DNA from: Eubacteriales bacterium
GTDB taxonomy: Bacteria > Bacillota > Clostridia > Oscillospirales > CAG-272
Direction of reading: 5' to 3'
Assembly (NCBI GenBank): GCA_045577415.1
Contig: JAZNII010000045.1
Coordinates: forward strand, 1,815-65,814
Length of the DNA: 64,000 nucleotides
Position numbers and translations under genes: made by a program. The notes below the pieces were generated by a model, which was not told where the DNA came from, ran no database searches, and saw only the letters and a list, made by a program, of their open reading frames with translations. How positions within the stretch are numbered: position 1 is the stretch's first letter; each line of letters opens with the position of its first letter. Shown here piece by piece: positions 1 through 64,000 of the stretch.

Positions 1-35
1 TTTTGAGTTGAATAGATAAACAGAAAGGAAAAAAG

Positions 36-674
36 ATGTCCAACATTTTCGATATTTTTAAAAAGATAGAAAAAGAGCGCGACGACAAGGCGCTCGTACC
101 CATCACGCACCTTGTGGTGGGTCTCGGCAACCCCGGTGACAAGTATTTTTATACGAGACACAACGCAGGATTTCTTGCGATGGACTACATCTCGCAGAAG
201 TGCGGGGCGACGGTCAACCGCTCGAAGTTCAAGGCTCTTGTGGGCGAGGCTACCATCGCGGGTAAGCGAGTTTTGCTGATAAAGCCCCAGACCTTTATGA
301 ACGCTTCGGGCGAGGCGGTCAGAGAGGCGATGGCTTTTTACAAAATTCCGATTGAAAACGTTATCGTGCTTTCCGACGACGTAAATCTTGACGTAGGAAG
401 AATGAGAGTGCGTAAAAGCGGCTCTGACGGAGGACAAAAAGGACTCCGCTCGATCATCACGCTGACCTCGTCCGATAACTTTCCGAGAATCCGCTTCGGC
501 GTTGGAAAAAAGCCTCATCCCGACTACGATATGGCGGATTGGGTGCTTGGAAACCTCTCCGACGAGGATAAAAAGATGATATTCGATTGCTTCGTCACGG
601 GATACGAGGGACTTGAAAAGCTTCTCGTCGGCGACGTCGACGGAGCGATGCAGATCTGTAATTCAAAAAAGTAA
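36..674 (+). CDS. pth: peptidyl-tRNA hydrolase
   Basis: 212-aa ORF with LVVGLGNPGDKY..TRHNAGF and the rest of the Pth core. It sits directly upstream of mfd, the classic pth-mfd synteny. It carries a ~24-aa N-terminal extension with no alternative Met. Confidence 0.92.
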   Translation: MSNIFDIFKKIEKERDDKALVPITHLVVGLGNPGDKYFYTRHNAGFLAMDYISQKCGATVNRSKFKALVGEATIAGKRVLLIKPQTFMNASGEAVREAMAFYKIPIENVIVLSDDVNLDVGRMRVRKSGSDGGQKGLRSIITLTSSDNFPRIRFGVGKKPHPDYDMADWVLGNLSDEDKKMIFDCFVTGYEGLEKLLVGDVDGAMQICNSKK

Positions 675-676
675 TT

Positions 677-3600
677 ATGTCAAACATCTTAACAACCCCA
701 ATGCGCGCGGACAGGGAGTACGTACAGCTCCTTGAGACCGTGCAAAAATGCTTTCGAGATAAATCTTTGCCCATCCTTGCAAGCGGACTTTCGGGCGGCT
801 CTGCCGACGCGCTGACCACCTGCCTGCTTGAGGACACGAAGGATAGAAGAAAGCACCCCGCTCTCATCGTCTGCCCCGAGGAAAAGGAGTGTCAGAGACT
901 GAGGCGCGACCTTGAGCAGTTCGGTCTCCGCTCGGCGTTCTTCGTGGCGCGAGACCTTACGTTTTATAATATAACCGCCTCCCATGAGTTTGAGCATGAG
1001 AGGCTTAAAGTCTTGTCGGGGCTGCTCTCGGGTGACCTTGACGCGGTCATCACCACTCCCGACGTGGCTCTCGGCTACACCGTCCCTCCCGAGGTGCTGA
1101 AAAGGAATATCATTGGCATCGATTTCGACACACGCATCGAGCCCGCCGACCTTGCGAAAAAGCTTGTGGCGGCAGGTTACTCACGCGTTGATATGGTCGA
1201 GGTCTCGGGTCAGTTCGCTCTTCGCGGCGGCATCGTTGACGTGTTTCCGCCAAACGGCACATTCGTCTGTGCCGACGGAGAGACGCGCGTGGGCAGCTTC
1301 CCTTTGCGTATCGAATTTTTCGACGATGAGATCGACCGTATGGGCATTTTTGATGCCGATACTCAAAGACTTTCACAGAATGTGGAAAGTGCCGAGTTCG
1401 CGCCTGCGAGAGAGATGCTTGTTTCCGCCGAGGCGCGCGAGGGAATAGAGAAGGCTATAAGAGAAAGATACAAAAAGTCAAGCGACGAAAAAGTCTGCGA
1501 GGTGCTGACCCGTGAGCTTGCCGCTCTTTCGGGCGACCTTGCCGACGTGGGATTTCTCGACAAATATTCGGTCCTCGTCTACCCTGAAAGGTGTTGTCTC
1601 CTCGACTATTTCGACGAAAAATCTCTCGTTATCATCCGCTCTACGGCCGCGGTCAATGACCGATTGAAAGCCGAAAAATGGCATGAAAATGAGAATATAA
1701 AAGAGCTTATCGAGGGCGGTACTATCTCTGCAAAATATGCGGAGTATTCCAAACCGGAGGACTATCTTGATTATTTTTGCGACAAAAACGTCACCGTCCA
1801 TCTTAACTCACTGTCGGGCGGACTTTCAGGCAAGCGGCTTTCGGGAATGTTTGGTTTCCGAACGAGGCAACCCGTGACGTACGTTGAAAACCTCAACCTG
1901 CTCTGCGAGGACCTCGTCACCTATCAGCACGGCGGCTATAAGGTCATTATAATGACCGAAAACGAGACCGCCGCAAACAATCTTGCGGGTCTTCTCCGCG
2001 ACACCGATTTTACCCCCGTAGTTTCGTCGGGCGAGATTGCCGATGCCTCGGAGCTGAAGGAGAAGATCGTATATATTACCTGGAAAAAGTCGATAGGCGG
2101 CTACGAGCTTATCACACCGAGGATCGCCGTTATCTCCACGGAAGGAGGGCGAAGCTCGGGCGGTCTCCACGCATCGGGATCAAAGAAAAGAAGCCGCAAA
2201 AAGCGCGACGACGCAAAGGCAATTTTGTCTTATGCCGAGCTTGAGGTTGGTGACATCGTAGTCCACGAGACCTACGGTATCGGCCGCTATCTTGGTATCG
2301 AAAATATCAAGATCGACGGCGTCAGCCGCGACTATATCAGTATCCAATACGCAGGCTCGGATAAACTCTGTATGCCCGTCGAAAAGCTTGATCTCGTGTC
2401 AAAATATATCGGAGCTCACTCCGACGACGGACTTGTCAAGCTCTCCAAAATGGGCGGCGAGCAGTGGAAAAAGTCGACGGCAAGAGCCAAGGGTGCGGTC
2501 CGCGAGATGGCGAAAGACCTTATCAAGCTCTATGCCGAGAGAATGAGACGTCCCGGCTACGCCTTCGACTCTGACGACGATATGCAAAAAAGCTTTGAGG
2601 AGTCCTTTGACTACGACGAGACCGACTGTCAGCTCGATGCTATCGCCGACATAAAGCAGGATATGATGCGTTCCACGCCAATGGACAGATTGCTTTGCGG
2701 CGACGTTGGCTACGGCAAGACCGAGGTAGCGTTCCGCGCGGCTTACAAGGCGGTGCTTTCGGGCAAGCAGGTGGCGATACTTGTGCCTACCACGATCCTT
2801 GCGCTCCAGCACTTCCAGACGGCGCAGAGCCGAATGAGAAATTTTGCCGTTAATATTGATATGATATCGCGCTTCCGCACCCCAAAGCAGGTCGAGCAAT
2901 CTCTGCGCCGACTTGAAAGGGGAGACACCGACATCATCATCGGAACTCATAAATTGCTTGGCAAGGAAGTGAAATTCCACGATCTCGGTCTCCTTATCGT
3001 TGACGAGGAACAGAGATTTGGCGTGGCGCAGAAGGAAAAATTGAAGCAGTTTGGCGGCAACATCGACGTCCTGACACTTTCGGCAACGCCTATCCCGAGA
3101 ACGCTCAATATGGCTATGGGCGGTATCCGTGACATTTCGCTGCTTGACGAAGCCCCCGGCGACCGATTGCCCGTGCAGACCTACGTTCTCGAATACGACG
3201 AGCTTATTATTTTTGAAGCCATCCGCAGGGAACTGCGCCGTGGCGGTCAGGTCTTTTATATCCACAATTTCGTCGAGTCTATCGACCGCGTTGCGGCAGA
3301 GATCTCCAAAGCAATACCCGAGGCGAGAGTGACGGTGGCTCACGGAAAGATGGACAAGGACGAGCTTGAGGATATATGGAGCAGAATGCTTTCGGGAGAG
3401 ATAGATATTCTGGTCTGCACTACGATCATCGAAACGGGAATAGACATCCCCAACGCCAACACTCTGATAGCCGACAGATCTAACAGATTGGGACTTTCAC
3501 AGCTTCATCAGCTCAGAGGTCGCGTGGGTCGTTCCTCGCGCAGAGCTTACGCCTATTTCACCTATCCCAAGGACAGAAATCTAACCGAGATCGCCCAAAA

Positions 3601-4261
3601 GAGGCTTGAAGCGATCAAGGAATACGCCGAGTTTGGCGCGGGATTCAGAATTGCCTTGCGCGACATGGAGATACGCGGCGCTGGCAACATTCTCGGAGCG
3701 GAGCAGCACGGTCACCTTGAGGCGATCGGATACGATCTTTACATCAAGCTCTTGAACGACGCGGTGCTTGAAGAAAAGGGAGAGAAGCCGAAGGAGAGAG
3801 GCGAGTGCGTGGTCAGCTTCGCTCACGACGCTTATATTCCCGAAAAATACGTCCGTTATCCCGGTCAGCGAATGACGCTCTATAAGAGAATTGCCTTGAT
3901 CCGCAATCAGTACGATGCCGACGACATCGCCGACGAGCTGCTCGACCGTTTCGGCGAGATGCCCGATGCGGTAGATAACCTTTTGCGCGTGGCGCTTATC
4001 CGCGCTATGGCAGAAGAGATAGGATTCAGACAGATCACCGAAATGAACGGAGAGATAAGATTTTATCAGACCGCACCCAATATGGACGTGTTCCGTGAGC
4101 TTGCGTTTATCACGGGAGGCAGACTCCGTGTCAATATGGGTTCGGGAGAGAGCTTCGGCGTACTGAAACTTAAGCAAAATGAGAGATCTCTTGTAATAGT
4201 TTACAGAATGTTTGAAAAATATCTTGAAACTGTACAAAATGAGGAAAAAGATTTCGAATAA
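677..4261 (+). CDS. mfd: transcription-repair coupling factor
   Basis: 1194 aa. CarD-like region EVGDIVVHETYGIGRY; SF2 helicase motifs GDVGYGKTE, DEEQRFG, SATPIPRT; size and order typical of Mfd. Confidence 0.95.
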   Translation: MSNILTTPMRADREYVQLLETVQKCFRDKSLPILASGLSGGSADALTTCLLEDTKDRRKHPALIVCPEEKECQRLRRDLEQFGLRSAFFVARDLTFYNITASHEFEHERLKVLSGLLSGDLDAVITTPDVALGYTVPPEVLKRNIIGIDFDTRIEPADLAKKLVAAGYSRVDMVEVSGQFALRGGIVDVFPPNGTFVCADGETRVGSFPLRIEFFDDEIDRMGIFDADTQRLSQNVESAEFAPAREMLVSAEAREGIEKAIRERYKKSSDEKVCEVLTRELAALSGDLADVGFLDKYSVLVYPERCCLLDYFDEKSLVIIRSTAAVNDRLKAEKWHENENIKELIEGGTISAKYAEYSKPEDYLDYFCDKNVTVHLNSLSGGLSGKRLSGMFGFRTRQPVTYVENLNLLCEDLVTYQHGGYKVIIMTENETAANNLAGLLRDTDFTPVVSSGEIADASELKEKIVYITWKKSIGGYELITPRIAVISTEGGRSSGGLHASGSKKRSRKKRDDAKAILSYAELEVGDIVVHETYGIGRYLGIENIKIDGVSRDYISIQYAGSDKLCMPVEKLDLVSKYIGAHSDDGLVKLSKMGGEQWKKSTARAKGAVREMAKDLIKLYAERMRRPGYAFDSDDDMQKSFEESFDYDETDCQLDAIADIKQDMMRSTPMDRLLCGDVGYGKTEVAFRAAYKAVLSGKQVAILVPTTILALQHFQTAQSRMRNFAVNIDMISRFRTPKQVEQSLRRLERGDTDIIIGTHKLLGKEVKFHDLGLLIVDEEQRFGVAQKEKLKQFGGNIDVLTLSATPIPRTLNMAMGGIRDISLLDEAPGDRLPVQTYVLEYDELIIFEAIRRELRRGGQVFYIHNFVESIDRVAAEISKAIPEARVTVAHGKMDKDELEDIWSRMLSGEIDILVCTTIIETGIDIPNANTLIADRSNRLGLSQLHQLRGRVGRSSRRAYAYFTYPKDRNLTEIAQKRLEAIKEYAEFGAGFRIALRDMEIRGAGNILGAEQHGHLEAIGYDLYIKLLNDAVLEEKGEKPKERGECVVSFAHDAYIPEKYVRYPGQRMTLYKRIALIRNQYDADDIADELLDRFGEMPDAVDNLLRVALIRAMAEEIGFRQITEMNGEIRFYQTAPNMDVFRELAFITGGRLRVNMGSGESFGVLKLKQNERSLVIVYRMFEKYLETVQNEEKDFE

Positions 4262-4321
4262 TTAGGTTGTATAATTAAAAGAAGCATATTTTGTCAATAT
4301 ACTGCTTGAAAGGTAAAATAA

Positions 4322-5626
4322 ATGAAAAAAACCGCAAAAATTATTATACTTGCCGTTGCCATTTGTATGGTGATAGCGGCGCTTGCATCCTGCTCGTCGG
4401 CTGGTGATAGCGTGATGACCTTGGCAGATAAGAGCATATCGGTCAACACCTATCAGCTCCTGCTTTGCAGAATGAAGGGAACTCTCGACAGCTACGGCTA
4501 CGACGTGAGCAATCAGAAATTCTGGCGAACTATAATCACCGCCGACGGCACTACCTACGACGACTACTTCACCGCAAGTATTCAGGAGCAGGCGAGCCGC
4601 TACCTTATAGCCGACTATCTTTTTGACCGCAACGGTCTCGTGCTTACGGACGACCGCATCGAGACGGTAGATAAGCTTATGGACGCTTACGTCAAGCAGG
4701 CGGGGTCGAAGAACTCCCTTAACGCAAAGCTGAAGAATTACGGAGCAAACTACGATATACTCCGCGACCTTCTTATCCTTGAAACCAAGATAGATATGCT
4801 AAAGGATCACCTCTACGGAGAAAAGGGAGAGAAGATCGATACAGAGGTCAAGGAAAAGTATCTGCGCGAGAATTACGTGGCGTTCGGTCAGATCTTCTTC
4901 GCCACCTATTCCTACGTTCCCGAGGTGGACGAATTTGGTGACAGGGTCTACTATACCGACGAAAAATACACCGCGATCGCTTACGATAAAGAGAACGGCA
5001 CCACCAAAACCGACGAGTACGGCAAGGTTATAGTGGACGCGCTGAAAAATCCCAGATATTATAATAGCGAGGGTAAGATAGCCTACGATACCGAAAAGGG
5101 CGTTGCAGGGTATCAGACCGAGACCGACAAGGACGGAAACAAGATAAAGAAGACAAATAATATGACTCCCAAGGAGATCGAGGAGCTTGCCGTCAAGGTG
5201 GACGGATACCTGAACGCTTGCGACGGAGATATCGACGTCTTTCTTGAACACGCCGAGCTTTACGGCGAGGGCGAGGGAGACGGCGAGATAATGTATCTCT
5301 ATTCGGGAGCTGACTATTACGGAGCTATCGACGAGTCACTCTCTTATCTTGACGAAATTTCCGAGAACATAAAGTCGGCAGAGCTTGGTGACTGCTCGGT
5401 AGTTCAATCGGGCTACGGCTTCCACTTGGTATGCAAGTACGAGATCGAATCGGGCGCGTACGACGATGAGGAGCAGAAGGACACCTTTACCGACTTTTAT
5501 CTCAACCTTATCGCCGAGATATTCGACGGGGAGTGCAAGGAGTATGAGTCTGCCGTCGTAATAAACAAGGACGCGCTTGAGTCTGCCCCCACAATGGCAG
5601 AGGTAGAGATCAACGTTCTTTACTGA
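4322..5626 (+). CDS. PrsA/SurA-like lipoprotein with a divergent parvulin-type domain
   Basis: Lipobox ALASC after a hydrophobic N-terminus. The C-terminal GYGFHLVCKYE resembles the end of a PpiC rotamase. The position after mfd matches the clostridial prsA-like foldase position. It is a paralogue of the next gene. Confidence 0.6.
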   Translation: MKKTAKIIILAVAICMVIAALASCSSAGDSVMTLADKSISVNTYQLLLCRMKGTLDSYGYDVSNQKFWRTIITADGTTYDDYFTASIQEQASRYLIADYLFDRNGLVLTDDRIETVDKLMDAYVKQAGSKNSLNAKLKNYGANYDILRDLLILETKIDMLKDHLYGEKGEKIDTEVKEKYLRENYVAFGQIFFATYSYVPEVDEFGDRVYYTDEKYTAIAYDKENGTTKTDEYGKVIVDALKNPRYYNSEGKIAYDTEKGVAGYQTETDKDGNKIKKTNNMTPKEIEELAVKVDGYLNACDGDIDVFLEHAELYGEGEGDGEIMYLYSGADYYGAIDESLSYLDEISENIKSAELGDCSVVQSGYGFHLVCKYEIESGAYDDEEQKDTFTDFYLNLIAEIFDGECKEYESAVVINKDALESAPTMAEVEINVLY

Positions 5627-5655
5627 TAAAAGCTTAATGATCTAAGGAATTGAAA

Positions 5656-6993
5656 ATGAAACGATTTGAATTCAAAATGGCGGTGATAAAGACTGCCGCA
5701 ATAATACTTTCGTTAATTACCGTCCTGACTCTCCTTGCCGCTTGCGGAGAGCAAGAGCGGAAGACTGAGGCAAACACCTCCCCCATCCTTGAATGTGACG
5801 GCGTTGAGCTGCCCCTGTTTTTCTATGAATTTATGCTTTCAAGAGTAAAGGGAGACCTTGCGAGAAATCAGAATAAGGTCACCGATCCCGATTTCTGGTA
5901 CGCAGAGATCGAGGGAGACGGCAGAACCTACGAGGAGTATTACAACGAGTACATTCTGGAGAGATGCAAGAACTATCTTGTCGCTCTGGTCATCTTCCAC
6001 AAGGAGGGGCTGACCCTTCCCAAAAGCAAGCTTGCCTCAATAGACGAGGAGGTTCAGTTTTACATCGATTACGACGGCAAAGGCGACGAGGATGCCTTCA
6101 GCGCGTCTATAAAAAAGCTTGGAGTTGATGCCGAGGCGCTTCGCCGCTGCTACATCATCGAAGCTAAGTACGAGTATCTTATGAGCTATCTTTACGGCGA
6201 CGGCGAGCTTATAGGAGACACCTTGAAGGATAAATACTACAAAGAGAATTACGTGCGCTTCAAGCAAATACTTATCCGTAAGTTCAAGTACGAATTTCAG
6301 TATGACGAGCAGGGAAATCTTATGTATTTCGATCCCGATAGCGGAAAGCCTGTCTACGATGAGAAGAACGGCAGTGTCAAGTACGATGAAAAGGGAAGCC
6401 GTATAAAGGATAGCTATGGCGTACCCATATATTACGACGAGAACGGCAAGATAATCTACGATACCCAGCGCGGAATGCCTTCCGAAAAGCTTGACGCAGA
6501 CGGAAATGCGATAAGATACGACTATACAGAAGCCGAGCTTGCGGAGAGAACCGCGACCGCCGAAAGCATAGCGGCAAGCATCAAAGCGGGCGATTATGCC
6601 GCCTTTGAGAGTAAGCTCACCGAGGTGAACGCGGAGGAAATGATCTTTGAGAGCTACACTGACGGCTATTATCTTTCAAGGCTTGAGGAGGAAAACTATA
6701 TCAGGTACGGATATATAAATCTTATCCTTGATGAGCTTGAAAATATGGAGATAGGCGATGTTGCGGTGGTAGAAAGCGAGGAGGGTTATCATGTCATTAT
6801 GAGATACGAGCTTGAGGAGGGCAAATTTTCCGACGGTGAGTATTCCCAGTGGTTCGAAAATCTGGACGAAAAAATAATTCTCGACCTTTTCCGAGGCGAG
6901 ATAGCAGAAGTGCTTCCCAATATCAAAGTAAATTCCGAAAACCTTGCCACGGCAAGATCTATTACAAGAGTTGGAATAAATTACGATTATTGA
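5656..6993 (+). CDS. PrsA/SurA-like lipoprotein, paralogue
   Basis: Lipobox LLAAC. EEGYHVIMRYE rotamase-like end. Same architecture as 4322-5626. I prefer the ATG at 5656 (AAGGA 6 nt upstream) over the TTG at 5650. Confidence 0.6.
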   Translation: MKRFEFKMAVIKTAAIILSLITVLTLLAACGEQERKTEANTSPILECDGVELPLFFYEFMLSRVKGDLARNQNKVTDPDFWYAEIEGDGRTYEEYYNEYILERCKNYLVALVIFHKEGLTLPKSKLASIDEEVQFYIDYDGKGDEDAFSASIKKLGVDAEALRRCYIIEAKYEYLMSYLYGDGELIGDTLKDKYYKENYVRFKQILIRKFKYEFQYDEQGNLMYFDPDSGKPVYDEKNGSVKYDEKGSRIKDSYGVPIYYDENGKIIYDTQRGMPSEKLDADGNAIRYDYTEAELAERTATAESIAASIKAGDYAAFESKLTEVNAEEMIFESYTDGYYLSRLEEENYIRYGYINLILDELENMEIGDVAVVESEEGYHVIMRYELEEGKFSDGEYSQWFENLDEKIILDLFRGEIAEVLPNIKVNSENLATARSITRVGINYDY

Positions 6994-7151
6994 TCCAAAT
7001 TAAATATGTTTAAAGGACGGCGCGTCCCTTTCGGTATCAGCGAAGGCTGTTACATGAGAGGTATGCGCCTCCTTTGTGTCCGTGCGGTTACGCATTGAAA
7101 AAAATGTTACAAAATAAGATTTGAAACCCACATAAAAACAAATATTTTCTG

Positions 7152-7180
7152 TTGACGAAATCCTCAATATGTGATACAAT
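7152..7180 (+). promoter_or_regulatory. sigma-A-like promoter of cysE
   Basis: TTGACG (7152-7157), 17-nt spacer, extended -10 TGaTACAAT (7172-7180); about 50 nt upstream of the cysE ATG. Confidence 0.55.
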
Positions 7181-7236
7181 TATAATGTATAGGTATTTTT
7201 TGGGTACAGTTTACCACCTCGAACGGAGGACTATTT

Positions 7237-7941
7237 ATGAAGCACGATGAATTGATAAGCTTTGATCCCAAGTTAAACGTAAAAGACACCTTGAACTTGG
7301 TTTTTGAAGAGATAAGAGAGGACGTTGCGGCGTTCAGACAAAGAGACCCTGCTGCAAAGAGCAACGTGGAGATAGTTCTGCTTTATTCGGGCTTTCACGC
7401 GATACTTGCGTACCGTGTGGCGCATAAGCTCTATATAAGCGGTCATACCTTTTCTGCCAGAGCGGTCAGCCAGATAGCAAAATTTTTCACAGGCATCGAG
7501 ATACACCCCGGAGCTACTATCGGCAAAAGATTGGTCATAGACCACGGAATGGGTGTGGTCATAGGCGAGACGACCGAGATAGGCGACGACTGCACTATTT
7601 ATCAGGGTGTTACTCTGGGCGGTACGGGTAAGGACATAGGCAAGCGCCATCCCACCATCGGCAACAATGTGCTTGTGGGCGCAGGAGCAAAGGTTCTCGG
7701 TCCTATTCTGATCGACGATAACAGTAAGGTGGCGGCAAACGCCGTTGTCCTCAAAAATATCGCGGGCAACAGTACCGCAGTGGGAATTCCCGCGAGAGTT
7801 GTGAGACAAGAGGGAAGACGTGTTGACGATCTTGATCAGGTACACATCCCCGACCCCGTTGCTCAGGAAATAAACAGACTTGAAGAAAAGCTTGCGTCTC
7901 TCTCCCGTGAGATAGAGGAGCTGAAGGCGGCAAAGAAGTAA
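7237..7941 (+). CDS. cysE: serine O-acetyltransferase
   Basis: SATase N-terminal helix region plus hexapeptide repeats GIEIHPGATIGKRLVIDHGMGVVIGETTEIGDDCTIYQGVTLGG. It has a C-terminal coiled-coil-like tail. Confidence 0.92.
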   Translation: MKHDELISFDPKLNVKDTLNLVFEEIREDVAAFRQRDPAAKSNVEIVLLYSGFHAILAYRVAHKLYISGHTFSARAVSQIAKFFTGIEIHPGATIGKRLVIDHGMGVVIGETTEIGDDCTIYQGVTLGGTGKDIGKRHPTIGNNVLVGAGAKVLGPILIDDNSKVAANAVVLKNIAGNSTAVGIPARVVRQEGRRVDDLDQVHIPDPVAQEINRLEEKLASLSREIEELKAAKK

Positions 7942-7972
7942 GATTTAAAGCTGAACAAAGAGGATCTTAAAT

Positions 7973-8869
7973 ATGGTATATATTCTTTATAACCCTATGG
8001 CTCATAGCGGAAATAACGATCTAAACATCATCAATAAGGATGAGAACGCGGATAAGCCTGCTGTGAGAAAGATAAATATAGTCGATCTTGATGTGGCGGC
8101 TTTTTGCAGCGGACTGACAGAGAACGATCGAGTTCTTATCAGAGGCGGCGACGGCACTCTGCATCACTTTGCGAATCATGCAAAGGGCGTTGAGTTCCCG
8201 TGCAAGGTGTTTATGATACGCTCGGGTACGGGTAACGATTTTCTCAATGATATTGGGCAGATGAACAGCGTGGATCTTGTGGATATAAGAGACTATCTCC
8301 GCGATCTGCCTATTGTCTCCTTCAAAGGAAAAGAGCTTTGCTTCGTTAACGGAGTTGGTCTTGGAGTTGACGGCGCAGTCTGTCACGGAGTCGAGATCTA
8401 TAAAGTCAAAAACCCCAATAAAAAGGCAAATTATACCGCCATCGCCCTTCAGGAGATCGGTTATAAATACAAGAGACCCGACGCAAAGATCACTGTTGAC
8501 GGTGTAACACGCAGCTATGAAAAAGTCTGGGCGGTGTCCACTATGAAGGGCAAGTATTACGGCGGTGGAATGATGATCGCCCCCTCACAGGACAGAGAAA
8601 GCGGCAAGGTCAGCGTTATGATCATGCACGGCGGAACGAGAGTCAAAGCGCTTTCGGTCTTTGCAAAGGTGAAGAACGGCGGACATATAAAGCATACCGA
8701 GATGATCGAGATAGTGGAGGGATATGACGTAAAGGTCGAGTTCAACGCTCCATCCGACCTTCAAGTGGACGGCGAGGTGTATACGGGCATTATGAAATAT
8801 TCGGTACACTGCAAAAATGACAAGGGTATTGTGGGAAGCGTTGAGACGGTTGACGGACAGACCGTCTGA
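7973..8869 (+). CDS. diacylglycerol/lipid kinase family protein (YegS/BmrU-like)
   Basis: 298 aa. The catalytic-domain signature IRGGDGTLHHF and the GTGNDF motif are typical of the DAGK_cat family. Confidence 0.8.
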   Translation: MVYILYNPMAHSGNNDLNIINKDENADKPAVRKINIVDLDVAAFCSGLTENDRVLIRGGDGTLHHFANHAKGVEFPCKVFMIRSGTGNDFLNDIGQMNSVDLVDIRDYLRDLPIVSFKGKELCFVNGVGLGVDGAVCHGVEIYKVKNPNKKANYTAIALQEIGYKYKRPDAKITVDGVTRSYEKVWAVSTMKGKYYGGGMMIAPSQDRESGKVSVMIMHGGTRVKALSVFAKVKNGGHIKHTEMIEIVEGYDVKVEFNAPSDLQVDGEVYTGIMKYSVHCKNDKGIVGSVETVDGQTV

Positions 8870-8896
8870 CACGGCGTCTTATATGGAAATGAAAAT

Positions 8897-10177
8897 ATGG
8901 AAGAAATAATAGCGAAGGACAAGCTCCAAAACGGCGGCGTTTCGTACGAGAACGCGGTATTTATTGCGGTGGAGCTTGGGGAGCATATAATGAGGAGCGG
9001 CGGCGAGATAAGCCGAGCTGAGGATACGGTCAGCCGTATCTGCCGAGCTTACGGAGCCGTAACAGTGGACGTCACCGCGATCCTTTCGGTCATTGTGGTG
9101 ACTGCTGACTTCGGCGGAGTTAGTATCAACACCTCGCGACGCATCACCGAGATAGGCTCTCATAACCTCGGCAGACTTTCAAGACTTAACAATCTTTCAA
9201 GAAAGGTATGCAGTGAGCGTCCCTCCAAGAAAGAATTTCTTGAAAGCCTTGATAGGATAAACAAAATTTCAAGAGTTGGACCCGTACTCAGCGTTGTTGG
9301 TGGTGTTCTCGCGGCGGCAGGCTTTGCGGTGTTTTTCGGAGGCGGATGGAAGGATGCGATATTTTCGGGTCTTATCGCCGCGCCAATGACACTGCTTATG
9401 CGTTATCTGTCCAACACCAAGATGAACAATATCATCGCGAAATTTATCGTCTGCTTCGTGGGCGGTATACTTGCGGTGCTTGTGGACAGAATGGGACTTG
9501 GATGTAACGTCGATAAAATAATCATCGGAGACATAATGAACGTTATCCCCGGAGTGCTTCTGGCTAATTCGTTCAGAGACCTTTTCGGCGGAGATATAAT
9601 GTCGGGATTTTTCCGAATGTGTACGGCTCTGCTCGACGCTATCGCCATCGCCTTCGGCTACGCCGTGGCGATACTTACGCTTGGCGGAGTTTCCTCGCTT
9701 GGCGGAGAGCCGTGGGGTATCGCCGTCATACTTGTAGCTTCAACGGTCGGCACTATGGGTATCATATTGCAGTTCGGCATTGAAAAAAGAGTGATGCTTT
9801 GGGCGTTGCTTTCAAGCATTCTTTGTTGCGCCGCCTACGAAATATCGGTAAGACTGGGTTGCGGAATATTTCTGGCATCGCTTATCGCGTCGGCTGTGGC
9901 GGCGGCGTATTCCGACGTAATGGCGCATCTTATCAAGGTGCCTGCAACCGTTATGATAATTCCCGCAATAGTTCCGCTGGTACCGGGAGGAAAGCTCTAT
10001 TATACTATGTACGGCGCGGTCAGCTCCGATATGGCGAATTTCTCCGAAAACGGACTTGGAGCTTTGCAGATAGCGGCGGGACTTGCCATCGGTATCGTGG
10101 CGGTAACTGCCATCTCACGTCCGATAAACGATTATCTTGCCGACAAAAGACAGAAGGATCATAACAAAACAGTTTGA
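8897..10177 (+). CDS. ThrE-family threonine/serine exporter-like membrane protein (fused two-part form)
   Basis: 426 aa. The N-terminal GGEISRAEDTVSRICRAYG motif of the ThrE/DUF1212 part is followed by about 10 TM segments. Confidence 0.8.
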   Translation: MEEIIAKDKLQNGGVSYENAVFIAVELGEHIMRSGGEISRAEDTVSRICRAYGAVTVDVTAILSVIVVTADFGGVSINTSRRITEIGSHNLGRLSRLNNLSRKVCSERPSKKEFLESLDRINKISRVGPVLSVVGGVLAAAGFAVFFGGGWKDAIFSGLIAAPMTLLMRYLSNTKMNNIIAKFIVCFVGGILAVLVDRMGLGCNVDKIIIGDIMNVIPGVLLANSFRDLFGGDIMSGFFRMCTALLDAIAIAFGYAVAILTLGGVSSLGGEPWGIAVILVASTVGTMGIILQFGIEKRVMLWALLSSILCCAAYEISVRLGCGIFLASLIASAVAAAYSDVMAHLIKVPATVMIIPAIVPLVPGGKLYYTMYGAVSSDMANFSENGLGALQIAAGLAIGIVAVTAISRPINDYLADKRQKDHNKTV

Positions 10178-10210
10178 ACAGATCATTATATATTAAGAAA
10201 GGTTACAGAT

Positions 10211-11452
10211 ATGGAAATTTTAAAAGGTAATGCGATAGTCGGTCAGTCGGGAGGTCCCACCACGGCTATTAACGCAACTCTTGCAGGAGTTATCAAGGGA
10301 GCAATAAGCTCTGAGCATATAGGCAAGGTGTACGGAATGAAGAACGGTATCGACGGTCTGCTTGCCGACACCGTTATCGATCTTGACCCCTATTTCAACT
10401 CCGATGCAGACTTTGAAAGACTTAAAAGAACCCCCGCGGCGGCTCTCGGCTCCTGCCGTAAAAAGCTCCCTCGCGAGACAGACGAAAAATACGCCGAGAT
10501 CTTTGAAACGATAATTGAAAGATTTAAGAAATACGATATCCGTTATTTCTTCTATATAGGTGGAAACGATTCCATGGATACCGTGGCAAAGCTTTCAAAA
10601 TACACCTCGGAATGCGGATATGAGATAAGAGTTATAGGCGTTCCCAAGACTATCGACAACGATCTGCTCGGTACCGACCATACCCCCGGCTTCGGCTCGG
10701 CGGCGAAATATATTTCCGTCACTATGCAGGAGATGCTTCGTGATACCGCGGTGTATACCGTCAAGGCAGTGACTATCGTCGAGATAATGGGACGTGACGC
10801 GGGCTGGCTTACGGCTTCAAGCGCTTTAGGCAGAGTGCTGGGACTTCCTTATCCCGATCTCGTATATCTTCCCGAAAGAGCCTTTGATATGGAGGAGTTC
10901 TTTGAGGATGTCAAAGTAGCTCTTGAAAAGAAGCCCAACGTTGTAGTTGCGGTATCCGAGGGCTTGCAGTTTGCCGACGGCAGATACGTGGGTGAATCGA
11001 CGCAGGGAGGCGCAGTAGATGCCTTCGGTCACAAATATCTGGCAGGCACGGGCAAGGCACTTGAGCTTGCGGTCAAGGACAGAATAGGCTGTAAGGTGCG
11101 TTCAGTAGAGCTTAATCTCCCCCAGAGATGCGCGGCGCATATCGCGTCACTTTGCGATATCGAGGAGTCCTTTGGCGTCGGACAGGCGGCTGTGTCTGCG
11201 GCAGTGCAGGGTGTCAGCCGTGAGATGATGGTCATTCTCCGCGATAGCGAGATCGGCGAAAAGTATTCCAGCGTTTACGGTCACATGGACATTGATCTTA
11301 TCGCCAACAAGACCAAATACGTTCCAAAGCACTATATCAACGACAGAGGAAATCAGGTCACCGACGAGTGCCTTAAATATATCCTTCCTCTTGTGAATGG
11401 CGAGTGTTATCCCGAATACCGCGACGGTCTGCCCGTATTCTTCGAGTTCTGA
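10211..11452 (+). CDS. pfp: 6-phosphofructokinase, probably the PPi-dependent clade
   Basis: 413 aa with GQSGGPTTAINATLAGV, IGGNDSMDT and PKTIDNDL. The phosphoryl donor (PPi vs ATP) cannot be decided from sequence by eye. Confidence 0.8.
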   Translation: MEILKGNAIVGQSGGPTTAINATLAGVIKGAISSEHIGKVYGMKNGIDGLLADTVIDLDPYFNSDADFERLKRTPAAALGSCRKKLPRETDEKYAEIFETIIERFKKYDIRYFFYIGGNDSMDTVAKLSKYTSECGYEIRVIGVPKTIDNDLLGTDHTPGFGSAAKYISVTMQEMLRDTAVYTVKAVTIVEIMGRDAGWLTASSALGRVLGLPYPDLVYLPERAFDMEEFFEDVKVALEKKPNVVVAVSEGLQFADGRYVGESTQGGAVDAFGHKYLAGTGKALELAVKDRIGCKVRSVELNLPQRCAAHIASLCDIEESFGVGQAAVSAAVQGVSREMMVILRDSEIGEKYSSVYGHMDIDLIANKTKYVPKHYINDRGNQVTDECLKYILPLVNGECYPEYRDGLPVFFEF

Positions 11453-11523
11453 TCGAAGTATTTGACTTATTTGTAAATAATTCGTTACAAGGACTCTCCA
11501 AAAGCTGAATTTAATGATATAAT

Positions 11524-11563
11524 ATATCCGTCAGATGCTTTTCTGTCTGACGGATATATTTTT
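11524..11563 (+). terminator. intrinsic terminator after pfp
   Basis: Perfect 12-bp stem ATATCCGTCAGA / TCTGACGGATAT with a 10-nt loop, followed by ATTTTT. Confidence 0.75.
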
Positions 11564-11602
11564 CATTTCCGCGCGCCCTATCGGGTAAAATATCGTTGAC
11601 AC

Positions 11603-11645
11603 GGCAACGCCACAAAGCTTATTTTGGATGGCGTTGCCTTTTTGT
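11603..11645 (+). terminator. second terminator-like hairpin
   Basis: 9-bp stem GGCAACGCC / GGCGTTGCC followed by TTTTTG; tandem with the previous terminator. Confidence 0.55.
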
Positions 11646-11719
11646 GTCTTCTCCCAATGATTATCTGCCAAAGGGTCGATCTGCGGTTTGAAGAAAAAAT
11701 GAGAAAGGAGGAGAGATAA

Positions 11720-12043
11720 ATGACGGTTGGAAGTATCCTTGAGCTTTTTGATTCCTTTAAAAGCAACGAGCTGTGCGATTCTGTGAAGATCGGTTGGATA
11801 TCGGACGTGGAAGGAAGAATACTTTGCGAGATACACAAGATGCCCTCTGAGACGGCGGTTCTTCCTAAGGGAAGCGAGGATGGTCTCACCCTGCCCGAAA
11901 GCTACGCAAGAGTATATCTGCTTTATATGGCGGCTATGGCGGAGTTTGTAGATGGCAACTATGACGCGTATACAAAGATCAACGGCGAATTTGAATCCGC
12001 GCTTGCCATGTACGCAAGATACTATATCAGAAATCGCAGATAA
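11720..12043 (+). CDS. hypothetical protein (107 aa)
   Basis: Strong RBS AAAGGAGGAG 6-7 nt before the ATG and host-like codon usage. No family recognised and no obvious promoter of its own. Confidence 0.5.
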   Translation: MTVGSILELFDSFKSNELCDSVKIGWISDVEGRILCEIHKMPSETAVLPKGSEDGLTLPESYARVYLLYMAAMAEFVDGNYDAYTKINGEFESALAMYARYYIRNRR

Positions 12044-12048
12044 TATGG

Positions 12049-12077
12049 TTGACAAATTGACTTTACAGGTGTATAAT
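12049..12077 (+). promoter_or_regulatory. sigma-A-like promoter of the 880-aa membrane protein gene
   Basis: TTGACA (12049-12054), 17 nt, TATAAT (12072-12077) preceded by TG. Confidence 0.6.
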
Positions 12078-12130
12078 AAAATATGGTAAATATTCCAATA
12101 TATTATTAATCTGAAAGGTTGGTATCATCT

Positions 12131-14773
12131 ATGTTTTGGTTGATTGCTCTCGTGATCGCTGCGGTAATGCTCGTGATCACGTTAGTTAACGTTATTATGG
12201 GTATAGTCAGAGGAACAAAAAAGAGCATCTTCTCGCTTATTGCGGTAGTAGTCTCTGCTATTATTTCAGCAATAATCACGGTTATACTTTGTATGCCGTC
12301 TTTGCCATTTATTCCCTGGTTAACGGACTTGATGGTAGACGCGCTAGTGTCTGTTAATCCGGAGATGTTCCAGGCGTTTGTAACAGAGTCTATATATGTG
12401 GCGATCTCTTACTATGTATCTATGTTGATCGCGCCGTTTGTTTTTATGTTGCTTTATATAATTATTTCCATAATAGTTTCTACAATTGTGGCAATAATTA
12501 TGTCAATAATTGCAAGAAAGAACAAAACGCGTCCCGAGGCAATCAGCCGTCTTGGCGGCATGGTTGTGGGACTTATATGCGGTCTGCTCGTTTCTGTGTT
12601 CTGCGTTTTCCCCGTGGTCGGTATATGCGATATAGCCGAGGGGGTAATTTACTCTGTCTACGATGACCTTATGGAAGTGGATCAGTTTAAGGAAGCGATT
12701 GAAGAGATGCCTGCTGCTTTGCGCGAGGCTCCACCCGCGATGAAGATCTTTGACTATGTAGGATGCGGGCTGCTTTATGATGCGTTTTCCGGCTCATTCT
12801 TTGAGGGTGATAGAGTAAGCCTTGAGGAAGACGTTAATGTGCTTGTGGATGTAGGAAGTGAGCTGATGTCTATGGACACCGAGTCGGATAGCTTCAATTC
12901 CTCTCACGTTGATGTGATAAAGGCGATCATTTCCAATCTTGACCGTTCACCGCTGATTAAAAATATCATAGCGGAATTTATCGTTATAGTAACTAACGAA
13001 GAAAACGGCTTCCTTGACGAAGTAGATATGGGTGAATTGATGTCTCCCGTGGTAGACGAAATGATAGACATTATGTCTACGTCCACCAAGGACACTCTCA
13101 CCGATGATCTTACAACCCTTGCAAACGTGCTGGGAATAATAATTGATAGCGAAATACTTGACGATACCGATCCTCAAACTATGCTAACAAAGCTTGGAGA
13201 TGGGCTTGCCTCGGATCTTCTCGTAGAGATCAACAAGAACGAGCGTATGCATCCCGTTGCCGATGAGATCACCCGACTCAGTATCAGAGCCTTGGCATCT
13301 ACTCTTGGTATCCCTGCCGATGCCGATGAAAGATACGATGCTCTTATGGATAAGATCGCTGAAGCTCTTAATGAAACGGTCGGACAGGATGAAGCTTCGA
13401 GGCTTGACAACGTAAGTGAAAAGCTTGACACTCTCTTTGCCGATTACGGTATTGAGGTCAATGGAGATGCGCTTGATCATGTTGCAGAGGGACTTATCGC
13501 AGACCTTGGAAACGGAGCGTCGGGTGATAGCGTCAAGGAATTCTTTATGATCTATCATTTTGCTATCGATGAGAGCGGAGAATCTGCCGAGGCAGACTCG
13601 GGCGTTGAATACCTTTCTTCATCAAATAGCGAGGCAATAGTCGTAAACGGCGACGGTACCATCAGTGTCGGTGGCGTTGTGCTTAAGTATTATAACGCAA
13701 ATAACTACCGTTCCTCCAAAGCATATAATATGGGCGTTCAGCACGTGTATATCGGAGCTGCAGACACTCTATATTCTGCCGCTACCATTAAATCTACCGT
13801 TTTGACGGCAGAGGATATTCTTGCAAGTCTCGGACAATATGGTGACTGCGATGATGCTATCGCGGAAGCTCAGAAGGTTGGCGATATATTCGCAACAATG
13901 TCCGCAATCATTTCCGATAAGGATCTTGACGATCTTGATAGCGCAGAGATATTTGCCGAGCTGGGTCAAGTGTTTGATATGATGAAGGGTTCTGAAATAT
14001 TCAAGACCGATTCCGCAAAGAATTTGCTCACTGCTATCCTTCAGTCTGAAAAGATCATAGGCGCTATGGGTCTTTCTCAAAAGGATATGACCGAATTTGC
14101 CAACAAGATCAATAGCTACGCGGGTGAGCGTGATAATGGTTACGAGGACGCAACCAAGGCAATTTCCGGAACTCTTAATGCGGTAACCAAGGCGTCCGAT
14201 AAAGAGGCGACCACAGAAGAAAAGGTCGCCGCTACCAAGAATATGATCGATAATGTCAACAAGGACAATGCGGAAATGATAAGCTCGATGGTGTCGGGCG
14301 ACATGATAGGCGACTACGGCGTTGCGGTTGACAATTCCGCGTCGGTTTCCGATGCTCTTAAGAACATGATCCATAATATGGCGGATTATAAGGAAGGTAA
14401 TCCTACAGATGAAGATGTTGACAAGGAAGCAGAGGCGGTTACCAAGATGCTTAACCTTGCTATGGTAGGCGCAGGCGAAGGCCCTATGTTTGATACAGAG
14501 GACGGTGAAAAAGGATCTGTAGCCTCCGATCCCGATAGCTTTATCGCTACCGTGGTCGAGTCTGACGTGGTCATGAAGACCATAACTCAGTCGGTAGAGG
14601 ACAAAGAAGCGGGAAGCAACCCCTACGGCGTAACCTATAATACCGAGGCAGAGAAGGAAACCGTTGCAGCCTCTCTTGAAAAGTATTATGAGGAAAACGG
14701 CGGCGGAGAAGAGCTTGCCGAGAAACTCACTAACCTCGCTATTGCTATGGACGTTGAAGTAAGCTTTGAATGA
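12131..14773 (+). CDS. large membrane protein with a CvpA-like N-terminal TM domain and a long acidic C-terminal region
   Basis: About 170 aa with 4-5 TM helices resembling the colicin V production (CvpA) fold, then about 700 aa of D/E-rich, probably helical sequence. The ATG at 12131 is preferred over the TTG at 12119. Confidence 0.6.
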   Translation: MFWLIALVIAAVMLVITLVNVIMGIVRGTKKSIFSLIAVVVSAIISAIITVILCMPSLPFIPWLTDLMVDALVSVNPEMFQAFVTESIYVAISYYVSMLIAPFVFMLLYIIISIIVSTIVAIIMSIIARKNKTRPEAISRLGGMVVGLICGLLVSVFCVFPVVGICDIAEGVIYSVYDDLMEVDQFKEAIEEMPAALREAPPAMKIFDYVGCGLLYDAFSGSFFEGDRVSLEEDVNVLVDVGSELMSMDTESDSFNSSHVDVIKAIISNLDRSPLIKNIIAEFIVIVTNEENGFLDEVDMGELMSPVVDEMIDIMSTSTKDTLTDDLTTLANVLGIIIDSEILDDTDPQTMLTKLGDGLASDLLVEINKNERMHPVADEITRLSIRALASTLGIPADADERYDALMDKIAEALNETVGQDEASRLDNVSEKLDTLFADYGIEVNGDALDHVAEGLIADLGNGASGDSVKEFFMIYHFAIDESGESAEADSGVEYLSSSNSEAIVVNGDGTISVGGVVLKYYNANNYRSSKAYNMGVQHVYIGAADTLYSAATIKSTVLTAEDILASLGQYGDCDDAIAEAQKVGDIFATMSAIISDKDLDDLDSAEIFAELGQVFDMMKGSEIFKTDSAKNLLTAILQSEKIIGAMGLSQKDMTEFANKINSYAGERDNGYEDATKAISGTLNAVTKASDKEATTEEKVAATKNMIDNVNKDNAEMISSMVSGDMIGDYGVAVDNSASVSDALKNMIHNMADYKEGNPTDEDVDKEAEAVTKMLNLAMVGAGEGPMFDTEDGEKGSVASDPDSFIATVVESDVVMKTITQSVEDKEAGSNPYGVTYNTEAEKETVAASLEKYYEENGGGEELAEKLTNLAIAMDVEVSFE

Positions 14774-14799
14774 TCTGAACGATTTTGAATAAGTAATTT

Positions 14800-14841
14800 G
14801 TCCCTCGCTCGCCCGATTTTGGGTGAGTGGGGGACTTTTTT
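14800..14841 (+). terminator. intrinsic terminator
   Basis: 15-bp stem (GTCCCTCGCTCGCCC / GGGTGAGTGGGGGAC, including 3 G-U pairs), 6-nt loop, T6 tail. Confidence 0.75.
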
Positions 14842-14933
14842 AGGGTTTTCAGCTTAAAATTTTAGCTATGGGACGGACGAAAAGAGTTTCTGAAAAAAAT
14901 CTAAAAAAAATTGAGAAAAATTTCAAAAAACAC

Positions 14934-14962
14934 TTGACAAACCCACCTTGTTGTGGTATGAT
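14934..14962 (+). promoter_or_regulatory. promoter of the tRNA cluster
   Basis: TTGACA (14934-14939), 17 nt, extended -10 TGgTATGAT (14954-14962); about 50 nt upstream of tRNA-Gly. Confidence 0.65.
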
Positions 14963-15012
14963 ATATAGGCGGTCAAAACAAGGGGATAAAAACCTCGGTT
15001 TGATGTGCTGAT

Positions 15013-15086
15013 GCGAGTGTAGTTCAATGGTAGAATCCCAGCCTTCCAAGCTGGTCGCGTGGGTTCGATTCCCATCACTCGCTCCA
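15013..15086 (+). tRNA. tRNA-Gly (anticodon TCC)
   Basis: Cloverleaf folded by hand: acceptor GCGAGTG/CACTCGC, anticodon stem CCAGC/GCTGG with loop CTTCCAA, T-arm GTGGG-TTCGATT-CCCAT, encoded CCA. Confidence 0.9.
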
Positions 15087-15088
15087 CC

Positions 15089-15131
15089 GGCAGTGCCGGT
15101 CCCGAAAGGGTTTCGTCACTGCCGATTTTTT
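15089..15131 (+). terminator. terminator-like hairpin between tRNA-Gly and tRNA-Arg
   Basis: GGCAGTG / CACTGCC outer stem with inner CCC-gaaa-GGG, followed by gaTTTTTT. It may be an attenuating or processing element inside the tRNA cluster. Confidence 0.45.
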
Positions 15132-15149
15132 ATTGAATTTCATAAAAAT

Positions 15150-15226
15150 GTGCCTTTAGCTCAGCTGGATAGAGCAACTGCCTTCTAAGCAGTAGGTCGG
15201 GGGTTCGAGTCCCTCAAGGCACGCCA
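15150..15226 (+). tRNA. tRNA-Arg (anticodon TCT)
   Basis: Acceptor GTGCCTT/AAGGCAC, D-arm GCTC..GAGC, anticodon stem ACTGC/GCAGT with loop CTTCTAA, T-arm GGGGG-TTCGAGT-CCCTC, encoded CCA. Confidence 0.9.
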
Positions 15227-15229
15227 GAT

Positions 15230-15307
15230 GGTGGGTATGGCTCAGTTGGTTAGAGCGTCAGGTTGTGGCCCTGAAGGCCGTGGGTTCGAATCCCATTACT
15301 CACCCCA
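15230..15307 (+). tRNA. tRNA-His (anticodon GTG) with encoded G-1
   Basis: An extra 5' G pairs with C73. Acceptor GTGGGTA/TACTCAC, anticodon loop TTGTGGC, T-arm GTGGG-TTCGAAT-CCCAT, encoded CCA. Confidence 0.9.
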
Positions 15308-15308
15308 T

Positions 15309-15341
15309 AAAAAAATCCGAGGTAACACCTCGGATTTTTTT
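15309..15341 (+). terminator. intrinsic terminator of the tRNA cluster
   Basis: A-run, 9-bp stem ATCCGAGGT / ACCTCGGAT with a 3-nt loop, T7 tail. A near copy recurs 161 bp downstream. Confidence 0.75.
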
Positions 15342-15664
15342 ATGGGCGAGCAACGGGATATTCTCACCAACGGCGCGAGCGGAGCGAGCAGCCGTCGATG
15401 TTTTGCCGTAAGGCAAAACTCGACAAGCAAGCCATAGGCTTGCGTGAGGGTTCAGAATCCCATATAAGAGTCACGATCCGAGGTAACACCTCGTATTTTT
15501 TTGTGGGTCGAGCAACGGAATATCGCACTCACGGCGCGAGCGAAGCGAGCAACCGTCGACATTTTGCCAAAGGCAAAACTCGACAAGAGAGCCGAAGGCT
15601 TGCGTGAGGGTTCAGAATCCCATTGAAAACCTCGGATTTTTTAATGGGGTGAGTAATGGGATTC
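15309..15664 (+). repeat. 161-bp tandem repeat (2 full units plus a partial third) derived from the tRNA-His 3' end and its terminator
   Basis: Unit A starts at 15315 and unit B at 15476. Each has the hairpin plus T-run, a degenerate inverted copy of the tRNA-His 3' end, two conserved internal hairpins, and a direct T-arm-like GGGTTCAGAATCCCAT. The array ends with a perfect 21-nt inverted copy (15644-15664) of 15288-15308. Confidence 0.8.
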
Positions 15665-15666
15665 TA

Positions 15667-15708
15667 ATAAAAAATCACCGTGTTCATTTTGCAGCACGGT
15701 GATTTTTC
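15667..15708. terminator. bidirectional terminator (hisS 3' end)
   Basis: A-run, 9-bp stem ATCACCGTG / CACGGTGAT with a 12-nt loop, T-run; 8 nt beyond the hisS stop codon. Confidence 0.75.
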
Positions 15709-15715
15709 ATTAATA

Positions 15716-16996
15716 TTAGATATCATCAAGCTTGCTCATTTCATCGGCAAAACGGATGTCTATGAAGCGGCTGTACCCCTCGGCTTCAAGCTTCTGCTTC
15801 TGGAAGCCGACGTTTTTGTTCATCTTCTGAACGAGAACGACCTTGCCGCCCTTTCTTATTTCCATAGCCTTTTTCTGCATAGCTGCAACGTCGGTTATGG
15901 CGATCCTCTTGTCGTAGAGAATCGCGATCTTTTCGGCAGAGCCATCGGGACGGAAATTCTTTTCCATGAGCGCGCCGACCATTCTTTCAAAACCGATAGA
16001 AAAGCCGCAAGCAGGAGTCTTCTGACCCGTAAAGTTACCGATCATATTGTCATATCGACCGCCGCCCGCAATACTTGAACCCTTGAAATCGGTACTCTTG
16101 ATCTCAAATATAGTACCTGTGTAGTATCCCATTCCGCGCACCAGTGTGACGTCGAAATCAAGGTCGAAGCGACCGTCGGAAATGAGAGCTACGCTATCAA
16201 CTATCTCCTTGAGATTAGCGAGAACGCCAGCTTCAATTGCGTCGCCGAGAGCGCTTTCAAGATAAGCGAAGCGATCCTCAGCCGCCATCGCTCCGCGGAA
16301 TATTTCCATATATTTTGCTACTGCTTCGGGAGCGTATCCCTCGGCAATCAGCTCCTTTTCGATGCCTGCTTCACCGATCTTATCGTATTTATCAAGGATG
16401 ATAAACACGGTAGAGAACTGATCCTCGGCAAAACCGCTTGCTTTCGCCATAGCCGAAAGGATACGGCGGTCGTTTATCATAACGGTGCAGCCCTTAACAC
16501 CTGCCTCCTCAAGAAATGTGGAGGTAGCGGTGATAAGCTCGATCTCGGCAGAATTGGTGGAGTCGCCGAAAATGTCAATGTCGCACTGGTGGAACTGACG
16601 GAAACGACCCTTTTGAGGTCTGTCAGCGCGCCAAACGGGACCGATCTGCATCGCCTTGAAGGGGAGAGGCAGAGTTGCCGCATTGTTGGAATAATAACGG
16701 GAGAGAGGAACCGTCAGATCGTAGCGAAGTCCCGAGTCGGCAAGGGAATCGATGTCAAAGCCCTCGGCCGCGTCCGTGAGCTTTTCTCCGCGCTTCATTA
16801 TTTTGAAGATAAGCTTTTCATTTTCGCCGCCCTGCTTGCCCGTGAGATTTTCAATATGCTCAACGGCGGGGGTCTCTATCTGTGTGAAGCCGAAGGACGC
16901 ATAGGTCTTTTTCAGCTTGGTGAGTAAATACTCTCTTACTTCCATTTCCGAGGGAAGTATATCCCTCATTCCTTTTGTTGGTTCTTTTACAAACAT
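15716..16996 (-). CDS. hisS: histidine--tRNA ligase
   Basis: KGMRDILP motif-1 region, class II core and GGGRYDNM. The ATG at 16996 (AAAGGA 7 nt upstream) is preferred over the TTG at 17062. Confidence 0.93.
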   Translation of the reverse strand: MFVKEPTKGMRDILPSEMEVREYLLTKLKKTYASFGFTQIETPAVEHIENLTGKQGGENEKLIFKIMKRGEKLTDAAEGFDIDSLADSGLRYDLTVPLSRYYSNNAATLPLPFKAMQIGPVWRADRPQKGRFRQFHQCDIDIFGDSTNSAEIELITATSTFLEEAGVKGCTVMINDRRILSAMAKASGFAEDQFSTVFIILDKYDKIGEAGIEKELIAEGYAPEAVAKYMEIFRGAMAAEDRFAYLESALGDAIEAGVLANLKEIVDSVALISDGRFDLDFDVTLVRGMGYYTGTIFEIKSTDFKGSSIAGGGRYDNMIGNFTGQKTPACGFSIGFERMVGALMEKNFRPDGSAEKIAILYDKRIAITDVAAMQKKAMEIRKGGKVVLVQKMNKNVGFQKQKLEAEGYSRFIDIRFADEMSKLDDI

Positions 16997-17015
16997 ATTT
17001 ATATCCTTTCTTTTC

Positions 17016-17044
17016 GTGGACCCTTTTTGAGAAAAAGGGTCCAC
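17016..17044 (-). promoter_or_regulatory. perfect 13-bp hairpin just upstream of the hisS RBS
   Basis: GTGGACCCTTTTT gag AAAAAGGGTCCAC with no U-tract after it. Its function is unknown; it could be a stabiliser, a processing site or a weak terminator of the upstream gene. Confidence 0.35.
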
Positions 17045-17121
17045 ACCTCCAAAAACTTTCAATAAGGCAAGTTTGGTGGCATAGCCGTTTTTAGTTTGGA
17101 GATGATATAGTTTAAAAATTA

Positions 17122-17466
17122 TTATCTGTAATATACGTAATGCACGATAACGGTTCTTTCCTTACCGCCATGCTCAAGGTCGGGGGCGGTGATGACTACG
17201 CCGTCTTTAGAGAGAAGCTCCCATGCCTGCATTTCCTCGATCTTACAGCGCATAAGCACGTCGGCAGACGCAAAGACCAGTAGCTCGTCCCCCTTGATAT
17301 TAAGCGCGCCCGAGCGCCCGATGACCTCGTGGGTACCGTTTATCTCCTCGGTCACGTATTTGACGTGATGACCGCTTATCTGCTTTGCCATATCCCACTT
17401 AAATCGCTTACTGTCGGGATTTTTGCTTTTTGTAGCCTTTTCAAATATCTTTTTTATAAGTCCCAT
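17122..17466 (-). CDS. hypothetical protein (114 aa)
   Basis: Its start codon overlaps the stop of the upstream methyltransferase gene (TAATG). No family recognised. Confidence 0.6.
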   Translation of the reverse strand: MGLIKKIFEKATKSKNPDSKRFKWDMAKQISGHHVKYVTEEINGTHEVIGRSGALNIKGDELLVFASADVLMRCKIEEMQAWELLSKDGVVITAPDLEHGGKERTVIVHYVYYR

Positions 17467-18665
17467 TATCGGCTCTCCCTTCCTGTAAGAAAGGCGTAGA
17501 TGCTTTCGTATTCCGCATAAAGCTTTTTTGCCTTTTCGCCATTTTTATCAAAGCCTTTTTTGCGAATACCGCGAAGCATGATATTCTTGGGGGTCTCCTC
17601 GGGATCGATCAGCTCAAGAGCGGCGGTGTCGTAGCCGTTTGCCTCCATGAGCTTAAGTCGCAGAGCGTCGGTCGCCGCATCGCAAAGCTTCTGACGAAGC
17701 ATTGAATAGTCAGCAATAAAGGAGAGAGCATCGCAATTCAGTCTGCGATTGAGATCGTGATGGCAGCAAGGCGTTGACAGTATCACGTCTGCTTGCCATT
17801 CTATCGCCTTTCCGATAACAATATCGGTGGCGGTGTCGCAAGCGTGGAGAGAGATGACCATGTTCACTCTGTCCTCGGTATTGTATAGATTTACGTCGCC
17901 GCAGATAAATTCAAGACCGTCAAAGCCCAGCTTACTTGCTACGCCCGAGCAGTACTCAATAACGTCGCTTTTGAGATCTACACCTGTCATTTTGACCTGT
18001 CTGCCCTTTATAACGGCAAAATAGTGATAGACCGCAAAGGAGAGATAGCTTTTGCCACAGCAGAGATCGCAGATTCGAAGTGTGCCGTCAGTGGGGAGAG
18101 CGTTCTCAACGTCGCGTATCAGCTCTAAAAACCTATTTATCTGACGGAATTTCGCCTGCTTTTTATCGTAAACGCGACCGTTTTGGTCGCTGACCTCAAG
18201 CAATTTCAGAAACGGCTCGTCGCCTTTAAGGATGTAATTTTTGTGTTTGTTGTTGGCGGTGGGAGTTATGCGGGCAAACGCCTTGGGTGCGCCGTTTTCT
18301 TCACCGAAAAGCACCTTTTCAAGCTTTTCTCCGCGAAGCAAAACGGTGTTACCCGATTTTGACCTCTTGAACTCGCACTCTCCCGCAGTTGTAAGCAGAT
18401 TGATCTGTGAAAATTGCTCAATGAGAGCGGCAAGAGGCTCTCCGTCGCCGATTTTTATGTTTTTGTGCTTCGCCTTGTTGTCTGCGTGAAAGCTCTCGAT
18501 CTGCAAGACCGTCTCGCCCGAGATCGACTTTAACGTAACCATCGCCTTGAGTGTCTCGCCGCCCGCAGGCTTGGAAAAGACCGCTTTTTTCAAGGTTTCT
18601 GTCTGCGCGCTCTTTTCGATCAGACGCAGAAGCAGGGAAGCGTTGTTGTCTGTCAATTCAATCAT
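17466..18665 (-). CDS. class I SAM-dependent methyltransferase (Methyltransf_32-like)
   Basis: ICDLCCGKSYLSF SAM-binding loop followed by VDL. The ATG at 18665 overlaps the plsY stop (ATGA), so the longer ORF-track start at 18731 is unlikely. Confidence 0.75.
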   Translation of the reverse strand: MIELTDNNASLLLRLIEKSAQTETLKKAVFSKPAGGETLKAMVTLKSISGETVLQIESFHADNKAKHKNIKIGDGEPLAALIEQFSQINLLTTAGECEFKRSKSGNTVLLRGEKLEKVLFGEENGAPKAFARITPTANNKHKNYILKGDEPFLKLLEVSDQNGRVYDKKQAKFRQINRFLELIRDVENALPTDGTLRICDLCCGKSYLSFAVYHYFAVIKGRQVKMTGVDLKSDVIEYCSGVASKLGFDGLEFICGDVNLYNTEDRVNMVISLHACDTATDIVIGKAIEWQADVILSTPCCHHDLNRRLNCDALSFIADYSMLRQKLCDAATDALRLKLMEANGYDTAALELIDPEETPKNIMLRGIRKKGFDKNGEKAKKLYAEYESIYAFLTGRESR

Positions 18666-19615
18666 TTTTTCTTTCCGTTTTTCTTTTCTTTGGGTTTGTA
18701 AGAAGGATTTTTCTCGCCGCAGTAGACGCACTTTTCACGGGTGACGGGAATAATTCTGCCGCAAGAGCATTTAATGAAATCGTCCTCGGTATATTCCTTT
18801 TCGGGCTTGCTTTCGGACTTTTCGGGTTTAGCATCCGAGCCGTTATGCTCGTCAGAGGAGTGCTTGTCCTTCTTTCTGAAGGAAACCTTGGATTCCTTGC
18901 CCTCAAGCAGTCTCTTGATGTTTTCGCGGTGCATAAATACCACAAATCCGCCTATCATTATAGCCGAGAGCGGGATAAATCCGCCGTCAGTTCCCCAAAA
19001 ACCGCGGAAAGCGTATGCGATAAGGGGGAAAAGCATAGCGCTTATTATCGAACCCAACGAAATGAATTTTGTAGCAAGAACTATGATGATAAATACGGGC
19101 AAAAGAATTGCGAAGGATATAGGGGAGAGGATAAGTATACAAGCGGCGGTGCAGGCAACGCCCTTGCCTCCCTTAAATCTGTAATAAACGGGGAACATAT
19201 GACCAAGAACCACGAAAAGTGCCGAGATCGCGCCGCCTACGTTTATAGACAGTAAAAGCGCGCCAATACCAATGGTCAGAGCCGCCTTGAAAAAGTCCAG
19301 AACGAAGATAAGAACTGCCATTTTCTTGCCGTAGGTTCGGAGCATATTCGTAGTTCCCGCGTTGCCGCTTCCAAAGGAGCGGATGTCCTCGTGATATACC
19401 CTTTTTGAAAAGATTATCGCGGGGTTGATGCTTCCTATAAGATATGCCGAAGCAATGCAGAGAAGCACGGTGACAAACATAAGGATTCCTTGCGCCGTCT
19501 CGTTGCCTATGCCGGAGCAGACGAAGGAATAAAGGTTCCAAATGATTTTTGCGCCTTCGTCGGGAGCGGTCTCACTTAAGGCTATGGGCGTAAAATTAAT
19601 TAAGTTCAAAAGCAT
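18662..19615 (-). CDS. plsY: glycerol-3-phosphate acyltransferase PlsY with a C-terminal zinc-ribbon-like extension
   Basis: GSINPAIIFSK..FGSGNAGTTNMLR core. Start at 19615 (GGAG 6 nt upstream). About 70 extra C-terminal aa end in CSCG-x12-CVYCG. Confidence 0.85.
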   Translation of the reverse strand: MLLNLINFTPIALSETAPDEGAKIIWNLYSFVCSGIGNETAQGILMFVTVLLCIASAYLIGSINPAIIFSKRVYHEDIRSFGSGNAGTTNMLRTYGKKMAVLIFVLDFFKAALTIGIGALLLSINVGGAISALFVVLGHMFPVYYRFKGGKGVACTAACILILSPISFAILLPVFIIIVLATKFISLGSIISAMLFPLIAYAFRGFWGTDGGFIPLSAIMIGGFVVFMHRENIKRLLEGKESKVSFRKKDKHSSDEHNGSDAKPEKSESKPEKEYTEDDFIKCSCGRIIPVTREKCVYCGEKNPSYKPKEKKNGKKK

Positions 19616-19660
19616 AATTATCTCCATTCCGCCATGGTGCGGCGGCAAAAATACGATCTA

Positions 19661-19903
19661 TCAATTATTCTTCCTGTTGATAAGTCTTTGAAGTCTTTCT
19701 TTATTGGCTTTAAGTCTGTGGTCGCGCTCATCGGGGAGTGGAGTTATCTCCGTGAGCGTCTCGCCGTCGGTTTCTGCGGCAAAGATGTCGCGAGCCTTCA
19801 TGCCGTCGAGAGCCGACAACGGGCAGATAAGCTGTTCTCCGTCGTCGGAGATGCAGACGGCAAGATCGCCCTCAAGCCTGTCCACTGAAAATATCTTTTT
19901 CAT
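19661..19903 (-). CDS. DUF3006-like small protein
   Basis: 80 aa. VDRLEGDLAVC...ARDIF pattern typical of DUF3006. It abuts the upstream peptidase gene stop. Confidence 0.65.
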   Translation of the reverse strand: MKKIFSVDRLEGDLAVCISDDGEQLICPLSALDGMKARDIFAAETDGETLTEITPLPDERDHRLKANKERLQRLINRKNN

Positions 19904-19904
19904 A

Positions 19905-20990
19905 TCAGAACAGCTCGATAAGCTCTTTGGGACTCTTTGTAAAATTGTAGGTAGAGCCGTCGTCGGGCATAATAGCGATCATATCCTCGATTCGGCAACC
20001 GTAAAGTCCCTCAATGTATATTCCGGGTTCATCGGTGACAACGTGACCTTTCGCAAGTCTGAGATCCTCGGGCGATCTTCCCGAAAGAGAGGGGGACTCG
20101 TGGATATACATGCCCACTCCGTGACCGAGGGAGTGACCGAACCTGCCCTTATATCCCGCGTTATCGATTATGTCGCGAGCGATCTTGTCACAGTCACGGC
20201 AGAGATTGCCCTCCTTGATATGCTCAAGAGCGGTCTTTTGAGCGGTCAGAACTGTGTTGTAAAGCTTTTTTATTTCAGCGTCAGCCTTGCCAAGCACTAC
20301 GGTTCGGGTCATGTCCGAGCAGTAGCCGTCAAATTTTGCGCCGTAGTCCATGGTGAAGAATCCCTTTTCAAGCTTGACATTTCTCGGAACGCCGTGGGGC
20401 AGAGAGGATGCCGAACCCGAAACCGCGATAGTATCAAAGGCAACGCCCTCGGATCCCTGTCGTCTCATAAAGAATTCAAGCTCCAAAGCAACCTCGATCT
20501 CGGTCATATTGGGAGTGATCACATTAAGAATATGAGTGAAAGCCGCGTCGGTGATAGCCTGCGCCTTCTTCATTTTTTCAATTTCGTCAAGGTCTTTGTA
20601 AAGACGGAGATTGTCGGCAATAGCAGACGCTCCGGGAACAAGCTCCATGCCTACGAGCGCCTTCTTAAATCTCTCCATGGTTGCATAAGAAAGGGTAGCG
20701 TCCTCAAATGCGACGGTCTTGCATCCGTTTTCCTCAAGGAGAGAACACATAGTTATCCCCATAGTGTTTTCGGGCATGACCAGCTCAAAGTCGTTCTGGT
20801 TGACAGCTGCTCTTGCCGCCTCAATGTAGCGGAAGTCGGTGAGGACGTAGGATTTGCCCTTGGTAACGAGAACGTAGCCGTCCTGATAGTCAAAATTAGT
20901 AATATATCGAATGTTTACATATGACGAAATTATAGCAGCATCAAAGCCCTGCTCCGCCATTTTCGCCTTAAATTTCTGAAGCTTGCTCAT
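19905..20990 (-). CDS. M24-family Xaa-Pro aminopeptidase/dipeptidase
   Basis: 361 aa. Creatinase-like N-domain plus pita-bread domain with HSLGHGVGMYIHESP and metal ligands (D, D, H, E, E). Confidence 0.88.
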   Translation of the reverse strand: MSKLQKFKAKMAEQGFDAAIISSYVNIRYITNFDYQDGYVLVTKGKSYVLTDFRYIEAARAAVNQNDFELVMPENTMGITMCSLLEENGCKTVAFEDATLSYATMERFKKALVGMELVPGASAIADNLRLYKDLDEIEKMKKAQAITDAAFTHILNVITPNMTEIEVALELEFFMRRQGSEGVAFDTIAVSGSASSLPHGVPRNVKLEKGFFTMDYGAKFDGYCSDMTRTVVLGKADAEIKKLYNTVLTAQKTALEHIKEGNLCRDCDKIARDIIDNAGYKGRFGHSLGHGVGMYIHESPSLSGRSPEDLRLAKGHVVTDEPGIYIEGLYGCRIEDMIAIMPDDGSTYNFTKSPKELIELF

Positions 20991-21072
20991 AATTATTTAC
21001 CTCTTTATTTTTAAATTGCTTTTCGACCGAAGAGAGAAAAGCTACCTCAACTTTTCACTCTTCACTCTTCAC

Positions 21073-21921
21073 TTATGAAAAAATACTTTCATAGTATTTT
21101 TTCATACTCATCGCATCCTCGGGCTGTGTGCCGTCGGACTCGCAAATGATCCTCGGCGCCCAGCCGTCCTTTGCGATCGCCTCCATAAGAGGCTCGAAAT
21201 CAGGACCGAAAACAGAGTCGGAGAAGGTCAGATGCTTCTTTTCGCCTGCACCCGTGTATTCGATCTTGGAAAAATGACAGTGAAGATCCATAGCGTAGCT
21301 TTCGCCAAGACCCTCTGCAATTTTGTCAAATATCCGTCTGTAATCGTCCCTTGTTTTGAAAAGACCCTGCTCGCGTGCGTTAATATGACCGAAATCCACC
21401 ACGGGAGCGTAGCGCTTGTCCACGCGGCACTGCTCGATAACCTCGTCAAGAGTACCTAACTGATTGACCTTTCCCATAGTCTCGATGCCGAGCTTGATAT
21501 TGGTGTCTCCAATCGTCTCGATGACCTTATAAAGTGTGTCGCAGGAAAGCTTCATTGCCTCCTCGCGGGAGATCTTCGCGGCGCTTCCGCTATGGATAAC
21601 GATTGTGTCAGCGCCAAGCAGATCTGCCGCCCAGAGGGACTTTTGAATGTAATCGATGCTTTTCAGTCTCTTTTCGGGGTCAATTCCCGAAAGGGAAATG
21701 AAATAGGGAGTATGAAGTGACATCAAAATGCCGTATTTTTTTGCTTCCTCACCTATCTTGCGGAGAGTTGCTTCGCCAGCACTCAGTCCGTTGCCCGCCT
21801 CAAATTCGTATGCGTCGAGACCGTATTCCTTTACCCATTTGGGCGCTTGAACCGTCCCCATGCCGCCTTGGGCGTAGAAAAGATCGCCGTTGCCGCCGGG
21901 ACCAAAGGTTGCTTTTTTCAT
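21073..21921 (-). CDS. TIM-barrel protein of the endonuclease IV / AP endonuclease 2 (xylose isomerase-like) family
   Basis: 282 aa with SLHTPYFISL, IVIHSGS, GIETMG, DFGHINA and LHCHFS, a metal-ligand pattern reminiscent of Nfo-like enzymes. Confidence 0.7.
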   Translation of the reverse strand: MKKATFGPGGNGDLFYAQGGMGTVQAPKWVKEYGLDAYEFEAGNGLSAGEATLRKIGEEAKKYGILMSLHTPYFISLSGIDPEKRLKSIDYIQKSLWAADLLGADTIVIHSGSAAKISREEAMKLSCDTLYKVIETIGDTNIKLGIETMGKVNQLGTLDEVIEQCRVDKRYAPVVDFGHINAREQGLFKTRDDYRRIFDKIAEGLGESYAMDLHCHFSKIEYTGAGEKKHLTFSDSVFGPDFEPLMEAIAKDGWAPRIICESDGTQPEDAMSMKKYYESIFS

Positions 21922-22484
21922 TTATTTCCCCTGTTTTTCTTATATTTTTTCTCTAACCAAAAGGAGCAAACAGTTGCCGAGTCGCCGCCGTGGAGCTTGA
22001 CGTATCTCTTGATGTGACGAACCTCCATAGCGCGCTTACTCCTGAAAAACGCGTTGTTTTTGTCGCGTATGGGAGGGACTATAATGGTGCGAAGTCCTAT
22101 GTGCTTACCTGCCGCCGCGTCGGTCAGGAGCTGATCGCCGAGCATCCCGGTGTTAGTCTTGTCCGTACCCATAGCCGCCATCGCTTTTTTGAGGTTTTTA
22201 GCGAAGGGCTTGCCGCTCTTGTAATATGCGGGGAGACCAAGCGTGGCGTTAAAAAGCTCGACTCGCTCGCGGTCGTTGTTCGACACCAAGGTCGCCTTGA
22301 TGCCGTTTGCCGCCAGTGACTTAAACCACTCTCTGATATTGTCGTCAGGCTCGGGCATCTCGTAGGGAGCGAGAGTGTTGTCTATGTCAATAAGCAGAGC
22401 ATTGACACCTATTTCATGCAAAAACTCGGGAGTGACCTCTCTGTACGTTGCAAATATGTAATCGGGCAAAAGCCAGCTTGCCAT
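21918..22484 (-). CDS. YqeG-family HAD-IIIA phosphatase
   Basis: LLIDIDNTLAPY (DxDxT) and MLGDQLLTD. Start at 22484 with AAGGAG 5 nt upstream. Its stop overlaps the next gene's start (ATGA). Confidence 0.85.
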   Translation of the reverse strand: MASWLLPDYIFATYREVTPEFLHEIGVNALLIDIDNTLAPYEMPEPDDNIREWFKSLAANGIKATLVSNNDRERVELFNATLGLPAYYKSGKPFAKNLKKAMAAMGTDKTNTGMLGDQLLTDAAAGKHIGLRTIIVPPIRDKNNAFFRSKRAMEVRHIKRYVKLHGGDSATVCSFWLEKKYKKNRGNK

Positions 22485-22681
22485 AAGCGCTCCTTTCGGA
22501 GTTTTTATGATGACACAAAACTCCATATTACTCTAATTATATATTATACTATAAAATAGCATAACTATCAAGGGTTTTTTGAATATTTTTTGTCTTTTTA
22601 TCTTAAAAATCATTTCAAAAGCATTAGTGACACGAGAAAATCGGTTCAATGCAAAAAAGATAATAATACTATAAGCATCTC

Positions 22682-22710
22682 TTGACAAAAAGGCGACTTT
22701 GTGCTATAAT
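22682..22710 (+). promoter_or_regulatory. sigma-A-like promoter
   Basis: TTGACA (22682-22687), 17 nt, extended -10 TGcTATAAT (22702-22710). Confidence 0.65.
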
Positions 22711-22741
22711 CACGTTGCTTTGAATGGAAGGAGGGGAGAGC

Positions 22742-23179
22742 GTGGGCAATTTTTTTGTTAAGCTATGGAAAAAGCACAAGACCGAAATATTCATAATATG
22801 CGGAATTATAGCCATATACGCGGTTTTATCCGTGCTTGGCGTAGCCACCTGTCCCTCAAAGGTGTTCTTTGGAATTCCTTGTCCCGGATGCGGAATAAGC
22901 AGAGCGTTTATGAGTGTGCTTCGGCTTGATTTTGCGGCGGCGTTTGAATATAATCCGTTGTGGATAGTGGTACCCGTAGCCCTGGTCGCAGTCACGGTGC
23001 TTTCGGTCTATGAAAAAAATACGGCGGCAGACATCACGATATTCGTCTTTATTGCGCTCGCGTTTGCAATTTACCTCTACCGAATAATATTTACCGATGA
23101 CGCTGTAGTGTCGTGGGATTTTGAATCGGGACTCATCTACCGCGGAATAATGTGGATCGTTGATTTGTTTAAAAAGTAA
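22742..23179 (+). CDS. DUF2752-like membrane protein
   Basis: GIPCPGCGISRAF motif and 4 TM segments. The GTG at 22742 has AGGAGG 7 nt upstream. The in-frame ATG at 22724 would lie about 7 nt from the predicted transcription start, so the start is uncertain. Confidence 0.7.
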   Translation: MGNFFVKLWKKHKTEIFIICGIIAIYAVLSVLGVATCPSKVFFGIPCPGCGISRAFMSVLRLDFAAAFEYNPLWIVVPVALVAVTVLSVYEKNTAADITIFVFIALAFAIYLYRIIFTDDAVVSWDFESGLIYRGIMWIVDLFKK

Positions 23180-23245
23180 CCCCCCTATAAAAAACGAACT
23201 GCCCGCAAGCGGACAGCGTGGGGTCAATCGGTGACAAACACTAAG

Positions 23246-23278
23246 AAAAGGCAAATGGGATGAACCCATTTGCCTTTT
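23246..23278. terminator. bidirectional terminator
   Basis: 14-bp stem AAAAGGCAAATGGG / CCCATTTGCCTTTT with a 5-nt loop. It lies between the DUF2752 gene (+) and the 3' end of tRNA-Thr (-). Confidence 0.8.
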
Positions 23279-23280
23279 CT

Positions 23281-23355
23281 TGGAGCTGGTGGTGGGATTT
23301 GAACCCACGGCCTATTGATTACGAATCAATTGCGCTACCCCTGCGCCACACCAGC
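23281..23355 (-). tRNA. tRNA-Thr (anticodon CGT)
   Basis: The reverse complement folds as acceptor GCTGGTG/CACCAGC, anticodon stem ATTGA/TCAAT with loop TTCGTAA, T-arm GTGGG-TTCAAAT-CCCAC, encoded CCA. Confidence 0.9.
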
Positions 23356-23364
23356 GACCCATAT

Positions 23365-23393
23365 ATTATATCACACTTCCAAAAGATTTGCAA
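23365..23393 (-). promoter_or_regulatory. promoter of tRNA-Thr
   Basis: On the minus strand: TTGCAA (23388-23393), 17 nt, extended -10 TGaTATAAT (-10 hexamer at 23365-23370). The predicted start is a few nt before the tRNA 5' end. Confidence 0.65.
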
Positions 23394-23531
23394 TAGGTTT
23401 TTTGAAAAAATTTGCATTAATTTTGGTACCGTTTCAGCGACTCTCAATGCAGTTATTATTACGTGACTTGAAGTTTTGTATTGTTTTTGTTTTTCGGGAC
23501 AAACTAATCAAAAACGACAGGGAGTTATCTT

Positions 23532-24827
23532 ATGAGTTCACTTTGGCGCGAAGACGTTAAAATGCCCGAATTCGGAACTTTGAATAAAAACGAAAAGACC
23601 GACGTTCTCATCATCGGAGGAGGCATCGCGGGAATTTTGACGGCGCATTTTTTGAGAGAGCAAAGCATCGACTATATCCTCGTTGAGTCGGGTCGCCTCT
23701 GCGGCGGCGTGACGGGAAACACTACGGCGAAGCTGACCCTATCTCACGGATTGATATATAGCAAAATAGTTAAGGAATACGGTGTGGAGCGGGCGCAGTC
23801 CTATCTCCACGGCAATATTTCCGCGCTGAAAAAGTACGGAGAGCTGTGTAAAAATATAGATTGCGACTACGAGGTCAAGGACAATTATGTTTACTCCACC
23901 GATGACCGAAAAAAGATCGAGGACGAGGTGAAAACACTTCAAGACATCGGTTACAAAGCTGACTTTTGCGAAAATCTGCCTCTGCCTATAAAGACGGTTG
24001 GCGCGGTCAGATGTGGTGGACAGGCGCAGTTTCATCCGCTGAAGTTTTTGTCGGAGATCGCAAAGGATCTGAACGTTTTTGAGCATACCCACATTGAAAA
24101 CGTTGAGGGGAACAGGGCGTTTACCGAAGAATATCACATCGACGCGAAAAAAATAATAATGACGGCGCATTTTCCCTTTATAGACCGTCACGGCGGTTTT
24201 TTTCTCAAAATGTATCAGCACCGCTCCTACGTTTTGGCGCTTGATGGAGCAAAAGACCTTGACGGGATGTACGTGGACAAAAATAAGACGGGTCTTTCAT
24301 TCAGAAATCACAAAAATCTGTTGCTTTTGGGCGGCGGAGGACACAGAACGGGAAAGCAGGGCGGCGGATATAGCGAGCTTCGCACCACAGCAAGGCTTTA
24401 TTATCCCGACGCTGAAGAAAAATTTCATTGGGCGGCGCAGGACTGCATGACCCTTGACGGGATGCCCTACGTCGGTCAGTATTCAAAATGCACCCCCGAT
24501 ATGCTTGTAGCTACGGGATTTAACAAGTGGGGAATGACAAACGCTATGATGTCGGCAATGGCGCTTTGTGACGCCGTACTTGGAAAGCAAAACGAGCTTT
24601 TGGATGCTCTGAACCCATCAAGATGTATACTTCACCCACAGCTTGCAATCAACGGCTTTGAGACCCTTACAAACATTCTGCGGCCCACCGCGCCGAGATG
24701 CTCTCATTTAGGTTGCGCCCTCAAATGGAACAAGGCTGAGAAGAGCTGGGACTGTCCCTGCCACGGCTCGCGTTTTGCCGAGGACGGCAGAGTGCTTGAT
24801 AATCCCGCCAACGGAAAATTGAAGTAA
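23532..24827 (+). CDS. FAD-dependent oxidoreductase with a C-terminal Rieske [2Fe-2S] domain (YhfW-like)
   Basis: VLIIGGGIAGIL dinucleotide fold; C-terminal CSHLGC..x..CPCHGSRF Rieske motif. Confidence 0.85.
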   Translation: MSSLWREDVKMPEFGTLNKNEKTDVLIIGGGIAGILTAHFLREQSIDYILVESGRLCGGVTGNTTAKLTLSHGLIYSKIVKEYGVERAQSYLHGNISALKKYGELCKNIDCDYEVKDNYVYSTDDRKKIEDEVKTLQDIGYKADFCENLPLPIKTVGAVRCGGQAQFHPLKFLSEIAKDLNVFEHTHIENVEGNRAFTEEYHIDAKKIIMTAHFPFIDRHGGFFLKMYQHRSYVLALDGAKDLDGMYVDKNKTGLSFRNHKNLLLLGGGGHRTGKQGGGYSELRTTARLYYPDAEEKFHWAAQDCMTLDGMPYVGQYSKCTPDMLVATGFNKWGMTNAMMSAMALCDAVLGKQNELLDALNPSRCILHPQLAINGFETLTNILRPTAPRCSHLGCALKWNKAEKSWDCPCHGSRFAEDGRVLDNPANGKLK

Positions 24828-24856
24828 CAAGGTATGTTAATAATAGAGTAGTTTCA

Positions 24857-24891
24857 TAAAAAATCAGGCGACCAACGGTCGCCCGATTTTT
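24857..24891. terminator. bidirectional terminator
   Basis: A-run, stem ATCaGGCGACC / GGTCGCCcGAT, T-run. It lies between convergent genes. Confidence 0.7.
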
Positions 24892-24895
24892 ACAA

Positions 24896-25441
24896 TTATT
24901 CTTCTTTACCCGTGAGATACTTTTTATAAAGACCGCAGGGATTGAACTCGGTGCATCTGCCTCCGCGGTAGGAGCACATAGGCTCAAGAGTGCCGACAAA
25001 TTCGGGACACTGCTCCTCAACAAGTTTGACGATCTCCGCCATGACCTTGCGGGTGTATGGGTCTGCCTGCATACAAAGACGGCGGCGAGCCATAAACATA
25101 AGCTCCTGAGCGTTTATGTACATCATGTGAGAAACGGGAGAGTCCTGAGGCGCCTTTGTGCGGTCATAGTTCTCCTGACGGTCGTTTCTCTGGCTCTGAA
25201 CGAAATGAGTAACACCGATAAAGTGACGGCAAAAGTGAACCGAAACGTAATAGGGTATCACCATCTTGATGCAGAAATTAAGAGTTCTTATGGGACTATG
25301 CTCACTTAAAAGCAGCTTGTGTCTCCACTCGGCGGTGGGGAGCTTGGTGCTTGTCTTTCCCACGGTGTTGAGGGTGCAGAGCTTGCAAAGCATCCAATCT
25401 TCTTCGGTGGGGTATTTTAAAAGCTCAACGGTGAAATCCAT
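24896..25441 (-). CDS. divergent ThyX-like (flavin-dependent thymidylate synthase family) protein
   Basis: 181 aa. HSPIRTLNF ... FCRHFIGVTHFVQSQRNDR aligns by eye with the ThyX HxSPxE...RHRxxSxxxxSxR region, but the second Arg of RHR is Phe and the protein is short. Confidence 0.5.
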   Translation of the reverse strand: MDFTVELLKYPTEEDWMLCKLCTLNTVGKTSTKLPTAEWRHKLLLSEHSPIRTLNFCIKMVIPYYVSVHFCRHFIGVTHFVQSQRNDRQENYDRTKAPQDSPVSHMMYINAQELMFMARRRLCMQADPYTRKVMAEIVKLVEEQCPEFVGTLEPMCSYRGGRCTEFNPCGLYKKYLTGKEE

Positions 25442-25536
25442 ATTTTTCGTCTCCTAAATACAAATTTGGCTCTTATTAGACTAATTTTAGCACATTACTT
25501 CACCTAAGTCAAGAGGAATATGGCTCAATAACCCAT

Positions 25537-26649
25537 TTATTCCTCAAATTTCGCTGCGACCTGCTTGAGAAGCTCTCGGATGGGGAGCTTCTGAGGGCAG
25601 ATCTCCTCGCAAGCTCCGCAACCGATGCAGTCACTTGCCTTGCCTTTGTCCTTGGTGAAAATTCCGTAATAAAATTCCGAATTCCAATTTTTCCACTTAT
25701 TTTTCTCATTCATACAAGCGAAAAGCTTGGGGATAGAGATGTCCTTAGGGCAACCGTCCACACAATAGCGGCAGGAGGTGCAGGAGATCAGATTTTTGCT
25801 CTTTATGATCTCGCAGACCTTTTTGACTGCGTCAAGCTCGCCCTCGTTAAGGGGCTTGAAATCGACCATAGAGGAAAGATTGTCGCGCATCATATCCATA
25901 TTGCCCATACCTGAAAGCACCATAAATATACCCTCGTGACCTGCGGCAAAGCGGATGGCATAGCTTGCGTGACTTCCACCGCCAAGAGCATCAAACACCG
26001 CCGCCGCGTCGTCAGGAAGATTGACGAGACTTCCACCCTTGACAGGCTCCATAACGATCACAGGCTTTCCGTGTTTCCGACAGGTCTCAAGACAGAGTCG
26101 GGACTGAACCGATGCATCCTCAAAATCGAGATAATTGAACTGTATCTGTACCACCTCGATCTGAGGGTATTCTGTAAGTATTTCGTCAAGAATGTCTGCG
26201 GTGTCGTGGAAGGAGATGCCGAGATGACCTATCTTGCCTTCCTTTTTAAGCTCAAGGCAGGTCTCGTAAGCCTTACAAGCCTTATATTTTTGAAAATTCG
26301 TTCTGTTCTGGGCGTGCATGAGGTAAAAATCGAAGTAGTCAACGCCGCAGATCTTCAGCTGTTCCTCAAATAAAGGACGGATGTCGTCTTCCTTTTCAAA
26401 ATGAGGGTTCGATAGCTTGTTGGTGAGGACGTAGCTCTCGCGAGGATAGCGGGATGCGAGGCATTCGCGCAGAGCAACCTCGCTCTTGCCGCTAAGATAG
26501 CCATGAGCGGTGTCAAAATAGTTGAATCCTGCCTCTAAAAAGGCATCTACCATCAGACAGACCTCGGCAGTGTCCACCTCGCCGTCCTTCATAGGAAAGC
26601 GCATACAACCAAATCCAAAATTCTTTTTTACTTTATCAAAAATTGCCAT
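25537..26649 (-). CDS. aldo/keto reductase with a C-terminal 2x[4Fe-4S] ferredoxin-like domain
   Basis: AKR core (FDTAHGY, GISFH) plus CTSCRYCVDGCP and CIGCGACEEICP. Confidence 0.88.
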   Translation of the reverse strand: MAIFDKVKKNFGFGCMRFPMKDGEVDTAEVCLMVDAFLEAGFNYFDTAHGYLSGKSEVALRECLASRYPRESYVLTNKLSNPHFEKEDDIRPLFEEQLKICGVDYFDFYLMHAQNRTNFQKYKACKAYETCLELKKEGKIGHLGISFHDTADILDEILTEYPQIEVVQIQFNYLDFEDASVQSRLCLETCRKHGKPVIVMEPVKGGSLVNLPDDAAAVFDALGGGSHASYAIRFAAGHEGIFMVLSGMGNMDMMRDNLSSMVDFKPLNEGELDAVKKVCEIIKSKNLISCTSCRYCVDGCPKDISIPKLFACMNEKNKWKNWNSEFYYGIFTKDKGKASDCIGCGACEEICPQKLPIRELLKQVAAKFEE

Positions 26650-26723
26650 ATTTTTACCTCTCTGCGTTTATTATATTAATTATACATCAAAAAGAGGGAT
26701 TTTGTCAAGATGTGACCGTATAG

Positions 26724-26752
26724 TTGACAAAAAATAATATTAGTGGTAAAAT
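26724..26752 (+). promoter_or_regulatory. candidate promoter of the kinase/regulator pair
   Basis: TTGACA (26724-26729), 17 nt, extended -10 TGgTAAAAT (26744-26752). Confidence 0.5.
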
Positions 26753-26839
26753 AAGTTATGATCAAAATTATGAATATGCCAAGGTTGACGGAACTGAAAT
26801 CTTGACATAACGCAATAATGGCTTTGAGGAGGTGAGAGG

Positions 26840-28102
26840 ATGCCTGAGATAAATATTGCTCTGGATATTTTCGGAATTATAGCCACTTTAATAATATTTT
26901 TCAGTTGTCTTGAAGAAAGAATAAAAAAAGAAACTAAATCCAACAGCTTCTTACTTTTGATGGCGACAATTATTCTGACACTTGTGGCAGATATATTCGG
27001 TTGGATAGGAGAAGGAAATACCGCCCTTGCGGTTATGACTGTGGTGGGAAATACCGTGGCGGCGTGTCTTGGATATCTTGCTATATTCTTTTTCATTCTG
27101 TATCTGAAAGAAAACCTATATCGAAGAAGTCCTGCGGCAAGAGCTATCGTTATAATATTTGCGGTGGTATGCGTGGCATCGATAATAATGGTTTCGCTGA
27201 ATTGCTACCACGGAACCTCCTATCATATAGACGGAGATGGTCATTTCGTCCACGGAGCCGATAAAGTGCTTATGATGACACATCTTATTTTCCCCCTGCT
27301 TTCCTTCCTCACAATATTCCTTATGGTGTTGACGGCAAGGGGCATAAGCGCAAAGGACAGACTGATATACCTGTCTTATGCAGTATTTCCCACGGCAGGA
27401 GTGATTTTTGACTACACCGTTCACGGCTGGTCGCTGACCTATATCGGCTTGGTCATAAGCACTATGATAATCTTTACCAGCATTTATCTGCAAAAGCGCA
27501 GACTGATACAAGAGCAGAGAGCCGCGCTTATGATGTCGCAGATAAACCCTCATTTTATGTATAATACCTTGACAACCATCGCATCGCTTTGCGAGATAGA
27601 CCCCAAGCAGGCAAAAACTCTTACCATCGAATTTTCCTCATTCCTTCGTCAGAATCTGGACACGATGACCTCATCAGAGCTTATCCCCTTTGAGCAGGAG
27701 CTTAGACACGTGGGGTGCTATCTGAAGATAGAAAAGGCAAGATTTGCGGATAAGATAAACGTGGTCTACGCCATAGATTGTAAGAATTTTGTGCTTCCCG
27801 CCCTGACTATTCAGCCCTTGGTTGAGAACGCTGTCAAGCACGGAATTACCAAGAAAAGGGGCGGCGGAACCGTAAAAATATCCACGTACCGTACTGAAAA
27901 ATCTTACGTAGTGGAGATAAAGGATGACGGCGTTGGCTTTGATGTCGAGATGATGCTGGCTAATAATGACCGAATAGGCATCAATAACGTCCGAAGCCGC
28001 TTGAAGGATATGTGCGGCGGAACTCTTGAGATAAAGAGCAAGGTTGGAGTCGGAACACGTATAACGGTTGAAATACCGGACAACAAGAGGAACAGAATAT
28101 GA
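26840..28102 (+). CDS. sensor histidine kinase, LytS/YehU (His_kinase) type
   Basis: About 6 N-terminal TM helices, QINPHFMYNTL H-box region, ENAVKHG N-box, KDDGVGF and GIGINNV G-boxes. Confidence 0.88.
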   Translation: MPEINIALDIFGIIATLIIFFSCLEERIKKETKSNSFLLLMATIILTLVADIFGWIGEGNTALAVMTVVGNTVAACLGYLAIFFFILYLKENLYRRSPAARAIVIIFAVVCVASIIMVSLNCYHGTSYHIDGDGHFVHGADKVLMMTHLIFPLLSFLTIFLMVLTARGISAKDRLIYLSYAVFPTAGVIFDYTVHGWSLTYIGLVISTMIIFTSIYLQKRRLIQEQRAALMMSQINPHFMYNTLTTIASLCEIDPKQAKTLTIEFSSFLRQNLDTMTSSELIPFEQELRHVGCYLKIEKARFADKINVVYAIDCKNFVLPALTIQPLVENAVKHGITKKRGGGTVKISTYRTEKSYVVEIKDDGVGFDVEMMLANNDRIGINNVRSRLKDMCGGTLEIKSKVGVGTRITVEIPDNKRNRI

Positions 28103-28902
28103 ACATTTTAGCAGTTGATGACGAATATTACGCATTAAAGCTTATAGAACAGGCAATCAGAGAGTCTGTGTCGGGAGCGGTGCTTTATCTTTGTGACGAG
28201 CCTCAAAGCGCGATCGAGACGGCGAGAAAAAATAAGATAGACGTAGCTTTTTTGGACATACACATGCCGGGAATGAGCGGAGTGGAGCTTGCCAAGGCGC
28301 TAAAGGACATAAATCCCAAGGTCAATATAATATTCGCGACGGGATTTTCCGAATATATGAAAGACGCTATCGATATTCGCTCCAGCGGATATCTTCTCAA
28401 GCCCGTGACCGCGGCGGCGGTCAAGACCGAGATAGAAAATCTGCGCCACCCCGTGGAATGGGATAGCGAAAAGAGAGTCAGAGTGCTGACCTTTGGAAAC
28501 TTTGAGGTTTTGGTCGATAACGTACCCGTAAAATTTGAGAGAAAGCAGTCCAAGGAGATATTTGCCTACCTAATAGATAAAAGAGGTACGTCTGTGACCT
28601 ACGCCGAGCTTGCCTCGGTGATATGGGAGGACGGCGAATACGACCGCGTGAGACAGAAAAATCTTCAGGTCTACGTGGCGGGTATGGTAAAGGCTCTCAA
28701 TAACGTGGGCGAGCAGGATCTGATACTCAAGGGCAGACAAGGAATACTTGTTAATACCGCAAAGATAGATTGCGACTATTACCGTTTCCTTGAGGGTGAC
28801 GTAAGAGCAATAAATTCTTTCACGGGTCAGTATATGAGCGCCTATTCCTGGGCGGAATTTACCGTTGGGTATCTTGAAAGCCGTGTACATAATATGAAAT
28901 GA
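28099..28902 (+). CDS. response regulator with a winged-helix (OmpR/SARP-like) output domain
   Basis: Receiver domain (ILAVDDE, FLDIHMPGMSG, GYLLKP) plus LTFGNFEVLV..KEIFAYLI..YAEL winged helix. Its start overlaps the kinase stop (ATGA). Confidence 0.85.
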   Translation: MNILAVDDEYYALKLIEQAIRESVSGAVLYLCDEPQSAIETARKNKIDVAFLDIHMPGMSGVELAKALKDINPKVNIIFATGFSEYMKDAIDIRSSGYLLKPVTAAAVKTEIENLRHPVEWDSEKRVRVLTFGNFEVLVDNVPVKFERKQSKEIFAYLIDKRGTSVTYAELASVIWEDGEYDRVRQKNLQVYVAGMVKALNNVGEQDLILKGRQGILVNTAKIDCDYYRFLEGDVRAINSFTGQYMSAYSWAEFTVGYLESRVHNMK

Positions 28903-28914
28903 AAACAAAAAACG

Positions 28915-28957
28915 AAAATTCGGCGTGTTCCGCTTTTGTGGGGCGCGCCGAAATTTT
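28915..28957 (+). terminator. terminator-like hairpin after the regulator gene
   Basis: AAAATTCGGCG ... CGCCGAAATTTT with a 20-nt loop, followed by a T-rich tail. Confidence 0.45.
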
Positions 28958-28997
28958 CTTGAAAATTTTTTGCATTTTTTTAAAAACTTCCCGAATT

Positions 28998-29030
28998 TGT
29001 AGTCGTGATGTAGTCATAGGGTGATAAAAT
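28998..29030 (+). promoter_or_regulatory. candidate promoter of the SipW-type operon with an 11-bp-phased direct repeat
   Basis: Extended -10 TGaTAAAAT (29022-29030) with no good -35. Direct repeats TGTAGTC at 28998-29004 and 29009-29015 cover the -35/spacer region. Confidence 0.45.
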
Positions 29031-29126
29031 ACGCTTAGAAGGCTGGAAAAATATGCTTTCAAAGGGAAAAAAGCCTAATAGGGAGGGCTTTAAACAAAAA
29101 TTTTTTCTACAAAGGAGAAAAACAAA

Positions 29127-29648
29127 ATGAAAAAGAAAAGAACACTTATCGTTGGTCTGCTTCTCGTAGCAGCACTTGCACTCGGCATCGGTTATGCAGG
29201 ATTTACCTCCGATCTTTCTCTCGGCGGTAAAGCGATCCTCGACGGCGTCAGCGAATCCAAGGTAGTTATTAAGAATATTGAGATCGAAGCCGGAAACAGC
29301 TCAGGCGATCACATTGTTGCAACCCCCGGCAACTTGAATACTGAGGCGGCTACCGTTGACGTAACAGGCTTCAAGGCACCCACCGATTACGCTATTCTTA
29401 CCGTTACCGTTGCTAACCCCCACCCCTTTGCAGTTAATATGACTGCTCCCAACCTTGTAATCAACGACAACGATATCGCAGGCGGCACGTATTTCGATAT
29501 TACTCTTGATAATTCCACACCTATTCCTACCTCTATCGGAGCCGAGGATGAGATTACCTTCCAGATCAAAGTTGAGGCTAACGTAATTACTCCCGACGCT
29601 CACACCACCAGCTTCACCGTAACCTTCAGCGCATCCGCCGGAACCTGA
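29127..29648 (+). CDS. small secreted protein with a SipW-class (TasA/camelysin-like) signal peptide; candidate fibre subunit
   Basis: 173 aa. Its n- and h-regions end in ALGIGYAGFTSD, compared with TasA GGTWAAFND. The mature part is about 145 aa, beta-rich and Cys-free. RBS AAAGGAG. Confidence 0.7.
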   Translation: MKKKRTLIVGLLLVAALALGIGYAGFTSDLSLGGKAILDGVSESKVVIKNIEIEAGNSSGDHIVATPGNLNTEAATVDVTGFKAPTDYAILTVTVANPHPFAVNMTAPNLVINDNDIAGGTYFDITLDNSTPIPTSIGAEDEITFQIKVEANVITPDAHTTSFTVTFSASAGT

Positions 29649-29674
29649 TAGAATACTGAAAGCAAATTCGGTTC

Positions 29675-29706
29675 TTAATTAAAAGATTAATTGAAGAATT
29701 AATTAA
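29675..29706 (+). repeat. three TTAATT[AG]A palindromes at 12-bp spacing
   Basis: Copies at 29675-29682, 29687-29694 and 29699-29706, in the 84-nt gap between the first subunit gene and the peptidase gene. Confidence 0.6.
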
Positions 29707-29732
29707 AAACTAAAATGAAAGGAGGACCGTAA

Positions 29733-30854
29733 ATGAATAAGGATAAGAAAAAACTGTACGTATTATCTGTAATAACGCTTGCGGTTCTCCTTGTCACTCT
29801 CTTTGTGGACGTAGGAAGCAGCAGAATAGTTACAGCTTGCCTGTTGCTTCCTCTGACCCTTATAACCGTTCTTCTTATAAAGAAAAGAAGCACGCTGTCC
29901 ATTAATAAAAGAGAGATCTTGCTGCTTGTGTCGGTGTTGGCGACCGTATACGTCATCGCAAGAGAGATGACAGGACTGTATTTCAAGGTCTACCAAAATC
30001 CCTATTACGTAGACGAAGAAATGATAATCAAGTTCATCATACCCTCGGCGGTGATAATAGTTACGGTAGAGATCGTAAGATACGTATTTTTGGCGCAGAA
30101 AAACCGATTCGTTGACGTTATCACTTTTCTGTCCTGCGTTGTAGCTGAAACTCTGATGTACTCAAATATCGCGGGCATCAGGAACTTCAACAATTTTATG
30201 GATCTCGTCGGAATGACGCTTTTCCCTGCAATCAGCGCAAACGTTTACTACCATTACATTTCCAAACGCTACGGAGCGTTACCGAATATCGCATTTCGTC
30301 TTATTACCTCGATGTATATTTACTTCATACCCTATACAACGGCTATGACGGATGCGCTTTCATCATGTATTAAAATCGTTTTGCCGATAATAATGCTTGC
30401 ATTTATCTCGGCGCTTTACTCAAAAACAAAGAAAAACGCCGTGCAGAAGGGAAGAAAAACCTCTGTCGTCGGCACCGTCCTGATGACCGTCGTTATAATT
30501 CTTGTAGCGATGCTTATCTCTTGTCAGTTCCGCTTCGGCGCGCTGGTAATAGCGACTGAAAGCATGACGGGCGAGATAAACAAGGGCGATATGATCATAT
30601 ACGAGCAGTACGATGATCAAACAATAAAGGAAGGACAAGTAATTGTCTTTTCGCAAAATGATGCAAAAATAATTCACAGAGTAGTTAAAATTGAAAATAT
30701 CAATGGCGAGATCAGGTATTACACAAAGGGTGATGCCAATGAGGATCTCGACGTGGGATATAGAACTGAAGCAGACATAGTCGGCTTGACCGACGTGAAG
30801 ATCGCTTATATAGGTTATCCGACTCTGTGGCTCAGACAACTAATACCATCTTAA
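29733..30854 (+). CDS. archaeal/ER-type (SipW-like) signal peptidase I fused to an N-terminal polytopic membrane domain
   Basis: The last ~120 aa carry ATESMTGEINKGD (Ser), KIIHRVV (His) and YTKGDANE (Asp), as in SipW/Sec11-type peptidases. They are preceded by about 250 aa with about 7 TM helices. Confidence 0.75.
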   Translation: MNKDKKKLYVLSVITLAVLLVTLFVDVGSSRIVTACLLLPLTLITVLLIKKRSTLSINKREILLLVSVLATVYVIAREMTGLYFKVYQNPYYVDEEMIIKFIIPSAVIIVTVEIVRYVFLAQKNRFVDVITFLSCVVAETLMYSNIAGIRNFNNFMDLVGMTLFPAISANVYYHYISKRYGALPNIAFRLITSMYIYFIPYTTAMTDALSSCIKIVLPIIMLAFISALYSKTKKNAVQKGRKTSVVGTVLMTVVIILVAMLISCQFRFGALVIATESMTGEINKGDMIIYEQYDDQTIKEGQVIVFSQNDAKIIHRVVKIENINGEIRYYTKGDANEDLDVGYRTEADIVGLTDVKIAYIGYPTLWLRQLIPS

Positions 30855-30874
30855 GAGAAAGGAGGTTACCATAA

Positions 30875-32704
30875 ATGTCGGAAAAAGAAAAGAAAAGGCG
30901 CTCGAAATACCGTAAAAACCGTGAAAAACTGATATTTACTCAAACGGTCATAGCAATAGTGGTGGCTCTGGCAGTGCTGATCTCGGCGCTTGTTGCCTAT
31001 CAGCTTGAAAAGACCTATTACATCGGCTACCGTGAGGGCGGAAATATTGATTACAACGTTTTTTTGAAGGAAAACGATTTTTACGAGGAAGATTTTCTTG
31101 AAAAGGATCAGTCCTACGTCGCGTCTCTGATAGATAAGATCATAGCCGATTTCAGCTATCAGATCGACATGGATACCGATGACGTAAATTACCGTTATTC
31201 CTATACCATCAAGTCCCGTCTTGAGATAATAGACAATACTTCAAGCGTTGCTATCTTCAATCCCGAATACGAGCTTGTAAGCGTTCAGAATAAGTCGCAA
31301 AGCAGCTCCAACAGATTGACGATCAACGAGATCGTGGTCTTGGATTACGATCAGTACAACAGTCTTGCGGGAAATTTCCTCTCAACCTACGACCTTACCA
31401 ATACAACAAGTAATATCGTAGTCACGCTTGAGGTTGACGTCCTCAGCGATTGTAACGCTTTTTCGGGCAGCAGCGCTGAAACGTATTTCTCCGAATTACG
31501 TATACCTCTTACAACAAAAACAGTTAATATCAAGATGACCTCCACCATTCCCGATGATGAGGCGAAGATGATCGCCTGCACCAGAGGCGCCGGTAGCGAG
31601 GTGTTCAAGACTACAGCTATCGTGCTGGCAGTTGTGGACGCAATTCTTATATTGATACTCGTAGCGTTTATCTTCTTAACAAGAACAGAAGATATTACCT
31701 ACACAGCGCGCGTCAAAAAGATCGTTTCCCAGTATAAGTCCTACATCCAGAGGATAAAGAACATATTCGATACCTCGGGATATCAGGTCATTGTGGTTGA
31801 AAGCTTCGATGAGATGCTTGAAATACGCGATACTATTCAGGCTCCTATACTGATGCACGAAAATGATGACAAGACCTGCGCGAAGTTTATTATTCCTACG
31901 GATACTAAGATTCTCTATCTCTTTGAGATAAAGATCGAGGGTTATACCGAGCCTGAACCCGATCCCAAGCCCGATCCTCAGCCCACTACTATCGTTAAGC
32001 CCAACATAACCAACGTTGTGCGTCCCGTGGTAAAGGTAGTGGTTACTCCCAAGGTGACCGAAACTAAGGCTGAAGAAATCGAGGATAGCTCCGAACCCGA
32101 GGCGGAGATCGAAACCGTGGTTGAAGAACCCGAAATTTTGGTCGATGCGGCAGAGGAGATCCCCGAAGTTGCGGTTGAGACCGAAATCGAGGAAGAACCC
32201 GTCGAGGAAGAACCCGTCGAGGAAGAACCCATCGAGGAAGAACCCATCGAGGCAGAACCCATCGAGGAAGAACCCATCGAGGCAGAACCCGTCGAGGAGG
32301 AACCCGTCGAGGAAGAGCTTGACATTGAGGACATACTTGACAGTATTCCCGAGGTCGCGGAAACTGCTGAGGAGCGGTTGATAGTTGAAGCTCCCGGAGT
32401 TGACGCTATCGATGTTGTATGGCAGGAAAGAAAAGAGAAAAGATACCGTTACGATCCCGACGGAAACACGGTTGACGCGGGAGACGTAGTTCTCGTTCCT
32501 ACCAGAGACGTTGCAAGCGACAAGGACGTTGTTCGCGAGGCAGAGGTAGCAAGAGGGAACTATAAGGTAGATCCCTCAGAGCTTGAAACTCCCCTCAAAA
32601 AGATCATCGGCGTTGTCAGACGTAAAGCAGAAAAGGCTTTTGTCGCAATGATAACTCCCGACGAAAAAGAGCTTGAGGAAAACACCGATAATTCTGAAAA
32701 TTAA
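30875..32704 (+). CDS. bitopic membrane protein (DUF5305-like architecture) with an acidic EEEP[VI] repeat tail
   Basis: 609 aa: TM1 (aa ~20-43), extracytoplasmic domain of ~200 aa, TM2 (aa ~247-268), cytoplasmic region with P-rich and (EEEPV/I)n repeats. The DUF5305 assignment rests on architecture only. Confidence 0.6.
   Translation: MSEKEKKRRSKYRKNREKLIFTQTVIAIVVALAVLISALVAYQLEKTYYIGYREGGNIDYNVFLKENDFYEEDFLEKDQSYVASLIDKIIADFSYQIDMDTDDVNYRYSYTIKSRLEIIDNTSSVAIFNPEYELVSVQNKSQSSSNRLTINEIVVLDYDQYNSLAGNFLSTYDLTNTTSNIVVTLEVDVLSDCNAFSGSSAETYFSELRIPLTTKTVNIKMTSTIPDDEAKMIACTRGAGSEVFKTTAIVLAVVDAILILILVAFIFLTRTEDITYTARVKKIVSQYKSYIQRIKNIFDTSGYQVIVVESFDEMLEIRDTIQAPILMHENDDKTCAKFIIPTDTKILYLFEIKIEGYTEPEPDPKPDPQPTTIVKPNITNVVRPVVKVVVTPKVTETKAEEIEDSSEPEAEIETVVEEPEILVDAAEEIPEVAVETEIEEEPVEEEPVEEEPIEEEPIEAEPIEEEPIEAEPVEEEPVEEELDIEDILDSIPEVAETAEERLIVEAPGVDAIDVVWQERKEKRYRYDPDGNTVDAGDVVLVPTRDVASDKDVVREAEVARGNYKVDPSELETPLKKIIGVVRRKAEKAFVAMITPDEKELEENTDNSEN
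32189..32323 (+). repeat. 15-bp in-frame tandem repeat (8 units plus a partial unit)
   Basis: GAGGAAGAACCC[G/A]TC units encode EEEP[V/I]. Variants are GAA/GCA/GAG at codon 2 and GTC/ATC at codon 5. Confidence 0.9.
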
Positions 32705-32732
32705 TTAATAACACATAGAAAGGAGAGTGTTT

Positions 32733-33833
32733 ATGAAGCTTTGGTTAAAAATAATATGCGGAATAGCACTCTCCTGTATGTGCTTATTCGCCTGCATAGG
32801 CTACGCGGGATTTACCTCAAATATGACCATGTTAGGAACTGCTACGTCCGAGCCTCCCGAAGGAGTATTTATTACCAACATAACTTCGGTGGGAACCAAT
32901 AATGCTACCGCGGTAGTCAACGGATACAGTATGACCGTTGTGAACAGTACTGTCAATCTCGGCAATAATACTAACTCCACGCTGACACTTACAATAACGG
33001 TGTTTAACAACACAACGGTAGATCACGGCTATAACGCTATGATATATACCGTAGGTGAGACAACCTACGATAACGAAACTATTGTAGTTGAGCCTCAGAT
33101 TGAGAGACGAACGGTGGTCGAGGCGCAGGATTATCTTACCTTTGACGTTATCGTATCCTTCAAGAGCGGTGTTTCTATTACGAACAGACAGCTCAATTCC
33201 GTAATTACCTATGAGTTTTTGCCACTTGATGAAATACCCGAGGACGAGGACGAGATAGCCGTCAGCGGAGTTTTGGGACAATTCAAGAATATCCTTAACA
33301 ATAACGTTGTCGGAAATCCCAATAGCTACGGTCAGTTGATCACCCAAATGGATGATTATAATGCTAACGACCGTCACAATGATTCTTATATTGGTAACGT
33401 TGACGGTGCTTCGGGAGAAGACGTGACTATTCTCGGTGAACTTTTCCAGGGTCAGCTATCATTGAACATTAACGGAACGGATACTCCCGTAACGCTGATG
33501 ATAAAAGAGAAAGATGTTGACGGAAACTCAGTCAATGGAGATGAAATGACGATTTATATGACGACTGATGATCTGCAAAAGCAGAATTCTGGTTGGTTTT
33601 CTCAGCCGGAATATGCACCCGTATACGCCGCAGTATTCCGAAAGGTAACGCTTGAGGACGGAACCACGACGTGGGAGCAGATAGGTGATATGTATCTTGG
33701 CTCGGCAGATATCAAGAGATACAACGGTATGCCGGGAGACGGATCCTTCGATACCGATAACTGGAGACTTGTAACCGAGAACGGTACACGTACCAGCACA
33801 ACCATTCAGAATATTATTCAAAATCTTGAATAA
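32733..33833 (+). CDS. large secreted paralogue with the same SipW-class signal peptide; candidate accessory or tip subunit
   Basis: 366 aa. The signal region ends in ACIGYAGFTSN. The first ~140 mature aa parallel the 173-aa protein (VFITNITSVG / VVIKNIEIEAG; LTFDVIVSF / ITFQIKVEA), followed by a ~200-aa extension. ATG at 32733 with AAAGGAG 7 nt upstream. Confidence 0.7.
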   Translation: MKLWLKIICGIALSCMCLFACIGYAGFTSNMTMLGTATSEPPEGVFITNITSVGTNNATAVVNGYSMTVVNSTVNLGNNTNSTLTLTITVFNNTTVDHGYNAMIYTVGETTYDNETIVVEPQIERRTVVEAQDYLTFDVIVSFKSGVSITNRQLNSVITYEFLPLDEIPEDEDEIAVSGVLGQFKNILNNNVVGNPNSYGQLITQMDDYNANDRHNDSYIGNVDGASGEDVTILGELFQGQLSLNINGTDTPVTLMIKEKDVDGNSVNGDEMTIYMTTDDLQKQNSGWFSQPEYAPVYAAVFRKVTLEDGTTTWEQIGDMYLGSADIKRYNGMPGDGSFDTDNWRLVTENGTRTSTTIQNIIQNLE

Positions 33834-33834
33834 A

Positions 33835-33863
33835 GAAAAAAGGCTCGAACAGAGCCTTTTTTC
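33835..33863. terminator. bidirectional terminator (SipW-type operon / pepT)
   Basis: AAAAAAGGCTC gaaca GAGCCTTTTTT. Confidence 0.75.
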
Positions 33864-33879
33864 TTTGCAATTTAAAAGT

Positions 33880-35094
33880 TTAAATCTTTGCCACGTCAAG
33901 AATTATTCTTTCAACTATATCAACGACCTTTTCGAGCGACTCAACGGGAAGATACTCAAATCTCGAGTGGAAATTCTCTCCGCCCGTGCAGATGTTGGGG
34001 CAGGGCAGACCCATAAAGGAAAGTCTCGCTCCGTCAGTGCCGCCTCGGATGGGAACGATCTCGGGTTCCACTCCTACCGCTTTCATAGCGGCGACGGCAC
34101 GGTCTATGGTATACATGTTTTTGTCTATGATCTCCTTCATGTTGTAGTAGGAGTCCTTGACGGTGACGACGCACGAGCCTGCGCCGTATTTTTCGTTGAT
34201 CTTATCGGCAACGGCGGCAAAGACCGCCTTTTTTTCTTCAAATTTCGATCTGTCGTGGTCGCGGATGATGAAGAACAGCTCCGCGTTCTCACAATCTCCC
34301 TTCATATCGGTCAGATGGAAGAAGCCTTCATATCCTTCGGTCTTTGCGGGGATCTGATCAGCGGGGAGCAGAGAATTGAAGTCTATAGCCATAAGTGCGG
34401 CATTCTTCATCTTGTCCTTCGCGCTTCCCGGATGGATCGACACGCCGAAAAATTCCGCCTTTGCCGACGCGGCGTTGAAATTCTCGTATTCAAGCTCGCC
34501 AAGACCGCCTCCGTCAATGGTATAAGCGTAGTCCGCGTCAAATTTTTCCACGTCAAAGTGGTCGGCACCGCGACCTATCTCCTCGTCGGGAGTGAAGCAG
34601 ATCTTTACGCAACCGTGTTTTTCTCCGCTTGCGATAATTCTCTCGATCGCCGAGACGATAGCGCAAACGCCCGCCTTGTCGTCAGCACCCAGCAAGGTGG
34701 TGCCGTCGGTAACGATAAGATGATTGCCCACGTAGCGGTTCATTGAGGGATACTCCTCGGGGGTGAGATAAATGTCCTTTTCATCGTTGAGACAGACCGC
34801 GCCGCCTTCGTATTTGACGATCTTTGTCTTGATAGGCGCATCGGCGCAAGCGTCGGAGGTGTCAACGTGGGCGATAAGACCTAAAGTGACGCTACAATCG
34901 GTATTCGCGAGGAGCGTTGCATAAAGATAGCCCTTGTCGTCAAGCTCAACGTCTGAAAGTCCTAATTTAGTCAACTCCTCGGCAAGATAGCGGCTGAAAA
35001 CCAACTGTTTAGCGGTGCTGGGGACGGTCTCACTTGACTCGTCCGACATCGTGGGAAAGGAAACGTATTTTAAAAATCTCTCTGCAATATTCAT
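33880..35094 (-). CDS. pepT: peptidase T (tripeptide aminopeptidase, M20B)
   Basis: MNIAERFLKYV..PST..Q N-terminus, GADDKAG, DEEIG and GGTDGA motifs. Start at 35094 with a GGAGA RBS. Confidence 0.92.
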   Translation of the reverse strand: MNIAERFLKYVSFPTMSDESSETVPSTAKQLVFSRYLAEELTKLGLSDVELDDKGYLYATLLANTDCSVTLGLIAHVDTSDACADAPIKTKIVKYEGGAVCLNDEKDIYLTPEEYPSMNRYVGNHLIVTDGTTLLGADDKAGVCAIVSAIERIIASGEKHGCVKICFTPDEEIGRGADHFDVEKFDADYAYTIDGGGLGELEYENFNAASAKAEFFGVSIHPGSAKDKMKNAALMAIDFNSLLPADQIPAKTEGYEGFFHLTDMKGDCENAELFFIIRDHDRSKFEEKKAVFAAVADKINEKYGAGSCVVTVKDSYYNMKEIIDKNMYTIDRAVAAMKAVGVEPEIVPIRGGTDGARLSFMGLPCPNICTGGENFHSRFEYLPVESLEKVVDIVERIILDVAKI

Positions 35095-35278
35095 TCTGTT
35101 TCTCCATTTTTTAGATTGCGAGCTTATCAGGCTCACGTTTACGTCCTGAAAGGTGTTTGTTTCTATAATTTTATCACAAAAAGCATTTTGTGTCAATAAT
35201 TATGCGGCAGATATTGATTTTTGTCGACAAATATGTTAGAATAAAGCTGTATAATTTTAATCGGATAGGAGATATAAA

Positions 35279-35836
35279 ATGAACATGACCGAATTTTTAG
35301 ATATGCTGAGAAATATCAGCCCCATTCTCGTTTGCCTTTTGGTTTGCGGAGCGAAGATAATCGAGATTACCATTCAGTCCCTAAAGACCTGTATGATGGT
35401 CAAGGGTCAGAGACTTAAGGCGGCAGGACTTGGATTTGTAGAGTGTATGATCTGGGGTCTGGTTATCTCCACTCTTATAGGCACTCTCGGAAACGATCCT
35501 CTGCTTCTCGTATTCTACTGCGTGGGTTACGCTACGGGACTTTTCCTTGGCTCAACTATAGAGAGCAAGATCGCCCTCGGCACATCCAACCTTGAGCTTA
35601 TTGCAAGCGACGAAAGCACAAAGAAGATCACCGCATATCTCAAGGAGCGCAATATGGGATATACCGTATTTGAAGGTCACGGCTCCAAGGACAAGATGAA
35701 TATGATCTTCATCGTACTCTCCCGACGCGAAACTCCCAAGGTGCTTAAGGAAATAAGAAGCTCATGTGACAATAAGGTCTTCGTGGTTGCCAGCGAGGTC
35801 AGTAAGTACGCAGGCGGCTACGGAATGGTAAAATAA
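35279..35836 (+). CDS. UPF0316/DUF2179-family membrane protein
   Basis: 185 aa. Three TM helices plus a C-terminal DUF2179-like domain (YTVFEGHGSKD). Confidence 0.75.
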   Translation: MNMTEFLDMLRNISPILVCLLVCGAKIIEITIQSLKTCMMVKGQRLKAAGLGFVECMIWGLVISTLIGTLGNDPLLLVFYCVGYATGLFLGSTIESKIALGTSNLELIASDESTKKITAYLKERNMGYTVFEGHGSKDKMNMIFIVLSRRETPKVLKEIRSSCDNKVFVVASEVSKYAGGYGMVK

Positions 35837-35886
35837 GAGACAGATAAGTTTCGAGCTTGATCAAATTATAAAAGTGAGGTTTGGCT

Positions 35887-37395
35887 ATGAAAAAATACGT
35901 TCTTGCCCTCGACGAGGGAACGACAAGCGCGAGAGCGATACTTTTTGACAAAAACTCAAATATTGTTTCAATGGCTCAGCACGAGTTTCCGCAGTATTAC
36001 CCCCACCCCGGTTGGGTGGAGCAGGAGCCTATGGAGATATACGCTAATCAGTATGCGGCTTTGACCGAGTGCATCGCCAAGAGCGGCATCGATCCCGAGG
36101 AGATCGCAGCGGTTGGTATCACCAATCAGCGTGAGACGGTCGTGGCTTGGAACAAGACCACGGGAAAGCCTATCTGCCGCGCTATCGTCTGGCAGTGCAG
36201 AAGAACTGCGGATATATGCCGAGAGCTTGAGGAAAAAGGCTTTGGAGACTATATAAGAGAGACCACGGGACTTCGTATCGACCCATATTTCAGCGGCACG
36301 AAGATCAAGTGGATACTTGACAACATCGATGGCGCGAGGTCTCTTGCCGAGAGTGGCGAGCTTTTGGTGGGAACGGTGGACACCTGGCTTGCATGGAAGC
36401 TGACCGAGGGCAGAGTTTTCGTCACCGACCGCACCAATGCGTCGAGAACCATGCTCTGCAACATACATACTGGCGAGTGGGACGAAAAAATGCTTGAAAT
36501 TCTTGATGTCCCGAAGAATATTCTCCCCGAGATAAAGAGCAGCAGCGAGATATACGGATACTTTGAATGTATGGGCGCAAGTCTGCCTATATCGGGTATT
36601 GCGGGCGACCAGCAGGCAGCTCTTTTCGGTCAATGCTGCTTTGATAGCGGAGAGGCTAAGAACACCTACGGTACGGGTTGCTTTTTGCTGACCCACACGG
36701 GCGAGAGAGCGGTTGAGAGCCGTCAGGGATTGCTTACCACTATCGCCGCGGGAGAGTGCGGCAGACCTATTGAATACGCTCTTGAGGGCAGCGTTTTCGT
36801 GGGAGGTGCCATTATTCGTTGGCTTCGCGACGAAATGAAGCTGATCCACGATTCTCGCGACAGTGAATATTTTGCTCGCAAGGTAGAGAATAGCGGCGGA
36901 GTTTATCTCGTTCCTGCCTTTGCAGGACTTGGTGCGCCCCATTGGGATATGCACGCAAGGGGAACCGTCGTGGGTCTTACCTCGGGTACGGGAAAAAATC
37001 ACATTATCCGCGCCGCTCTTGAATCAATAGCATATCAAACCGAGGACGTTATCTCCGCAATGAACGCCGATATGGCGGAAATAGGCGGAGAGGGAGTCAA
37101 GGAATTAAAAGTAGACGGTGGAGCATCGGCAAACGAGCTGCTTATGCAGATGCAAAGCGACTATTCGAGAATAGAGGTCATCCGCTCCTCAAATCCCGAG
37201 GCGACCGCTGCGGGCGCGGCGTACCTCGCGGGTCTTGCCGTTGGATTTTTCGGGAGCAGAGATGAGCTTAAACGGCTTTCTTGCGAGAACAGACGCTTTA
37301 CCCCGAAGATCAATGCCGAAGCGCGTCAAAATGCCCTTGACGGCTGGCGCAGAGCGGTCAAGGCGTGCAGAGTATTTACCGAGACGGAGGAATAA
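35887..37395 (+). CDS. glpK: glycerol kinase
   Basis: [15 protein letters not shown] and [10 protein letters not shown], full FGGY kinase length. ATG at 35887 (GAGG 7 nt upstream). Confidence 0.95.
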
Positions 37396-37396
37396 T

Positions 37397-38326
37397 ATGT
37401 CTTACACAAAAAAGGATTTTAAAGTATTATCAAGCGACGGAATACACACGCTTTCGGGTATAGTTTATCTTCCCGACGGCGAGGCTCGCGGATTTTTTCA
37501 TATCGTCCACGGAATGACCGAATATATCGGCAGATACGACCGCATCATGAGCGATATGGCAGAGCTTGGATATATCTGCTTCGGCTACGACCATCTGGGT
37601 CACGGAAAAACCGTCAAGGACAAAAGCGAGCTTGGTTTTATTGCATCCAAGAACGGTCACGATCTGCTCTGCCGTGACGTAAAGGTCTTTTCCGATGCAG
37701 TAAGAACCGAATTTGACAAAGAAAACACGCTGCCATATTATCTGATGGGTCACAGTATGGGTTCGTTTATCGTCCGTCTTGCCACGGAAAAATACGTCCG
37801 CCCCGATAAGCTGATAATTATGGGTACAGGAGGAGCAAACCCCGCCGCGGGTGCGGGAATTGCGCTTATATCCCTCATAAAGCTTTTCAAGGGAGAGCGG
37901 CATATATCTCCTTTCATCTATAGTCTTGCTTTCGGCGGCTATAATAATAAATTCAAAAATGACGAGAACGCAAGCTCGCAGTCGTGGCTCTCGACAGACC
38001 TTGAGATTAGGAAAAAGTACATGGACGACGATTACTGTACCTTTAAGTTTACCGTCAGCGCCATGGGCGACCTGATGACGCTTTTAAAGAACTGCAACCG
38101 AGGCGCGTGGTTTAAAAATATGCCCCGTATTCCGATCTTGCTTGTAGCGGGCGAGGATGATCCCGTCGGTAACTACGGCAAGGGTATTCGTGAGGTAGAG
38201 AAGAAGCTCAAAAAGCGCGGACATAACGCAAGAAGCATACTTTACACCGGAGCAAGACACGAGATACTTAACGATTTCACCTATGAAGACGTGAAAAATG
38301 ATATACTTGCTTTTCTTAGGGCGTGA
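37397..38326 (+). CDS. alpha/beta hydrolase (lysophospholipase / monoacylglycerol lipase-like)
   Basis: HGMTEY, nucleophile elbow GHSMGS, C-terminal HEILND. The ATG at 37397 lies 2 nt after the glpK stop; the longer ORF-track start lies inside glpK. Confidence 0.85.
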   Translation: MSYTKKDFKVLSSDGIHTLSGIVYLPDGEARGFFHIVHGMTEYIGRYDRIMSDMAELGYICFGYDHLGHGKTVKDKSELGFIASKNGHDLLCRDVKVFSDAVRTEFDKENTLPYYLMGHSMGSFIVRLATEKYVRPDKLIIMGTGGANPAAGAGIALISLIKLFKGERHISPFIYSLAFGGYNNKFKNDENASSQSWLSTDLEIRKKYMDDDYCTFKFTVSAMGDLMTLLKNCNRGAWFKNMPRIPILLVAGEDDPVGNYGKGIREVEKKLKKRGHNARSILYTGARHEILNDFTYEDVKNDILAFLRA

Positions 38327-38387
38327 AATTATTAAGATGCGTTTGTTAATAAAATGTTAATTTTAAGATTGAAAATAATAAAAAATC

Positions 38388-38416
38388 TTGACATATAATA
38401 AGTATTGATGTATAAT
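38388..38416 (+). promoter_or_regulatory. sigma-A-like promoter
   Basis: TTGACA (38388-38393), 17 nt, TATAAT (38411-38416). Confidence 0.6.
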
Positions 38417-38484
38417 TTACCTATGTATATGCGGATATATTCGAATATACAAATAACTATTTAATTTTCATAAGGAGTATTATT

Positions 38485-38865
38485 ATGAAAAAGTTCAACT
38501 GGGTAAAATGCTTGCTTCTTCCTTTCGTTACTTGCGGCATTTACAACCTCTACATGTGGGTAAAGATGACCAAGAACAGCAACACCATTGCTGAAGCTTG
38601 CGGCGAAAAGAAGATCATGGGCTTTATCCCTGCGCTTCTTCTCGGATGCATCACCTGCGGAATTTTCCTGATCGTTTGGTTCATTAAGTTCCAGGCTCAG
38701 CAGATCGCTATTGCGAAGGCTAACGGTACAGCTACAAAGCCCGCACAGAACGCTTTCGTTCTCTTCCTTCTCACTCTGGTACCGATCTACAGCTACATCG
38801 TTCTCTGTGACAACCACAACAGAAACGTTGACGCGGCTACATTTGCGGCTCCCGCAGAGGAATAA
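38485..38865 (+). CDS. DUF4234-like membrane protein
   Basis: 126 aa. FVTCGIYNLYMW and ITCGIFLIVWF repeats typical of DUF4234. RBS AAGGAG. Confidence 0.7.
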   Translation: MKKFNWVKCLLLPFVTCGIYNLYMWVKMTKNSNTIAEACGEKKIMGFIPALLLGCITCGIFLIVWFIKFQAQQIAIAKANGTATKPAQNAFVLFLLTLVPIYSYIVLCDNHNRNVDAATFAAPAEE

Positions 38866-38888
38866 TTCAATAATTGTTTTATTGAAAC

Positions 38889-38921
38889 AAAAAAGCTCCA
38901 ACCATCGGTTGGAGCTTTTTG
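38889..38921. terminator. bidirectional terminator
   Basis: AAAAAGCTCCAACC atc GGTTGGAGCTTTTT between convergent genes. Confidence 0.8.
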
Positions 38922-38926
38922 TGTTG

Positions 38927-40120
38927 TTATTTGTATTCCAGCGCCAGAGCCTTGAAAGCCGGCAGAGCGCGTTCTACGCGTTCTTTATCTACGCAATAAG
39001 CAATTCTGACGTAACCCTTGACGCCGAAATCGTCGCAGGGAACTACCAAAATTTCGTGCGCCTTCGCCTTCTCAAAGAATGCGTATGCATCCTCCTCAAG
39101 CGCCTTGACGAAAAGATAAAACGCTCCGTCGGGCTTTACGCACTCATAGCCGTACTCGGTAAGAGCGTTGTAAAGCAGATCGCGATTCTCTCGGTAGATC
39201 TCAATGTCCACCTTAGCGCCCTGACAACGGGCTATAACCTGCTGGAAGAGGCTGGGCGCGCAGACGTAGCCAAGCGATCTTCCCGCGCCGCAGACCGAAA
39301 GGTAGACCTCTTGAGCGTCTTTCATTTCGGGGCAGACCGCAATATATCCGATACGCTCACCGGGGAGGGAGAGGGATTTCGAGTATGAATAGCAGACAAG
39401 GGTGTTCTTATAATAATTCATAAGATAAGGCACCTTGACGTCGGTGTAGACAAGCTCGCGGTAGGGTTCGTCGGCGATGAGGTAGATAATTCTGCCGTAT
39501 TCCTCCGACTTTTTCTTTAGTATCTCGCAGACCGCCGCGATGATTTCCTCACCGTAAACGACTCCGCTTGGGTTGTTGGGAGAGTTGATGATCACCGCTT
39601 TGGTGTTTTCATTGATCCTGCTCTCAAAATCTGCAACGTCTATCTGCAAGTCACCCTTGCGAGGCTTGCTTACCACGACCTTGCCGCCCGCGTTCTCAAT
39701 AAATACGCGGTATTCGGTGAAGAAGGGAGCGAAAACGATACATTCGTCGTCCATACCTTCTTCAATGACTGCCTTAAGGCAGATCGAAAGGGAAGCCGCC
39801 GCGCCGCAGGTCATATAGATGTGGTTTGGGGTAATATTGACTCCAAAACGCTCCTTGATACTGTCGGCGATGACTCCTCTCACGTTAGCGTCGCCCTGCG
39901 CCGATGTGTAGCCGTGAAGCAGAACCGAGCTTTCGCTGTCAAGCAGCTGACGGATGGTGTCGTTGACCTCTTTTGGCGCGGGAACGCTGGGGTTGCCGAG
40001 ACTGAAATCAAAGACATTCTCAGCGCCTATCTCCGCCGCGCGGGTCTTGCTGTATTCAAAAATTTCTCTTATTATTGAACGCTTGCTGCCAAGCGCGTAC
40101 ATTTTTTGATTTAATCCCAT
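38927..40120 (-). CDS. class I/II pyridoxal-phosphate-dependent aminotransferase
   Basis: 397 aa from the ATG at 40120. NPSVP, NSPNNPSG and YSYSKSLSLPGERIGY (PLP lysine) motifs. Confidence 0.88.
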   Translation of the reverse strand: MGLNQKMYALGSKRSIIREIFEYSKTRAAEIGAENVFDFSLGNPSVPAPKEVNDTIRQLLDSESSVLLHGYTSAQGDANVRGVIADSIKERFGVNITPNHIYMTCGAAASLSICLKAVIEEGMDDECIVFAPFFTEYRVFIENAGGKVVVSKPRKGDLQIDVADFESRINENTKAVIINSPNNPSGVVYGEEIIAAVCEILKKKSEEYGRIIYLIADEPYRELVYTDVKVPYLMNYYKNTLVCYSYSKSLSLPGERIGYIAVCPEMKDAQEVYLSVCGAGRSLGYVCAPSLFQQVIARCQGAKVDIEIYRENRDLLYNALTEYGYECVKPDGAFYLFVKALEEDAYAFFEKAKAHEILVVPCDDFGVKGYVRIAYCVDKERVERALPAFKALALEYK

Positions 40121-40136
40121 AATATCACCTGATATT

Positions 40137-40946
40137 TTAAATTCCAAGTAATTTCCTTGCGTTTCCGCTGAAGATTTTTTCCTCGGTCTCTTTTCCAAGA
40201 CCAAACGATTTGAGTATCTCTACGTCGCCCGCTATATCGCTCCAAGGGGAGTCGGTTGCGAACAAGATCCTGTCCTCGCCGTGCTTTTCGACGATCTTGA
40301 AAAATTTCTCCTTGCCGATAAAGCGCAGAATATAAGCGGTGTCAAAATAGACGTCCTCGCCCGCGAGAATATCGTAGACCTCGTCTGTCATTTCATTAGC
40401 GCCTAAGTGTGCCAAAACGAATTTGCTGTGTCCCACCCTTTGAATGACCCTTTTCGCTCTTTCGGGAGCGCAACGGACGGGGAAATCGGGGTAACCGTAG
40501 TCAACGCCTGTGTGGGCGGTGACGATAAGATCAAACTCCTTGGCACACTGAAGAATTTTGATATATCCCTCGTCGTCGATAAAAGTCTCCTGATAATCGG
40601 GGTGAATTTTCACTCCGAGAAATCCTTGCTCCTTGATCCACTTCATTTTGCCTCGGACATCCTCGCAATAAGGGTGAATTCCCGCAAATGAGACGATCTT
40701 TCCGCCGCTTTCGGCGTAATTTGCGTTGATCGACAGAGCAAAACGGTTGACACTTTCAAACTGTGCGGGGTTAGTCAGGACGGGGAGATTGACGGCAAGG
40801 TCGATCTTGGCATTTTCGATCCTTTTGATAAGTCCCGCCACACTTCCGTCGGAAAAGGGCGGGATATTGGCCTTTGCGGCAAGAAAATCGATGGTTTTTT
40901 GCGCAATCTTGTCGGGAAAGGTATGCGCGTGAAAATCGATTATCAT
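40137..40946 (-). CDS. amidohydrolase-family TIM-barrel metal hydrolase
   Basis: IIDFHAHTF metal-binding start, plus VTAHTG, LAHLG and ATDSPW. Confidence 0.8.
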   Translation of the reverse strand: MIIDFHAHTFPDKIAQKTIDFLAAKANIPPFSDGSVAGLIKRIENAKIDLAVNLPVLTNPAQFESVNRFALSINANYAESGGKIVSFAGIHPYCEDVRGKMKWIKEQGFLGVKIHPDYQETFIDDEGYIKILQCAKEFDLIVTAHTGVDYGYPDFPVRCAPERAKRVIQRVGHSKFVLAHLGANEMTDEVYDILAGEDVYFDTAYILRFIGKEKFFKIVEKHGEDRILFATDSPWSDIAGDVEILKSFGLGKETEEKIFSGNARKLLGI

Positions 40947-40948
40947 TC

Positions 40949-41380
40949 TTACTGCTTGTTGGCGATCTGCTCGCAGGAAACGGTCTCGATGTTGTATTCT
41001 GCAAGGATAGCGTCAACCTTCTTGACGTCGGATGCCTTGAGAACTACGTAAGCTTCGCTATCTTCAACCGAAAGACCGTACATATACTCGATATTTACGT
41101 CGCTCTGGTCGATAGCCTTGAGAAGCTCCTGAAGACTGCCCACCTTGTGGGGGATCTTAATAATAGAAACGTCGGAAAGCAGGGAAGAAAAGCCGTTTTC
41201 GGAGAGCTTTTCCTTGCCCACCTGTGGGTTATCAACGATAAGACGGAGCAGACCGAACTCGGTGGTGTCAGCCAGACTGAGAGAGAGAATGTTGACGTGG
41301 TTGTTCTTCAGAACGTTAAGAACCTCGCAAAGACGACCGGTTCTGTTTTCGATAAATACTGTTAACTGTTTTGCAAACAT
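40949..41380 (-). CDS. ACT domain protein
   Basis: Two ACT-like halves (VFIENRTGRLCEVLNVL...). GGAG 6 nt before the ATG at 41380. It sits in the usual position next to PaaK/IOR genes. Confidence 0.75.
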   Translation of the reverse strand: MFAKQLTVFIENRTGRLCEVLNVLKNNHVNILSLSLADTTEFGLLRLIVDNPQVGKEKLSENGFSSLLSDVSIIKIPHKVGSLQELLKAIDQSDVNIEYMYGLSVEDSEAYVVLKASDVKKVDAILAEYNIETVSCEQIANKQ

Positions 41381-41521
41381 TATAATCTCCATTCCGCCGC
41401 CGGCGGCGGCACAAATATATTTTGATGAATTTTGCCTTTAAGACAAGATCCGCACGTGAAACAGTTAAATTCCTCATTAATAAGGAGTAACTTTCACGCA
41501 ATTCTCCTTTATCGTTTAAAA

Positions 41522-42820
41522 TTATACCAATTTACGCTTGTCGATAACGTGTACCGCTTTGCCCTCGCTTCGAACAAGAGTCTGAGGCTCAACGATCTTG
41601 ATCTTGGCGTTGATGCCGAGAGATTGCTGAATGATGTGACCGATCTTCTTGGTGAGAGCCTCGATAGCTCTTACCTCGTCGGTGTAATATTTCTGATCGA
41701 CCTCTACCTGAATTTCAAGGGTGTCAAGGTTGTTTACACGGTCAACGATCATCATATAGTGGGGAGTGACCTCCTCAACGCCTATGAGCGCTGCTTCGAC
41801 CTGGCTGGGGAATACGTTGACTCCGCGGATAATGAGCATATCGTCAACTCTGCCCTTGAAGCGGGAGATACGCGCGCTTGTTCTGCCGCACTCACAGGGA
41901 GAGCGGTCGATGCTTGTCAGATCCTTTGTTCTGTAACGGATAAGCGGGATGCCTTCCTTGGTAAGCGTTGTGAAGGCAAGCTCGCCCGTAACGCCCTCTG
42001 CGACGGGAGTGAGAGTTGCGCTGTCGAGGACCTCGGGGTAGAAATGATCCTCGCAAACGTGAAGTCCGTTGTGATAGTCACAGTCACAGGCAACGCCGGG
42101 ACCCATGACCTCGCTGAGACCGTAAATGTCGTAAGCCTTGATGCGAAGCTTCGACTCGATCTCGTGACGCATCTTTTCGGTCCAGGGTTCGGCTCCGCAG
42201 ATAGCCGCCTTAAGCTTTATCTGGTCCATAAGTCCTTCGGATTCAAGCACCTCGGAGATGTGGAGCAAGTACGACGGCGTGCATGCGATCGCAGTCGTGC
42301 CGAAGTCTACCATCATAGTGGTCAGCTTTTTGGAGTTGCCTACGCTCATAGGAACTACGGTAGCACCGATCTTCTCTGCGCCGCCGTGCGCTCCGAGACC
42401 GCCCGTGAAAAGTCCGTAGCCGTAAGCTATCTGAATAATATCATTTTTGTCGATGCCTGCCATAGCAAAGCAACGCGCAACACATTCTGCCCAGACATCA
42501 AGATCGTGACGGGTATATCCGACGACCGTCGCCTTTCCCGTAGTGCCGCTGGAGGCGTGGATCCTTACTATTTGCGAGTTGGGAACCGCGAAAAGTCCGA
42601 AGGGATAATTGTCTCTGAGATCGTCTTTGGTAGTGAAGGGAAGCTTGACTATGTCCTCAATGCTCTTGATGTCGCCGGGCATAAGTCCAACCCTCTGCAT
42701 TTTTTTACGGTAGAACTCTACGTTATGATAAACGTAGTCCACCAGCTTTACGAGTCTAGCGCTTTGAATTACGCTCATTTCGTCGCGGCTCATACATTCT
42801 TTGGTTTCGTTCCAGATCAT
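41522..42820 (-). CDS. paaK: phenylacetate--CoA ligase family protein
   Basis: 432 aa. ASSGTTGKATVV AMP-binding motif, and PaaK-type N- and C-domains. Confidence 0.88.
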   Translation of the reverse strand: MIWNETKECMSRDEMSVIQSARLVKLVDYVYHNVEFYRKKMQRVGLMPGDIKSIEDIVKLPFTTKDDLRDNYPFGLFAVPNSQIVRIHASSGTTGKATVVGYTRHDLDVWAECVARCFAMAGIDKNDIIQIAYGYGLFTGGLGAHGGAEKIGATVVPMSVGNSKKLTTMMVDFGTTAIACTPSYLLHISEVLESEGLMDQIKLKAAICGAEPWTEKMRHEIESKLRIKAYDIYGLSEVMGPGVACDCDYHNGLHVCEDHFYPEVLDSATLTPVAEGVTGELAFTTLTKEGIPLIRYRTKDLTSIDRSPCECGRTSARISRFKGRVDDMLIIRGVNVFPSQVEAALIGVEEVTPHYMMIVDRVNNLDTLEIQVEVDQKYYTDEVRAIEALTKKIGHIIQQSLGINAKIKIVEPQTLVRSEGKAVHVIDKRKLV

Positions 42821-42835
42821 TTAAATCAGCCCCTT

Positions 42836-43411
42836 TTACGCTTCGTAGCCCTTTATGAAAGCTTCCTTGTTTATGTCGATAGTTTTTGCGGGAACGGTAT
42901 TTTCGATTACCGAAAGCCAGGTTTCCCTGTCAAATCCGACGTGCTTTGCCGCAAAGCCCAAAACAACACTGTTGAGTACCTTGCTGTTGCCAAGCTCTTT
43001 GGCTATAGCCATTCCGTCGATGGAGATGACCTTGTGGTTTTCCACGAGTCCCTCGATTATGTTTTCGGGGTAGGTCTTCGCGCCGATCACCACAGTCATA
43101 GGGTCGATTCGGCAATCGTTTAGCACGAGAACGCCATCCTTTTTGAGAAAATGAGAGTAGCGGAGCGCTTCGAGTCGCTCGAAGGCGATGATAACATCTG
43201 CCTGACCCTCCTCTACTACAGGCTCAAATACCTTTTCGCCGAAACGGACGAATGTAACCACGCTTCCGCCTCGCTGAGCCATACCGTGAACCTCGGAAAT
43301 CTTTACGTCAAGACCCTGCTCGAGCGCCGTCTTGCCGATTATTCTGCTTGTGAGGAGCGTGCCTTGACCGCCGACTCCTACGATCACTATATTCTTGGTC
43401 ATACCGATCAC
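42836..43411 (-). CDS. iorB: indolepyruvate:ferredoxin oxidoreductase, beta subunit
   Basis: 191 aa, IVIVGVGGQGTLL, directly downstream of iorA. Confidence 0.88.
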   Translation of the reverse strand: MIGMTKNIVIVGVGGQGTLLTSRIIGKTALEQGLDVKISEVHGMAQRGGSVVTFVRFGEKVFEPVVEEGQADVIIAFERLEALRYSHFLKKDGVLVLNDCRIDPMTVVIGAKTYPENIIEGLVENHKVISIDGMAIAKELGNSKVLNSVVLGFAAKHVGFDRETWLSVIENTVPAKTIDINKEAFIKGYEA

Positions 43412-43417
43412 ACTCCT

Positions 43418-45157
43418 TTATTTTTCAACTGTCTCAATAGCGCCGAATTTGCAGTAATTTTTGCAAAGTCCGCAACCGTTGCACATAGTTTCGTCGATCT
43501 TGACCGTGCCGTCTGCCTGCTTGGTAATAGCGGGGCATCCGATGCTCATGCACATACCGCACTTGCGGCACTTTTCACTGTCAACTACGCACTTGTTGGG
43601 GAACTTCTGTCCTTTGAGAAGAACGCAGGGAGATTTCGTGATAATAACGGTCAGCTCGTCGCTCTGCGTGCTTTCCTTGACGACCTTAGTCAGATCCTCA
43701 ACGTCAAAAGCGTTGACCTCAATTACGTTCTTGACACCAACCGCGTGACAAAGCTCGACAAAATCGATGGAGTTTGTCTCTTCGCCCTTCAGCGTCTTGC
43801 CGGTAGCCGCGTGATCCTGATGACCTGTCATACCCGTGGTGCGGTTGTCAAGGATCATTACAGTACCCGTGGACTTGTTGTAAGCCATGTTAATAAGCGA
43901 GTTTATACCTGTATGCAGGAAGGTGGAGTCACCGATGACCGCGACCCAATTCTTGATATAATCCTTGCCCTTTGCCTTTTCCATACCGTGAAGCGCCGAA
44001 ATGCTGGCGCCCATACAGATGGTGGTGTCAACAACGCCCAAAGGAGCAACTGCACCGAGGGTGTAGCAACCAATATCGCCCGACGCGTGTATCTTCAGCT
44101 TTTTAAGCACCGAGAATACGCTTCTGTGAGGGCAACCGGGGCAGAGAATGGGAGGACGCGCGGGAGCATCCTGCTTTTCAAAAACAACGTCGCTCTCGCC
44201 GAGAACCGCCTTTTTAAGCATATTTACGCTGTATTCGCCCTGACGGGTAAAGCATTCCTTGCCTTTGACGTCAAAGCCCCAGGCGCGAACCTGCTCCTCA
44301 ATAACGCTCTCAAGCTCCTCAAAAACGTAGACCGTCTCGACCTCTCTGCAGAAATCCTCAACAAGCTTTTTGGAAATAGGATTAACGAGACCGAATTTCA
44401 GCACGCTTGCATTCGGGAATGCTTCCTTAACGTACTGATAAGCGATACCGCAGGTGATAAATCCAAGCTTTTTGTCGTTTATCTCAATCTTATTTACGGG
44501 GAAAGAAGCCGCGTCGGATGCCATTCTGTTCTCACGAGCTTCAACGACGACGTGTCTTCCGACAGCCGACGCGGGCATCATAACGTATTTAGGTACTTGA
44601 CGGGTGTATTCCTTGTCGCTTACCTCGACTCTGTCGCAAAGCTCAACTGCGCTCTGGGAGTGAGCAAGCTTGGTGGTGGTGCGGAGAATTACGGGTGTGT
44701 CGTATTCCTCGCTCAACTGATAAGCGTACTTGACGAAATCCTTTGCCTCCTGGCTGTCGGAGGGTTCAAGGACGGGAACGTGCGCCGCGCGGGCGATCAT
44801 TCTGGTGTCCTGCTCGTTCTGCGAGCTTGCCATACCGGGGTCGTCTGCAACGATGAATACAGAGCCGCCGTTAACGCCTGTGTAGGCGAAGGTGTAGAGG
44901 GGATCGCTTGCCACATTGAGACCAACGTGCTTCATACAAGCAAGAGAACGCACGCCTGCGATAGACGCGCCGATAGCAACCTCTGCCGCAACCTTTTCGT
45001 TGGGAGCCCACTCGGTGTAGACCTCGTCGTATTTTGCGAGATATTCGCTTATTTCGGTGCTGGGAGTTCCGGGGTATGCGCTGGAGACCTTTACTCCCGC
45101 CTCATACGCGCCGCGGGCGATAGCCTCGTTACCCAGCATAATTGTCTTATCTGCCAT
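43418..45157 (-). CDS. iorA: indolepyruvate:ferredoxin oxidoreductase, alpha subunit
   Basis: TPP-enzyme core plus C-terminal CRKCGMCMSIGCPA and CNGCGLCKNYC clusters. Start at 45157 (MADKTIMLGNEA). Confidence 0.9.
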   Translation of the reverse strand: MADKTIMLGNEAIARGAYEAGVKVSSAYPGTPSTEISEYLAKYDEVYTEWAPNEKVAAEVAIGASIAGVRSLACMKHVGLNVASDPLYTFAYTGVNGGSVFIVADDPGMASSQNEQDTRMIARAAHVPVLEPSDSQEAKDFVKYAYQLSEEYDTPVILRTTTKLAHSQSAVELCDRVEVSDKEYTRQVPKYVMMPASAVGRHVVVEARENRMASDAASFPVNKIEINDKKLGFITCGIAYQYVKEAFPNASVLKFGLVNPISKKLVEDFCREVETVYVFEELESVIEEQVRAWGFDVKGKECFTRQGEYSVNMLKKAVLGESDVVFEKQDAPARPPILCPGCPHRSVFSVLKKLKIHASGDIGCYTLGAVAPLGVVDTTICMGASISALHGMEKAKGKDYIKNWVAVIGDSTFLHTGINSLINMAYNKSTGTVMILDNRTTGMTGHQDHAATGKTLKGEETNSIDFVELCHAVGVKNVIEVNAFDVEDLTKVVKESTQSDELTVIITKSPCVLLKGQKFPNKCVVDSEKCRKCGMCMSIGCPAITKQADGTVKIDETMCNGCGLCKNYCKFGAIETVEK

Positions 45158-45182
45158 TATCGTAAAATCCTTTCGGTAGCTA

Positions 45183-46484
45183 TTATTTAACGTTTCGGAG
45201 ATCCTTGACTCTCTTTGCCTTGCCCTCAAAGCGCTGGAGGGTGTTGGGGGATTCGAGCATTATCTTTGCGTCAAGACCGAGAACTATCTTAAGCTTATTT
45301 TTAAGTGTCTTTGAGATCTTTTCAAGAGTTGCGAAGGAGTCGGTTATGTGAGCAAGCTCGACCTTGACGGTAAGCTTATCGAGATAGCCCTCGCGCTCAA
45401 GCACAATTTCGTAGTGAGGGCCAAGCTCGTCGATGCTGAGAATGACCTCCTCGATCTGGCTGGGGAATACGTTGACTCCGCGGATCTTGAGCATATCGTC
45501 GCTTCTGCCCGAGAGGTTTTCCATACGGCAAAACGTTCTGCCGCACTTGCACTTCTCGTAGAAAAGTCTCGTTATATCCTTGGTTCTGTAACGGATAAGG
45601 GGAAGTCCCTCTTTTTTGATGCAGGTGATAACAAGCTCGCCCTGCTCGCCCGCGGGAAGCACCTCGCCGGTCTGGGGATCGATGATCTCGGGGATGAAGA
45701 AATCCTCGTTGATGTGCATACCACAAACCTCAAGGCATTCGCCCGAAACACCGGGACCCATAAGCTCGCTCATTCCGTAGTTGGATGTTATCTTGATGTC
45801 ATCTCCCCAGTATTTGTGCATCTCCTCGCGCATAGCGTCGGTGAGAAGCTCGCTTCCGACAAGCGCTATCTTGATCTTAAGATCCTTTGCGGGGTCAAGA
45901 CCCATCTCTCTCGCCACCTCGGCAAGACGGAGAGCGTAGGAGGGGGTAGCGACCAGCAGCGAGGTCTCAAAATCCTGCATATACATTATCTGCTTTTCGG
46001 AGTTGCCCGTGGAGGAGGGAACGATAGCCGCGCCGATATTTTCAAGTCCGTAGTGAAGTCCGAGAGCGCCCGTGAACATTCCGTAGCCGAAGCAGATCTG
46101 CGCTACGTCACGGCTTGTAGCGCCGCCCATACAAGCGATACGCGACACGCACTCGGTCCAGGTCTCGAGGTCGCCCTGAGTGTAACCGACGACGGTAGGC
46201 TTGCCCGTAGTACCGCTGGACGCGTGGATTCTCACGAGATCGTCCTTGGGAACCGCAAAAAGACCGAAGGGGTAGTTGTCTCTCATATCCTGCTTGGTGA
46301 CGAATGGGAGCTTGGAGAGATCCTTCAAGGTCTTGATGTCCTCGGGTTTCACGCCTGCCTCGTCCATCTTTTTTCTGTAAGGCTCGACCTTCTCGTATAC
46401 GCGAGCGACGGTCTCCTGCAAGCGCTCAAGCTGTATTTTTTCGATTTCTTCTCTCGGAAGAGTTTCTTCTTTTGACCAGATCAT
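45183..46484 (-). CDS. paaK: phenylacetate--CoA ligase family protein (second copy)
   Basis: 433 aa, ASSGTTGKPTVV. Paralogue of 41522-42820. Confidence 0.88.
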   Translation of the reverse strand: MIWSKEETLPREEIEKIQLERLQETVARVYEKVEPYRKKMDEAGVKPEDIKTLKDLSKLPFVTKQDMRDNYPFGLFAVPKDDLVRIHASSGTTGKPTVVGYTQGDLETWTECVSRIACMGGATSRDVAQICFGYGMFTGALGLHYGLENIGAAIVPSSTGNSEKQIMYMQDFETSLLVATPSYALRLAEVAREMGLDPAKDLKIKIALVGSELLTDAMREEMHKYWGDDIKITSNYGMSELMGPGVSGECLEVCGMHINEDFFIPEIIDPQTGEVLPAGEQGELVITCIKKEGLPLIRYRTKDITRLFYEKCKCGRTFCRMENLSGRSDDMLKIRGVNVFPSQIEEVILSIDELGPHYEIVLEREGYLDKLTVKVELAHITDSFATLEKISKTLKNKLKIVLGLDAKIMLESPNTLQRFEGKAKRVKDLRNVK

Positions 46485-46512
46485 TTTATTGTACCTTCAC
46501 TGAATTTATGCT

Positions 46513-48057
46513 TTATTTTATTTCGCCCTCAAAAGGCTTGCCGAATGCGTTGTTAATTATTTCGTCGTCGGGTCTCTTGGTGCAGAGACTGACGATAACG
46601 GTGATTATCAGCGAGAATATCATACATATAACGCCGATAAGGGGAGAGCAGCCCACGCCGCTCTGAAGCGCAGTGCCAAAGTCGCACGCCCAGCCGTTCT
46701 TGTCGAAGCCCAGCACGACTATAAGCGTCGCGGTAAGCACGAGGGAGCTGATTATCGATGTCCAGACCGCAGGCTTTGTTACTCGTTTCCAGATAACACC
46801 GAGGACGTAAGGACCCATAAAGCAGCCCGCAAGCGTACCCCAGCTAAGACCCATCATATAAGCGATAGCGGCGACCTCGAATTCCTCGTTGAGAATTGCG
46901 AGAATTACCGAGATAGCGACAAACACAAGACACAAAAGTCTCATGATGGTGTTGACCTTCTTGTCCTTCGCATCCTTGTTGATAGCGCCCTTGTAGATGT
47001 CAACTGCGATGACCGACGCGCTGGCAAGGGAGACAGACGAGAGCGTTGACATGCTTGCCGAAAGTATCAGCACGGCGATAACACCCATAAGTCCCGCAGG
47101 GATAACTGTCTTCAACATAGAGGGAATTACGAGAGAATCCGAAACGCCCTGCGTCTCGGGGAAGAAATAACTGAGCGCGCCCGTGAAATAAGCGGCAAAG
47201 CCGATGATCAGTGCAAAGGCTGTGCTGACCACTATTCCTTGGGTTATCGCCTTTTTGTCGCGGATGGCGTAGTATTTATGTATCGTCTGGGGGAGCGCCC
47301 AAACGCCGAGAGATGTCAGCAGAGTAAGGGAGATCAGCGAGACGGTAGTGCCGTAGATCCCCGACGCGTTTTCATTTCCAAATGTGATCCAAGTGAGATC
47401 GGGGTTATTTACAAGCTCGGAGATGTTCCAAGAAACGTTCTCATGATTCATAAAGCAGAAAATCATGCACACAACGCCGACTATCATAATGATTCCCTGA
47501 ATGAAATCCGACAGAGCGGTTGCGAAATATCCGCCGAAGAAAAGATAGAGAGCGGTAAGAGCCGCAAGGGCGATCATAACGATCCAGCCTTCAATGCCGA
47601 AGACCGTCTCAAAAAGGGCGCTGAGACCGTTGTAGACCGACGCGGAATAGGGGATCAGGAAAATAAAGATAACGATTGCGGAAAAGAGCTTGAGATTTTT
47701 GCTTCCATAGCGCTTTTCGAAAAATTCGGGCATTGTTTTCGCCTCAAGACGGCGGGTCATATTCTTGGTTCTCTTTGCAAGCACCAGCCAAGCGAAAAGC
47801 GTACCGATGATTGCGTTGCCAATGCCTATCCAAATTGCGGCAAGACCGAACTGCCTGCCGAACTGTCCCGCATAGCCGATGAAAATGACGGCAGAGAAGT
47901 AGGTGGTGCCATAAGCGAAGGCGGTCATCCAGCCGTTAAGTCCTTTTTTGCCCGCCAGCAGGAAGTCGTCAACCGATCCCGAGCGGTTTTTCGTATATAT
48001 AGCCACACCCACCATAGCGAGCGCGTAAATAGCTAAAATCAGATAATCCCAAAACAT
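46513..48057 (-). CDS. sodium:solute symporter family transporter
   Basis: About 13 TM helices with an SSF-like pattern. The ATG at 48057 (MFWDYL) is preferred, with AGGGGA upstream. Confidence 0.85.
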   Translation of the reverse strand: MFWDYLILAIYALAMVGVAIYTKNRSGSVDDFLLAGKKGLNGWMTAFAYGTTYFSAVIFIGYAGQFGRQFGLAAIWIGIGNAIIGTLFAWLVLAKRTKNMTRRLEAKTMPEFFEKRYGSKNLKLFSAIVIFIFLIPYSASVYNGLSALFETVFGIEGWIVMIALAALTALYLFFGGYFATALSDFIQGIIMIVGVVCMIFCFMNHENVSWNISELVNNPDLTWITFGNENASGIYGTTVSLISLTLLTSLGVWALPQTIHKYYAIRDKKAITQGIVVSTAFALIIGFAAYFTGALSYFFPETQGVSDSLVIPSMLKTVIPAGLMGVIAVLILSASMSTLSSVSLASASVIAVDIYKGAINKDAKDKKVNTIMRLLCLVFVAISVILAILNEEFEVAAIAYMMGLSWGTLAGCFMGPYVLGVIWKRVTKPAVWTSIISSLVLTATLIVVLGFDKNGWACDFGTALQSGVGCSPLIGVICMIFSLIITVIVSLCTKRPDDEIINNAFGKPFEGEIK

Positions 48058-48109
48058 TGTAAAAGTCCCCTGTGAAAATGCTCTGTTCTCCATAAAAAAG
48101 AATAGAAAT

Positions 48110-48138
48110 ATTATATCACAAGGAGCGAGATTTGTCAA
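48110..48138 (-). promoter_or_regulatory. promoter of the symporter-paaK-ior operon
   Basis: Minus strand: TTGACA (48133-48138), 17 nt, extended -10 TGaTATAAT (-10 hexamer at 48110-48115). Confidence 0.65.
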
Positions 48139-48151
48139 TAAGTAATTGACA
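48133..48151. promoter_or_regulatory. perfect inverted repeat overlapping the -35 (candidate operator)
   Basis: TGTCAAT aagta ATTGACA: 7-bp arms with a 5-bp spacer. Confidence 0.45.
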
Positions 48152-48253
48152 TTTTCCGATAAATTTCATCAATTTAGAAGACTAAAATCCGAGCTTTTTG
48201 AGCATTTGCATATTTATGTGAATATTTGGGGCGAATAAAGACGTTTTTCTCCT

Positions 48254-48282
48254 CAAAAAGCACCCCTTTTCAGAGGTGCTTT
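48254..48282 (-). terminator. intrinsic terminator of the GTPase-NYN gene
   Basis: Minus strand: AAGCACC ucugaaaagg GGUGCUU followed by UUUUG; 7 nt after the stop codon. Confidence 0.7.
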
Positions 48283-48288
48283 CATGCT

Positions 48289-50871
48289 TTATTGCTGACT
48301 TTCGGTCAATTTTTTTATAAAAGCGGTGATCTCGTTGCCGACGCGCGTCAGCTCGTCGATAAATTCCTGCGCAGTCATACGCAAAATGCCCGAATGAACG
48401 GCAGAGAATTGCAAAAGTCTGTCTCCCGTTACCATTCTGATGCTGTAATCTGGCCCCAAATCGTGCATTACCTTTTCAATATAAGCGTCGGCGGTCTGAT
48501 CTGCCTTGGTGTAGATTACCTTGTAGCCGTCCTTCGAAAATTCCGAACCCTCGCCGTCCTTGACGAGATAGGCATCAAAAACCAACAGAAGCTCCACCTT
48601 GGTGTATGCCACGTAGCTTGAAAGGACATCCATAAGCTCCTCTCGCGCCTTTTCAAGGCTGAAATCGGCGGTCTTCTTGAGATCATCCCAAGAATATATC
48701 AGATTGTAGCCGTCGATTATCACCATGTTTCGCTGAGGCTTCAGATTTTTGACCCTCGGCGGCTTTTCGCTCTTAGGCGCGGAGATGCTTTTGGGTTCCT
48801 TGTACTGTCTGCGCTTGACGGGACCGAATTCGCGGAGCATTATCGCTTCAAGCTCCTCGTCGCTGATGTGATATTTTCTCGCAAGAGAAGCAGCTCTCGG
48901 AATAACGGTCTCGCCTTTGTCCGAAAGGGAAATCCCTGGATCAAGGTGCTTATAGTCGTCCACCTCTCTCCAGTTGACCACAAATCCCGCGCCGTGGTCG
49001 CAGAACACCGAATGAGGTGTGTTTTCAAGGTCGCTTTCGGGATCGTAAGCAGCATTTTGTGCTATTTCCTCGGCATTGTGACAGGGCTCATATCCGTCGC
49101 TGACGCAGGAAAGCCTGCCCTCGCCGCGAGTGTATGAAATGACCTCGCGAGTGTAGTCGTGAAGCGTTGAAACCGGCGCTCTGCCCACGATTACCGTGAG
49201 ATTTTCGTCGGAGGACTCGATCTCAAATTCCGCGCTCCTCGCTTGCAGGTCGGACATAGCTCTGCCCACTTGATTTTGCGGTATCTCAAGACGGAATTTA
49301 TAATATGGCTCAAGGAGAGTGCAGCCACCCTTCATAAGTCCGTGACGCACCGCGCGCAATGTCGCTTCGCGGAAATCGCCGCCCTCGGTGTGCTTGAGAT
49401 GAGCCTTGCCCGCCACGAGAGTGATCTTTGTGTCGGTCAAGATCGCGCCGATCTGGGTGCCTCGGTGATCTTTTTCGTAAAGGTGCGAGAGAATAAGCCT
49501 TTGCCAATTTAGGTCAAGAGCGTTTTCGGGGAGTTTTGTGTCAAAGATAAGTCCGCTTCCTTTAGGCTGAGGCTCAAGGAGAAGCTGAACCTCGGCGTAG
49601 TGGCGCAGAGGCTCAAAATGTCCTACTCCAATCGCCTTTTTCGCTATCTTTTCTTTGTATAGAATTCTGCCCGCATCAAGGGTGCAATCGATAGAAAATC
49701 TTTCGAAAATAAGCCTTTTTATAAGGTCTATCTGTATCTCTCCCATAAGCCTTGCCTCGATCTCGGCAAGCTCCTCGTTCCATGAAAGATGCAAGGACGG
49801 TTCTTCCTCCTCAAGCTCCTTGAGCTTTGGAAAATACAGCATCGGGTCGAATCCCTCGGGGAGATTTATTCGATAAGAGAGGACAGGCTCCAGCATAGGC
49901 TTCTCACCGTCGCTTTCAACACCGAGTCCAAGCCCCGCAAAAGTAGCAGATAGTCCTAAAACGGCGCAGATCTCGCCTGCGGACACTTTTTCGGTCTGCT
50001 CAAATTTTTCACCCGAATAAAGCCTTATCTGACTGACCTTTTCTGCGTGTTTTTTGCCCTCGCAAACGTAGGTCAGCTCGTCGCGCGCAGACAGAGAACC
50101 GCCCGTGATCTTCATATATGTCAGTCTCGTACCGCCCGCGCGAGAAATTTTGAACACCCTTGCGCCGAATCTTTCGCTATCGTAGACGGGGGATAGAGAG
50201 TATTTGTCGATCGTGTCAAGGAGAAAGCCGATGCCCGTCATGCGGAGCGCCGAGCCGAAAAGACAAGGGAACAGGCGGCGAGATACGATCAATTCGGCAA
50301 TATCGACGTCATCGATCTCTCTACCCGCGAGAAAATCTTCTAAAAAGTCCTCGTTGACCATAGCAAGCTTTTCGTCAAGCTCGCTCTTGCTTTGCTTTTC
50401 GTGAAATCCGACGCAGAGAGGGGAAAGAGTCTTTGAAAGCTCGGCTTCCATATCCTCGGCAAGCTTGATCGACACGTCGGTCTTATTGACGAAAACAAAG
50501 GTCGGTACACCGTATATTTCAAGCAGCTGCCAAAGGGTTCTGGTGTGATTTTGCACTCCGTCGGGAGCGCTGACAACCAAAATTGCGTAGTCAAGCAGGG
50601 AGAGAACTCGCTCTGCCTCGGCAGAAAAATCTACGTGACCGGGGGTGTCAAGGAGGATAAAATCGCAGTTTTCGCTTGAAAAACGAGCCTGCTTTGAAAA
50701 AATAGTGATTCCGCGCTCACGCTCGACCGCATTTGTGTCAAGATAGGTATTTTTATGGTCAACGCGCCCAAGAGTTCGTATTCTGCCCGAAATATAGAGC
50801 AGAGCCTCGGAGAGCGTAGTCTTGCCCGCGTCAACGTGAGCTAAAATTCCGATAGTAAGCTTCTTTTTCAT
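48289..50871 (-). CDS. TetM/EF-G-like translational GTPase fused to a C-terminal YacP/Rae1-like NYN domain
   Basis: 860 aa in one frame. G1 AHVDAGKTT, G2 RGITI, G3 DTPGH, G4 NKTD, then EF-G-like domains II-V to about aa 640. A K/P-rich linker follows, then VIIDGYNLI..LLVFDAY..KADQTADAYIE..VTGDRLL, matching the YacP/Rae1 layout. Confidence 0.85.
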   Translation of the reverse strand: MKKKLTIGILAHVDAGKTTLSEALLYISGRIRTLGRVDHKNTYLDTNAVERERGITIFSKQARFSSENCDFILLDTPGHVDFSAEAERVLSLLDYAILVVSAPDGVQNHTRTLWQLLEIYGVPTFVFVNKTDVSIKLAEDMEAELSKTLSPLCVGFHEKQSKSELDEKLAMVNEDFLEDFLAGREIDDVDIAELIVSRRLFPCLFGSALRMTGIGFLLDTIDKYSLSPVYDSERFGARVFKISRAGGTRLTYMKITGGSLSARDELTYVCEGKKHAEKVSQIRLYSGEKFEQTEKVSAGEICAVLGLSATFAGLGLGVESDGEKPMLEPVLSYRINLPEGFDPMLYFPKLKELEEEEPSLHLSWNEELAEIEARLMGEIQIDLIKRLIFERFSIDCTLDAGRILYKEKIAKKAIGVGHFEPLRHYAEVQLLLEPQPKGSGLIFDTKLPENALDLNWQRLILSHLYEKDHRGTQIGAILTDTKITLVAGKAHLKHTEGGDFREATLRAVRHGLMKGGCTLLEPYYKFRLEIPQNQVGRAMSDLQARSAEFEIESSDENLTVIVGRAPVSTLHDYTREVISYTRGEGRLSCVSDGYEPCHNAEEIAQNAAYDPESDLENTPHSVFCDHGAGFVVNWREVDDYKHLDPGISLSDKGETVIPRAASLARKYHISDEELEAIMLREFGPVKRRQYKEPKSISAPKSEKPPRVKNLKPQRNMVIIDGYNLIYSWDDLKKTADFSLEKAREELMDVLSSYVAYTKVELLLVFDAYLVKDGEGSEFSKDGYKVIYTKADQTADAYIEKVMHDLGPDYSIRMVTGDRLLQFSAVHSGILRMTAQEFIDELTRVGNEITAFIKKLTESQQ

Positions 50872-50945
50872 GCTATTCCTCCTTTCGTTTTAATCAAATG
50901 CGCCCTGCCATAGCGCAGGGCGCGTTGGAATATGTGGCGGAGACG

Positions 50946-52532
50946 TTATTCTCCTTGAGAAGCGCCTGCAAGGGCCTTTTCCACGGCAGCTACAAGCTCC
51001 TCGTGTTTGATGGATCCTGTGAATTTATCGGTTATCACACCCTCGCCGTTGATCACGACGGTAGTGGGGCAGGCTTGGATGTCAAAAAGATCTTGACATT
51101 TCATGCCATCGTCCCAACAGATAAGCATAGTGCCGTCGTTCCATTCGCGATGTCCCGACGAGCTATCGATCCAAGCAGTGGCATCAACGCCCGGCATCTC
51201 GATATGTAGCGCCAAAACCGTCACGCTTTCGCCGTATTCGCTTGCCACGTCGTAAAAGTGCGGAAGCTCCTCAACGCAAGGACCGCAGGTGGTGTACCAG
51301 AAGTTGAGAACCACTACCTTGCCACTATTAGCTTCAAGGTCGAATTTTTCACCGCTTGAAAGTATTGTGGGAGATATATCGGGGCAGAGATTGCCGACAG
51401 AGGTTCCGACGGGCGGTTTGACGTTTTCGCCTTCCGAGCCGCTTTCGCTCTCTGTCTGCTCGGTTTCATCGCTTGGGAAGAAAGCATTAAGATCCATGCC
51501 GTCAAATGCGTTGAAATATAAGAGAACACCCGAAAGAAGCGCAATCATGACCGCTGCCGTCACCGCAGTTTTTACGGTGTTTTCGGCACGCTTTTTCTTG
51601 TTTCTTTCTTCAATTATAGCTTTTTCTTCCTCGGTCGCCTTGGGAGATATAGCCTCCATGGGAGAGTTTATGACGAATTTAGGTCCTTTCATGATTATAG
51701 CGCCCGTAGGACACGCGCTGATACATTCGCCGCAGGAAATGCACTCGTGGTCGCCAACGCGCTTTATGTCCATCTTGCACTTGCCCACGCATATTCCACA
51801 GTCGATGCAGGATTTTTTGTCAAGCTTCACTCCGATAAGAGCAAACTTGTTGAAAAAGCCGTAAATAGCTCCCAACGGGCAGATAAAGCGGCAGAACATA
51901 CGGAATATGAAAACGCACGCCACAAGGAATGACACCATGAGCAAAAATTTCCAAGTAAAGAGCGGGCCTAACATACGCAGATAGCTTTCGTTGACCGCGT
52001 TTGACAGAAGTCCCATAGCGCCCTCAAGTGTTCCCGCGGGGCATATATATTTGCAAAATCCGGGGAGAGGGAAGCTTCTGAATGCGTAAGCCAAGGGAAC
52101 TATTCCTACGAAAAAGGCAAGGACAACGTACTTGAAATAAGAGAGAACTCGTGTGAGCTTGCCCTTTTTGAGCTTAGGAGTGGGGATCTTATGTAAAAGC
52201 TCTTGAATAAGTCCGAATGGGCAGAGAAATCCGCATATCCAACGTCCGAACAGAACTCCGTAGAGCATGATGATACCGAATACGTAATAGGGTACGGTCT
52301 TGTTGCTCGAAGACAACGCGTTTTGTAAAGCTCCCAGAGGACAAGCGCCCGACGCTCCGGGGCAGGAGTAGCAGTTAAGACCGGGGGTGCAAATGTTTTT
52401 TAAGGGTCCCGTATAGATCTGACCCGTAAAAAATCCCTTTATGTTCGCGTTGAAAAGCAGAGCGGCGTAGAGCTGAATAAGCCTTCTTTTGGTGGGAAGG
52501 CGTTTTTTTATCCAATTAAATACTTTTTTCAT
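50946..52532 (-). CDS. NapH/MauN-like membrane polyferredoxin fused to a C-terminal TlpA-like thioredoxin-fold domain
   Basis: CxxCP/CP motifs (CYSCPGASGACPLG, CPFGLIQE, CPAGTLEG, CPLGAIYG), 2x[4Fe-4S] (CIDCGICVGKC, CISCGECISACP), an extra TM helix, then VVLNFWYTTCGPC (CGPC at 51276-51287). Confidence 0.8.
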   Translation of the reverse strand: MKKVFNWIKKRLPTKRRLIQLYAALLFNANIKGFFTGQIYTGPLKNICTPGLNCYSCPGASGACPLGALQNALSSSNKTVPYYVFGIIMLYGVLFGRWICGFLCPFGLIQELLHKIPTPKLKKGKLTRVLSYFKYVVLAFFVGIVPLAYAFRSFPLPGFCKYICPAGTLEGAMGLLSNAVNESYLRMLGPLFTWKFLLMVSFLVACVFIFRMFCRFICPLGAIYGFFNKFALIGVKLDKKSCIDCGICVGKCKMDIKRVGDHECISCGECISACPTGAIIMKGPKFVINSPMEAISPKATEEEKAIIEERNKKKRAENTVKTAVTAAVMIALLSGVLLYFNAFDGMDLNAFFPSDETEQTESESGSEGENVKPPVGTSVGNLCPDISPTILSSGEKFDLEANSGKVVVLNFWYTTCGPCVEELPHFYDVASEYGESVTVLALHIEMPGVDATAWIDSSSGHREWNDGTMLICWDDGMKCQDLFDIQACPTTVVINGEGVITDKFTGSIKHEELVAAVEKALAGASQGE

Positions 52533-52547
52533 ATAAAACACCGCCTA

Positions 52548-53339
52548 TCAACCAAGTCCGATGCACTCGGTACATATATTTATCGCCTTTGAAAGAACAT
52601 CTGCCATGCCGCCGTTGAATATTCCCAAAATGATGAAAATAACCGCTACGGCAATAACGATCACCCTTGTGGAAAGGATCGAATATCTTTCCTTTCTGCA
52701 CTTGCACTCCGAGCATCCGTTCTTTTCGAGCTTTTCCGCTTTTCCTTCGGCAATAAGAGCCTTGATCGTCTTTATCTGCTTGTTGAGCAGAAGATTTTCA
52801 ACGTAGACGTAAGCCGAAGCAATAAGCGCGCAGGCAAGGAAACAGGGAATTATCAGATAGCAAAGGTTAATTATGCTTTGGTTGTAATCTGCGGTATAGC
52901 TTGCGGGAAGGCATACGACGATCAGCGCGGGAAGTGACAAAAGAGCGCATAAAGTACAAGCCGCCGCCTTCAGAACGAGACAAAGTGTTTTTGCCTTTTT
53001 GACGGGTGCCACGTCCTCTTTTTCGCAAGCCGAGAGATCATATTTTGATATAAGTCGGTCAAGAGTAACGCGAGGGTCGAGCTTTGATTTAAAGGAATTT
53101 TCGTCAAGAGGCATAAATATTTTAATACAACCGCCCACAGCAACCGCGCCTACGGCAACGTACAGAATTATCTGAATTTTTTCAAACGCCGCCGAGATAG
53201 AGTCGGGCGTGAAAGGGCGATTGCCAAGCTGGTAGATGTTATAGCAGGACACTATCAGTAAAATACCAGATACGATAAGCAGTACCGAGAGCAGTATCCC
53301 GTATATCAGATATACGATTTTTTTCGTCTTATTTGACAT
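52548..53339 (-). CDS. polytopic membrane protein ending in CxxC motifs (C-terminus resembles the CD1871A-type CxxC family)
   Basis: 263 aa with about 6 TM helices. CSECKC, then a final TM helix and ...KAINICTECIGLG at the C-terminus. The family resemblance is from memory only. Confidence 0.55.
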   Translation of the reverse strand: MSNKTKKIVYLIYGILLSVLLIVSGILLIVSCYNIYQLGNRPFTPDSISAAFEKIQIILYVAVGAVAVGGCIKIFMPLDENSFKSKLDPRVTLDRLISKYDLSACEKEDVAPVKKAKTLCLVLKAAACTLCALLSLPALIVVCLPASYTADYNQSIINLCYLIIPCFLACALIASAYVYVENLLLNKQIKTIKALIAEGKAEKLEKNGCSECKCRKERYSILSTRVIVIAVAVIFIILGIFNGGMADVLSKAINICTECIGLG

Positions 53340-53383
53340 TTGACATATCCTTTCAATAGGTATAACAATATAAATCCACTTTA

Positions 53384-53412
53384 ATTATAATATACTTTTT
53401 TGTAAAAATCAA
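53384..53412 (-). promoter_or_regulatory. promoter of the 263-aa / polyferredoxin gene pair
   Basis: Minus strand: TTGATT (53407-53412), 17 nt, TATAAT (53384-53389). Confidence 0.55.
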
Positions 53413-53465
53413 GTCGTTTCCGCACTGTTTGTGAAAAAAATGCACTTTTTTGCATAAAAGACGCT

Positions 53466-53499
53466 AAAAAATGCTACCGCCGCGGCGGGAGCATTTTTG
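53466..53499 (-). terminator. intrinsic terminator after the 149-aa lipoprotein gene
   Basis: Minus strand: AAAAATGCTCCCGCC gcg GCGGTAGCATTTTTT. Confidence 0.7.
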
Positions 53500-53534
53500 G
53501 GTCGTTTAATTTTTGCTTAAAGATCAAAACAGAA

Positions 53535-53984
53535 TTATTCTGCGTCCTTCGTGAGAGTTATCGTCAGCTCGCCGGAACCCTCGGGGAAGCTGTAATACTC
53601 CTCGCCTGTGTAGCCCTCGAGAGTTGCCTTGACCGTATACTCCGCTTCGTCAAACTCAAAGATAGCTACGCCCTCGGCGTCAGTAGGAGAGGGAAGCTTG
53701 CATATATCACCGACACAAAGCTGAACGAATACACCTGCAAGGGCATTGCCCTCATTGTCTACAACGGTTACCTTGTAGGTTACCTTTGTGTTTTCGGGAG
53801 CAGTGCTATCGGTCTCCTCTGTGTCATTTGACGCTTCGGTTTCGGAAGAAGTTTCTTTTTCTGATGATTCCTCGCTTGAAGATTCACCGCTGTTATCCGT
53901 GACGGGAGTAAAATCGCAGGAGCAAGCAAGCAACAGAACCGCGAGAAGCATACAGAAGAATGTGAGAATTCTGGACTTTATCAT
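53535..53984 (-). CDS. small lipoprotein with a carboxypeptidase-regulatory-like (Ig-like beta-sandwich) domain
   Basis: Lipobox LLACS, S/E-rich linker, then KVTVVDNEGNALAGVFVQL...DAEGVAIFEF..YTVKA. Start at 53984 with GGAGG 5 nt upstream. Confidence 0.7.
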   Translation of the reverse strand: MIKSRILTFFCMLLAVLLLACSCDFTPVTDNSGESSSEESSEKETSSETEASNDTEETDSTAPENTKVTYKVTVVDNEGNALAGVFVQLCVGDICKLPSPTDAEGVAIFEFDEAEYTVKATLEGYTGEEYYSFPEGSGELTITLTKDAE

Positions 53985-54035
53985 ATTAACCTCCATTGTT
54001 AATTATTTTATTGATTTTGTAAGGATGTATTTGAC

Positions 54036-56012
54036 TTATTCGTAATATCCGCAGTAGAGCAACCAAGCGTATTCCTGATTATAGGGCGCGCCGAGAAGCA
54101 CTCTTGTGAATATATTGGTGTCTTCGTTATCGGACCACCAGCCGTTTTTGTCACCAAAGGCCTTTACCGCTTCGGCAAGCTTTTCGGTCAAAGGAACACG
54201 CACGGGATCCGTGGGAGCGGACGTTGTTTCTAAGGGATCCGGCATACCGCACTGCATGAAAAGCTCGTTGTAGCTTCGCTTTTCAACGACGTTGCCGTCG
54301 ATATCATAGATATACGCGCCCATTCTCTGGTGTGCGCAAATGGTGAAAATGCTTGCGATATATCGAGAATCTGTGGTAAGGTCTATAAAGATAACGGGAC
54401 CGTCCTTGCTGCCAAGGTGATAATATCCGTCATCGGAATTAAGCACCGCGGAGAGGGAGGTGTTGGTAACGTCGAATGTGACGTATGTTCCTTCCTGAGG
54501 ATAGTTTTTCATTTCCTCGACCTTATCTGCGTCCTCCTGATAAGGGGTCCAGGGCTGATCCCCAAGTCTTGTCCCCGGGTCTCCCGCATTTTGAATATTC
54601 AAAATACACTCGGTCGCGCTCTTCGACTTTATAGCAAAGACGTAAGACGCTCCGATATTAGTGGGATAAATACTAAAGGAAAGTCCGTTTCCGTATTTAG
54701 AGAAGTCGCTGTTATCCTTGGAAATATCATTGCCTTGAACGAAGAACGTGCCGCCGTGATAGCTGACGGTAAGATCGGAATCACACTCGTAGGTGATCGT
54801 GTATATAGCAGCGACCTCGGGAGTGAAAATGAAGAAGGAGTAATCGTTTGGGGTAAGGGAAACCTTATACGATCCCTCTGTGATGTATTGAGCGTTGTAG
54901 TCAGCGTCAATAGGAGAGGAAACGTATATCGGGTCGTCTGCTTCCTTCGCGGTGCGATAAAGCTTTATACTTAAAGATTTATGAGCTGTTGAGATCGCAC
55001 AGGATGACGCATCATATACGTATTCCTCCGAAAGCAGGGAAAGATCAAGCTCAACGGTATAATCGCCGTCCTCCAGATCGAATGTGGTATACTGACCGTT
55101 ATAGGATGACATTTTGACCACTTCGCCGTCCTTGAGAACCTTAACTATAATGTCGGTCATAGGATTGCCAAGACCGTCGGTGATCCAGACACCGTAATTG
55201 CCCTTGAATCCGCAGGAAGTGCAAACTCCGCCCATGAAGGAGTGACCCTTGGGAGCGATGGGCAGCTGAGACGCGGTGATGGTTCCGCATACAGAGCATT
55301 TCTTGCCGTCGGTAGTACCTGCTTCGTCACAGGTAGGCGCCTTGCCGAGAATAGTTTCTTCTGTGTGGTTGTTAGTTTTTGCTATTGCTTGAGTATCAAT
55401 AGTTTCACCGCACTCGCAAATAAGAGAGATCACTCCTGTTTCTACGCACGTTGCAGGTTTTGTTACTGTCCAAGAGGAAGCGGAATGGACGTGATCGACG
55501 CTGATTGTAGGAATAGCTTCGGTGAGAAGAACCAGTTTACAACGGGTACACTCCTTATGCTTTTTTCCTTCTGTTTCGGTGGTCGCGGTGAAATCTATCA
55601 TCCAGTCGCTCTCTGAATGTCCAAGGGCAGAGATTATATCTTGTGATATGATCACAGCGTCGCAAACAGAGCATTTTTTGCCCTGCGTGAGACCTTCCTC
55701 GGAGCAGGTTGCCGCACGTCCCTCGATAATCTCCTCGGTGTGGGCCAGCATTTCGACATCCTCGGTTTCAAGGATCTCGCCGCATGTGATACATTCCTTG
55801 TGCTTTGAGCCTTTTGATGAGCAGGTCGCGTCGGCATCAACGATCCAATCGCTTGCCTGATGCTCGTCGCATTCGGCAGATGAGCTTTCGTCGGTGTCTC
55901 TGCTTGTCTCCAAGGGAGTCGAAGAAAAGAAATCACAGGAGACCGCGAAAAGGGTCATAACCGAAACTATACATATAGCAAACGCTATTTTCGCATATTT
56001 GTTGATATTCAT
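54036..56012 (-). CDS. Cys-rich lipoprotein with ~41-aa His+3Cys repeats, an Ig-like domain and a C-terminal DGYYH...CGYY module
   Basis: Lipobox FAVSC. Five and a half repeats (H..ATCxxxG..KxCxxC). GVWITDGLGNPM..DGDYTVEL beta-sandwich. The C-terminal module is shared with the 960-aa neighbour. Confidence 0.75.
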   Translation of the reverse strand: MNINKYAKIAFAICIVSVMTLFAVSCDFFSSTPLETSRDTDESSSAECDEHQASDWIVDADATCSSKGSKHKECITCGEILETEDVEMLAHTEEIIEGRAATCSEEGLTQGKKCSVCDAVIISQDIISALGHSESDWMIDFTATTETEGKKHKECTRCKLVLLTEAIPTISVDHVHSASSWTVTKPATCVETGVISLICECGETIDTQAIAKTNNHTEETILGKAPTCDEAGTTDGKKCSVCGTITASQLPIAPKGHSFMGGVCTSCGFKGNYGVWITDGLGNPMTDIIVKVLKDGEVVKMSSYNGQYTTFDLEDGDYTVELDLSLLSEEYVYDASSCAISTAHKSLSIKLYRTAKEADDPIYVSSPIDADYNAQYITEGSYKVSLTPNDYSFFIFTPEVAAIYTITYECDSDLTVSYHGGTFFVQGNDISKDNSDFSKYGNGLSFSIYPTNIGASYVFAIKSKSATECILNIQNAGDPGTRLGDQPWTPYQEDADKVEEMKNYPQEGTYVTFDVTNTSLSAVLNSDDGYYHLGSKDGPVIFIDLTTDSRYIASIFTICAHQRMGAYIYDIDGNVVEKRSYNELFMQCGMPDPLETTSAPTDPVRVPLTEKLAEAVKAFGDKNGWWSDNEDTNIFTRVLLGAPYNQEYAWLLYCGYYE

Positions 56013-56090
56013 ATTTTTCCTCCATAAATGCGGAAAACTGTATTTGTGGGGTGTCGCACACGCGACAACCCCATTTTTGAGTAATAAATC

Positions 56091-58973
56091 TTAGGGTGCG
56101 GGAGTAATGTTGGTACTGCCGAGATGTCTGTAATAATAGCAAAGCTTAGTCCAGGAATTAGTTACTCCCTTGAAGGAATATTTGTCCATAAGCTGTTGGA
56201 GCAGAGAAGCAAGCTCTGCGTCAACGGGAACGCAACCTTCAAGCTCAGGTGCTTCGTCGGTCTTGGGAAGCATCTTTTCAAGGTAAGCTGAGATCTCGTC
56301 GGTGAGATCCTCTCCGCCGCCGTGATATTTGCCGGCAAGAACCTCCTCAAGCTGATATATCTGCTCCCATTCAGCGTAGGAGTCGCCCCAGAGCTTCTCA
56401 TAATATTCGAGACAAGCATCCTTGTCTCCGCCGAACTCCTTAAGCTTTGCAAGAACCATCTGGTCGGTTTCATTGACCGAAAAATCAAAGCCTCCGAGCT
56501 TGATCATCTCTTCGATAGAATGAGAGAACATACCCGTTGAGGTAGAGAAGTCGGCGTAAACGACAGAGCCGAGAGTTCCGTCCTCGCGAAGCTCGTGATA
56601 AAAGCCGTCCTCTCCAAGCTTAACGTTGATACCGCCCGCGACGGTCTCGTTGATCTGCCCGCCCGTGCTTTCGTGAAAAGTAAAATATCCGGGGGATGCA
56701 AGATGGAAATGCTCGTAGCTTTCGCCAATGTAGGAAACCGTAAACGTAAATGTTCCTACAGCGTAGATGTCGTAATAAGCGATGTCGATATAATAGGTCT
56801 CGCCCGCCTCCATATATTCTACCATAGAGACGTTGACAGTGTCGAGAGTAAGGTTGCCGTAAGGACGGTCAACTATCGCTGCTGTGTGTATGCACTCATA
56901 GTTGCTGTTGAAGATCCAACCGTCAACGGGGTCATCGCTCTGGGATCTGATGAAATATACACCCGACTTTTCGGGAACGAACTTGTATTTAAGTCCGCGA
57001 GGCATTATAACTCTGCCGTCGTAGGTTACGGTGTTGAATTTTTCCTCGGTCTCGGTGGAGAGTACCGTGTCAAACGCCGCGAAGAATGCAATGCCCTTGA
57101 CGGGATCCTCAAGCTGCTTGTCGGTGCCGTAAGCATCGTAGTAGGAGCAAGCCTGAAGCCACTGGTTGGGATTGTTCTTTTCCAATCCAACTATGTCGGC
57201 AGCCGCTTCAAGTATCTGCTTCAGCTCCTCGGTAACGGGGGAGAAGCCGTAAAGAGTACCGTTTATAGAGTGGTTACAATAGTTAACAAGAGTTTCATAG
57301 AGATTAACGCCGTCCGAGACCAGCTTGCCGTCGTATCCGAGCTGATTAAGAGACTCGGCGCTGAGCTGAGTTTCCGCCATCAGGTTGACGAGAAGGAGGG
57401 GACCGTTAGCGTTGCCTACATGGTAGTAGCCGTCTTTTTCATTGAATACAGGAGTAATATACTGCTGATAGCCAAGTCCGTTAGCGTTGGGCTTGGTAGC
57501 CGCCTGACGGGGAATATATGTGGGGGCGTTTACCTCGCTTGCCGAAACCTTGCGGAAATTGCGGAGATATACGGTGTCATCGCCGGTATCGGTCGAGTCG
57601 TCCTTAAGATATATGAAAGAAACTGTGTATTCGCCGTCCTCCGTAGCAACGTAGGGGAAGCAGGTAGTCCAGTCCTCGCTGACACCCGAAAGTCTGTAAA
57701 TATCCTTTTCGTTAACAAGGATATAGAGGATGTCAACGCCGATCTCGGACTCCGCGAACCAATCGATAGCAAGAGCCTCACCCGCTCTCAGGCTAACTGT
57801 CGCGTGGAGAGTTGCAAAAGAAGCATCCTTGTATTTGTTGGCGGGATATACGCAAGCCGTGCCATTCTTCTCGCCGATTATGAAGGGCCAAGAATATTCA
57901 GCGTCGTCAGCCTCGGTTTCGGGATAATACGTTGCGGTAAAGCCTGCGCCGTTAAGGACTGCGCCTATCTCCTCGGAGGAGGGCATCTCAACGTCGGGCT
58001 TTTCTGTGGGAGTAAGCTCCTCAATGGAGGTGATGAGCTTCTGCTGATAGTTTTCTGCGGAGAAATGCTCAAATGCCGCAACGAAAGGTTTTTCGCTGGT
58101 AAGACCGCCTATCTCGATAAGACAAATAGTGCCGTAACGGTCAACGAATATAGACGTAGGATAGCCCTGAAGATTGAAAGCTGAACCCAGTCTGGAATAG
58201 TCCTTTGCCACGGGGAAGGTAAGACCCATGGTAGCCTTGAAATCTCTGACGGTTACGTCGTTGTCGCCTGCATAGTTGTTGAGAGCTATGACCTCAATCT
58301 CGTCGCTGAATTTCTCATAAGCGCTTTGCATATAAGGAAATTCGTTGATACAGGGAGAGCAGGTGGAGTACCAGAAATTGATAAGCACGCCCTTCTTGGT
58401 CTTAAGTGCCTCGGAGAGGGTAAACGTGCTTCCGTCGGTAGTGGTAACGGTGAAATCACGGATGATGTCGCCAAGCTCGTACTGAACGCCCGTAAGGTCG
58501 GAATCCATAATTACAGAGGAGGAGAGAACTATATCCAAGGCTTTGCCTTCAAAGGAGTAGCTATCCTCAACTATATATCCTTCCAGATCGTCTTCTGAAA
58601 GCTTGACTACATAGCCGTCGGCAGGCTTGAGAGAAATCTTTCCCATACCCTCATCGTCGGTCTTGCCGTACGAGATCAAGTCATCTCCAAGATATATGTA
58701 GAAATTAAGCTTGGACATGGGGCGACCGCCGATAGATCTGATGCTGACGGTATATTCTACCTTGCCGTCATTGTTTGTCTCGCCGCTTTGAGTATCGCTC
58801 TCGTCCTCCGAAGATTCGGAGTCAAGGGTGTCGGTCGTTTCCGATGAGGTCTCACCGCCGAATATGCCACTAAACATAGCGCCTATGTTGCATCCCGTAA
58901 AGGAGATGGCAACAGCGCCGAGAGAGATAAGCATAGCCAGCGTGATAGCAATTTTTTTCAGGTTTTTTCTCAT
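56091..58973 (-). CDS. large lipoprotein with a carboxypeptidase-regulatory-like domain, a TlpA-like thioredoxin domain (CSPC) and two copies of an unknown DG[YF]YH...CxYY module
   Basis: Lipobox FTGC. VEYTVSIRS..DDEGMGKISL. GVLINFWYSTCSPC (58350-58361) ..GYPTSIFVDRYG. DGYYH (aa 514) ..WLQACSYY, and DGFYH (aa 789) ..WTKLCYYY. Confidence 0.8.
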   Translation of the reverse strand: MRKNLKKIAITLAMLISLGAVAISFTGCNIGAMFSGIFGGETSSETTDTLDSESSEDESDTQSGETNNDGKVEYTVSIRSIGGRPMSKLNFYIYLGDDLISYGKTDDEGMGKISLKPADGYVVKLSEDDLEGYIVEDSYSFEGKALDIVLSSSVIMDSDLTGVQYELGDIIRDFTVTTTDGSTFTLSEALKTKKGVLINFWYSTCSPCINEFPYMQSAYEKFSDEIEVIALNNYAGDNDVTVRDFKATMGLTFPVAKDYSRLGSAFNLQGYPTSIFVDRYGTICLIEIGGLTSEKPFVAAFEHFSAENYQQKLITSIEELTPTEKPDVEMPSSEEIGAVLNGAGFTATYYPETEADDAEYSWPFIIGEKNGTACVYPANKYKDASFATLHATVSLRAGEALAIDWFAESEIGVDILYILVNEKDIYRLSGVSEDWTTCFPYVATEDGEYTVSFIYLKDDSTDTGDDTVYLRNFRKVSASEVNAPTYIPRQAATKPNANGLGYQQYITPVFNEKDGYYHVGNANGPLLLVNLMAETQLSAESLNQLGYDGKLVSDGVNLYETLVNYCNHSINGTLYGFSPVTEELKQILEAAADIVGLEKNNPNQWLQACSYYDAYGTDKQLEDPVKGIAFFAAFDTVLSTETEEKFNTVTYDGRVIMPRGLKYKFVPEKSGVYFIRSQSDDPVDGWIFNSNYECIHTAAIVDRPYGNLTLDTVNVSMVEYMEAGETYYIDIAYYDIYAVGTFTFTVSYIGESYEHFHLASPGYFTFHESTGGQINETVAGGINVKLGEDGFYHELREDGTLGSVVYADFSTSTGMFSHSIEEMIKLGGFDFSVNETDQMVLAKLKEFGGDKDACLEYYEKLWGDSYAEWEQIYQLEEVLAGKYHGGGEDLTDEISAYLEKMLPKTDEAPELEGCVPVDAELASLLQQLMDKYSFKGVTNSWTKLCYYYRHLGSTNITPAP

Positions 58974-59117
58974 ACAAAATCTCCATTTCGCAAAATTTAC
59001 TCTTTAGATTACCATATATTCCGTAAAAAATCAAGAGGTACAAAAAATATTACACTTTTTTCACGATAAAGTTACAAATAGCGCCAAGAAAAGTATCGAA
59101 ATGCGGCTCAAAAGCAC

Positions 59118-59146
59118 TTGAAATTGTTATGAACATATGATATAAT
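59118..59146 (+). promoter_or_regulatory. promoter of the S8 peptidase gene
   Basis: TTGAAA (59118-59123), 17 nt, extended -10 TGaTATAAT (59138-59146). It is bracketed by the 8-bp inverted repeat AAGCACTT (59112-59119) / AAGTGCTT (59150-59157). Confidence 0.6.
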
Positions 59147-59227
59147 TATAAGTGCTTGCGCGATTATACTGTTAATTATATTAATATATAATCAAACAAA
59201 TAAAATTCCCACGGAAGGAAAAATCAA

Positions 59228-62200
59228 ATGGCAAAAAGAAAAACACTGATGAAATGGGGAAGCGTTGCCACCGTTTCGATACTTATTCTGGCTATCGCCG
59301 TATCGGTATTGGTCAACTTTGGCGGAAGCCCCTCGGACGAGGTATCCTCTATCATCAACACAAGCGACCGAAACATCAATAAGAATCTTGGTCAGTTTAT
59401 CGACAGCTCGGTAATGTATAAGCTCCCCGATACTGTCAAGGAAACCGACGACATATCGGTCATCATTCAGACTAAAAAGGACTCGCTTCTCGACGCGTAC
59501 GACAAGGCGGACACCGAGCTTTCTTTCTCGCAGTTCGTGTTCTCGGACGACGCAAAGGCGGTCACCGACAATATCATCAAAGAAAAGGACATCATAACCG
59601 ATGCTTTTGACGAGCAAGGCTTTGATTACACTCTCGGAGCAGACTATAAGGCTATCTTCGGCGGCTTTGAGGTAATTATCAAGGCAGGAGATTTCGAGCA
59701 TCTCTGCAACGCTCTCGGCGACAGAGCTACGGCTATCGTGGGCGACGAATACAAGCCCTGCGAGACACAGCTTGTTGAGAATAAGGTAAATGTTTATGAA
59801 ACGGGTATCTTCAACAGTTCCTCCTTCGGCTATGACGGCACGGGAATGGTCGTTGCGGTCCTCGATACGGGTCTCGACTACAACCATACCGCGTTTTCGG
59901 TAAATAACTTTACCGCGGACAGAAACAAGCTCGGTATGACGTACGCCGACGTCGAAAGCTTTATTTCCGACACCAAGGCAAGCAAGCTCCATTCGGGACT
60001 TACCGCGGCGGACGTATATCTGAACGAAAAGGTACCCTTTGCCTTTGACTACGCGGACTACGATCCCGACGTTTACCCCATGACACCTCAGGCAAGTGAA
60101 CACGGAACTCACGTTGCGGGCGTTATCGCGGGTAAGGACGATGTTATAACGGGTGTCGCTCCCAACGCCCAGCTTGCAATAATGAAGATATTCTCCGACG
60201 TTGTCTCCACCGCGAGAACCTCATGGATACTCAGCGCGCTTGAGGACTGCGTTATCCTTGAAGTAGACGTTATCAATATGTCCATTGGTACAAGCTGCGG
60301 ATTCAGCAGAGAAATGGACAAGGAGGCTATCTCGGGTGTTTACGACCGCATCCGTGAGACGGGAATCAGTATGGTCGTTGCGGCATCCAATAGCTTCAAT
60401 TCGACCTACGGCTCGGAGAAGAACGGTAATCTCGGTCTGACCTCCAACCCCGACAGCGCAACGGTAGGCTCTCCTTCCACCTACGAGGGCGCTATGTCGG
60501 TAGCATCCATCAGCGGAGTAAAGACCCCTTACATACTCTACGACGGCAAGATCATTTACTTTACCGAATCCACCGACCGCGTTGCCGAGGAGAAGAATTT
60601 CTACGACGATATTCTTCCCGAGGGAGTCGATTCGATGGAGATCGAATATGTCACCATTCCCGGCGCGGGACGTTCTGCCGATTACAGCGGACTTGACGTT
60701 ACGGGCAAGATCGTGCTTGTGCGCCGCGGAGCTACGACCTTTGAAGAAAAGGCAAACGTAGCGCAGAGCAAGGGTGCAGCAGGCATTATCATCTATAATA
60801 ATGTGTCGGGTGACATCAAGATGAATGTCGGCGACGCTACGCTTGGCGTCTGCTCGATCGGTCAGGACGACGGTGAGATGCTTGCGGCGGCAGGAAGCGG
60901 AAAGATCACCCTCAGCCGCACTCAGACCTCAGGTCCCTTTATGTCCGACTTCTCGTCCTGGGGACCCACTCCCGACCTTGGCATCAAGCCCGAGATCACC
61001 GCTCACGGCGGTATGATCTATTCGGCAGTTCCCGGACAGAGCTATGACCGTCAGTCGGGTACGTCTATGGCATGCCCCAATATCGCGGGTGTGACCGCGC
61101 TTATCCGTCAGTACGTGGTGCAGAATTTCCCCGAGATCGCAAACGATCCCGTAAAGGTAACGGCTCTGGTCAATCAGCTCATGATGTCCACCGCCGACAT
61201 AGTTTATAACGTAAACGGTCTGCCCTATGCCGTAAGAAAGCAGGGAGCAGGTCTTGCGAATCTTGACAACATTGGAAACACAAAAGCTTACATCATCACC
61301 TACAGAGACGGTGAGGAGATGGACAAGACAAAGATCGAGCTTGGCGACGATCCCACAAAGAGCGGTGTCTACACTCTTACCTTCTCGGTCAAGAACTTTG
61401 GAAATGCGGCTCTCTCTTACGATGTATCGGCATACGTTATGACCGAGGGTGTCAGCGACACCAAGACCAATCAGGGTGAGACCACCGTTGACGAGCTTGG
61501 ATATATCCTCGACGGTGCAAACGTGGCTATCACCTCTTACAGCAACGCAACCGTAAACGGTATGAACCTGACCGTTGGCGCAGGTCAGACCGCCGACGTA
61601 ACCGTAACCATCACTCTCTCCGACTCCGATAAGCAGTACCTTGACGACTTCTTCGAGAACGGTATGTACGTTGAGGGCTTCGTGGTTCTTGACGCGGCAG
61701 AGGAGAGCGTTGTGGACCTCAGCGTTCCTTATCTCGCGTTCTACGGCGATTGGACACGCGCGCCTCTCTTTGACCTTGATTATTTCGCAACCAACAAGGA
61801 CGAGCTTGACGACTCCATCGACCTTCTCGACAAGACTCTTCCCGATGCATATGCAACCAGACCTATCGGTAGCGTTCAGAGCGACTACGTAAGCTACCTC
61901 GGCTCATTCTATTTCGTGCAGGATCCCGCAACCAAGCAGATCAGTGCCGACAGAAAGTATGTCTCTCTCTCCAATCAAGAGGGTTCGGTCCACGAACTGA
62001 GTAATGTCTGGGCGGGACTTCTCCGAAATGCGTCCAAGATAGTCGTAACTATCACCGACGCATCTACGGGCGAGGTCGTATTTGAAAAGGTGGACGAGGA
62101 TGTCCGCAAATCCTACGGCGACGGCGGCTCGATCTATCCCGCAGACGTAAAGATAGGATTTGACGCCTACGAGCATAATCTTAAAAATAATACCCAATAT

Positions 62201-64000
62201 AACGTAAAGCTTCAAGGCTACCTCGATTACGGTGACGGAGGACTTGAAACCAACCTCAATAATACTTTCGAATTTCCCCTTGTAACCGACTTTGAAGCGC
62301 CCGCGGTCACTGACTGCGAGTTCTACACCGAATATGACCGTACTGCTGAAAAGACCCGTCTTTTCGCAAAGATCGCGGTATACGATAACCATTATTCCAT
62401 GGCTTTGCAGGTGGGTTACGTCAAGCAGGACACCGACGGATATATGCTGGAGACCTTCGATCAGTACCTTACTCCCGTATATTCCGAGGCTAACTCCACC
62501 TCCTACGTCGTTTACGAGCTTACAGATTACGTTGACGACATCAGACGTGGCGCTGTCAATAAGAACAGCTTCACCGTTGCGACGTACGACTACGCGCTCA
62601 ACACGGCTACCTACGAGATAGCTCTCCCCGATGATTTCGAGGCGTTCTATTTTGAGGAGGAGAGTCTGACTCTGAGTCCTAATCAGGTCTATACTCTCAC
62701 TCCTAAATCATATCCCGATACCCAGTGGACCGAGCTGCTCACCTATATCTCCACAAACGAAAAGGTTGCTCACATCGTTAATAATAAGGTGGTCACGGTA
62801 GCTCCCGGTCAGACGGTTATTATCGCGAGAGATCCCGTTACCAATCAGCAAACGACCTTTGAGCTGACGGTTCTCGGCGAAGGCGACGAGGGCTACGTAA
62901 GATACGATAAGCCCGTCACAGACAACTTCGTGCTTACGGGATATAAGACCAATAAAGCCTACTACTTCCTGTCAAGCGACGAGCGAGACATCGGAAGCAC
63001 GGGCGACGAGATGAAGTTTGTCGGCAACGGATATTCGATGGAGATGTTCCCGTCGGAGTCTGTCACTCTCCGTTATAAGCTTGACGCATATTTCCCGAAT
63101 GACACAGAGGTGGTCGCCGTATCCAGTAACGACAACCTCGTGCAGGTTGAAAAGGTGAACGGAGAGTGGGTCATTACCGCGCTTGCAGAGGGATACGCGT
63201 CGGTATCGGTTGACGTATTACTTGACGGTAGCGGCACTTACTACTCTCAATCCATTGATATTGAAATAAAGGATCCCTACATAACCACAGGTCCCTCGCT
63301 TACCCATTATTTCGGTATGGGCGGCAGGGTAGAGATACCTGCGAGCTTGGCTATAACCGATATAGGTCAGTTTGCGTTCTCCAACTTTGACTACGTTGCA
63401 AAGGGACCCGGAGATGAGATAAGCGAGGATGATCCCACAACCACGAAGCAGTGGTTCCTTGGAGACGACACCATTGAGGAGGTAGTCATTCCCGAGGGAG
63501 TTAAGACCATCGGCTCTTACGCCTTCGCAAATCTTACCGCTCTTAAAAAGGTAGTTCTTCCTTCCACCCTTGAAAGAATAGATTTCGGAGCGTTCTACGG
63601 TTGTTCTGCGCTTACCGAGGTAGAGGGAATTGAAAAGGTTAAATTTATCAACCGCGGTGCCTTTGAGGGATGTTCCTTGAGGGGAACCGTTGAACTGACT
63701 AACGCGGTGGCTATCGCCGACAGAGCCTTTGCGGGCAACACCAAGCTTGACGGCGTGGTGCTTGGCAAGAACGTTCAGTCTGTGGGCGCGTACGCATTTG
63801 CGGGCAATATCGGTCTTGATAGCGTTAAGATCGAGGCGGAGATCATCAAGCTCGGTCAGTACGCATTCGACGGATGCGAATCCATTAAGGAGATAAGCAT
63901 CAACGCGGCGGTAATTCCTACGGCGGCGTTCAACGAGTGTAAGTCTCTTGAGATTATCACACTTGGCAAGGATGTCTCTGTCATCGGCGAGTACGCGTTC
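59228..64000 (+). CDS. cell-surface S8 (subtilisin/lactocepin/C5a-peptidase-like) serine peptidase with a PA domain, Ig-like domains and BspA-type leucine-rich repeats (3' end outside the window)
   Basis: My own translation of the open frame from the ATG at 59228 (RBS GGAAGGA). Signal anchor, catalytic D (VAVLDTGLD), H (HGTHVAG) and S (SGTSMACP), PA insert (VLVRRGATTFEEKA..AAGIIIYNN), and a late LRR pattern IPEGVKTIGSYAFANL..LPSTLERIDFGAFYGC. No stop codon before 64000. Confidence 0.88.
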   Translation, partial: MAKRKTLMKWGSVATVSILILAIAVSVLVNFGGSPSDEVSSIINTSDRNINKNLGQFIDSSVMYKLPDTVKETDDISVIIQTKKDSLLDAYDKADTELSFSQFVFSDDAKAVTDNIIKEKDIITDAFDEQGFDYTLGADYKAIFGGFEVIIKAGDFEHLCNALGDRATAIVGDEYKPCETQLVENKVNVYETGIFNSSSFGYDGTGMVVAVLDTGLDYNHTAFSVNNFTADRNKLGMTYADVESFISDTKASKLHSGLTAADVYLNEKVPFAFDYADYDPDVYPMTPQASEHGTHVAGVIAGKDDVITGVAPNAQLAIMKIFSDVVSTARTSWILSALEDCVILEVDVINMSIGTSCGFSREMDKEAISGVYDRIRETGISMVVAASNSFNSTYGSEKNGNLGLTSNPDSATVGSPSTYEGAMSVASISGVKTPYILYDGKIIYFTESTDRVAEEKNFYDDILPEGVDSMEIEYVTIPGAGRSADYSGLDVTGKIVLVRRGATTFEEKANVAQSKGAAGIIIYNNVSGDIKMNVGDATLGVCSIGQDDGEMLAAAGSGKITLSRTQTSGPFMSDFSSWGPTPDLGIKPEITAHGGMIYSAVPGQSYDRQSGTSMACPNIAGVTALIRQYVVQNFPEIANDPVKVTALVNQLMMSTADIVYNVNGLPYAVRKQGAGLANLDNIGNTKAYIITYRDGEEMDKTKIELGDDPTKSGVYTLTFSVKNFGNAALSYDVSAYVMTEGVSDTKTNQGETTVDELGYILDGANVAITSYSNATVNGMNLTVGAGQTADVTVTITLSDSDKQYLDDFFENGMYVEGFVVLDAAEESVVDLSVPYLAFYGDWTRAPLFDLDYFATNKDELDDSIDLLDKTLPDAYATRPIGSVQSDYVSYLGSFYFVQDPATKQISADRKYVSLSNQEGSVHELSNVWAGLLRNASKIVVTITDASTGEVVFEKVDEDVRKSYGDGGSIYPADVKIGFDAYEHNLKNNTQYNVKLQGYLDYGDGGLETNLNNTFEFPLVTDFEAPAVTDCEFYTEYDRTAEKTRLFAKIAVYDNHYSMALQVGYVKQDTDGYMLETFDQYLTPVYSEANSTSYVVYELTDYVDDIRRGAVNKNSFTVATYDYALNTATYEIALPDDFEAFYFEEESLTLSPNQVYTLTPKSYPDTQWTELLTYISTNEKVAHIVNNKVVTVAPGQTVIIARDPVTNQQTTFELTVLGEGDEGYVRYDKPVTDNFVLTGYKTNKAYYFLSSDERDIGSTGDEMKFVGNGYSMEMFPSESVTLRYKLDAYFPNDTEVVAVSSNDNLVQVEKVNGEWVITALAEGYASVSVDVLLDGSGTYYSQSIDIEIKDPYITTGPSLTHYFGMGGRVEIPASLAITDIGQFAFSNFDYVAKGPGDEISEDDPTTTKQWFLGDDTIEEVVIPEGVKTIGSYAFANLTALKKVVLPSTLERIDFGAFYGCSALTEVEGIEKVKFINRGAFEGCSLRGTVELTNAVAIADRAFAGNTKLDGVVLGKNVQSVGAYAFAGNIGLDSVKIEAEIIKLGQYAFDGCESIKEISINAAVIPTAAFNECKSLEIITLGKDVSVIGEYAF

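Follow-up and report, generated by a model that had tools for sequence, protein, structure and literature searches.

The six co-directional genes at 26840-33863 of the window (the whole 64,000-nt stretch of DNA analysed here, with all features described below on its plus strand) probably specify an AbpX-type member of the TasA superfamily, an extracellular fibre or matrix system of an uncultured gut Clostridia bacterium; we put the probability of this reading at about 0.7. An earlier sequence-only reading had proposed a private SipW-type peptidase serving TasA-like subunits, and this is supported by a TIGR02228 match, by homology to AbpX and by a copy of the subunit domain at the N-terminus of the larger secreted protein. 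The closest known system, however, is the AbpX branch, not Bacillus tapA-sipW-tasA.

A check of the open reading frames found every gene where that reading had placed it: a kinase and a response regulator gene, then four structural genes for proteins of 173, 373, 609 and 366 amino acids, spaced by 84, 20 and 28 nt in order. AAGGAG or GGAGG lies 6-9 nt upstream of each of the four, as expected from the strong ribosome-binding sites claimed for them. Strong terminators flank the genes, and the two hairpins proposed as boundaries proved on folding to be real and strong, each followed by a T-run: an intrinsic terminator 3' of the regulator gene (28914-28958; terminator scan; -30.7 kcal/mol, z -6.7) divides the regulatory genes from the structural operon, and a second, read from the sequence as a bidirectional form with A-tract and T-tract (33831-33867; -21.8 kcal/mol, z -6.9), closes the operon.

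Secreted subunits and their relation to AbpX

The putative major subunit (29127-29648) is a divergent beta-sandwich protein of the AbpX family (TasA superfamily), made as a 173-aa precursor with predicted cleavage after GIGYA24, giving a mature protein of ~149 aa and pI 4.12. Its family, aligned as mature sequences with a 144-member AbpX profile, scored 96.9% in hhalign, and the core stripped of signal and donor strand scored 97.1% (E 6e-11); shuffled controls scored 6-10 and gave at most 0.2%, and a reversed control scored 18.6. A sequence profile of the family found no relative in the PDB, and neither TasA nor AbpX was among the 50 Foldseek matches listed for the monomer model against a PDB set that contains AbpX 9SJ2 and 9RHP by sequence, all the listed matches being weak (E at least 2e-3, TM at most 0.39). 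Searches with the SipW-cognate signal model and Peptidase_M73, suggested earlier, produced no match to the subunits: Peptidase_M73 in a Pfam scan and TIGR04090 (BsaA family) match neither the 173-aa nor the 366-aa protein, and both fail TIGR04088, the SipW-cognate signal model that genuine bacterial AbpX proteins pass, as do 38 of 38 family members tested. Their divergence puts the subunits beyond the reach of BLAST and of the NCBI and Pfam models.

The 366-aa protein (32733-33833; an in-frame GTG is also present at 32727), a likely minor or tip subunit, has the same signal end as the major one. Its N-terminal domain of ~128 aa is homologous to the major subunit (small against large subunit families, 95.3% over 119 columns in hhalign) and is followed by a ~210-aa C-terminal region for which a Pfam search returned no match.

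IGYAGFTS occurs, as had been noticed, in both secreted proteins, and in no other ORF of the window. The G[IV]GYA part of it is conserved across the family, being nearly invariant in 78 small subunits and kept in large-subunit homologues too, but the GFTS part is local to this lineage. Among small-subunit homologues the signal is on average 63% identical, against 24% for the mature part. Signals of the present family end G[IV]GYA followed by x[LVF][ST]DxLx[IV]xG, those of the AbpX family GAGYA, GVGYA or GxTYA followed by xW[ST][ED]xLx[IV], so that position +2 is mostly Leu or Val in the one and a conserved Trp in the other; the acidic residue of the window's 173-aa protein falls at +5 instead of +4.

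The secreted pair could instead be ordinary surface or secreted proteins that do not polymerise, CARDB/DUF11-like adhesins or matrix-binding proteins equipped with a dedicated peptidase. AbpX itself bears the UniRef label 'CARDB domain-containing protein', one family member matches DUF7507 and DUF11, and the Foldseek matches are generic beta-sandwiches. We nevertheless consider the absence of a fibre unlikely: the homology is over the whole domain, to a protein with a solved fibril structure; directly after the cleavage site comes a conserved amphipathic N-terminal strand; this strand and the domain are all that the second subunit has in common with the first; and the locus has the complete set of accessory genes that fibre loci carry. 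In the AF2 monomer model of the 173-aa protein, whose core has a pLDDT of ~90, residues 28-40 are unstructured, which fits an N-terminal strand in need of a partner.

Kinase, regulator and control elements

The sensor histidine kinase (26840-28102) has an N-terminal multi-pass membrane domain (PF16927, 7TM, 35.6 bits), a LytS/YehU-type His_kinase domain (PF06580, 79.3 bits) and a HATPase domain (PF02518, 45.8 bits), all above cutoff. The response regulator gene (28099-28902) overlaps it by 4 nt. Of the winged-helix regulator suggested earlier, the receiver domain is confirmed (PF00072, 73.9 bits), but the probable winged helix falls below threshold (Trans_reg_C, 20.8 bits against a cutoff of 26.2), and the identity of the DNA-binding domain is weakly identified.

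Upstream of the small-subunit gene lies a direct repeat in 11-bp register, TGTAGTC-N4-TGTAGTC (28998-29015), its sole match in the window. Exactly one copy is found in each of 43 loci, invariably upstream of the small subunit, and only in the clade with kinase and regulator, clade A. An extended -10 element, TGaTAAAAT (29022-29030), conserved as TG-n-TA-n-AAT in an alignment of ~30 loci, begins 6-7 nt after the repeat. No -35 element is recognisable upstream of it, a feature that likens this promoter to activator-dependent ones, and we propose the repeat, at the -35 position, as a candidate binding site for the response regulator.

Kinase and regulator might still be chance neighbours that exert no control over the fibre operon. 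A strong terminator does separate the regulator gene from the operon, and a distant clade has the operon without the pair. This we regard as quite improbable: in 28 of the 31 clade-A loci with enough sequence the kinase lies upstream of the operon and the pair stays beside it despite differing outer flanks, against 1 of 25 clade-B loci for kinase and regulator; the invariant repeat is restricted to clade A and is missing from locus L077, whose kinase/regulator pair differs; the promoter has the activator-dependent look just described; and there is a precedent in C. perfringens, whose sipW promoter was shown experimentally to need the two-component system BsaR/S (Obana et al. 2020, PMC7395162).

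The leader RNA carries two further elements. The first is a 5'-UTR hairpin (29070-29091) with conserved loop AAUAGGGA (family consensus GUUAGGGAA), captured by a covariance model, R1, that finds one strong match per locus in 31 loci and has the window copy as its best match within 28000-34000. Its stem covaries, five of six pairs changing on both sides and the observed values being reached by none of 500 shuffles; the hairpin is found solely in clade A and matches no Rfam family. The second, in a fold of the window leader (29101-29122), is a hairpin of a conserved U-tract with the Shine-Dalgarno of the small-subunit gene: the GGAG is paired with a probability of 0.89, which drops to 0.43 on shuffling of the upstream sequence, and the value is above 0.5 in 32 of 32 loci. 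The Shine-Dalgarno is accordingly predicted by folding to be sequestered.

Peptidase, DUF5305 protein and known systems

The dedicated signal peptidase (29733-30854, 373 aa) consists of an orphan membrane domain of ~8 helices (residues 1-240), whose function we can only infer, an anchor helix and an S26B catalytic domain (245-367). The S26B assignment made earlier for the C-terminal domain holds, with 82.4 bits to TIGR02228 (archaeal/Sec11-type signal peptidase I; cutoff 51.85), and the motifs ESMTGE, IIHRV and TKGDAN are present as described. S277, H315, D334 and D340 are kept in at least 96% of 79 homologues, and E113, R116 and N170 are conserved as well. By the positive-inside rule, the N-terminal MNKDKKK and the KTKKNAVQKGRK loop ahead of the last helix put the catalytic domain on the outside of the cell. 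The whole protein aligns with bacterial AbpX-locus peptidases (400-403 aa) at 99.5% (E 1.5e-22, 332 columns) and its membrane domain alone at 94.5% (score 57; shuffles 12-20); the membrane domain alone has no significant similarity to its archaeal counterpart, and the 373-aa protein matches the P. abyssi AbpX peptidase (380 aa) in architecture and length.

Directly 3' of the peptidase gene in nearly all loci is the gene for a DUF5305 accessory protein (30875-32704, 609 aa), the suggested search having given a PF17231 match of 32.5 bits (cutoff 29). It had been called bitopic; two membrane segments are predicted instead (24-42 and 249-267), with an extracytoplasmic domain between them and a long acidic cytoplasmic tail.

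AbpX of Pyrodictium abyssi (PDB 9SJ2, 9RHP), which has bacterial and archaeal homologues, forms donor-strand fibrils of solved structure, and AbpX loci carry a ~10-TM SPase I, DUF5305, minor or tip subunits and linked kinases (bioRxiv 10.64898/2026.01.04.697558). The polytopic peptidase, DUF5305 protein, extra subunit and linked kinase that had been taken as non-canonical are thus the described norm for such loci. The present locus resembles them in its small acidic beta-sandwich subunit (homologous, 97%), a signal end G-x-[G/T]-Y-A followed by an amphipathic strand, a polytopic-S26B fusion peptidase of the same length that is homologous to the bacterial versions including the membrane domain, a DUF5305 protein, an extra subunit with the same signal, and a kinase and regulator nearby. 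It differs in having Leu, Val or Phe instead of Trp at +2, in lacking the TG-x-LDV motif after the strand, and in the promoter repeat and leader RNA peculiar to its clade; where this locus has a LytS-type kinase with a probable winged-helix regulator, the two bacterial AbpX loci examined have a HisKA_3/GerE system, and bacterial AbpX loci examined have an anchor gene, whereas this locus encodes neither an SLH nor an LPXTG protein nor any other anchor.

Direct orthology to Bacillus tapA-sipW-tasA/calY or C. perfringens sipW-bsaA, rather than to AbpX, is very unlikely. The logic is the same (private S26B peptidase and common signal, with a two-component system that C. perfringens has too), and weak matches to the BsaA and Peptidase_M73 models do occur among bacterial AbpX-like proteins. 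The C. perfringens sipW-bsaABCRSD operon is likewise clostridial and has its private SipW-type peptidase, accessory secreted paralogues and a secreted matrix protein that polymerises, as is presumed for the subunit of the present locus, but the paper calls its SipW no more than a putative signal peptidase and gives it no extra membrane domain, the operon has no DUF5305 gene as described, and it includes the genes for kinase and regulator (PMC7395162). Its subunits belong to the BsaA family, whose model, like Peptidase_M73 and TIGR04088, leaves both present subunits unmatched; moreover, the 373-aa protein scores 48 bits with the SipW equivalog model (cutoff 190), SipW is without the 8-helix domain, TapA (YqxM) did not come up when the six proteins were scanned against Pfam and NCBIfam, and DUF5305 is outside the operons described for both Bacillus and C. 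perfringens. B. subtilis tapA-sipW-tasA and B. cereus sipW-calY do have a dedicated S26B peptidase, a fibre subunit assembling through a cleavage-exposed N-terminal donor strand, as we would expect here, and a minor accessory subunit (TapA), but TasA is larger and a Peptidase_M73 member, the peptidase is a simple SipW and there is no DUF5305. The Bacillus fibre operon is regulated through SinR and Spo0A and is not known to depend on a two-component system next to it.

Haloarchaeal tafi (TafA-G) and Thermococcales DUF1102 loci also have a dedicated peptidase required for subunit processing (TafD, which processes TafA; PMC11821415), a co-occurring DUF5305 protein (TafG) and several small strand-donating subunits, but they are archaeal, use Tat export and subunits of the TafA/TafE and DUF1102 families, and their peptidase combines four membrane helices with two outside domains (PMC11821415, PMC12337348). 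That the 173-aa protein is a type IV pilin-like subunit retaining its hydrophobic N-terminal helix as filament core is scarcely credible, for although Foldseek, given the full-length model (helix plus beta-sandwich), ranked the S. acidocaldarius AAP pilus subunit first (E 2.4e-3), that match has a TM-score of just 0.27 with an rmsd of 14 A, no prepilin motif (G/A-F-T-L-I-E or similar) follows the basic N-terminus, a prepilin peptidase, assembly ATPase or platform protein is absent from this and related loci, and a conserved small-x-Ala site ends the helix next to an S26 peptidase gene.

Distribution and proposed mechanism

The four-gene synteny that the earlier reading required in related genomes holds in dozens of genomes with different flanks, the gene order being maintained in 79 species-level MAGs. 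The small subunit is upstream of the peptidase in 39 of 40 clade-A and 30 of 32 clade-B loci, and the large subunit downstream in 30 of 30 and 20 of 23, respectively.

For the AbpX-type fibre system we propose the following course. The membrane kinase would sense an envelope signal and phosphorylate the regulator, which would bind the tandem repeat in place of a -35 box and switch on the extended -10 promoter. The leader may add a second layer of control, its GGA-loop hairpin and U-tract masking the ribosome-binding site of the major-subunit gene. Sec would export the major and minor subunits, whose near-invariant signals end L-x-L-G-[IV]-G-Y-A, and the peptidase would cut after that alanine with its outward Ser/His (Sec11/SipW-type) domain, perhaps assisted by the DUF5305 protein. 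Cleavage would free the amphipathic strand x-[F/L/V]-[S/T]-x-x-L-x-[I/V]-x-G to slot by donor-strand complementation into the next subunit's open beta-sandwich and so build an acidic fibre, which the minor subunit would join by the same strand and domain, its extra C-terminal domain acting as tip, nucleator or adhesin.

The view that no characterised example existed is out of date, because AbpX-type loci and the C. perfringens sipW operon have already been described; and since the 2026 preprint described such systems, this one is most likely a divergent new member and not a new invention. New are subunits that escape both the SipW-cognate model of NCBI and the Pfam model for TasA, a LytS-type kinase and regulator that strictly co-occur with an invariant promoter repeat, a leader with a covarying GGA-loop hairpin and a predicted sequestered ribosome-binding site, and the clade itself, which is large, uncultured, gut-associated and known only from MAGs.

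Gene order and distribution of the operon

The six open reading frames lie exactly where the sequence-only reading had placed them. A kinase gene (26840-28102) and a regulator gene (28099-28902) precede four structural genes, which encode in order a 173-aa major subunit (P3, 29127-29648), a 373-aa peptidase (P4, 29733-30854), a 609-aa DUF5305 protein (P5, 30875-32704) and a 366-aa minor or tip subunit (P6, 32733-33833); the gaps between these four are of 84, 20 and 28 nt, and before each stands AAGGAG or GGAGG, the strong ribosome-binding sites that had been expected. Both hairpins said to bound the operon qualify as strong terminators, with folding energies of -30.7 and -21.8 kcal/mol (z about -6.8); a candidate partial terminator between the P3 and P4 genes was rejected, being unconserved and of z = -1.5.

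Searched for directly, P3 has 40 detectable relatives and P4 has 2,327. Scanning a single genome for each species turned up P4 relatives in at least 154 genomes, of which the best 80 loci were kept. All 80 come from metagenome-assembled genomes (MAGs) of uncultured Clostridia, Eubacteriales, Oscillospiraceae or Christensenellaceae, many of them from the gut of goat, sheep, yak or deer and a few from human gut. P4 lies within an operon of this type in the 79 loci examined, which we divided by identity to P4 into clade A (at least 53%, 43 loci) and clade B (below 52%, 36 loci, L047-L084). Gene order is kept in both clades while the genomic context differs, bearing out the expectation of synteny: counting loci with sufficient flanking sequence, the small subunit lies directly upstream of P4 in 39/40 loci of clade A and 30/32 of clade B, and the large subunit downstream in 30/30 and 20/23. 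The kinase and regulator are upstream in 28/31 clade A loci and in 1/25 of clade B. The genes of clade B still run small subunit, peptidase, DUF5305 protein, large subunit, and this clade also lacks the promoter repeat and leader hairpin described below; it must therefore be regulated differently.

Some loci have enlarged subunit sets. L049 (4844-6962 and 9365-11677) has a large subunit of 770 aa besides three small-subunit paralogues in tandem, and L080 (11841-13115, minus strand) has a second DUF5305 and large-subunit pair on the opposite strand. Locus L001 is that of the Eubacteriales MAG JAZSRA010000012.1, whose peptidase is 94% identical to P4 and which has in common with the window the flanks at 23532-26649 and 33880-37395, among them genes for a DAO/Rieske oxidoreductase, an aldo-keto reductase with Fe-S domains, an M20 peptidase, a DUF2179 protein and a glycerol-kinase-like FGGY protein; the source of the window is therefore an uncultured species closely related to it.

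Subunits and their signal ends

Fibrils of the AbpX family, part of the TasA superfamily, assemble by donor-strand complementation, often in a Ca2+-dependent manner. A full-text literature search for DUF5305 found a January 2026 preprint on AbpX of Pyrodictium abyssi, a 163-aa acidic subunit of donor-strand fibrils (PDB 9SJ2, 9RHP) with homologues in Bacillota; AbpX loci include a signal peptidase I (SPase I) of ten membrane helices and commonly a DUF5305 "SPase accessory", AbpX-like minor subunits and tip proteins, histidine kinases being frequent in the bacterial ones (10.64898/2026.01.04.697558). The gene set of the window is essentially the same.

Among all ORFs of the 64-kb window, the IGYAGFTS signal end singled out from the sequence is found in P3 and P6 only. 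Family-wide, G[IV]GYA is retained and the rest of the motif is not; mean identity among 78 small subunits is 63% over the final 24 signal residues, as against 24% for the mature part. The signal of P3 ends ...ALGIGYA, followed after the predicted cleavage site by GFTSDLSLGGKAI, and that of AbpX ...AIGLTYA, followed by QWSETLSLSATI (10.64898/2026.01.04.697558). In the 1,441 relatives gathered by exhaustive profile search with the AbpX alignment, signals end GAGYA, GVGYA or GxTYA, then xW[ST][ED]xLx[IV]. The AbpX donor-strand signature is W-x-E/D, aromatic at +2 and acidic at +4, and the pattern in the P3 family is similar, not identical: in P3 these two positions hold F and S, with D at +5 from the predicted cleavage site, and the 78 small subunits have at +2 L (31), V (22) or F (9), mostly Leu or Val where AbpX has Trp, and at +4 D (29) or E (6).

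Homology to AbpX is not confined to the signal. When 79 small subunits from related loci were aligned by hhalign with 144 AbpX-family proteins, the mature domain without its signal matched at 96.9% (E = 1.5e-10, 138 columns), and the core from which the donor strand had also been cut at 97.1% (E = 6e-11). Scores for the real alignments were 64-69; those of shuffled controls were 6-10 (at most 0.2%) and that of the reversed control 18.6 (3.3%). With fewer AbpX sequences the match is weaker, at 62% over the whole domain with five close ones and 52% with a single sequence, for which the alignment is confined to the signal and strand; the 144-member profile was needed. The acidity of AbpX is also reproduced: mature P3 has a pI of 4.12 and 12.1% D+E, mature P6 a pI of 4.05 and 13.5% D+E. 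P6 shares with P3 the G[IV]GYA signal end, and its first ~128 mature residues are homologous to P3 (hhalign, 95.3%), as fits the additional subunit of an AbpX-type locus; a Pfam search with its C-terminal ~210 residues found nothing.

Current models do not recognize these proteins. Scans of Pfam and NCBIfam gave zero matches to P3. Model TIGR04088 for SipW-cognate signal peptides (cutoff 19 bits) matched neither P3 and P6 nor 38 family members at E<=10, whereas five bacterial AbpX-family proteins used as controls pass it at 20.7-24.7 bits. Nor did the TasA/camelysin model Peptidase_M73 (PF12389), to which bacterial AbpX-like proteins have weak precomputed matches, match P3, P6 or 28 family members at E<=1. 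The BsaA-family model, matched weakly and far under cutoff by the N-termini of bacterial AbpX proteins, was matched by none of P3, P6 and the 38 family members tested.

The AlphaFold2 (AF2) model of P3 is a beta-sandwich with a core pLDDT of about 90, in which residues 28-40, directly after the signal, are unstructured in the monomer, an indirect sign of a donor strand and the only one here. Foldseek comparison of this model with the PDB returned weak, generic beta-sandwich and pilin matches, with TasA and AbpX absent among the 50 listed; the signal helix in the model probably distorts the search. Weak matches to a FliW model in 6 of 28 members of the P3 family, 30 residues long and scoring 15 bits where the cutoff is 130, were judged to be noise. 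In the family members P0024 and P0026 the FliW-like stretch is at residues ~96-127.

The peptidase and its accessory protein

Residues 245-367 of P4 match the archaeal signal peptidase I model TIGR02228 (sigpep_I_arch) at 82.4 bits, over a cutoff of 51.85, in agreement with the archaeal or Sec11-type peptidase that had been proposed. As in the S26B family, the catalytic Ser stands in an SM motif, the base is His rather than Lys and Asp residues are conserved; S277-M278, H315-R316, D334 and D340 are kept in at least 96% of 79 homologues. The Bacillus SipW equivalog NF046067 scores 48 bits on P4 against a cutoff of 190. Judged by these sequence models, P4 is SipW-like in type and not a SipW orthologue.

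Ahead of this domain, residues 1-240 form about eight predicted membrane helices, for about nine in the whole protein according to a low-confidence AF2 model which, built from a 21-sequence alignment and with a pLDDT of 55, was unusable for fold search. E113, R116, P165, N170, G181 and P218 are invariant in this membrane domain. Its profile found nothing among PDB sequences and Pfam, a search that likewise lends no support to a CPBP/Rce1- or exosortase-like identity.

The peptidase adjoining abpX in P. abyssi, at 380 aa, has the same polytopic-plus-S26 layout as P4; the two membrane domains compared alone score no higher than shuffled controls, which is not significant. The connection is made through bacterial AbpX loci only, namely L087 (GCA_009711765.1) and L089, each of which encodes two AbpX-like subunits, a DUF5305 protein and a HisKA_3/GerE two-component system. 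Aligned with the P4 family over 332 columns, their peptidases of 400-403 aa match at 99.5%; for the membrane domain alone the figure is 94.5%, with a score of 57 as against 12-20 for shuffles; E..R and P....N motifs are common to the membrane domains of both. By its homology, predicted topology and gene order, then, P4 is a polytopic (~10-TM) SPase I encoded next to a subunit gene, as in loci of the AbpX type. L087 and its near-identical copy L088 also encode SLH proteins, whereas no SLH or LPXTG gene is present in the window locus. L087 and L089, as canonical bacterial AbpX loci, form a useful reference set for the family.

P5 contains DUF5305 (PF17231, 32.5 bits, gathering threshold 29), and its gene is syntenic in nearly all loci examined, in the position of the accessory of AbpX-type loci. 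It was thought to be bitopic; instead it has two membrane segments, at residues 24-42 and 249-267, the DUF5305 architecture described for AbpX loci (10.64898/2026.01.04.697558). A Pfam search with its C-terminal part found nothing, and since homologues range from ~360 to 1,150 aa, this tail is highly variable. The cytoplasmic tail contains (I/V)EEEP units, for which the P5 gene has a 15-bp tandem repeat at 32186-32316 (8.7 copies, 92% matches).

Because its subunit, its accessory protein and its peptidase, odd membrane domain included, all match, we place the locus in the AbpX type: on homology and gene order, it belongs to the AbpX-type branch of the TasA superfamily, as a divergent member that has escaped annotation. 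The sequence-only reading of a private peptidase serving TasA-like subunits was essentially right, by homology of both and by synteny. The architecture has precedents in AbpX-type loci (10.64898/2026.01.04.697558), and for the link to a two-component system there is a tested one in C. perfringens (PMC7395162). New here are the extent of the clade and its habitat, the blindness of current models to its subunits, the promoter repeat and the leader RNA.

Proposed control of the operon and proposed assembly pathway

The kinase is of the LytS/YehU type, as first supposed (His_kinase PF06580, 79.3 bits); the winged helix ascribed to the regulator is probable, its match to Trans_reg_C being sub-threshold at 20.8 bits against a cutoff of 26.2. 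With its 7TM sensor, this system differs from the HisKA_3/GerE pairs of L087 and L089. Response regulators that activate transcription classically do so from 11-bp direct repeats placed at the -35 position. In every clade A locus TGTAGTC-N4-TGTAGTC occurs upstream of the small-subunit gene, exactly once in each of the 43; in the window it is at 28998-29015, its sole match in the 64 kb. An extended -10 (TG-n-TA-n-AAT) begins 6-7 nt past the end of the repeat, and there is no -35 box. The repeat is restricted to the clade carrying the kinase and regulator; neither clade B nor L077, whose kinase and regulator are different ones, has it. The repeat at 28998-29015 is probably the operator of the regulator.

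The P3 gene has a conserved leader of ~90 nt (29036-29126) containing a hairpin (29070-29091) with a conserved (G/A)UUAGGGA(A) loop and a stem whose sequence varies between loci while pairing is kept. A covariance model gives one strong match per locus in 31 loci. Five of the six stem pairs are changed on both sides, a level reached by none of 500 shuffles and lost in slid controls, in an alignment which, being fitted to the model, favours structure somewhat. RNAalifold on a MAFFT alignment of the leaders missed the hairpin that the covariance model recovered, owing to a 1-nt indel in the loop. Further downstream a U-tract (29101-29108) is predicted to pair with the P3 Shine-Dalgarno sequence; the predicted pairing probability of GGAG is 0.89, as against 0.43 when the upstream sequence is shuffled, and exceeds 0.5 in 32/32 loci. 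No match of the leader to Rfam reached the gathering score of any family. CsrA target sites comprise a GGA-loop hairpin near a GGA-containing ribosome-binding site, and in fourU thermometers a U-tract masks the ribosome-binding site. By analogy, the leader resembles a CsrA target site or a fourU thermometer; no csrA gene was found within the 64-kb window.

As the best-supported reading we propose that the two-component system would switch on transcription through the TGTAGTC repeat, and that the leader RNA would govern translation of the major subunit. P3 and P6 would be exported by Sec and cut after G-[IV]-G-Y-A by the outward-facing Ser/His domain of P4, with the help of P5; the strand so bared would enter the next subunit to build an acidic fibre or matrix, with P6 serving as tip, nucleator or adhesin.

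Both the signal and the P4 membrane domain are very highly conserved, which suggests that this domain recognizes the signal within the membrane. It may be more than a passive anchor, the intramembrane polar residues E113, R116 and N170 being kept as far as the bacterial AbpX loci. It could bind the near-invariant h-region L-x-L-G-[IV]-G-Y-A in the membrane and present it to the Ser/His site, and could pass the newly bared donor strand to the growing fibre. That the eight-helix domain is a dedicated module for recognition and assembly and the leader a new cis-regulatory RNA that ties translation of the subunit to temperature or a CsrA-like protein, both together, we consider unlikely; if the former were true, monoderm bacteria would have in this domain an usher-like polymerase of donor-strand fibres that is embedded in the membrane.

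Donor-strand fibres of the TasA kind are emerging as a way to build biofilm matrices that is used across domains, on evidence from Bacillus, C. perfringens and a few archaea. In a large group of Clostridia from animal guts, all of it uncultured, the AbpX-type system is present in full; surveys of gut metagenomes are blind to it because current models leave its subunits annotated "hypothetical". The five-residue signal signature offers a handle for finding substrates, the candidate operator repeat with its kinase and regulator a handle on how matrix production is switched on, and the conserved leader RNA a further handle for study, while the well-conserved orphan membrane domain of P4 poses a testable question as to its role in cleavage or assembly.

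Follow-up and report, generated by a model that had tools for sequence, protein, structure and literature searches.

A translational GTPase fused to a Rae1-type NYN ribonuclease domain in Clostridia

Introduction

Domain IV is the part of both EF-G and TetM that reaches the decoding centre of the ribosome. In TetM, loop III of this domain is the functionally most important element, acting in displacement of the drug (PMC4750697). The stand-alone endoribonuclease Rae1 (YacP) also works on the ribosome: it attacks an mRNA only while the message is on ribosomes that are translating, stalled or have collided, and the cleavage triggers tmRNA tagging. In B. subtilis the cut lies ~12 nt upstream of the A site when a ribosome has stalled or collided (PMC12407103; PMC13622287; PMC10351889). 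Current data put it on the tail side, where the mRNA exits from the stalled ribosome. The active site of NYN_YacP domains comprises at least four Asp residues (Matelska et al. 2017, PMC5499597), and the gene for stand-alone Rae1 usually lies in a gltX-cysS-mrnC-rlmB-yacP-sigH region (PMC5499597). A 2026 preprint notes that there is no structure of ribosome-bound Rae1, the binding being transient (PMC13622287).

Coupling of a ribosome-state sensor to an endonuclease is a logic common to several other systems, in which the message on a stalled ribosome is cut and the ribosome rescued; they include SmrB of E. coli, MutS2/RqcU (an ATPase plus an SMR domain), and Cue2 and Hbs1-Dom34 of eukaryotic no-go decay, although the SMR domain of B. 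subtilis MutS2 is not catalytically active (PMC13622287). Fusions of a TetM-like GTPase to an NYN_YacP domain in Clostridia have been catalogued twice, with speculation on RNase-assisted resistance and no functional work (Atkinson 2015, PMC4342817; Matelska et al. 2017, PMC5499597). Here we describe one such fusion from the Clostridia, a single polypeptide in which a Tet-like translational GTPase is followed by an NYN_YacP domain at the C-terminus. The first-pass annotation of this DNA knew of no functional description of the architecture; we likewise found no functional study of such fusions in the full-text literature, but the architecture as such has been in print since 2015 and 2017, and our contribution lies in its updated context, its scale and the definition of its motifs.

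Results

The fusion gene lies in a window of 64,000 nucleotides (by which we mean the whole stretch of DNA that was analysed) from a Eubacteriales bacterium. In agreement with the first-pass annotation, which had reported a single ORF joining a GTPase to an NYN ribonuclease domain, the ORF list and the Pfam domains define one complete gene on the minus strand (48289..50871; 860 aa plus stop, ATG start), whose frame is uninterrupted over the full 860 aa, without stop or frameshift. All features below are on the same strand. Direct reading of the sequence places a strong Shine-Dalgarno element, AAGGAGG (50878..50884), 6 nt 5' of the ATG at 50871. Directly 3' of the stop of the upstream gene, the terminator scan and the sequence reveal a G+C-rich hairpin (50900..50923; 9 bp, 8 of them GC) that is probably the terminator of that gene. 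Neither the scan nor the sequence contained a recognisable attenuator or leader 5' of the fusion gene, and there were no Rfam matches within positions 46000-53000 of the window.

The fused frame is kept in 80/80 species-level genomes retrieved, with shorter ORFs only at contig ends, and the fusion proteins of these 80 species have a median pairwise identity of 73% (minimum 63%). Among the 50%-identity cluster representatives we took the best 150, with 40-55% identity to the query, and 145 of them are also fused. The closest relatives are from Clostridia, in Oscillospiraceae and Ca. Avispirillum MAGs; the fusion spans Oscillospirales, Lachnospirales (Agathobacter rectalis), Monoglobales and Mogibacterium, and is present in cultured isolates with complete records. 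Its maintenance in 80/80 species and in 145/150 clusters argues for long-term selection for the physical linkage. It also leaves a vanishingly small probability that assembly or sequencing errors joined two adjacent genes by a missed stop or frameshift, a possibility that had been raised for the linker, since independent assemblies of all 80 species keep the NYN domain inside the same long ORF, and fused copies are found both in the diverse representatives and in the cultured isolates. E-values of 1e-36 to 1e-48, together with conservation of the whole fused frame in 80 other species, exclude both chance and artefact. An error of the opposite sort can occur in the fusion region, as seen on one unrelated contig (L088) and nowhere in the window: the split copy on L088 contains a single frameshift, on both sides of which it is 98-100% identical to a fused protein from its own 90%-identity cluster, and on this comparison it is an error or a recent lesion.

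Among the 80 related gut species we found no conserved gene neighbours of the fusion, synteny being restricted to close relatives, and there were no mobile-element genes beside it in the window or at related loci; the gene is chromosomal and free-standing. The two full-length matches labelled as plasmids lie on records of 252 and 518 kb, which are non-mobilizable and contain housekeeping genes. We also considered, and rejected, a phage-borne gene or a known defence gene: no family of the PADLOC-DB models matched, and the 'phage' records with the fusion are unverified virome contigs only, full of bacterial housekeeping genes.

The N-terminal part of the protein has the features of an EF2-family translational GTPase, namely motifs G1-G4, a catalytic His after DxxG, and domains II-V. 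The G domain (residues 4-224; 50200..50862; Pfam GTP_EFTU, E 5e-48) contains G1 AHVDAGKTT, G2 RGITI, G3 DTPGH (with the catalytic His79) and G4 NKTD, all as quoted in the first-pass annotation. It is followed by domain II (residues 237-311; 49939..50163; Pfam EF-G_D2, with a Foldseek match to ribosome-bound EF-G), domain III (residues 329-398; 49678..49887; a weak Pfam EFG_III match, colinear with TetO/TetM), domain IV (residues 402-515; 49327..49668; Pfam EFG_IV) and domain V (residues 519-599; 49075..49317; Pfam EFG_C, E 6e-19). The domain scan that had been proposed as a check thus returned every expected family, including NYN_YacP. G1, G3 and G4 are conserved throughout; in an alignment of 151 sequences, made up of the query and diverse representatives of 150 clusters, DTPGH occurs in 149 and AHVD[AS]GKTT in 128. 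Consistent with a five-domain EF-G fold, the best Foldseek matches of the body are ribosome-bound EF-G structures (E 4e-40). The GTPase had been taken to extend to residue ~640; the domain order holds, but the canonical body ends near residue 599, and what follows is a minidomain specific to the family.

Domain IV is the most conserved segment of the protein, with the highest mean column identity of any segment (0.90 among 71 species). Two of its loops carry family signatures. The loop I motif, GVGHFEPLRHYAEV (residues 415-428; 49588..49629), follows the pattern G[VIA]GH[FY]EPLRHYAE[VA] in at least 104 of the 151 aligned sequences, and is found in unfused relatives too. The loop III motif, AGKAHLKHTEGGDFREAT (residues 487-504; 49360..49413), stands in place of the YYSPVST of TetM; its K, H, T, D and F residues are each at least 90% conserved among the 150 representatives, and His491 aligns with the tip His of EF-G domain IV. 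The exceptional conservation of domain IV, combined with near-invariant loops peculiar to the family, argues for a specific and conserved ribosomal contact. We take the body to be an active, ribosome-dependent translational GTPase of a distinct EF-G/Tet-like subfamily, which has its own domain IV signature.

How close is this subfamily to the tetracycline protection proteins? By score they are the closest named family: the body matches TetO and TetM with 240 and 230 bits and EF-G with about 210, and a single alignment joins residues 4-597 of the query to residues 3-613 of TetO (E 5e-70), in keeping with a common five-domain EF-G-like layout that is colinear over about 590 residues. The top named-family match, NCBIfam tet_protect (NF012153), nonetheless reaches 385.8 bits against a cut-off of 775, and each of the specific Tet models is missed more widely (NF033148, 259 bits against 1100; Tet(M), 222 against 1420). 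Moreover, where TetM has loop III (L505-V510, YYSPVST) the fusion has AHLKHTEGG, and where TetM has the PNPFWAS loop it has EPLRHYAEV, both replacements being conserved family-wide. Tet(M)/Tet(O) and the fusion both extend C-terminally past domain V, but the extensions are unrelated, and the fusion gene, in contrast to theirs, is not on mobile elements and carries a nuclease. The earlier description of the body as TetM/EF-G-like is therefore right as to its EF-G/Tet layout and too generous as to TetM, to which the resemblance is loose.

These comparisons bear on the proposal that the protein protects against tetracycline, or another A-site antibiotic, with the GTPase chasing the drug off and the RNase as an accessory whose RNA processing would contribute to resistance. 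RNase-assisted resistance has been suggested before (Atkinson 2015, PMC4342817), Tet ribosomal protection proteins provide the best full-length named-family and structure matches, and the NCBI pipeline labels several members as TetM/TetW/TetO/TetS family. Against this stand a score at half the family cut-off, a replaced loop III that is nearly invariant over 150 clusters, a second replaced loop, and, in contrast to tet genes with their horizontal spread, a chromosomal, free-standing gene that 80 related gut species share; the unfused relatives, too, sit among housekeeping genes. We consider the proposal very improbable, and reject assignment of the fusion as a bona fide tetracycline protection protein, given the half-cut-off score and the exchanged loop III.

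EF-G and EF-G2-type paralogues share with the fusion the motifs G1-G4 with the catalytic His, the five-domain fold and the domain IV tip His. However, the EF-G equivalog TIGR00484 scores 244.3 bits against a cut-off of 659.4, and the PRK12740 models also fall below their cut-offs. The alignment to EF-G comes in two pieces, interrupted within and after the G domain. The fusion also has other loops in domain IV than EF-G, and adds the minidomain, a tether and a nuclease. Nearer relatives are unfused members of the subfamily, such as WP_164920261 of L. salivarius pMP118 (644 aa) and the proteins of one further cluster (P0236; 656 aa), which are 46-47% identical to the fusion over residues 3-644. 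Loop I and the SVFC.HGAG minidomain are common to all of them, and P0236 and a second cluster, P0257, share loop III as well, but they end directly after the minidomain, without spacer helix, linker or NYN domain. They sit among housekeeping genes, with no NYN gene nearby. The existence of such proteins implies that the GTPase has some function independent of the nuclease.

Between domain V and the nuclease we distinguish three segments. The 45-aa minidomain (residues 600-644; 48940..49074), delimited by conservation and with the consensus YDPE.D..N...SVFC.HGAG..V.W.EV, has no Pfam match, and recurs in the unfused proteins of P0236, P0257 and L. salivarius; in the AF2 model it forms, at low confidence, a beta-hairpin plus a helix. 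It is a family-specific element, foreign to TetM and EF-G. A fusion-specific spacer (residues 645-685; 48817..48939), for which AF2 predicts helices at 660-667 and 671-681, ends in a helix of the form E-[LIV]-x-x-I-[FLM]-x-[RK]-x-[YF]-G. Among the 145 fused representatives E673 is conserved in 134, I677 in 132 and G683 in 107, and the motif is absent from unfused relatives. The third segment is a basic, Lys/Pro-rich linker, KRRQYKEPKSISAPKSEKPPRVKNLKPQRNM (residues 686-716; 48724..48816), which had been noted earlier and for which disorder is now predicted, the pLDDT being below 50 at residues 678-713. In the fused representatives the linker ranges from 5 to 86 aa (median 34), shows no sequence conservation, and contains 26% K+R as compared with 11% in the body. 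Disordered, basic, and variable in both length and sequence, it suggests a flexible tether and not a rigid interface. (Note that the AF2 models are moderate, with pTM of 0.44 and 0.53, so that the relative arrangement of the domains is not reliable from them.)

A long, variable and disordered linker would also suit two halves that act independently, the fusion serving co-expression or stoichiometry only, or a GTPase that is a general anchor for Rae1 near ribosomes, without state-specific licensing or control coupled to GTP. Both halves do occur separately elsewhere, as stand-alone Rae1 and as unfused GTPase, and the contig with the frameshift-split copy might be cited in the same sense. Yet that copy differs from a fused protein of its cluster by little more than its single frameshift, the fusion is kept across at least 145 50%-identity clusters and several orders of Clostridia, and the conserved helix E..I..R.YG, specific to the fusion, precedes the linker. 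Nor is there any conserved internal start in the 145 fused representatives that could free the nuclease; Met716, the candidate in our protein, was rejected as it is not conserved and lacks a Shine-Dalgarno sequence. We regard independence of the two halves as improbable.

The C-terminal domain (residues 717-860; 48292..48723) is a Rae1/YacP-type NYN endoribonuclease domain. Pfam NYN_YacP (PF05991) matches residues 717-857 with E 1.3e-36 (126.6 bits against a cut-off of 24.6 bits), covering profile positions 1-143 of 166. The C-terminal ~145 aa, previously aligned by eye with Rae1, align with residues 3-145 of B. subtilis Rae1/YacP (PDB 5MQ8/5MQ9) at E 1e-19, and the AF2 model of the domain, with pLDDT of about 90, superposes on 5MQ9 with a target-normalised TM of 0.75 and an RMSD of 2.0 Å over 142 columns (E 7e-10; the next-best PDB fold has E 0.03). 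The motifs IIDGYN, VFDAY, TADAYIE and VTGDRLL are all present. Loss of the acidic residues had been named as a reason to doubt the assignment; instead, four Asp residues (D720, D766, D795 and D817) find their counterparts in the Rae1 motifs DGYN, VFDAH, TAD and SD, are invariant among 89 close homologues and are at least 90% conserved among 150 diverse homologues, in line with the active site of at least four Asp expected of the family. Conservation of active site and fold suggests that the fused domain is a catalytically competent nuclease of the Rae1 type.

Relative to Rae1, the fused domain lacks the last ~25 residues, and where Rae1 is a free protein of ~170 aa, the fused domain ends a polypeptide with a 716-aa GTPase and tether. 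The loci differ as well. The Rae1 gene usually follows rlmB, an arrangement that we saw in C. difficile, whereas the fusion gene stands free elsewhere in the chromosome, with neither rlmB nor sigH in the window. In two fusion-bearing lineages the rlmB-adjacent slot usual for stand-alone yacP is empty.

The fused domain is 32-36% identical to the Rae1 proteins of B. subtilis and C. difficile, and this similarity suggests mRNA, over rRNA or tRNA, as its probable substrate; the activity expected to be shared with Rae1 would be ribosome-dependent mRNA endonucleolysis leading to tmRNA rescue. One may imagine instead a ribosome-directed RNase that cuts rRNA or bound tRNA, with, for instance, the 16S 3' region, H69, or the sarcin-ricin or L11-stalk region as rRNA targets, in the service of rRNA maturation, quality control of defective ribosomes, or ribosome shutdown or turnover during starvation or sporulation. 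The C-terminal end of the GTPase body, formed by domain V and the minidomain, would lie near rRNA on a bound ribosome, and the basic linker suits RNA contacts. However, Rae1, the sole characterised member of NYN_YacP, is a translation-dependent mRNA endonuclease, the fused domain keeps its entire fold and active site, and no data point to a specific rRNA target. We judge an rRNA- or tRNA-cutting enzyme unlikely, though less so than the drug-protection and independent-halves readings.

Discussion

The first-pass annotation proposed that the GTPase delivers or licenses a nuclease at the A site. Its premise was that Rae1 cuts in the A site; the laboratory that put this forward has since revised it and now places the cut ~12 nt upstream, and A-site delivery is no longer the natural expectation. 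The more general idea, of a ribosome-associated nuclease that a GTPase delivers or licenses, is still the most economical.

The specific form of this idea that we favour, to which we give roughly even chances, is that the GTPase senses the state of the ribosome and the tethered Rae1-type nuclease cuts the mRNA, feeding tmRNA rescue. The GTPase body would bind the ribosomal factor-binding site, with the conserved tip of domain IV probing the decoding centre, and binding would be limited to one kind of stalled ribosome, with its A site vacant or trapped by a collision before translocation. The tethered nuclease would thereby be held at high local concentration by the mRNA entry side or the inter-ribosome gap, and would cut the message at that point; GTP hydrolysis would then release the factor, and the truncated mRNA would make the ribosomes substrates for tmRNA/SmpB rescue, as with stand-alone Rae1. 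Ribosome binding by the fusion, the state recognised, mRNA as the substrate and the coupling to GTP hydrolysis are inferred. If cleavage takes place at the exit side, far from the factor-binding site of the same ribosome, the geometry requires that the factor sit on the trailing ribosome or that the fusion cut elsewhere.

On this proposal the fusion could be regarded as a Rae1 with a built-in ribosome-state sensor, and as a single-polypeptide bacterial counterpart of no-go decay. It has no sequence or fold relation to SmrB, MutS2/RqcU, Cue2 or Hbs1-Dom34, and those systems use SMR nucleases and are guided by the disome interface or by ubiquitin instead of the factor-binding site for GTPases. 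A bolder extension, which we put forward tentatively and think doubtful, is that sensing stalled or collided ribosomes is the dedicated task of the GTPase, which from the factor-binding site would license cleavage of the Rae1 type, that the fusion is the only Rae1 in much of Clostridia, and that, by Rosetta-stone reasoning, stand-alone Rae1 elsewhere in Firmicutes is likewise positioned from the factor side of the (trailing) ribosome, possibly with an unfused paralogue of the GTPase in cells that have one.

For the question of how Rae1 recognises its ribosomes, the fusion is an evolutionary hint as to where and when the nuclease acts, and it offers a practical handle, the GTPase being lockable on the ribosome with GDPNP or an H79A substitution. 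If the bolder reading is true, the fusion would be a GTP-controlled bacterial no-go-decay factor, and the locked complex could show for the first time how a nuclease of the Rae1 type sits on the ribosome. The fusion also hints at a GTP-gated route of mRNA surveillance in Clostridia that abound in gut and rumen, among them the cultured Agathobacter rectalis and Monoglobus pectinilyticus. Separately, many members of the family have been named automatically as 'TetM/TetW/TetO/TetS family tetracycline resistance ribosomal protection protein', and these misnamed members probably inflate resistome counts in gut metagenomes.

A single reading frame joins an EF-G/Tet-like GTPase to a Rae1-type nuclease

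Positions 48289–50871 of the window, on the reverse strand, form one ORF of 860 amino acids, which the ORF list begins at an ATG and which, as read from the sequence, is preceded at a distance of 6 nt by the strong Shine–Dalgarno (SD) sequence AAGGAGG. A Pfam scan assigned residues 4–224 to GTP_EFTU (E = 5e-48), residues 237–311 to EF-G domain 2, residues 329–398 to EF-G domain III, residues 402–515 to EF-G domain IV, residues 519–599 to EFG_C and residues 717–857 to NYN_YacP (E = 1.3e-36). The scan thus recovered the GTPase domain, EF-G-type domains II–V and the nuclease domain within one frame, as the first-pass annotation had claimed, and all of the motifs quoted in that annotation are present. 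The annotation had also matched the last ~145 residues by eye to Bacillus subtilis Rae1 (YacP) along their whole length; indeed, the C-terminal 145 residues aligned end to end with the Rae1 crystal structures 5MQ8 and 5MQ9 (E = 1e-19), the four acidic positions included, so that the NYN acidic residues, whose loss had been raised as a concern, are in place. The NYN part is 36% identical to the stand-alone protein of C. difficile.

A model predicted for the last 265 residues, with a pLDDT of ~90 over the NYN domain, superposed on Rae1 with a TM score of 0.75 and an RMSD of 2.0 Å, and other folds in the PDB came nowhere near. The model of the full-length fusion was of moderate quality (pLDDT 68, pTM 0.44) and depicts a five-domain EF-G-type body, disorder at residues 678–713 and a separately folded NYN domain; the top structural matches of the body were ribosome-bound EF-G.

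Just beyond the SD lies a G+C-rich hairpin that, from a terminator scan and the sequence, is probably the terminator of the upstream gene. No RNA leader, attenuator or riboswitch was detected upstream of the fusion gene, and Rfam gave no match there; a leader or attenuator like that of tet(M) is therefore rejected.

The architecture was catalogued in 2015 (Atkinson, PMC4342817) and in 2017 (Matelska et al., PMC5499597), and priority for its discovery lies with those papers. In the full-text literature we found no functional study of the fusion, with a passing mention possible in Leroy 2017 (PMC5412759) or Condon 2018 (PMC6152456). The earlier statement that no functional description was known is thus upheld as regards function, whereas the architecture itself had long been on record.

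The fusion is a conserved and abundant protein family

When the NYN segment was scanned against one genome per GTDB species, 80 loci were recovered, all from gut or rumen metagenome-assembled genomes (MAGs) of Clostridia, Oscillospiraceae or "Ca. Avispirillum". At every one of the 80 the NYN match lay inside one long ORF (857–911 aa, the few shorter ones reaching a contig end), and the fusion proteins of this set had a median pairwise identity of 73% and a minimum of 63%. We also searched 1.84 billion 50%-identity representatives exhaustively with HMMER and took the best 150 matches, at 40–55% identity. The fused architecture was found in 145 of these (830–1156 aa), as counted from alignments and from a Pfam scan of 10 proteins, and since even the 150th match scored about 600 bits the family extends beyond the 150 best. 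The fusion has 933 aa in Agathobacter rectalis, 862 aa in Monoglobus pectinilyticus and 901 aa in Mogibacterium sp., which are among its named or cultured carriers. The architecture search that had been proposed for this ORF therefore reveals a widespread fusion, and the fused frames in both sets rule out an assembly artefact, including the stop or frameshift in the linker, with two adjacent genes, that had been envisaged; we regard an artefactual origin as scarcely credible. The fusion is thus genuine, and its family is both conserved and abundant.

One copy, on ENA ERZ28019011 contig k141_594920 (L088), is split into a 719-aa GTPase ORF and a 138-aa NYN ORF by a frameshift at 6139–6148, within the linker. 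Its halves are 100% and 98% identical to the fused 901-aa protein of Mogibacterium sp. (MBR0308096.1), which belongs to the same 90% cluster. The split therefore reflects either faulty sequencing or a lesion that arose very recently, and does not represent a stable two-gene arrangement; amounting to a single frameshift against so similar a fused protein, it is uninformative as natural split-gene (Rosetta-stone) evidence. Two MAGs each yield two fusion contigs. In one of them the two contigs (L006 and L007) are identical across the shared part, and the duplication is assembly redundancy; in the other (L036 and L040) the copies share 85.5% identity and one of the contigs, L040, measures 2.2 kb, so that contamination of the bin by a related strain is likelier than a paralogue.

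Both catalytic centres are under selection

Across the diverse set the GTPase motifs G1 (AHVD[AS]GKTT), G3 (DTPGH, in 149 of 151 aligned sequences) and G4 (NKxD) were kept, as were the NYN motifs DGYN, VFDAY, TADxYIE and T[SG]D, and both catalytic centres are therefore under selection. The most conserved segment is domain IV (mean column identity 0.90 across 71 species). Between the body and the nuclease lie three segments of differing character. Residues 600–644 form a conserved minidomain (…SVFCxHGAG…W.EV…) that has no Pfam match. The spacer that follows, residues 645–685, is specific to the fused proteins and ends in a conserved helix, E-[LIV]-x-x-I-[FLM]-x-[RK]-x-[YF]-G. Residues 686–716 form a basic linker (K+R 26% versus 11% in the body) that is unconserved in sequence and 5–86 aa long (median 34), and spacer and linker together span 33–191 residues (median 83). 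We consider it improbable that the two halves act independently or that the arrangement is a simple anchor.

Production of a free nuclease from an internal start at Met716 is ruled out, because this residue is clade-specific (Tyr is commonest elsewhere) and is not preceded by an SD. In the clade of the window protein the NYN domain stops ~25 residues short of the C-terminus of stand-alone Rae1 (profile positions 1–143 of 166); in the Pfam scan of 10 proteins, some other clades retained these residues.

The GTPase belongs to a subfamily separate from the tetracycline ribosomal protection proteins

The fusion GTPase failed every EF-G model. By score its nearest named family is that of the tetracycline ribosomal protection proteins (RPPs), for which it reached 386 bits against a cut-off of 775 for the NCBIfam model tet_protect. 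Loop III has been reported to be the functionally most important element of Tet(M) (PMC4750697), and the Tet(M) loop III is not conserved in the fusion. Two family signatures of domain IV stand, by alignment, in the place of Tet elements: GxGH[FY]EPLRHYAEV (residues 415–428) occupies the place of PNPFWAS of TetM/TetO, and AG[KR]AHxKHTEGGDFR[EQ]AT (residues 487–504) that of the TetM/TetO loop III, YYSPVST. (Note that His491 of the fusion aligns with the tip His of Thermus thermophilus EF-G.) With half the tet_protect cut-off and no Tet(M) loop III, we do not file the fusion as an RPP, and a tetracycline protection protein carrying an accessory RNase is, despite the proximity in score, very improbable. 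Thus, of the earlier description of a TetM/EF-G-like GTPase, the five-domain EF-G-type body is retained but membership of the TetM family is not.

The fusion GTPase is instead a member of a distinct EF-G/Tet-like subfamily, some of whose proteins carry no nuclease. These unfused members include the protein cluster P0236, a 656-aa form with eight full-length 656-aa members and no NYN gene nearby, and a 644-aa relative on the megaplasmid pMP118 of Ligilactobacillus salivarius UCC118, with 47% identity over residues 3–644. Loop I and the minidomain are common to the unfused relatives and the fusion, and loop III is also common to P0236 and a second unfused relative, P0257. The pMP118 gene (L081 4526–6917, automatically given a TetM-family resistance name) is divergent from a second rpsN, encoding ribosomal protein S14, and a 'putative metal homeostasis protein', neighbours that could tie the unfused GTPase to alternative-ribosome or metal-limitation biology.

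Fused and unfused members alike (for example WP_306784676.1, MBQ9959402.1 and WP_164920261.1) carry the automatic name 'TetM/TetW/TetO/TetS family tetracycline resistance ribosomal protection protein'. The family is without the loop III of TetM, and the annotation of many genomes wrongly presents its members as TetM-type resistance proteins, which could inflate resistome estimates from gut metagenomes.

The fusion as a variant of Rae1 with a built-in translational GTPase

Stand-alone Rae1, for which NCBIfam has no HMM, was sought in the window and the 80 loci, at the rlmB locus of L036 and at the rlmB loci of Monoglobus and Vescimonas, together with a marker-completeness test. The usual yacP slot adjacent to rlmB was empty in the related MAG L036 and in M. 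pectinilyticus, and among the Monoglobus records searched, in which the genome is only partly represented, the sole NYN_YacP match was the fusion. Downstream of rlmB in L036 (650–1700), the site of yacP in Bacilli and C. difficile, no gene could be recognised, and both strands carry only overlapping ORFs of low complexity that are rich in Lys/Arg. Should fusion-bearing genomes prove to have no stand-alone Rae1, the fusion would itself fill that role. The description that fits the protein best is that of a Rae1 variant, a ribosome-associated endonuclease that carries its own translational GTPase.

The first-pass annotation took Rae1 to be an A-site nuclease, a model that has since changed: the present proposal places its cuts between collided ribosomes, whereby tmRNA substrates are made (PMC13622287), a link to tmRNA also made in PMC10351889, and transient binding is held to be why there is no ribosome-bound Rae1 structure (PMC13622287). 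How nucleases of this type find stalled ribosomes is a current question, and the fusion is directly relevant to it. From the observed architecture, intact active sites, conservation, tether properties and Rae1 fold, we infer how it may bind the ribosome, which state it may recognise, what it may cut and how GTP may be coupled to cutting. The GTPase body would dock at the ribosomal factor-binding site, with domain IV reading the decoding centre, and engagement would therefore depend on the state of the ribosome: like the Tet proteins, the fusion would engage when the A site is vacant, or else, like EF-G, when a collision has trapped the ribosome in a pre-translocation state. The tether would keep the nuclease in reach of mRNA on the entry side of the bound ribosome, which in a disome would face the exit side of the leading, stalled ribosome, where Rae1 cuts map. 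GTP hydrolysis would free the factor, and the truncated mRNA would recruit tmRNA. We give about an even chance to such GTPase-positioned, ribosome-state-dependent, Rae1-type cleavage of mRNA feeding tmRNA. A ribosome nuclease directed at rRNA or tRNA appears rather unlikely.

The fusion gene is free-standing and chromosomal

No neighbour family was shared by more than nine of the 80 loci or kept a fixed place, and only close relatives showed synteny around the fusion gene. An operon partner or conserved neighbourhood is thus rejected, including the HTH neighbours that Matelska et al. mentioned. In Agathobacter rectalis (L082 4310–4818), a BrnT-family toxin and a CopG-family antitoxin lie directly upstream of, and divergent from, the fusion gene; the pair was not seen at other loci. 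The window itself holds ordinary chromosomal genes and four tRNA genes, comprising a cluster of Gly-TCC, Arg-TCT and His-GTG (15013–15307) and a lone Thr-CGT (23281–23355). A perfect σ70-type promoter (TTGACA, 17 nt, TATAAT, extended −10 TG) at 48110–48138 on the reverse strand coincides with the TTG at which the ORF list begins the sodium:solute symporter-like ORF downstream (46513–48138). The true start of that gene must therefore be further downstream, and its promoter is independent of the fusion gene.

A PADLOC search for defence systems gave no match. Two human faecal virome records named 'UNVERIFIED: Bacteriophage sp.', MT835563.1 (L085) and MT835514.1, carry the fusion; the latter is known only as a match to the same query region, and the former bears the full 875-aa fusion beside DAP epimerase, NAD(P)HX dehydratase and aldose epimerase, housekeeping neighbours that make it look like bacterial chromosomal DNA, not phage. 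A defence system or phage-borne gene is accordingly rejected, as is a plasmid-borne one, since the two full-length 'plasmid' matches are non-mobilizable records of 252 kb and 518 kb with housekeeping genes. Several PLSDB records (NZ_OY725736, NZ_OY725739, NZ_CP143948 and OY725837/OY725846; 116–518 kb, non-mobilizable where typed) come from M. pectinilyticus, A. rectalis and Subdoligranulum variabile, bear core genes such as rlmB, rsmI, cysS and methionyl aminopeptidase, and appear to be pieces of chromosome labelled as plasmids.

Follow-up and report, generated by a model that had tools for sequence, protein, structure and literature searches.

Exported thioredoxins are thought to depend on thiol relays of the DsbD/CcdA type. 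In the systems that combine CcdA, DsbD or ScsB with ResA, StoA, TlpA, CcmG or Etrx1/2, a membrane protein supplies reductant to exported CxxC domains, and a similar arrangement is suggested by the locus described here. The chemistry would be different. CcdA and DsbD form a two-Cys thiol relay, whereas the membrane component here is an 18-Cys NapH-like protein of the Fe-S type with a CxxC micro-domain. A likeness to DsbD is apparent, as the Trx fold, Ig-like Cys-pair domain and second Trx fold encoded here recall the succession of gamma, alpha and DsbC/CcmG. NapH-like proteins have been proposed to be modular transmembrane electron conduits (PMC8238504), and NapH-NapG fusions, in which a fifth TM helix carries an external redox domain, provide a precedent (PMC5449189). 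No description of a CD1871A/NapH-like/TlpA module was found in the literature searched, which included CcdA-independent systems. The sequence analysis presented below suggests that the NapH-like Fe-S protein probably sends reducing power to surface thioredoxins that work with a giant protease.

The locus is located in a 64,000-nucleotide stretch (hereafter the window) from an uncultured gut Clostridia bacterium with a 95%-complete genome. The five minus-strand ORFs that an initial annotation assigned to 50946-58973 are all present. Three of them form a lipoprotein operon, which comprises the genes of a 960-aa lipoprotein (56091..58973), a 658-aa lipoprotein (54036..56012) and a small Ig-like lipoprotein (53535..53996; 153 aa, or 149 aa from an inner ATG). 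The operon is followed by an intrinsic-terminator-like hairpin with a U-run (53466..53499, minus strand), which has a predicted folding energy of -19.1 kcal/mol (z = -3.6; 0/200 shuffles fold as well). The two remaining genes form a membrane module preceded by a promoter-like match to the consensus, TTGATT-17-TATAAT (53384..53412, minus strand). Both control signals were again predicted at the positions given in the initial annotation. The membrane module encodes a 263-aa protein with five TM helices and a CD1871A tail (52548..53339) and a fusion of a NapH-like polyferredoxin with a thioredoxin (50946..52541), and the gap between the two genes is 7-15 nt in the window. On the plus strand, a giant S8 cell-envelope protease gene starts at 59228 behind a promoter-like site, TTGAAA-17-TATAAT with a TG element (59118..59146); it leaves the window at 64000 and extends to what would be window position 66608. 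The initial annotation, which is partly supported overall, described a five-gene unit. The linkage of the five genes holds, but the unit consists of six genes with the protease included. The adjacent EF-G/NYN gene was rejected as a member, with synteny in the three closest relatives only.

The fusion protein has 531 residues from a GTG or 528 from the ATG at 52532, which is probably the start. Pfam identifies Fer4_5 (57.7 bits, cut-off 22), ferredoxin-type 4Fe-4S motifs and Redoxin (50.6 bits, cut-off 26.6). The NapH part shares with E. coli and Wolinella NapH a core of four TM helices, two CX3CP motifs at the cytoplasmic face and two C-terminal ferredoxin-type clusters (CxxCxxCxxxCP). C103/C107, C217/C221 and both ferredoxin motifs align with E. 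coli NapH. In contrast to NapH, the protein has six additional outward Cys residues, an obligatory CD1871A partner and an external thioredoxin. Four of these Cys are located in outward loop 1 (C51-x5-C57-x2-C60-P-x5-C67-P; 52341..52391, minus strand), and the other two (C163 and C167) form a third CX3CP motif in outward loop 2 (52041..52055, minus strand); E. coli NapH lacks exactly these six residues. All 18 Cys of the NapH part, together with the CxxC of the thioredoxin, are invariant in 75 close homologs, and the 18 are also invariant in 31 class-wide homologs. Scores against curated NapH, ResA, StoA and TlpA models are all below cut-off; the NapH and ResA matches are sub-threshold, with 63.5 versus 213 bits for TIGR02163 and 42 versus 234 bits for NF007013. 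The AF2 model of the fusion has a pLDDT of 77, with the loop carrying C51-C60 below 50. The NapH membrane core had no structural match among the Foldseek PDB matches listed, and a PDB profile search returned thioredoxin folds as well as soluble ferredoxin-type proteins over the ferredoxin domain.

The fifth of the predicted TM segments joins the NapH part to the thioredoxin-fold domain (aa 382-518; 50988..51398, minus strand). The C419-G-P-C422 motif, the ResA-type E425 and the cis-Pro P492 of this domain are invariant in the fusion family, and the family consensus around the active site is WCGPC, a reducing motif. ResA, Etrx1/2 and StoA are the best matching PDB structures. A second redoxin domain, for which ResA, Etrx and StoA are likewise the nearest relatives, is found in the 960-aa lipoprotein, where Redoxin/AhpC-TSA covers residues 168-290 (Redoxin, 54.9 bits, cut-off 26.6) with invariant C205/C208, E211 and P272. 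Foldseek TM-scores of the redoxin domains to ResA range from 0.85 to 0.92. Judged by sequence, both domains are of the TlpA/ResA/CcmG type at the family level only, with equivalog models sub-threshold, and the genome encodes no other exported TlpA-like domain. The extracytoplasmic location assigned to both by the initial annotation agrees with the predicted positive-inside topology, with TM5 and the acidic linker that follows it, and with the lipobox of the 960-aa protein. By the positive-inside rule, the six loop Cys and the CD1871A tail are predicted to lie on the outer side together with the thioredoxin. In other Clostridia, the TlpA partner is encoded as a separate lipoprotein and is hence extracytoplasmic.

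No assembly route is known for Fe-S clusters in a loop that is inserted by Sec and exposed at the outer face. The outward Cys residues of the NapH part may instead form a thiol relay or be buried within the membrane. The external Fe-S domains known so far are Tat-dependent (PMC5449189), and a twin-arginine motif was not found before TM5 of the fusion protein.

The partner of the NapH-like protein is recognized by its C-terminus. Residues 227-263 of the 263-aa protein (52551..52661, minus strand) match the CD1871A family NF040920 with 43.1 bits (cut-off 32) and consist of a TM helix followed by ..V..KA...C256-x-E-C259-x-G-x-G, which is predicted to face outward. Conservation of the protein is limited to C256, C259 and a few other tail residues, and 28 small members of the family can be aligned with the tail. 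Small CD1871A proteins have 45-100 residues, whereas the tail here stands behind four extra TM helices. A Pfam search of this protein up to E 10 gave only noise, and the single match in a search of the CD1871 literature is an unrelated ABC permease.

The two membrane genes belong together. In 37 close-relative loci that have both flanks, a CD1871A-tailed homolog is located directly upstream of the NapH-like gene in 36. All of these relatives are gut or rumen Clostridia MAGs, so that shared ancestry inflates the synteny counts. Across the class, the unfused form of the module (a small CD1871A peptide, a NapH-like protein of ~300 aa and a TlpA lipoprotein) occurs in 57 of 300 sampled Clostridia genomes. 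The small CD1871A gene is directly followed by the NapH-like gene in 30/30 class-wide loci, and a TlpA-like lipoprotein gene adjoins in 24/30; in two genomes (G034 and G061), NapH and TlpA are split, adjacent genes. The NapH-like/thioredoxin protein and the CxxC-tailed protein, paired already in the initial annotation, thus form a module that is conserved although CcdA/DsbD is absent from the genome. The initial annotation is too narrow here, as the core belongs to a module widespread in Clostridia and is not special to this locus.

The absence of CcdA/DsbD, first noted for the window, extends to the whole 95%-complete genome, in which neither DsbD_TM (PF02683) nor DsbD_2 (PF13386) is matched and a tblastn search with E. 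coli DsbD detects no DsbD membrane domain. Within the same order, homologs of the TlpA domain adjoin CcdA: all 20 genomes with a stand-alone TlpA as the best match have CcdA, mostly adjacent, compared with 1 of 13 NapH-type genomes. In the Clostridia sample, CcdA occurs in 15/57 genomes with CD1871A versus 121/243 without (odds ratio 0.36, p = 0.0017, in 300 genomes by a test that ignores kinship). The anticorrelation of the CD1871A module with CcdA across Clostridia is partial, with 15 genomes that have both. The CD1871A, NapH-like and TlpA set is present in roughly a fifth of the Clostridia genomes sampled, most of them without CcdA.

The direction of electron flow can be considered from the same data. 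The module might work in reverse, as a quinone-free analogue of DsbB/VKOR that passes electrons from exported thiols to cytoplasmic Fe-S acceptors and so forms disulfides. Fe-S chains are reversible in principle, the organism is without a known disulfide-forming enzyme, and quinones are seemingly absent, since tblastn of the genome found no MenA match (a weak test with a single query). Nevertheless, WCGPC is a strongly reducing thioredoxin motif, the reductase signature of ResA/TlpA, including the conserved Glu, is present in both domains, and the homologs in relatives pair with CcdA, an importer of reductant. Reverse flow is thus very improbable, and a module that delivers reductant to the surface is preferred. 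For such a module, the absence of MenA would argue against a quinol donor, to the extent that the weak test allows. NapG was likewise not found in the genome by tblastn. The module differs in this respect from the NapH quinol dehydrogenase, with no nap genes in the neighbourhood and a quinone pool that is probably absent. It also differs from proteins of the NosR/PceC type (PMC8238504), as no FMN_bind or ApbE domain was found in the five proteins and the external domain is a Redoxin.

The remainder of the island is linked to the fused form of the module. Within 10 kb of the module, homologs of the 960-aa protein are found in 21/37 loci, of the 658-aa protein in 15/37, of the 153-aa protein in 15/37 and of the S8 protease in 18/37. 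In the genome samples, the lipoproteins and the S8 protease are almost confined to genomes with the fused NapH-thioredoxin, and S8 orthologs are found only in genomes with the fusion and adjacent to it. Within the order (151 genomes), the DGYYH module of the large lipoproteins and an orthologous S8 protease were detected in the same three genomes, all of which have the fusion, and the two genomes with a DGYYH module in the class sample (G291 and G365) also carry the fusion. The linkage of the lipoproteins and the divergent protease to the module, which the initial annotation had raised, withstands rearrangement, and the parts co-occur across genomes. Among 14 fusion genomes without an adjacent 960-aa homolog, nine have one elsewhere and five are without DGYYH lipoproteins, so that the membrane module must also have other clients.

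These distributions bear on the simplest alternative, that there is no coupling at all and that the NapH-like protein belongs to an unrelated respiratory or quinol process in a neighbourhood inherited by descent. The origin of all relatives from gut or rumen Clostridia MAGs, with the resulting inflation of synteny, is in its favor. However, the linkage persists in at least four gene orders whose outer flanks are unrelated, the co-occurrence spans five GTDB families, and the parts are joined in NapH-Trx fusions and in fusions of Trx with a Cx4C domain. Domain scans and tblastn also found no NapG, NapA, FMN-binding domain or MenA. Absence of coupling is hardly credible on this evidence.

A signal peptide and a lipobox-like Cys are recognizable in each of the three lipoproteins. 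The 960-aa protein comprises an Ig-like domain (aa 72-152), the ResA-like CSPC thioredoxin (58089-58472), a DipZ-like β-sandwich, a first DGYYH module (57120-57530), another β-sandwich and a second DGYYH module (56115-56642), all on the minus strand. Its AF2 model (pLDDT 85) matches ResA and the C-terminal domains of DipZ in Foldseek; the match to DipZ, a fused form of the CcdA/DsbD pathways in M. tuberculosis, covers the Trx and β-sandwich domains. Apart from DipZ, the Foldseek matches listed for the two AF2 models were all thioredoxin folds. A PDB profile search returned thioredoxin-fold and Ig-like adhesin domains.

The 658-aa protein, which has no Pfam match, contains Cys-rich repeats (aa 51-268), an Ig-like domain, a β-sandwich and one DGYYH module (54039-54500, minus strand). 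The initial annotation saw the maintenance of Cys/His-rich surface proteins as the purpose of the system. Accordingly, the module might keep the repeats of this protein and similar surface proteins reduced or correctly folded, a notion encouraged by the 23 Cys residues past the signal peptide, by the five CxxC motifs in repeats of ~41 aa and by the position of the gene between those of the thioredoxin lipoprotein and the Ig-like lipoprotein. The repeats are accessory, however. In 15 of 29 orthologs, CxxC is missing and only 5-12 Cys remain, yet the remainder of the protein is retained, as is the synteny, and the conserved residues of the family fall outside the repeats. The repeats were thus rejected as the conserved client, the proposed purpose is not upheld, and this explanation is quite improbable.

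Better client candidates, judged from conservation, may be the Cx4C of the small lipoprotein and the Asp, His and Cys of the DGYYH module. In the small lipoprotein, which has only weak Ig-like matches in Pfam, a Q-x-C94-x4-C99 hairpin is invariant in 21/21 orthologs, and five relatives encode fusions of the Cx4C Ig-like domain with TlpA-like proteins. The resemblance of the small lipoprotein to nDsbD, in its Ig-like fold and a conserved pair of Cys, is an analogy only. Homology to nDsbD was rejected (hhalign probability 0.7% against residues 1-150 of E. coli DsbD), and Pfam gives no DsbD_N match.

In the DGYYH module, one Asp, one His and one Cys are invariant. For the DGYYH regions, as for the Cys-rich repeats, Pfam up to E 10 returned only noise; the modules had no PDB match among the Foldseek matches listed and none in profile searches. 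A profile search of 1.84 billion representative proteins, with subsequent Pfam scanning of the matches, identified Redoxin (in 30/46 DGYYH-module proteins) and Ig-like domains as the only partner domains and no enzyme domain. The frequent joining to Redoxin could point to surface antioxidant defense or repair, in which the thioredoxins recycle a thiol-dependent DGYYH enzyme and shield the surface of an oxygen-sensitive anaerobe. Precedents of the repair type are the pneumococcal CcdA-Etrx-MsrAB2 system and neisserial PilB. The TlpA-like domain followed by two one-Cys modules is parallel to Trx-MsrA-MsrB fusions, and the best structural matches include Etrx1 and Etrx2. On the other hand, the DGYYH modules have no similarity in PDB or Pfam to Msr, peroxiredoxin or any known enzyme, and the strict linkage to a giant protease would be left unexplained. 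An antioxidant or repair function therefore appears improbable.

The full protease has 2459 residues; its N-terminus carries a signal or anchor, and a TM anchor is located at the C-terminus. Peptidase_S8 (5.9e-44) with an inserted PA domain (9.6e-16), fn3_5 (1.3e-14) and surface anchoring place it with the lactocepin/C5a-peptidase-type proteases, and LRR_5 (5.4e-53) indicates BspA-type LRRs. With 19 Cys in 2459 aa, it is not supported as a Cys-rich client; one conserved pair, C341/C357, is located within the catalytic domain and is kept in 15-16 of 16 orthologs.

In lactococci, the PrtM lipoprotein is encoded divergently from PrtP. The arrangement here, with an S8 envelope protease (PA, Fn3_5) divergent from accessory lipoprotein genes, is similar, and it raises the question of whether folding or activation of the protease, for example through C341/C357, is the task of the lipoproteins and the redox module, rather than an action on its substrates. 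The divergent operon, the strict co-occurrence of the parts and the conservation of the Cys pair are consistent with such a role in maturation. Unlike PrtM, however, the accessory proteins are a thioredoxin and DGYYH lipoproteins with no PrsA-like foldase or PPIase domain found, the catalytic domain offers a single conserved Cys pair, and three large lipoproteins with binding-type β-sandwiches seem excessive for one step. The protease itself also departs from PrtP in its length (~2450 aa), BspA-type LRRs and C-terminal TM anchor. Maturation of the protease is thus unlikely, though not negligibly so. A further parallel is offered by the pairs of a subtilisin and a disulfide reductase in keratinolysis, with the idea that proteolysis outside the cell is aided by the reduction of disulfides.

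Taken together, the locus is best read, with somewhat better than even confidence, as a six-gene surface island in which a membrane electron input would serve an external thiol relay and, through it, protease and DGYYH clients. The input layer would consist of the five-TM CD1871A-tailed protein and the NapH-like protein, the latter with two cytoplasmic [4Fe-4S] motifs, two CX3CP motifs at the cytoplasmic face and six outward Cys. In the relay, reducing power would start from the tethered CGPC thioredoxin and reach the 960-aa lipoprotein at its CSPC thioredoxin; the small lipoprotein, with its Cx4C Ig-like domain, may be an intermediate. The clients would be the S8 protease, anchored in the membrane, and, in the two larger lipoproteins (960 and 658 aa), the DGYYH modules. 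A low-potential cytoplasmic donor, probably reduced ferredoxin, would load the Fe-S domain, and electrons would cross the membrane via cysteine-bound cofactors. At the outer face, a putative eight-Cys site (six residues of the NapH part and two of the CD1871A tail) would reduce the tethered thioredoxin in a step resembling the chemistry of ferredoxin:thioredoxin reductase or heterodisulfide reductase. The likeness to ferredoxin:thioredoxin reductase and HdrB/HdrD is in the proposed chemistry only, in which a disulfide beside a [4Fe-4S] cluster is reduced; those enzymes are soluble or face the cytoplasm, and no sequence or fold relation to them was found. The reduced thioredoxins would then act on thiols at the protease complex, where the likeliest targets may be disulfides of the digested proteins or, in each DGYYH module, the one invariant Cys. 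We infer the electron transfer via Fe-S clusters, the direction of flow and the final substrate.

In this lineage, the module would replace CcdA/DsbD by a different chemistry that serves a protease-associated surface complex. A bolder and distinctly tentative extension is that a CD1871A peptide or tail and an 18-Cys NapH-like protein represent a third transmembrane thiol-redox class beside DsbD/CcdA and DsbB/VKOR. It would be driven by ferredoxin-type Fe-S clusters, would reduce a thioredoxin directly at a terminal eight-Cys site on the outer face and, in this lineage, would power 'reductive proteolysis' at the surface. In such a complex, the thioredoxin lipoproteins, the Cx4C shuttle and the DGYYH domain would open disulfide-bonded proteins for the S8 protease. 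If the set does transfer electrons from Fe-S clusters to an external disulfide, it would be a new answer to a textbook problem, with ferredoxin metabolism tied directly to envelope thiol chemistry in strict anaerobes. The link to the protease is relevant to the question of how disulfide-rich proteins from the diet or the host might be digested by abundant, uncultured Clostridia of the gut and rumen, and the island suggests a concrete use through its tight link to a giant surface protease and to the uncharacterised DGYYH family, which comprises about 970 sequence clusters.

Five minus-strand genes were observed in the six-frame ORF list at exactly the coordinates given in the initial annotation. 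Three encode lipoproteins of 960 aa (56091–58973), 658 aa (54036–56012) and 153 aa (53535–53996; 149 aa if an inner ATG is used), and two encode a membrane pair, which is composed of a 263-aa protein (52548–53339) and a 531-aa NapH-thioredoxin fusion (50946–52541; 528 aa with the ATG at 52532). In domain searches, the 531-aa protein was found to combine a C-terminal Redoxin domain with Fer4_5 and ferredoxin-type 4Fe-4S motifs, a Redoxin/AhpC-TSA domain was assigned to residues 168–290 of the 960-aa protein, and the 153-aa protein gave nothing beyond weak Ig-like matches. The 263-aa protein ends in a 37-residue stretch that scores 43.1 bits (cut-off 32) against the 'CD1871A family CXXC motif-containing protein' model of NCBIfam. 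The 658-aa protein, which carries 23 cysteines downstream of its signal peptide, has no match in a Pfam search. The terminator and the promoter that had been proposed earlier were both recovered as predictions: a hairpin at 53466–53499 folds with -19.1 kcal/mol (z = -3.6), and a promoter scan identified TTGATT-17-TATAAT at 53412–53384. It is therefore reasonable to predict that the genes are split into two transcription units. A strong GC-rich hairpin (50899–50923, minus strand; 9 pairs, 8 of them G-C) is located just past the stop codon of the NapH-thioredoxin gene and is likely the terminator of the two-gene unit, with a tail that is only moderately T-rich. Beyond this hairpin, an 860-aa ORF (48289–50871, minus strand) joins an EF-G/TetM-like GTPase (GTP_EFTU, EFG_IV, EFG_C) to a YacP-type NYN nuclease domain. 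Its synteny with the island formed by the membrane pair, the three lipoproteins and a divergent S8 protease is restricted to the three closest relatives.

The topology of the NapH-like protein was predicted from hydropathy, the positive-inside rule and the secondary structure of an AF2 model (pLDDT 77). A cytoplasmic, K/R-rich N-terminus is followed by the weakly hydrophobic TM1 and by a first outward loop predicted to hold C51, C57, C60 and C67. TM2 is predicted to end in the cytoplasmic C103-x3-C107-P, which leads through a K-rich cytoplasmic loop into TM3, and the second predicted outward loop holds C163-x3-C167-P. TM4 would end in the cytoplasmic C217-x3-C221-P, after which the prediction places two cytoplasmic CxxCxxCxxxCP ferredoxin motifs, TM5, an acidic linker and the thioredoxin domain outside. 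The fused redoxin domain is thus predicted, as had been presumed, on the outer side, and this topology is supported by the stand-alone homologs of the domain, which are lipoproteins in other Clostridia. Across 75 homologs (45–90% identity), conservation is 100% for the 18 NapH-part cysteines and for the CGPC pair, and the same 18 are conserved in 31/31 class-wide homologs. In an alignment, E. coli NapH has the pair of cytoplasmic CX3CP motifs and the pair of ferredoxin motifs in common with this protein, and the cysteines that it lacks are exactly the six outward ones. The fused CGPC site has the family consensus WCGPC, the classical reducing thioredoxin motif, with an invariant ResA-type Glu and an invariant cis-Pro. 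A rival reading, in which the system operates in the oxidative direction, is opposed by this WCGPC/ResA signature. Longer NapH-thioredoxin ORFs of 667–816 aa were observed at six of the relatives' loci (L049, L050, L072, L080, L082 and L085); a second thioredoxin-like match within the same ORF at L049 suggests double-thioredoxin fusions.

Of 80 genome loci, 70 encode a homolog of the 263-aa protein immediately upstream of the fused NapH gene; for loci having both flanks, the count is 36 of 37. Conservation in this protein is limited to the tail residues G239, V248, K251, A252, C256, E258, C259, G261 and G263 and to Y36 and G39 in the first outward loop; the cytoplasmic CSECKC motif is not conserved. 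The tail is predicted outside by the positive-inside rule, likewise in the small CD1871A members, in which a single TM helix connects a K/R-rich N-terminus to the tail. In the predicted arrangement, eight invariant cysteines would lie on the outer face, beside the tethered CGPC domain. Residues 1–225 of the 263-aa protein (gene at 52548–53339, minus strand) form a four-TM extension, restricted to the fused-NapH subfamily, that precedes the CD1871A module.

Fusions of this architecture are common: a search gave 7988 matches, of which the top 120 all combine Fer4_5 and Redoxin. The CD1871A model matches 57 of 300 sampled Clostridia genomes, usually with one copy each. In all 30 loci fetched from this class sample, a CD1871A gene (45–100 aa) is directly followed by a NapH-like gene (~300 aa; E = 1e-86 to 1e-104), and 24 of them have a TlpA-like lipoprotein gene directly adjacent. 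Split NapH and TlpA genes, adjacent to each other, are also present in G034 and G061, two genomes of the order to which the window belongs. Since the three components are encoded separately elsewhere, the membrane pair is the fused version of a three-part set of peptide, polyferredoxin and thioredoxin. Three genomes of this order have NapH-like matches with in-frame TGA or TAA stops (G025:C69:756-1697, G150:C10:14127-14975 and G134:C6:29024-29983); these matches probably overrun ORF ends into the next gene.

A literature search found no published description of a CD1871A/NapH-like/thioredoxin module. The NapH-like core falls below the cut-offs of the curated NapH models and lacks NapG and NapA partners; six additional cysteines and an obligatory micro-partner further set it apart from NapH. 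The NapH-like systems of Méheust et al. bear FMN-binding domains, not thioredoxins (PMC8238504). Structurally, a fifth helix bearing an external redox domain has a precedent in the NapH-TM5-NapG fusions.

The initial annotation noticed no CcdA/DsbD gene near the cluster, which holds for the whole genome (95% complete), where searches for DsbD_TM, DsbD_2 and the DsbD membrane domain returned no match. The only exported TlpA-like domains of this genome are the two of the cluster, which are TlpA/ResA family members without the family's defining partner. Among 151 genomes of the order, CcdA was found in 20/20 genomes with a stand-alone TlpA as best match, mostly adjacent to it, in 0/4 full-fusion genomes and in 1/13 NapH-type genomes. 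Across the class sample, 15 of 57 genomes with CD1871A have CcdA compared with 121 of 243 without CD1871A (odds ratio 0.36, p = 0.0017, a statistic that ignores phylogeny). This distribution is what would be expected if one system took the place of the other in a shared role; the two overlap to some extent and do not strictly exclude each other. The predicted role, reductant delivery to exported thioredoxins, is a known one; the membrane engine would be a different one and the client set new.

The AF2 model of the 960-aa lipoprotein (pLDDT 85) comprises, in order, an Ig-like domain, a ResA-like CSPC thioredoxin, a β-sandwich, a mixed α/β module, a second β-sandwich and a copy of the α/β module. 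The thioredoxin and the first β-sandwich match the C-terminal domains of DipZ. The α/β module, termed the DGYYH module, is present in two copies in this protein and in one copy in the 658-aa protein, with D, H, GP, WL, C and Y invariant (DGYYH ... GP ... WL-x2-C-x-Y). It has no match in Pfam or in a PDB sequence-profile search, and only 971 clusters were found when its profile was run against 1.84 billion representative proteins. A Redoxin domain accompanies the module in 30 of 46 sampled matches, and no known enzyme domain was found in these 46.

The 153-aa lipoprotein contains one Ig-like domain with a Q-x-C-x4-C hairpin that is invariant in 21/21 orthologs. Five relatives encode, beside the NapH gene, a secreted ~605-aa TlpA-like protein (L052:7264-9090, L054:1571-3379, L062:5548-7380, L068:7285-9099 and L071:138-1994) whose C-terminal part is this domain, preceded by a TlpA-like domain (CSPC, CGPC or CNPC) and a DipZ-like β-sandwich. 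These fusions tie the Ig-like domain to thioredoxin chemistry. Kinship of the 153-aa lipoprotein with nDsbD was considered and rejected, as no homology was detected, and the DsbD gamma-to-alpha-to-client picture is therefore an analogy only. The Cys-rich CxxC repeats of the 658-aa protein (aa 51–268; 55209–55862, minus strand) number 0 to 11 among orthologs. Cys-rich proteins had been suggested as the clients; the repeats are missing in 15 of 29 orthologs, which rules them out as the conserved client. Their appearance is that of a stalk that can expand, zinc-ribbon-like or disulfide-knotted.

The suspected link to the S8 protease, and the membership of the lipoproteins, are supported by synteny and co-occurrence. 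Among the 37 loci having both flanks, homologs of the 960-aa, 658-aa and 153-aa lipoproteins lie no more than 10 kb from the fused NapH gene in 21, 15 and 15 loci, respectively, and a protease homolog does so in 18. At least four arrangements of these genes were observed, including same strand, convergent, and one in which the protease gene diverges from the membrane pair. Independent metagenome contigs contain the island with unrelated outer flanks. Among the 151 order genomes, the DGYYH module is confined to G000, G007 and G095, which also hold the orthologous protease (~2450 aa, 60–65% identity) next to the membrane pair; these are three of the four full-fusion genomes, the fourth being 72% complete. 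Four class-sample genomes have the module: the full fusion adjoins CD1871A in G291 and G365, and in G204 the contig ends at the expected place of the membrane pair. Of 14 fusion genomes without an adjacent 960-aa homolog, 9 have one elsewhere and 5 have none. The dependence, as read from gene content, is one-sided: the lipoprotein and protease set occurs almost only with the fused membrane module, which can occur alone.

The proposed mechanism builds on the observed architecture, predicted topology, invariant cysteines, gene fusions, co-occurrence and CcdA/DsbD absence. Electrons would be supplied by reduced ferredoxin or another low-potential donor; a MenA homolog was not found in the genome, which is a weak test. 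They would travel via cysteine-bound cofactors to the outer eight-Cys site, which would reduce the tethered CGPC domain by ferredoxin:thioredoxin reductase- or Hdr-like chemistry. No route is known by which outward loops inserted through Sec could acquire Fe-S clusters, which is the main weakness of the mechanism. External Fe-S domains known so far use Tat (PMC5449189). The outward cysteines may form a thiol relay or be buried in the membrane. From the CGPC domain, electrons would pass to the CSPC domain, possibly via the Cx4C Ig-like domain, and the final targets would sit at the protease complex.

The protease gene (contig C45:61042-68422) extends from 59228 to beyond the window end. The full-length protein of 2459 aa comprises S8, PA, Fn3_5 and many BspA-type LRR domains, and its C-terminus is a hydrophobic TM segment, serving as anchor, followed by KKSKTKKR; no LPXTG or SLH anchor was found in it. 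The most likely final targets are disulfides of protein substrates, which would make the system a reductive aid to extracellular proteolysis; next in likelihood comes the invariant cysteine of the DGYYH modules. Surface repair and maturation of the protease itself are rival endpoints. In the catalytic domain of the protease, C341 and C357 are kept in 15–16 of 16 orthologs.
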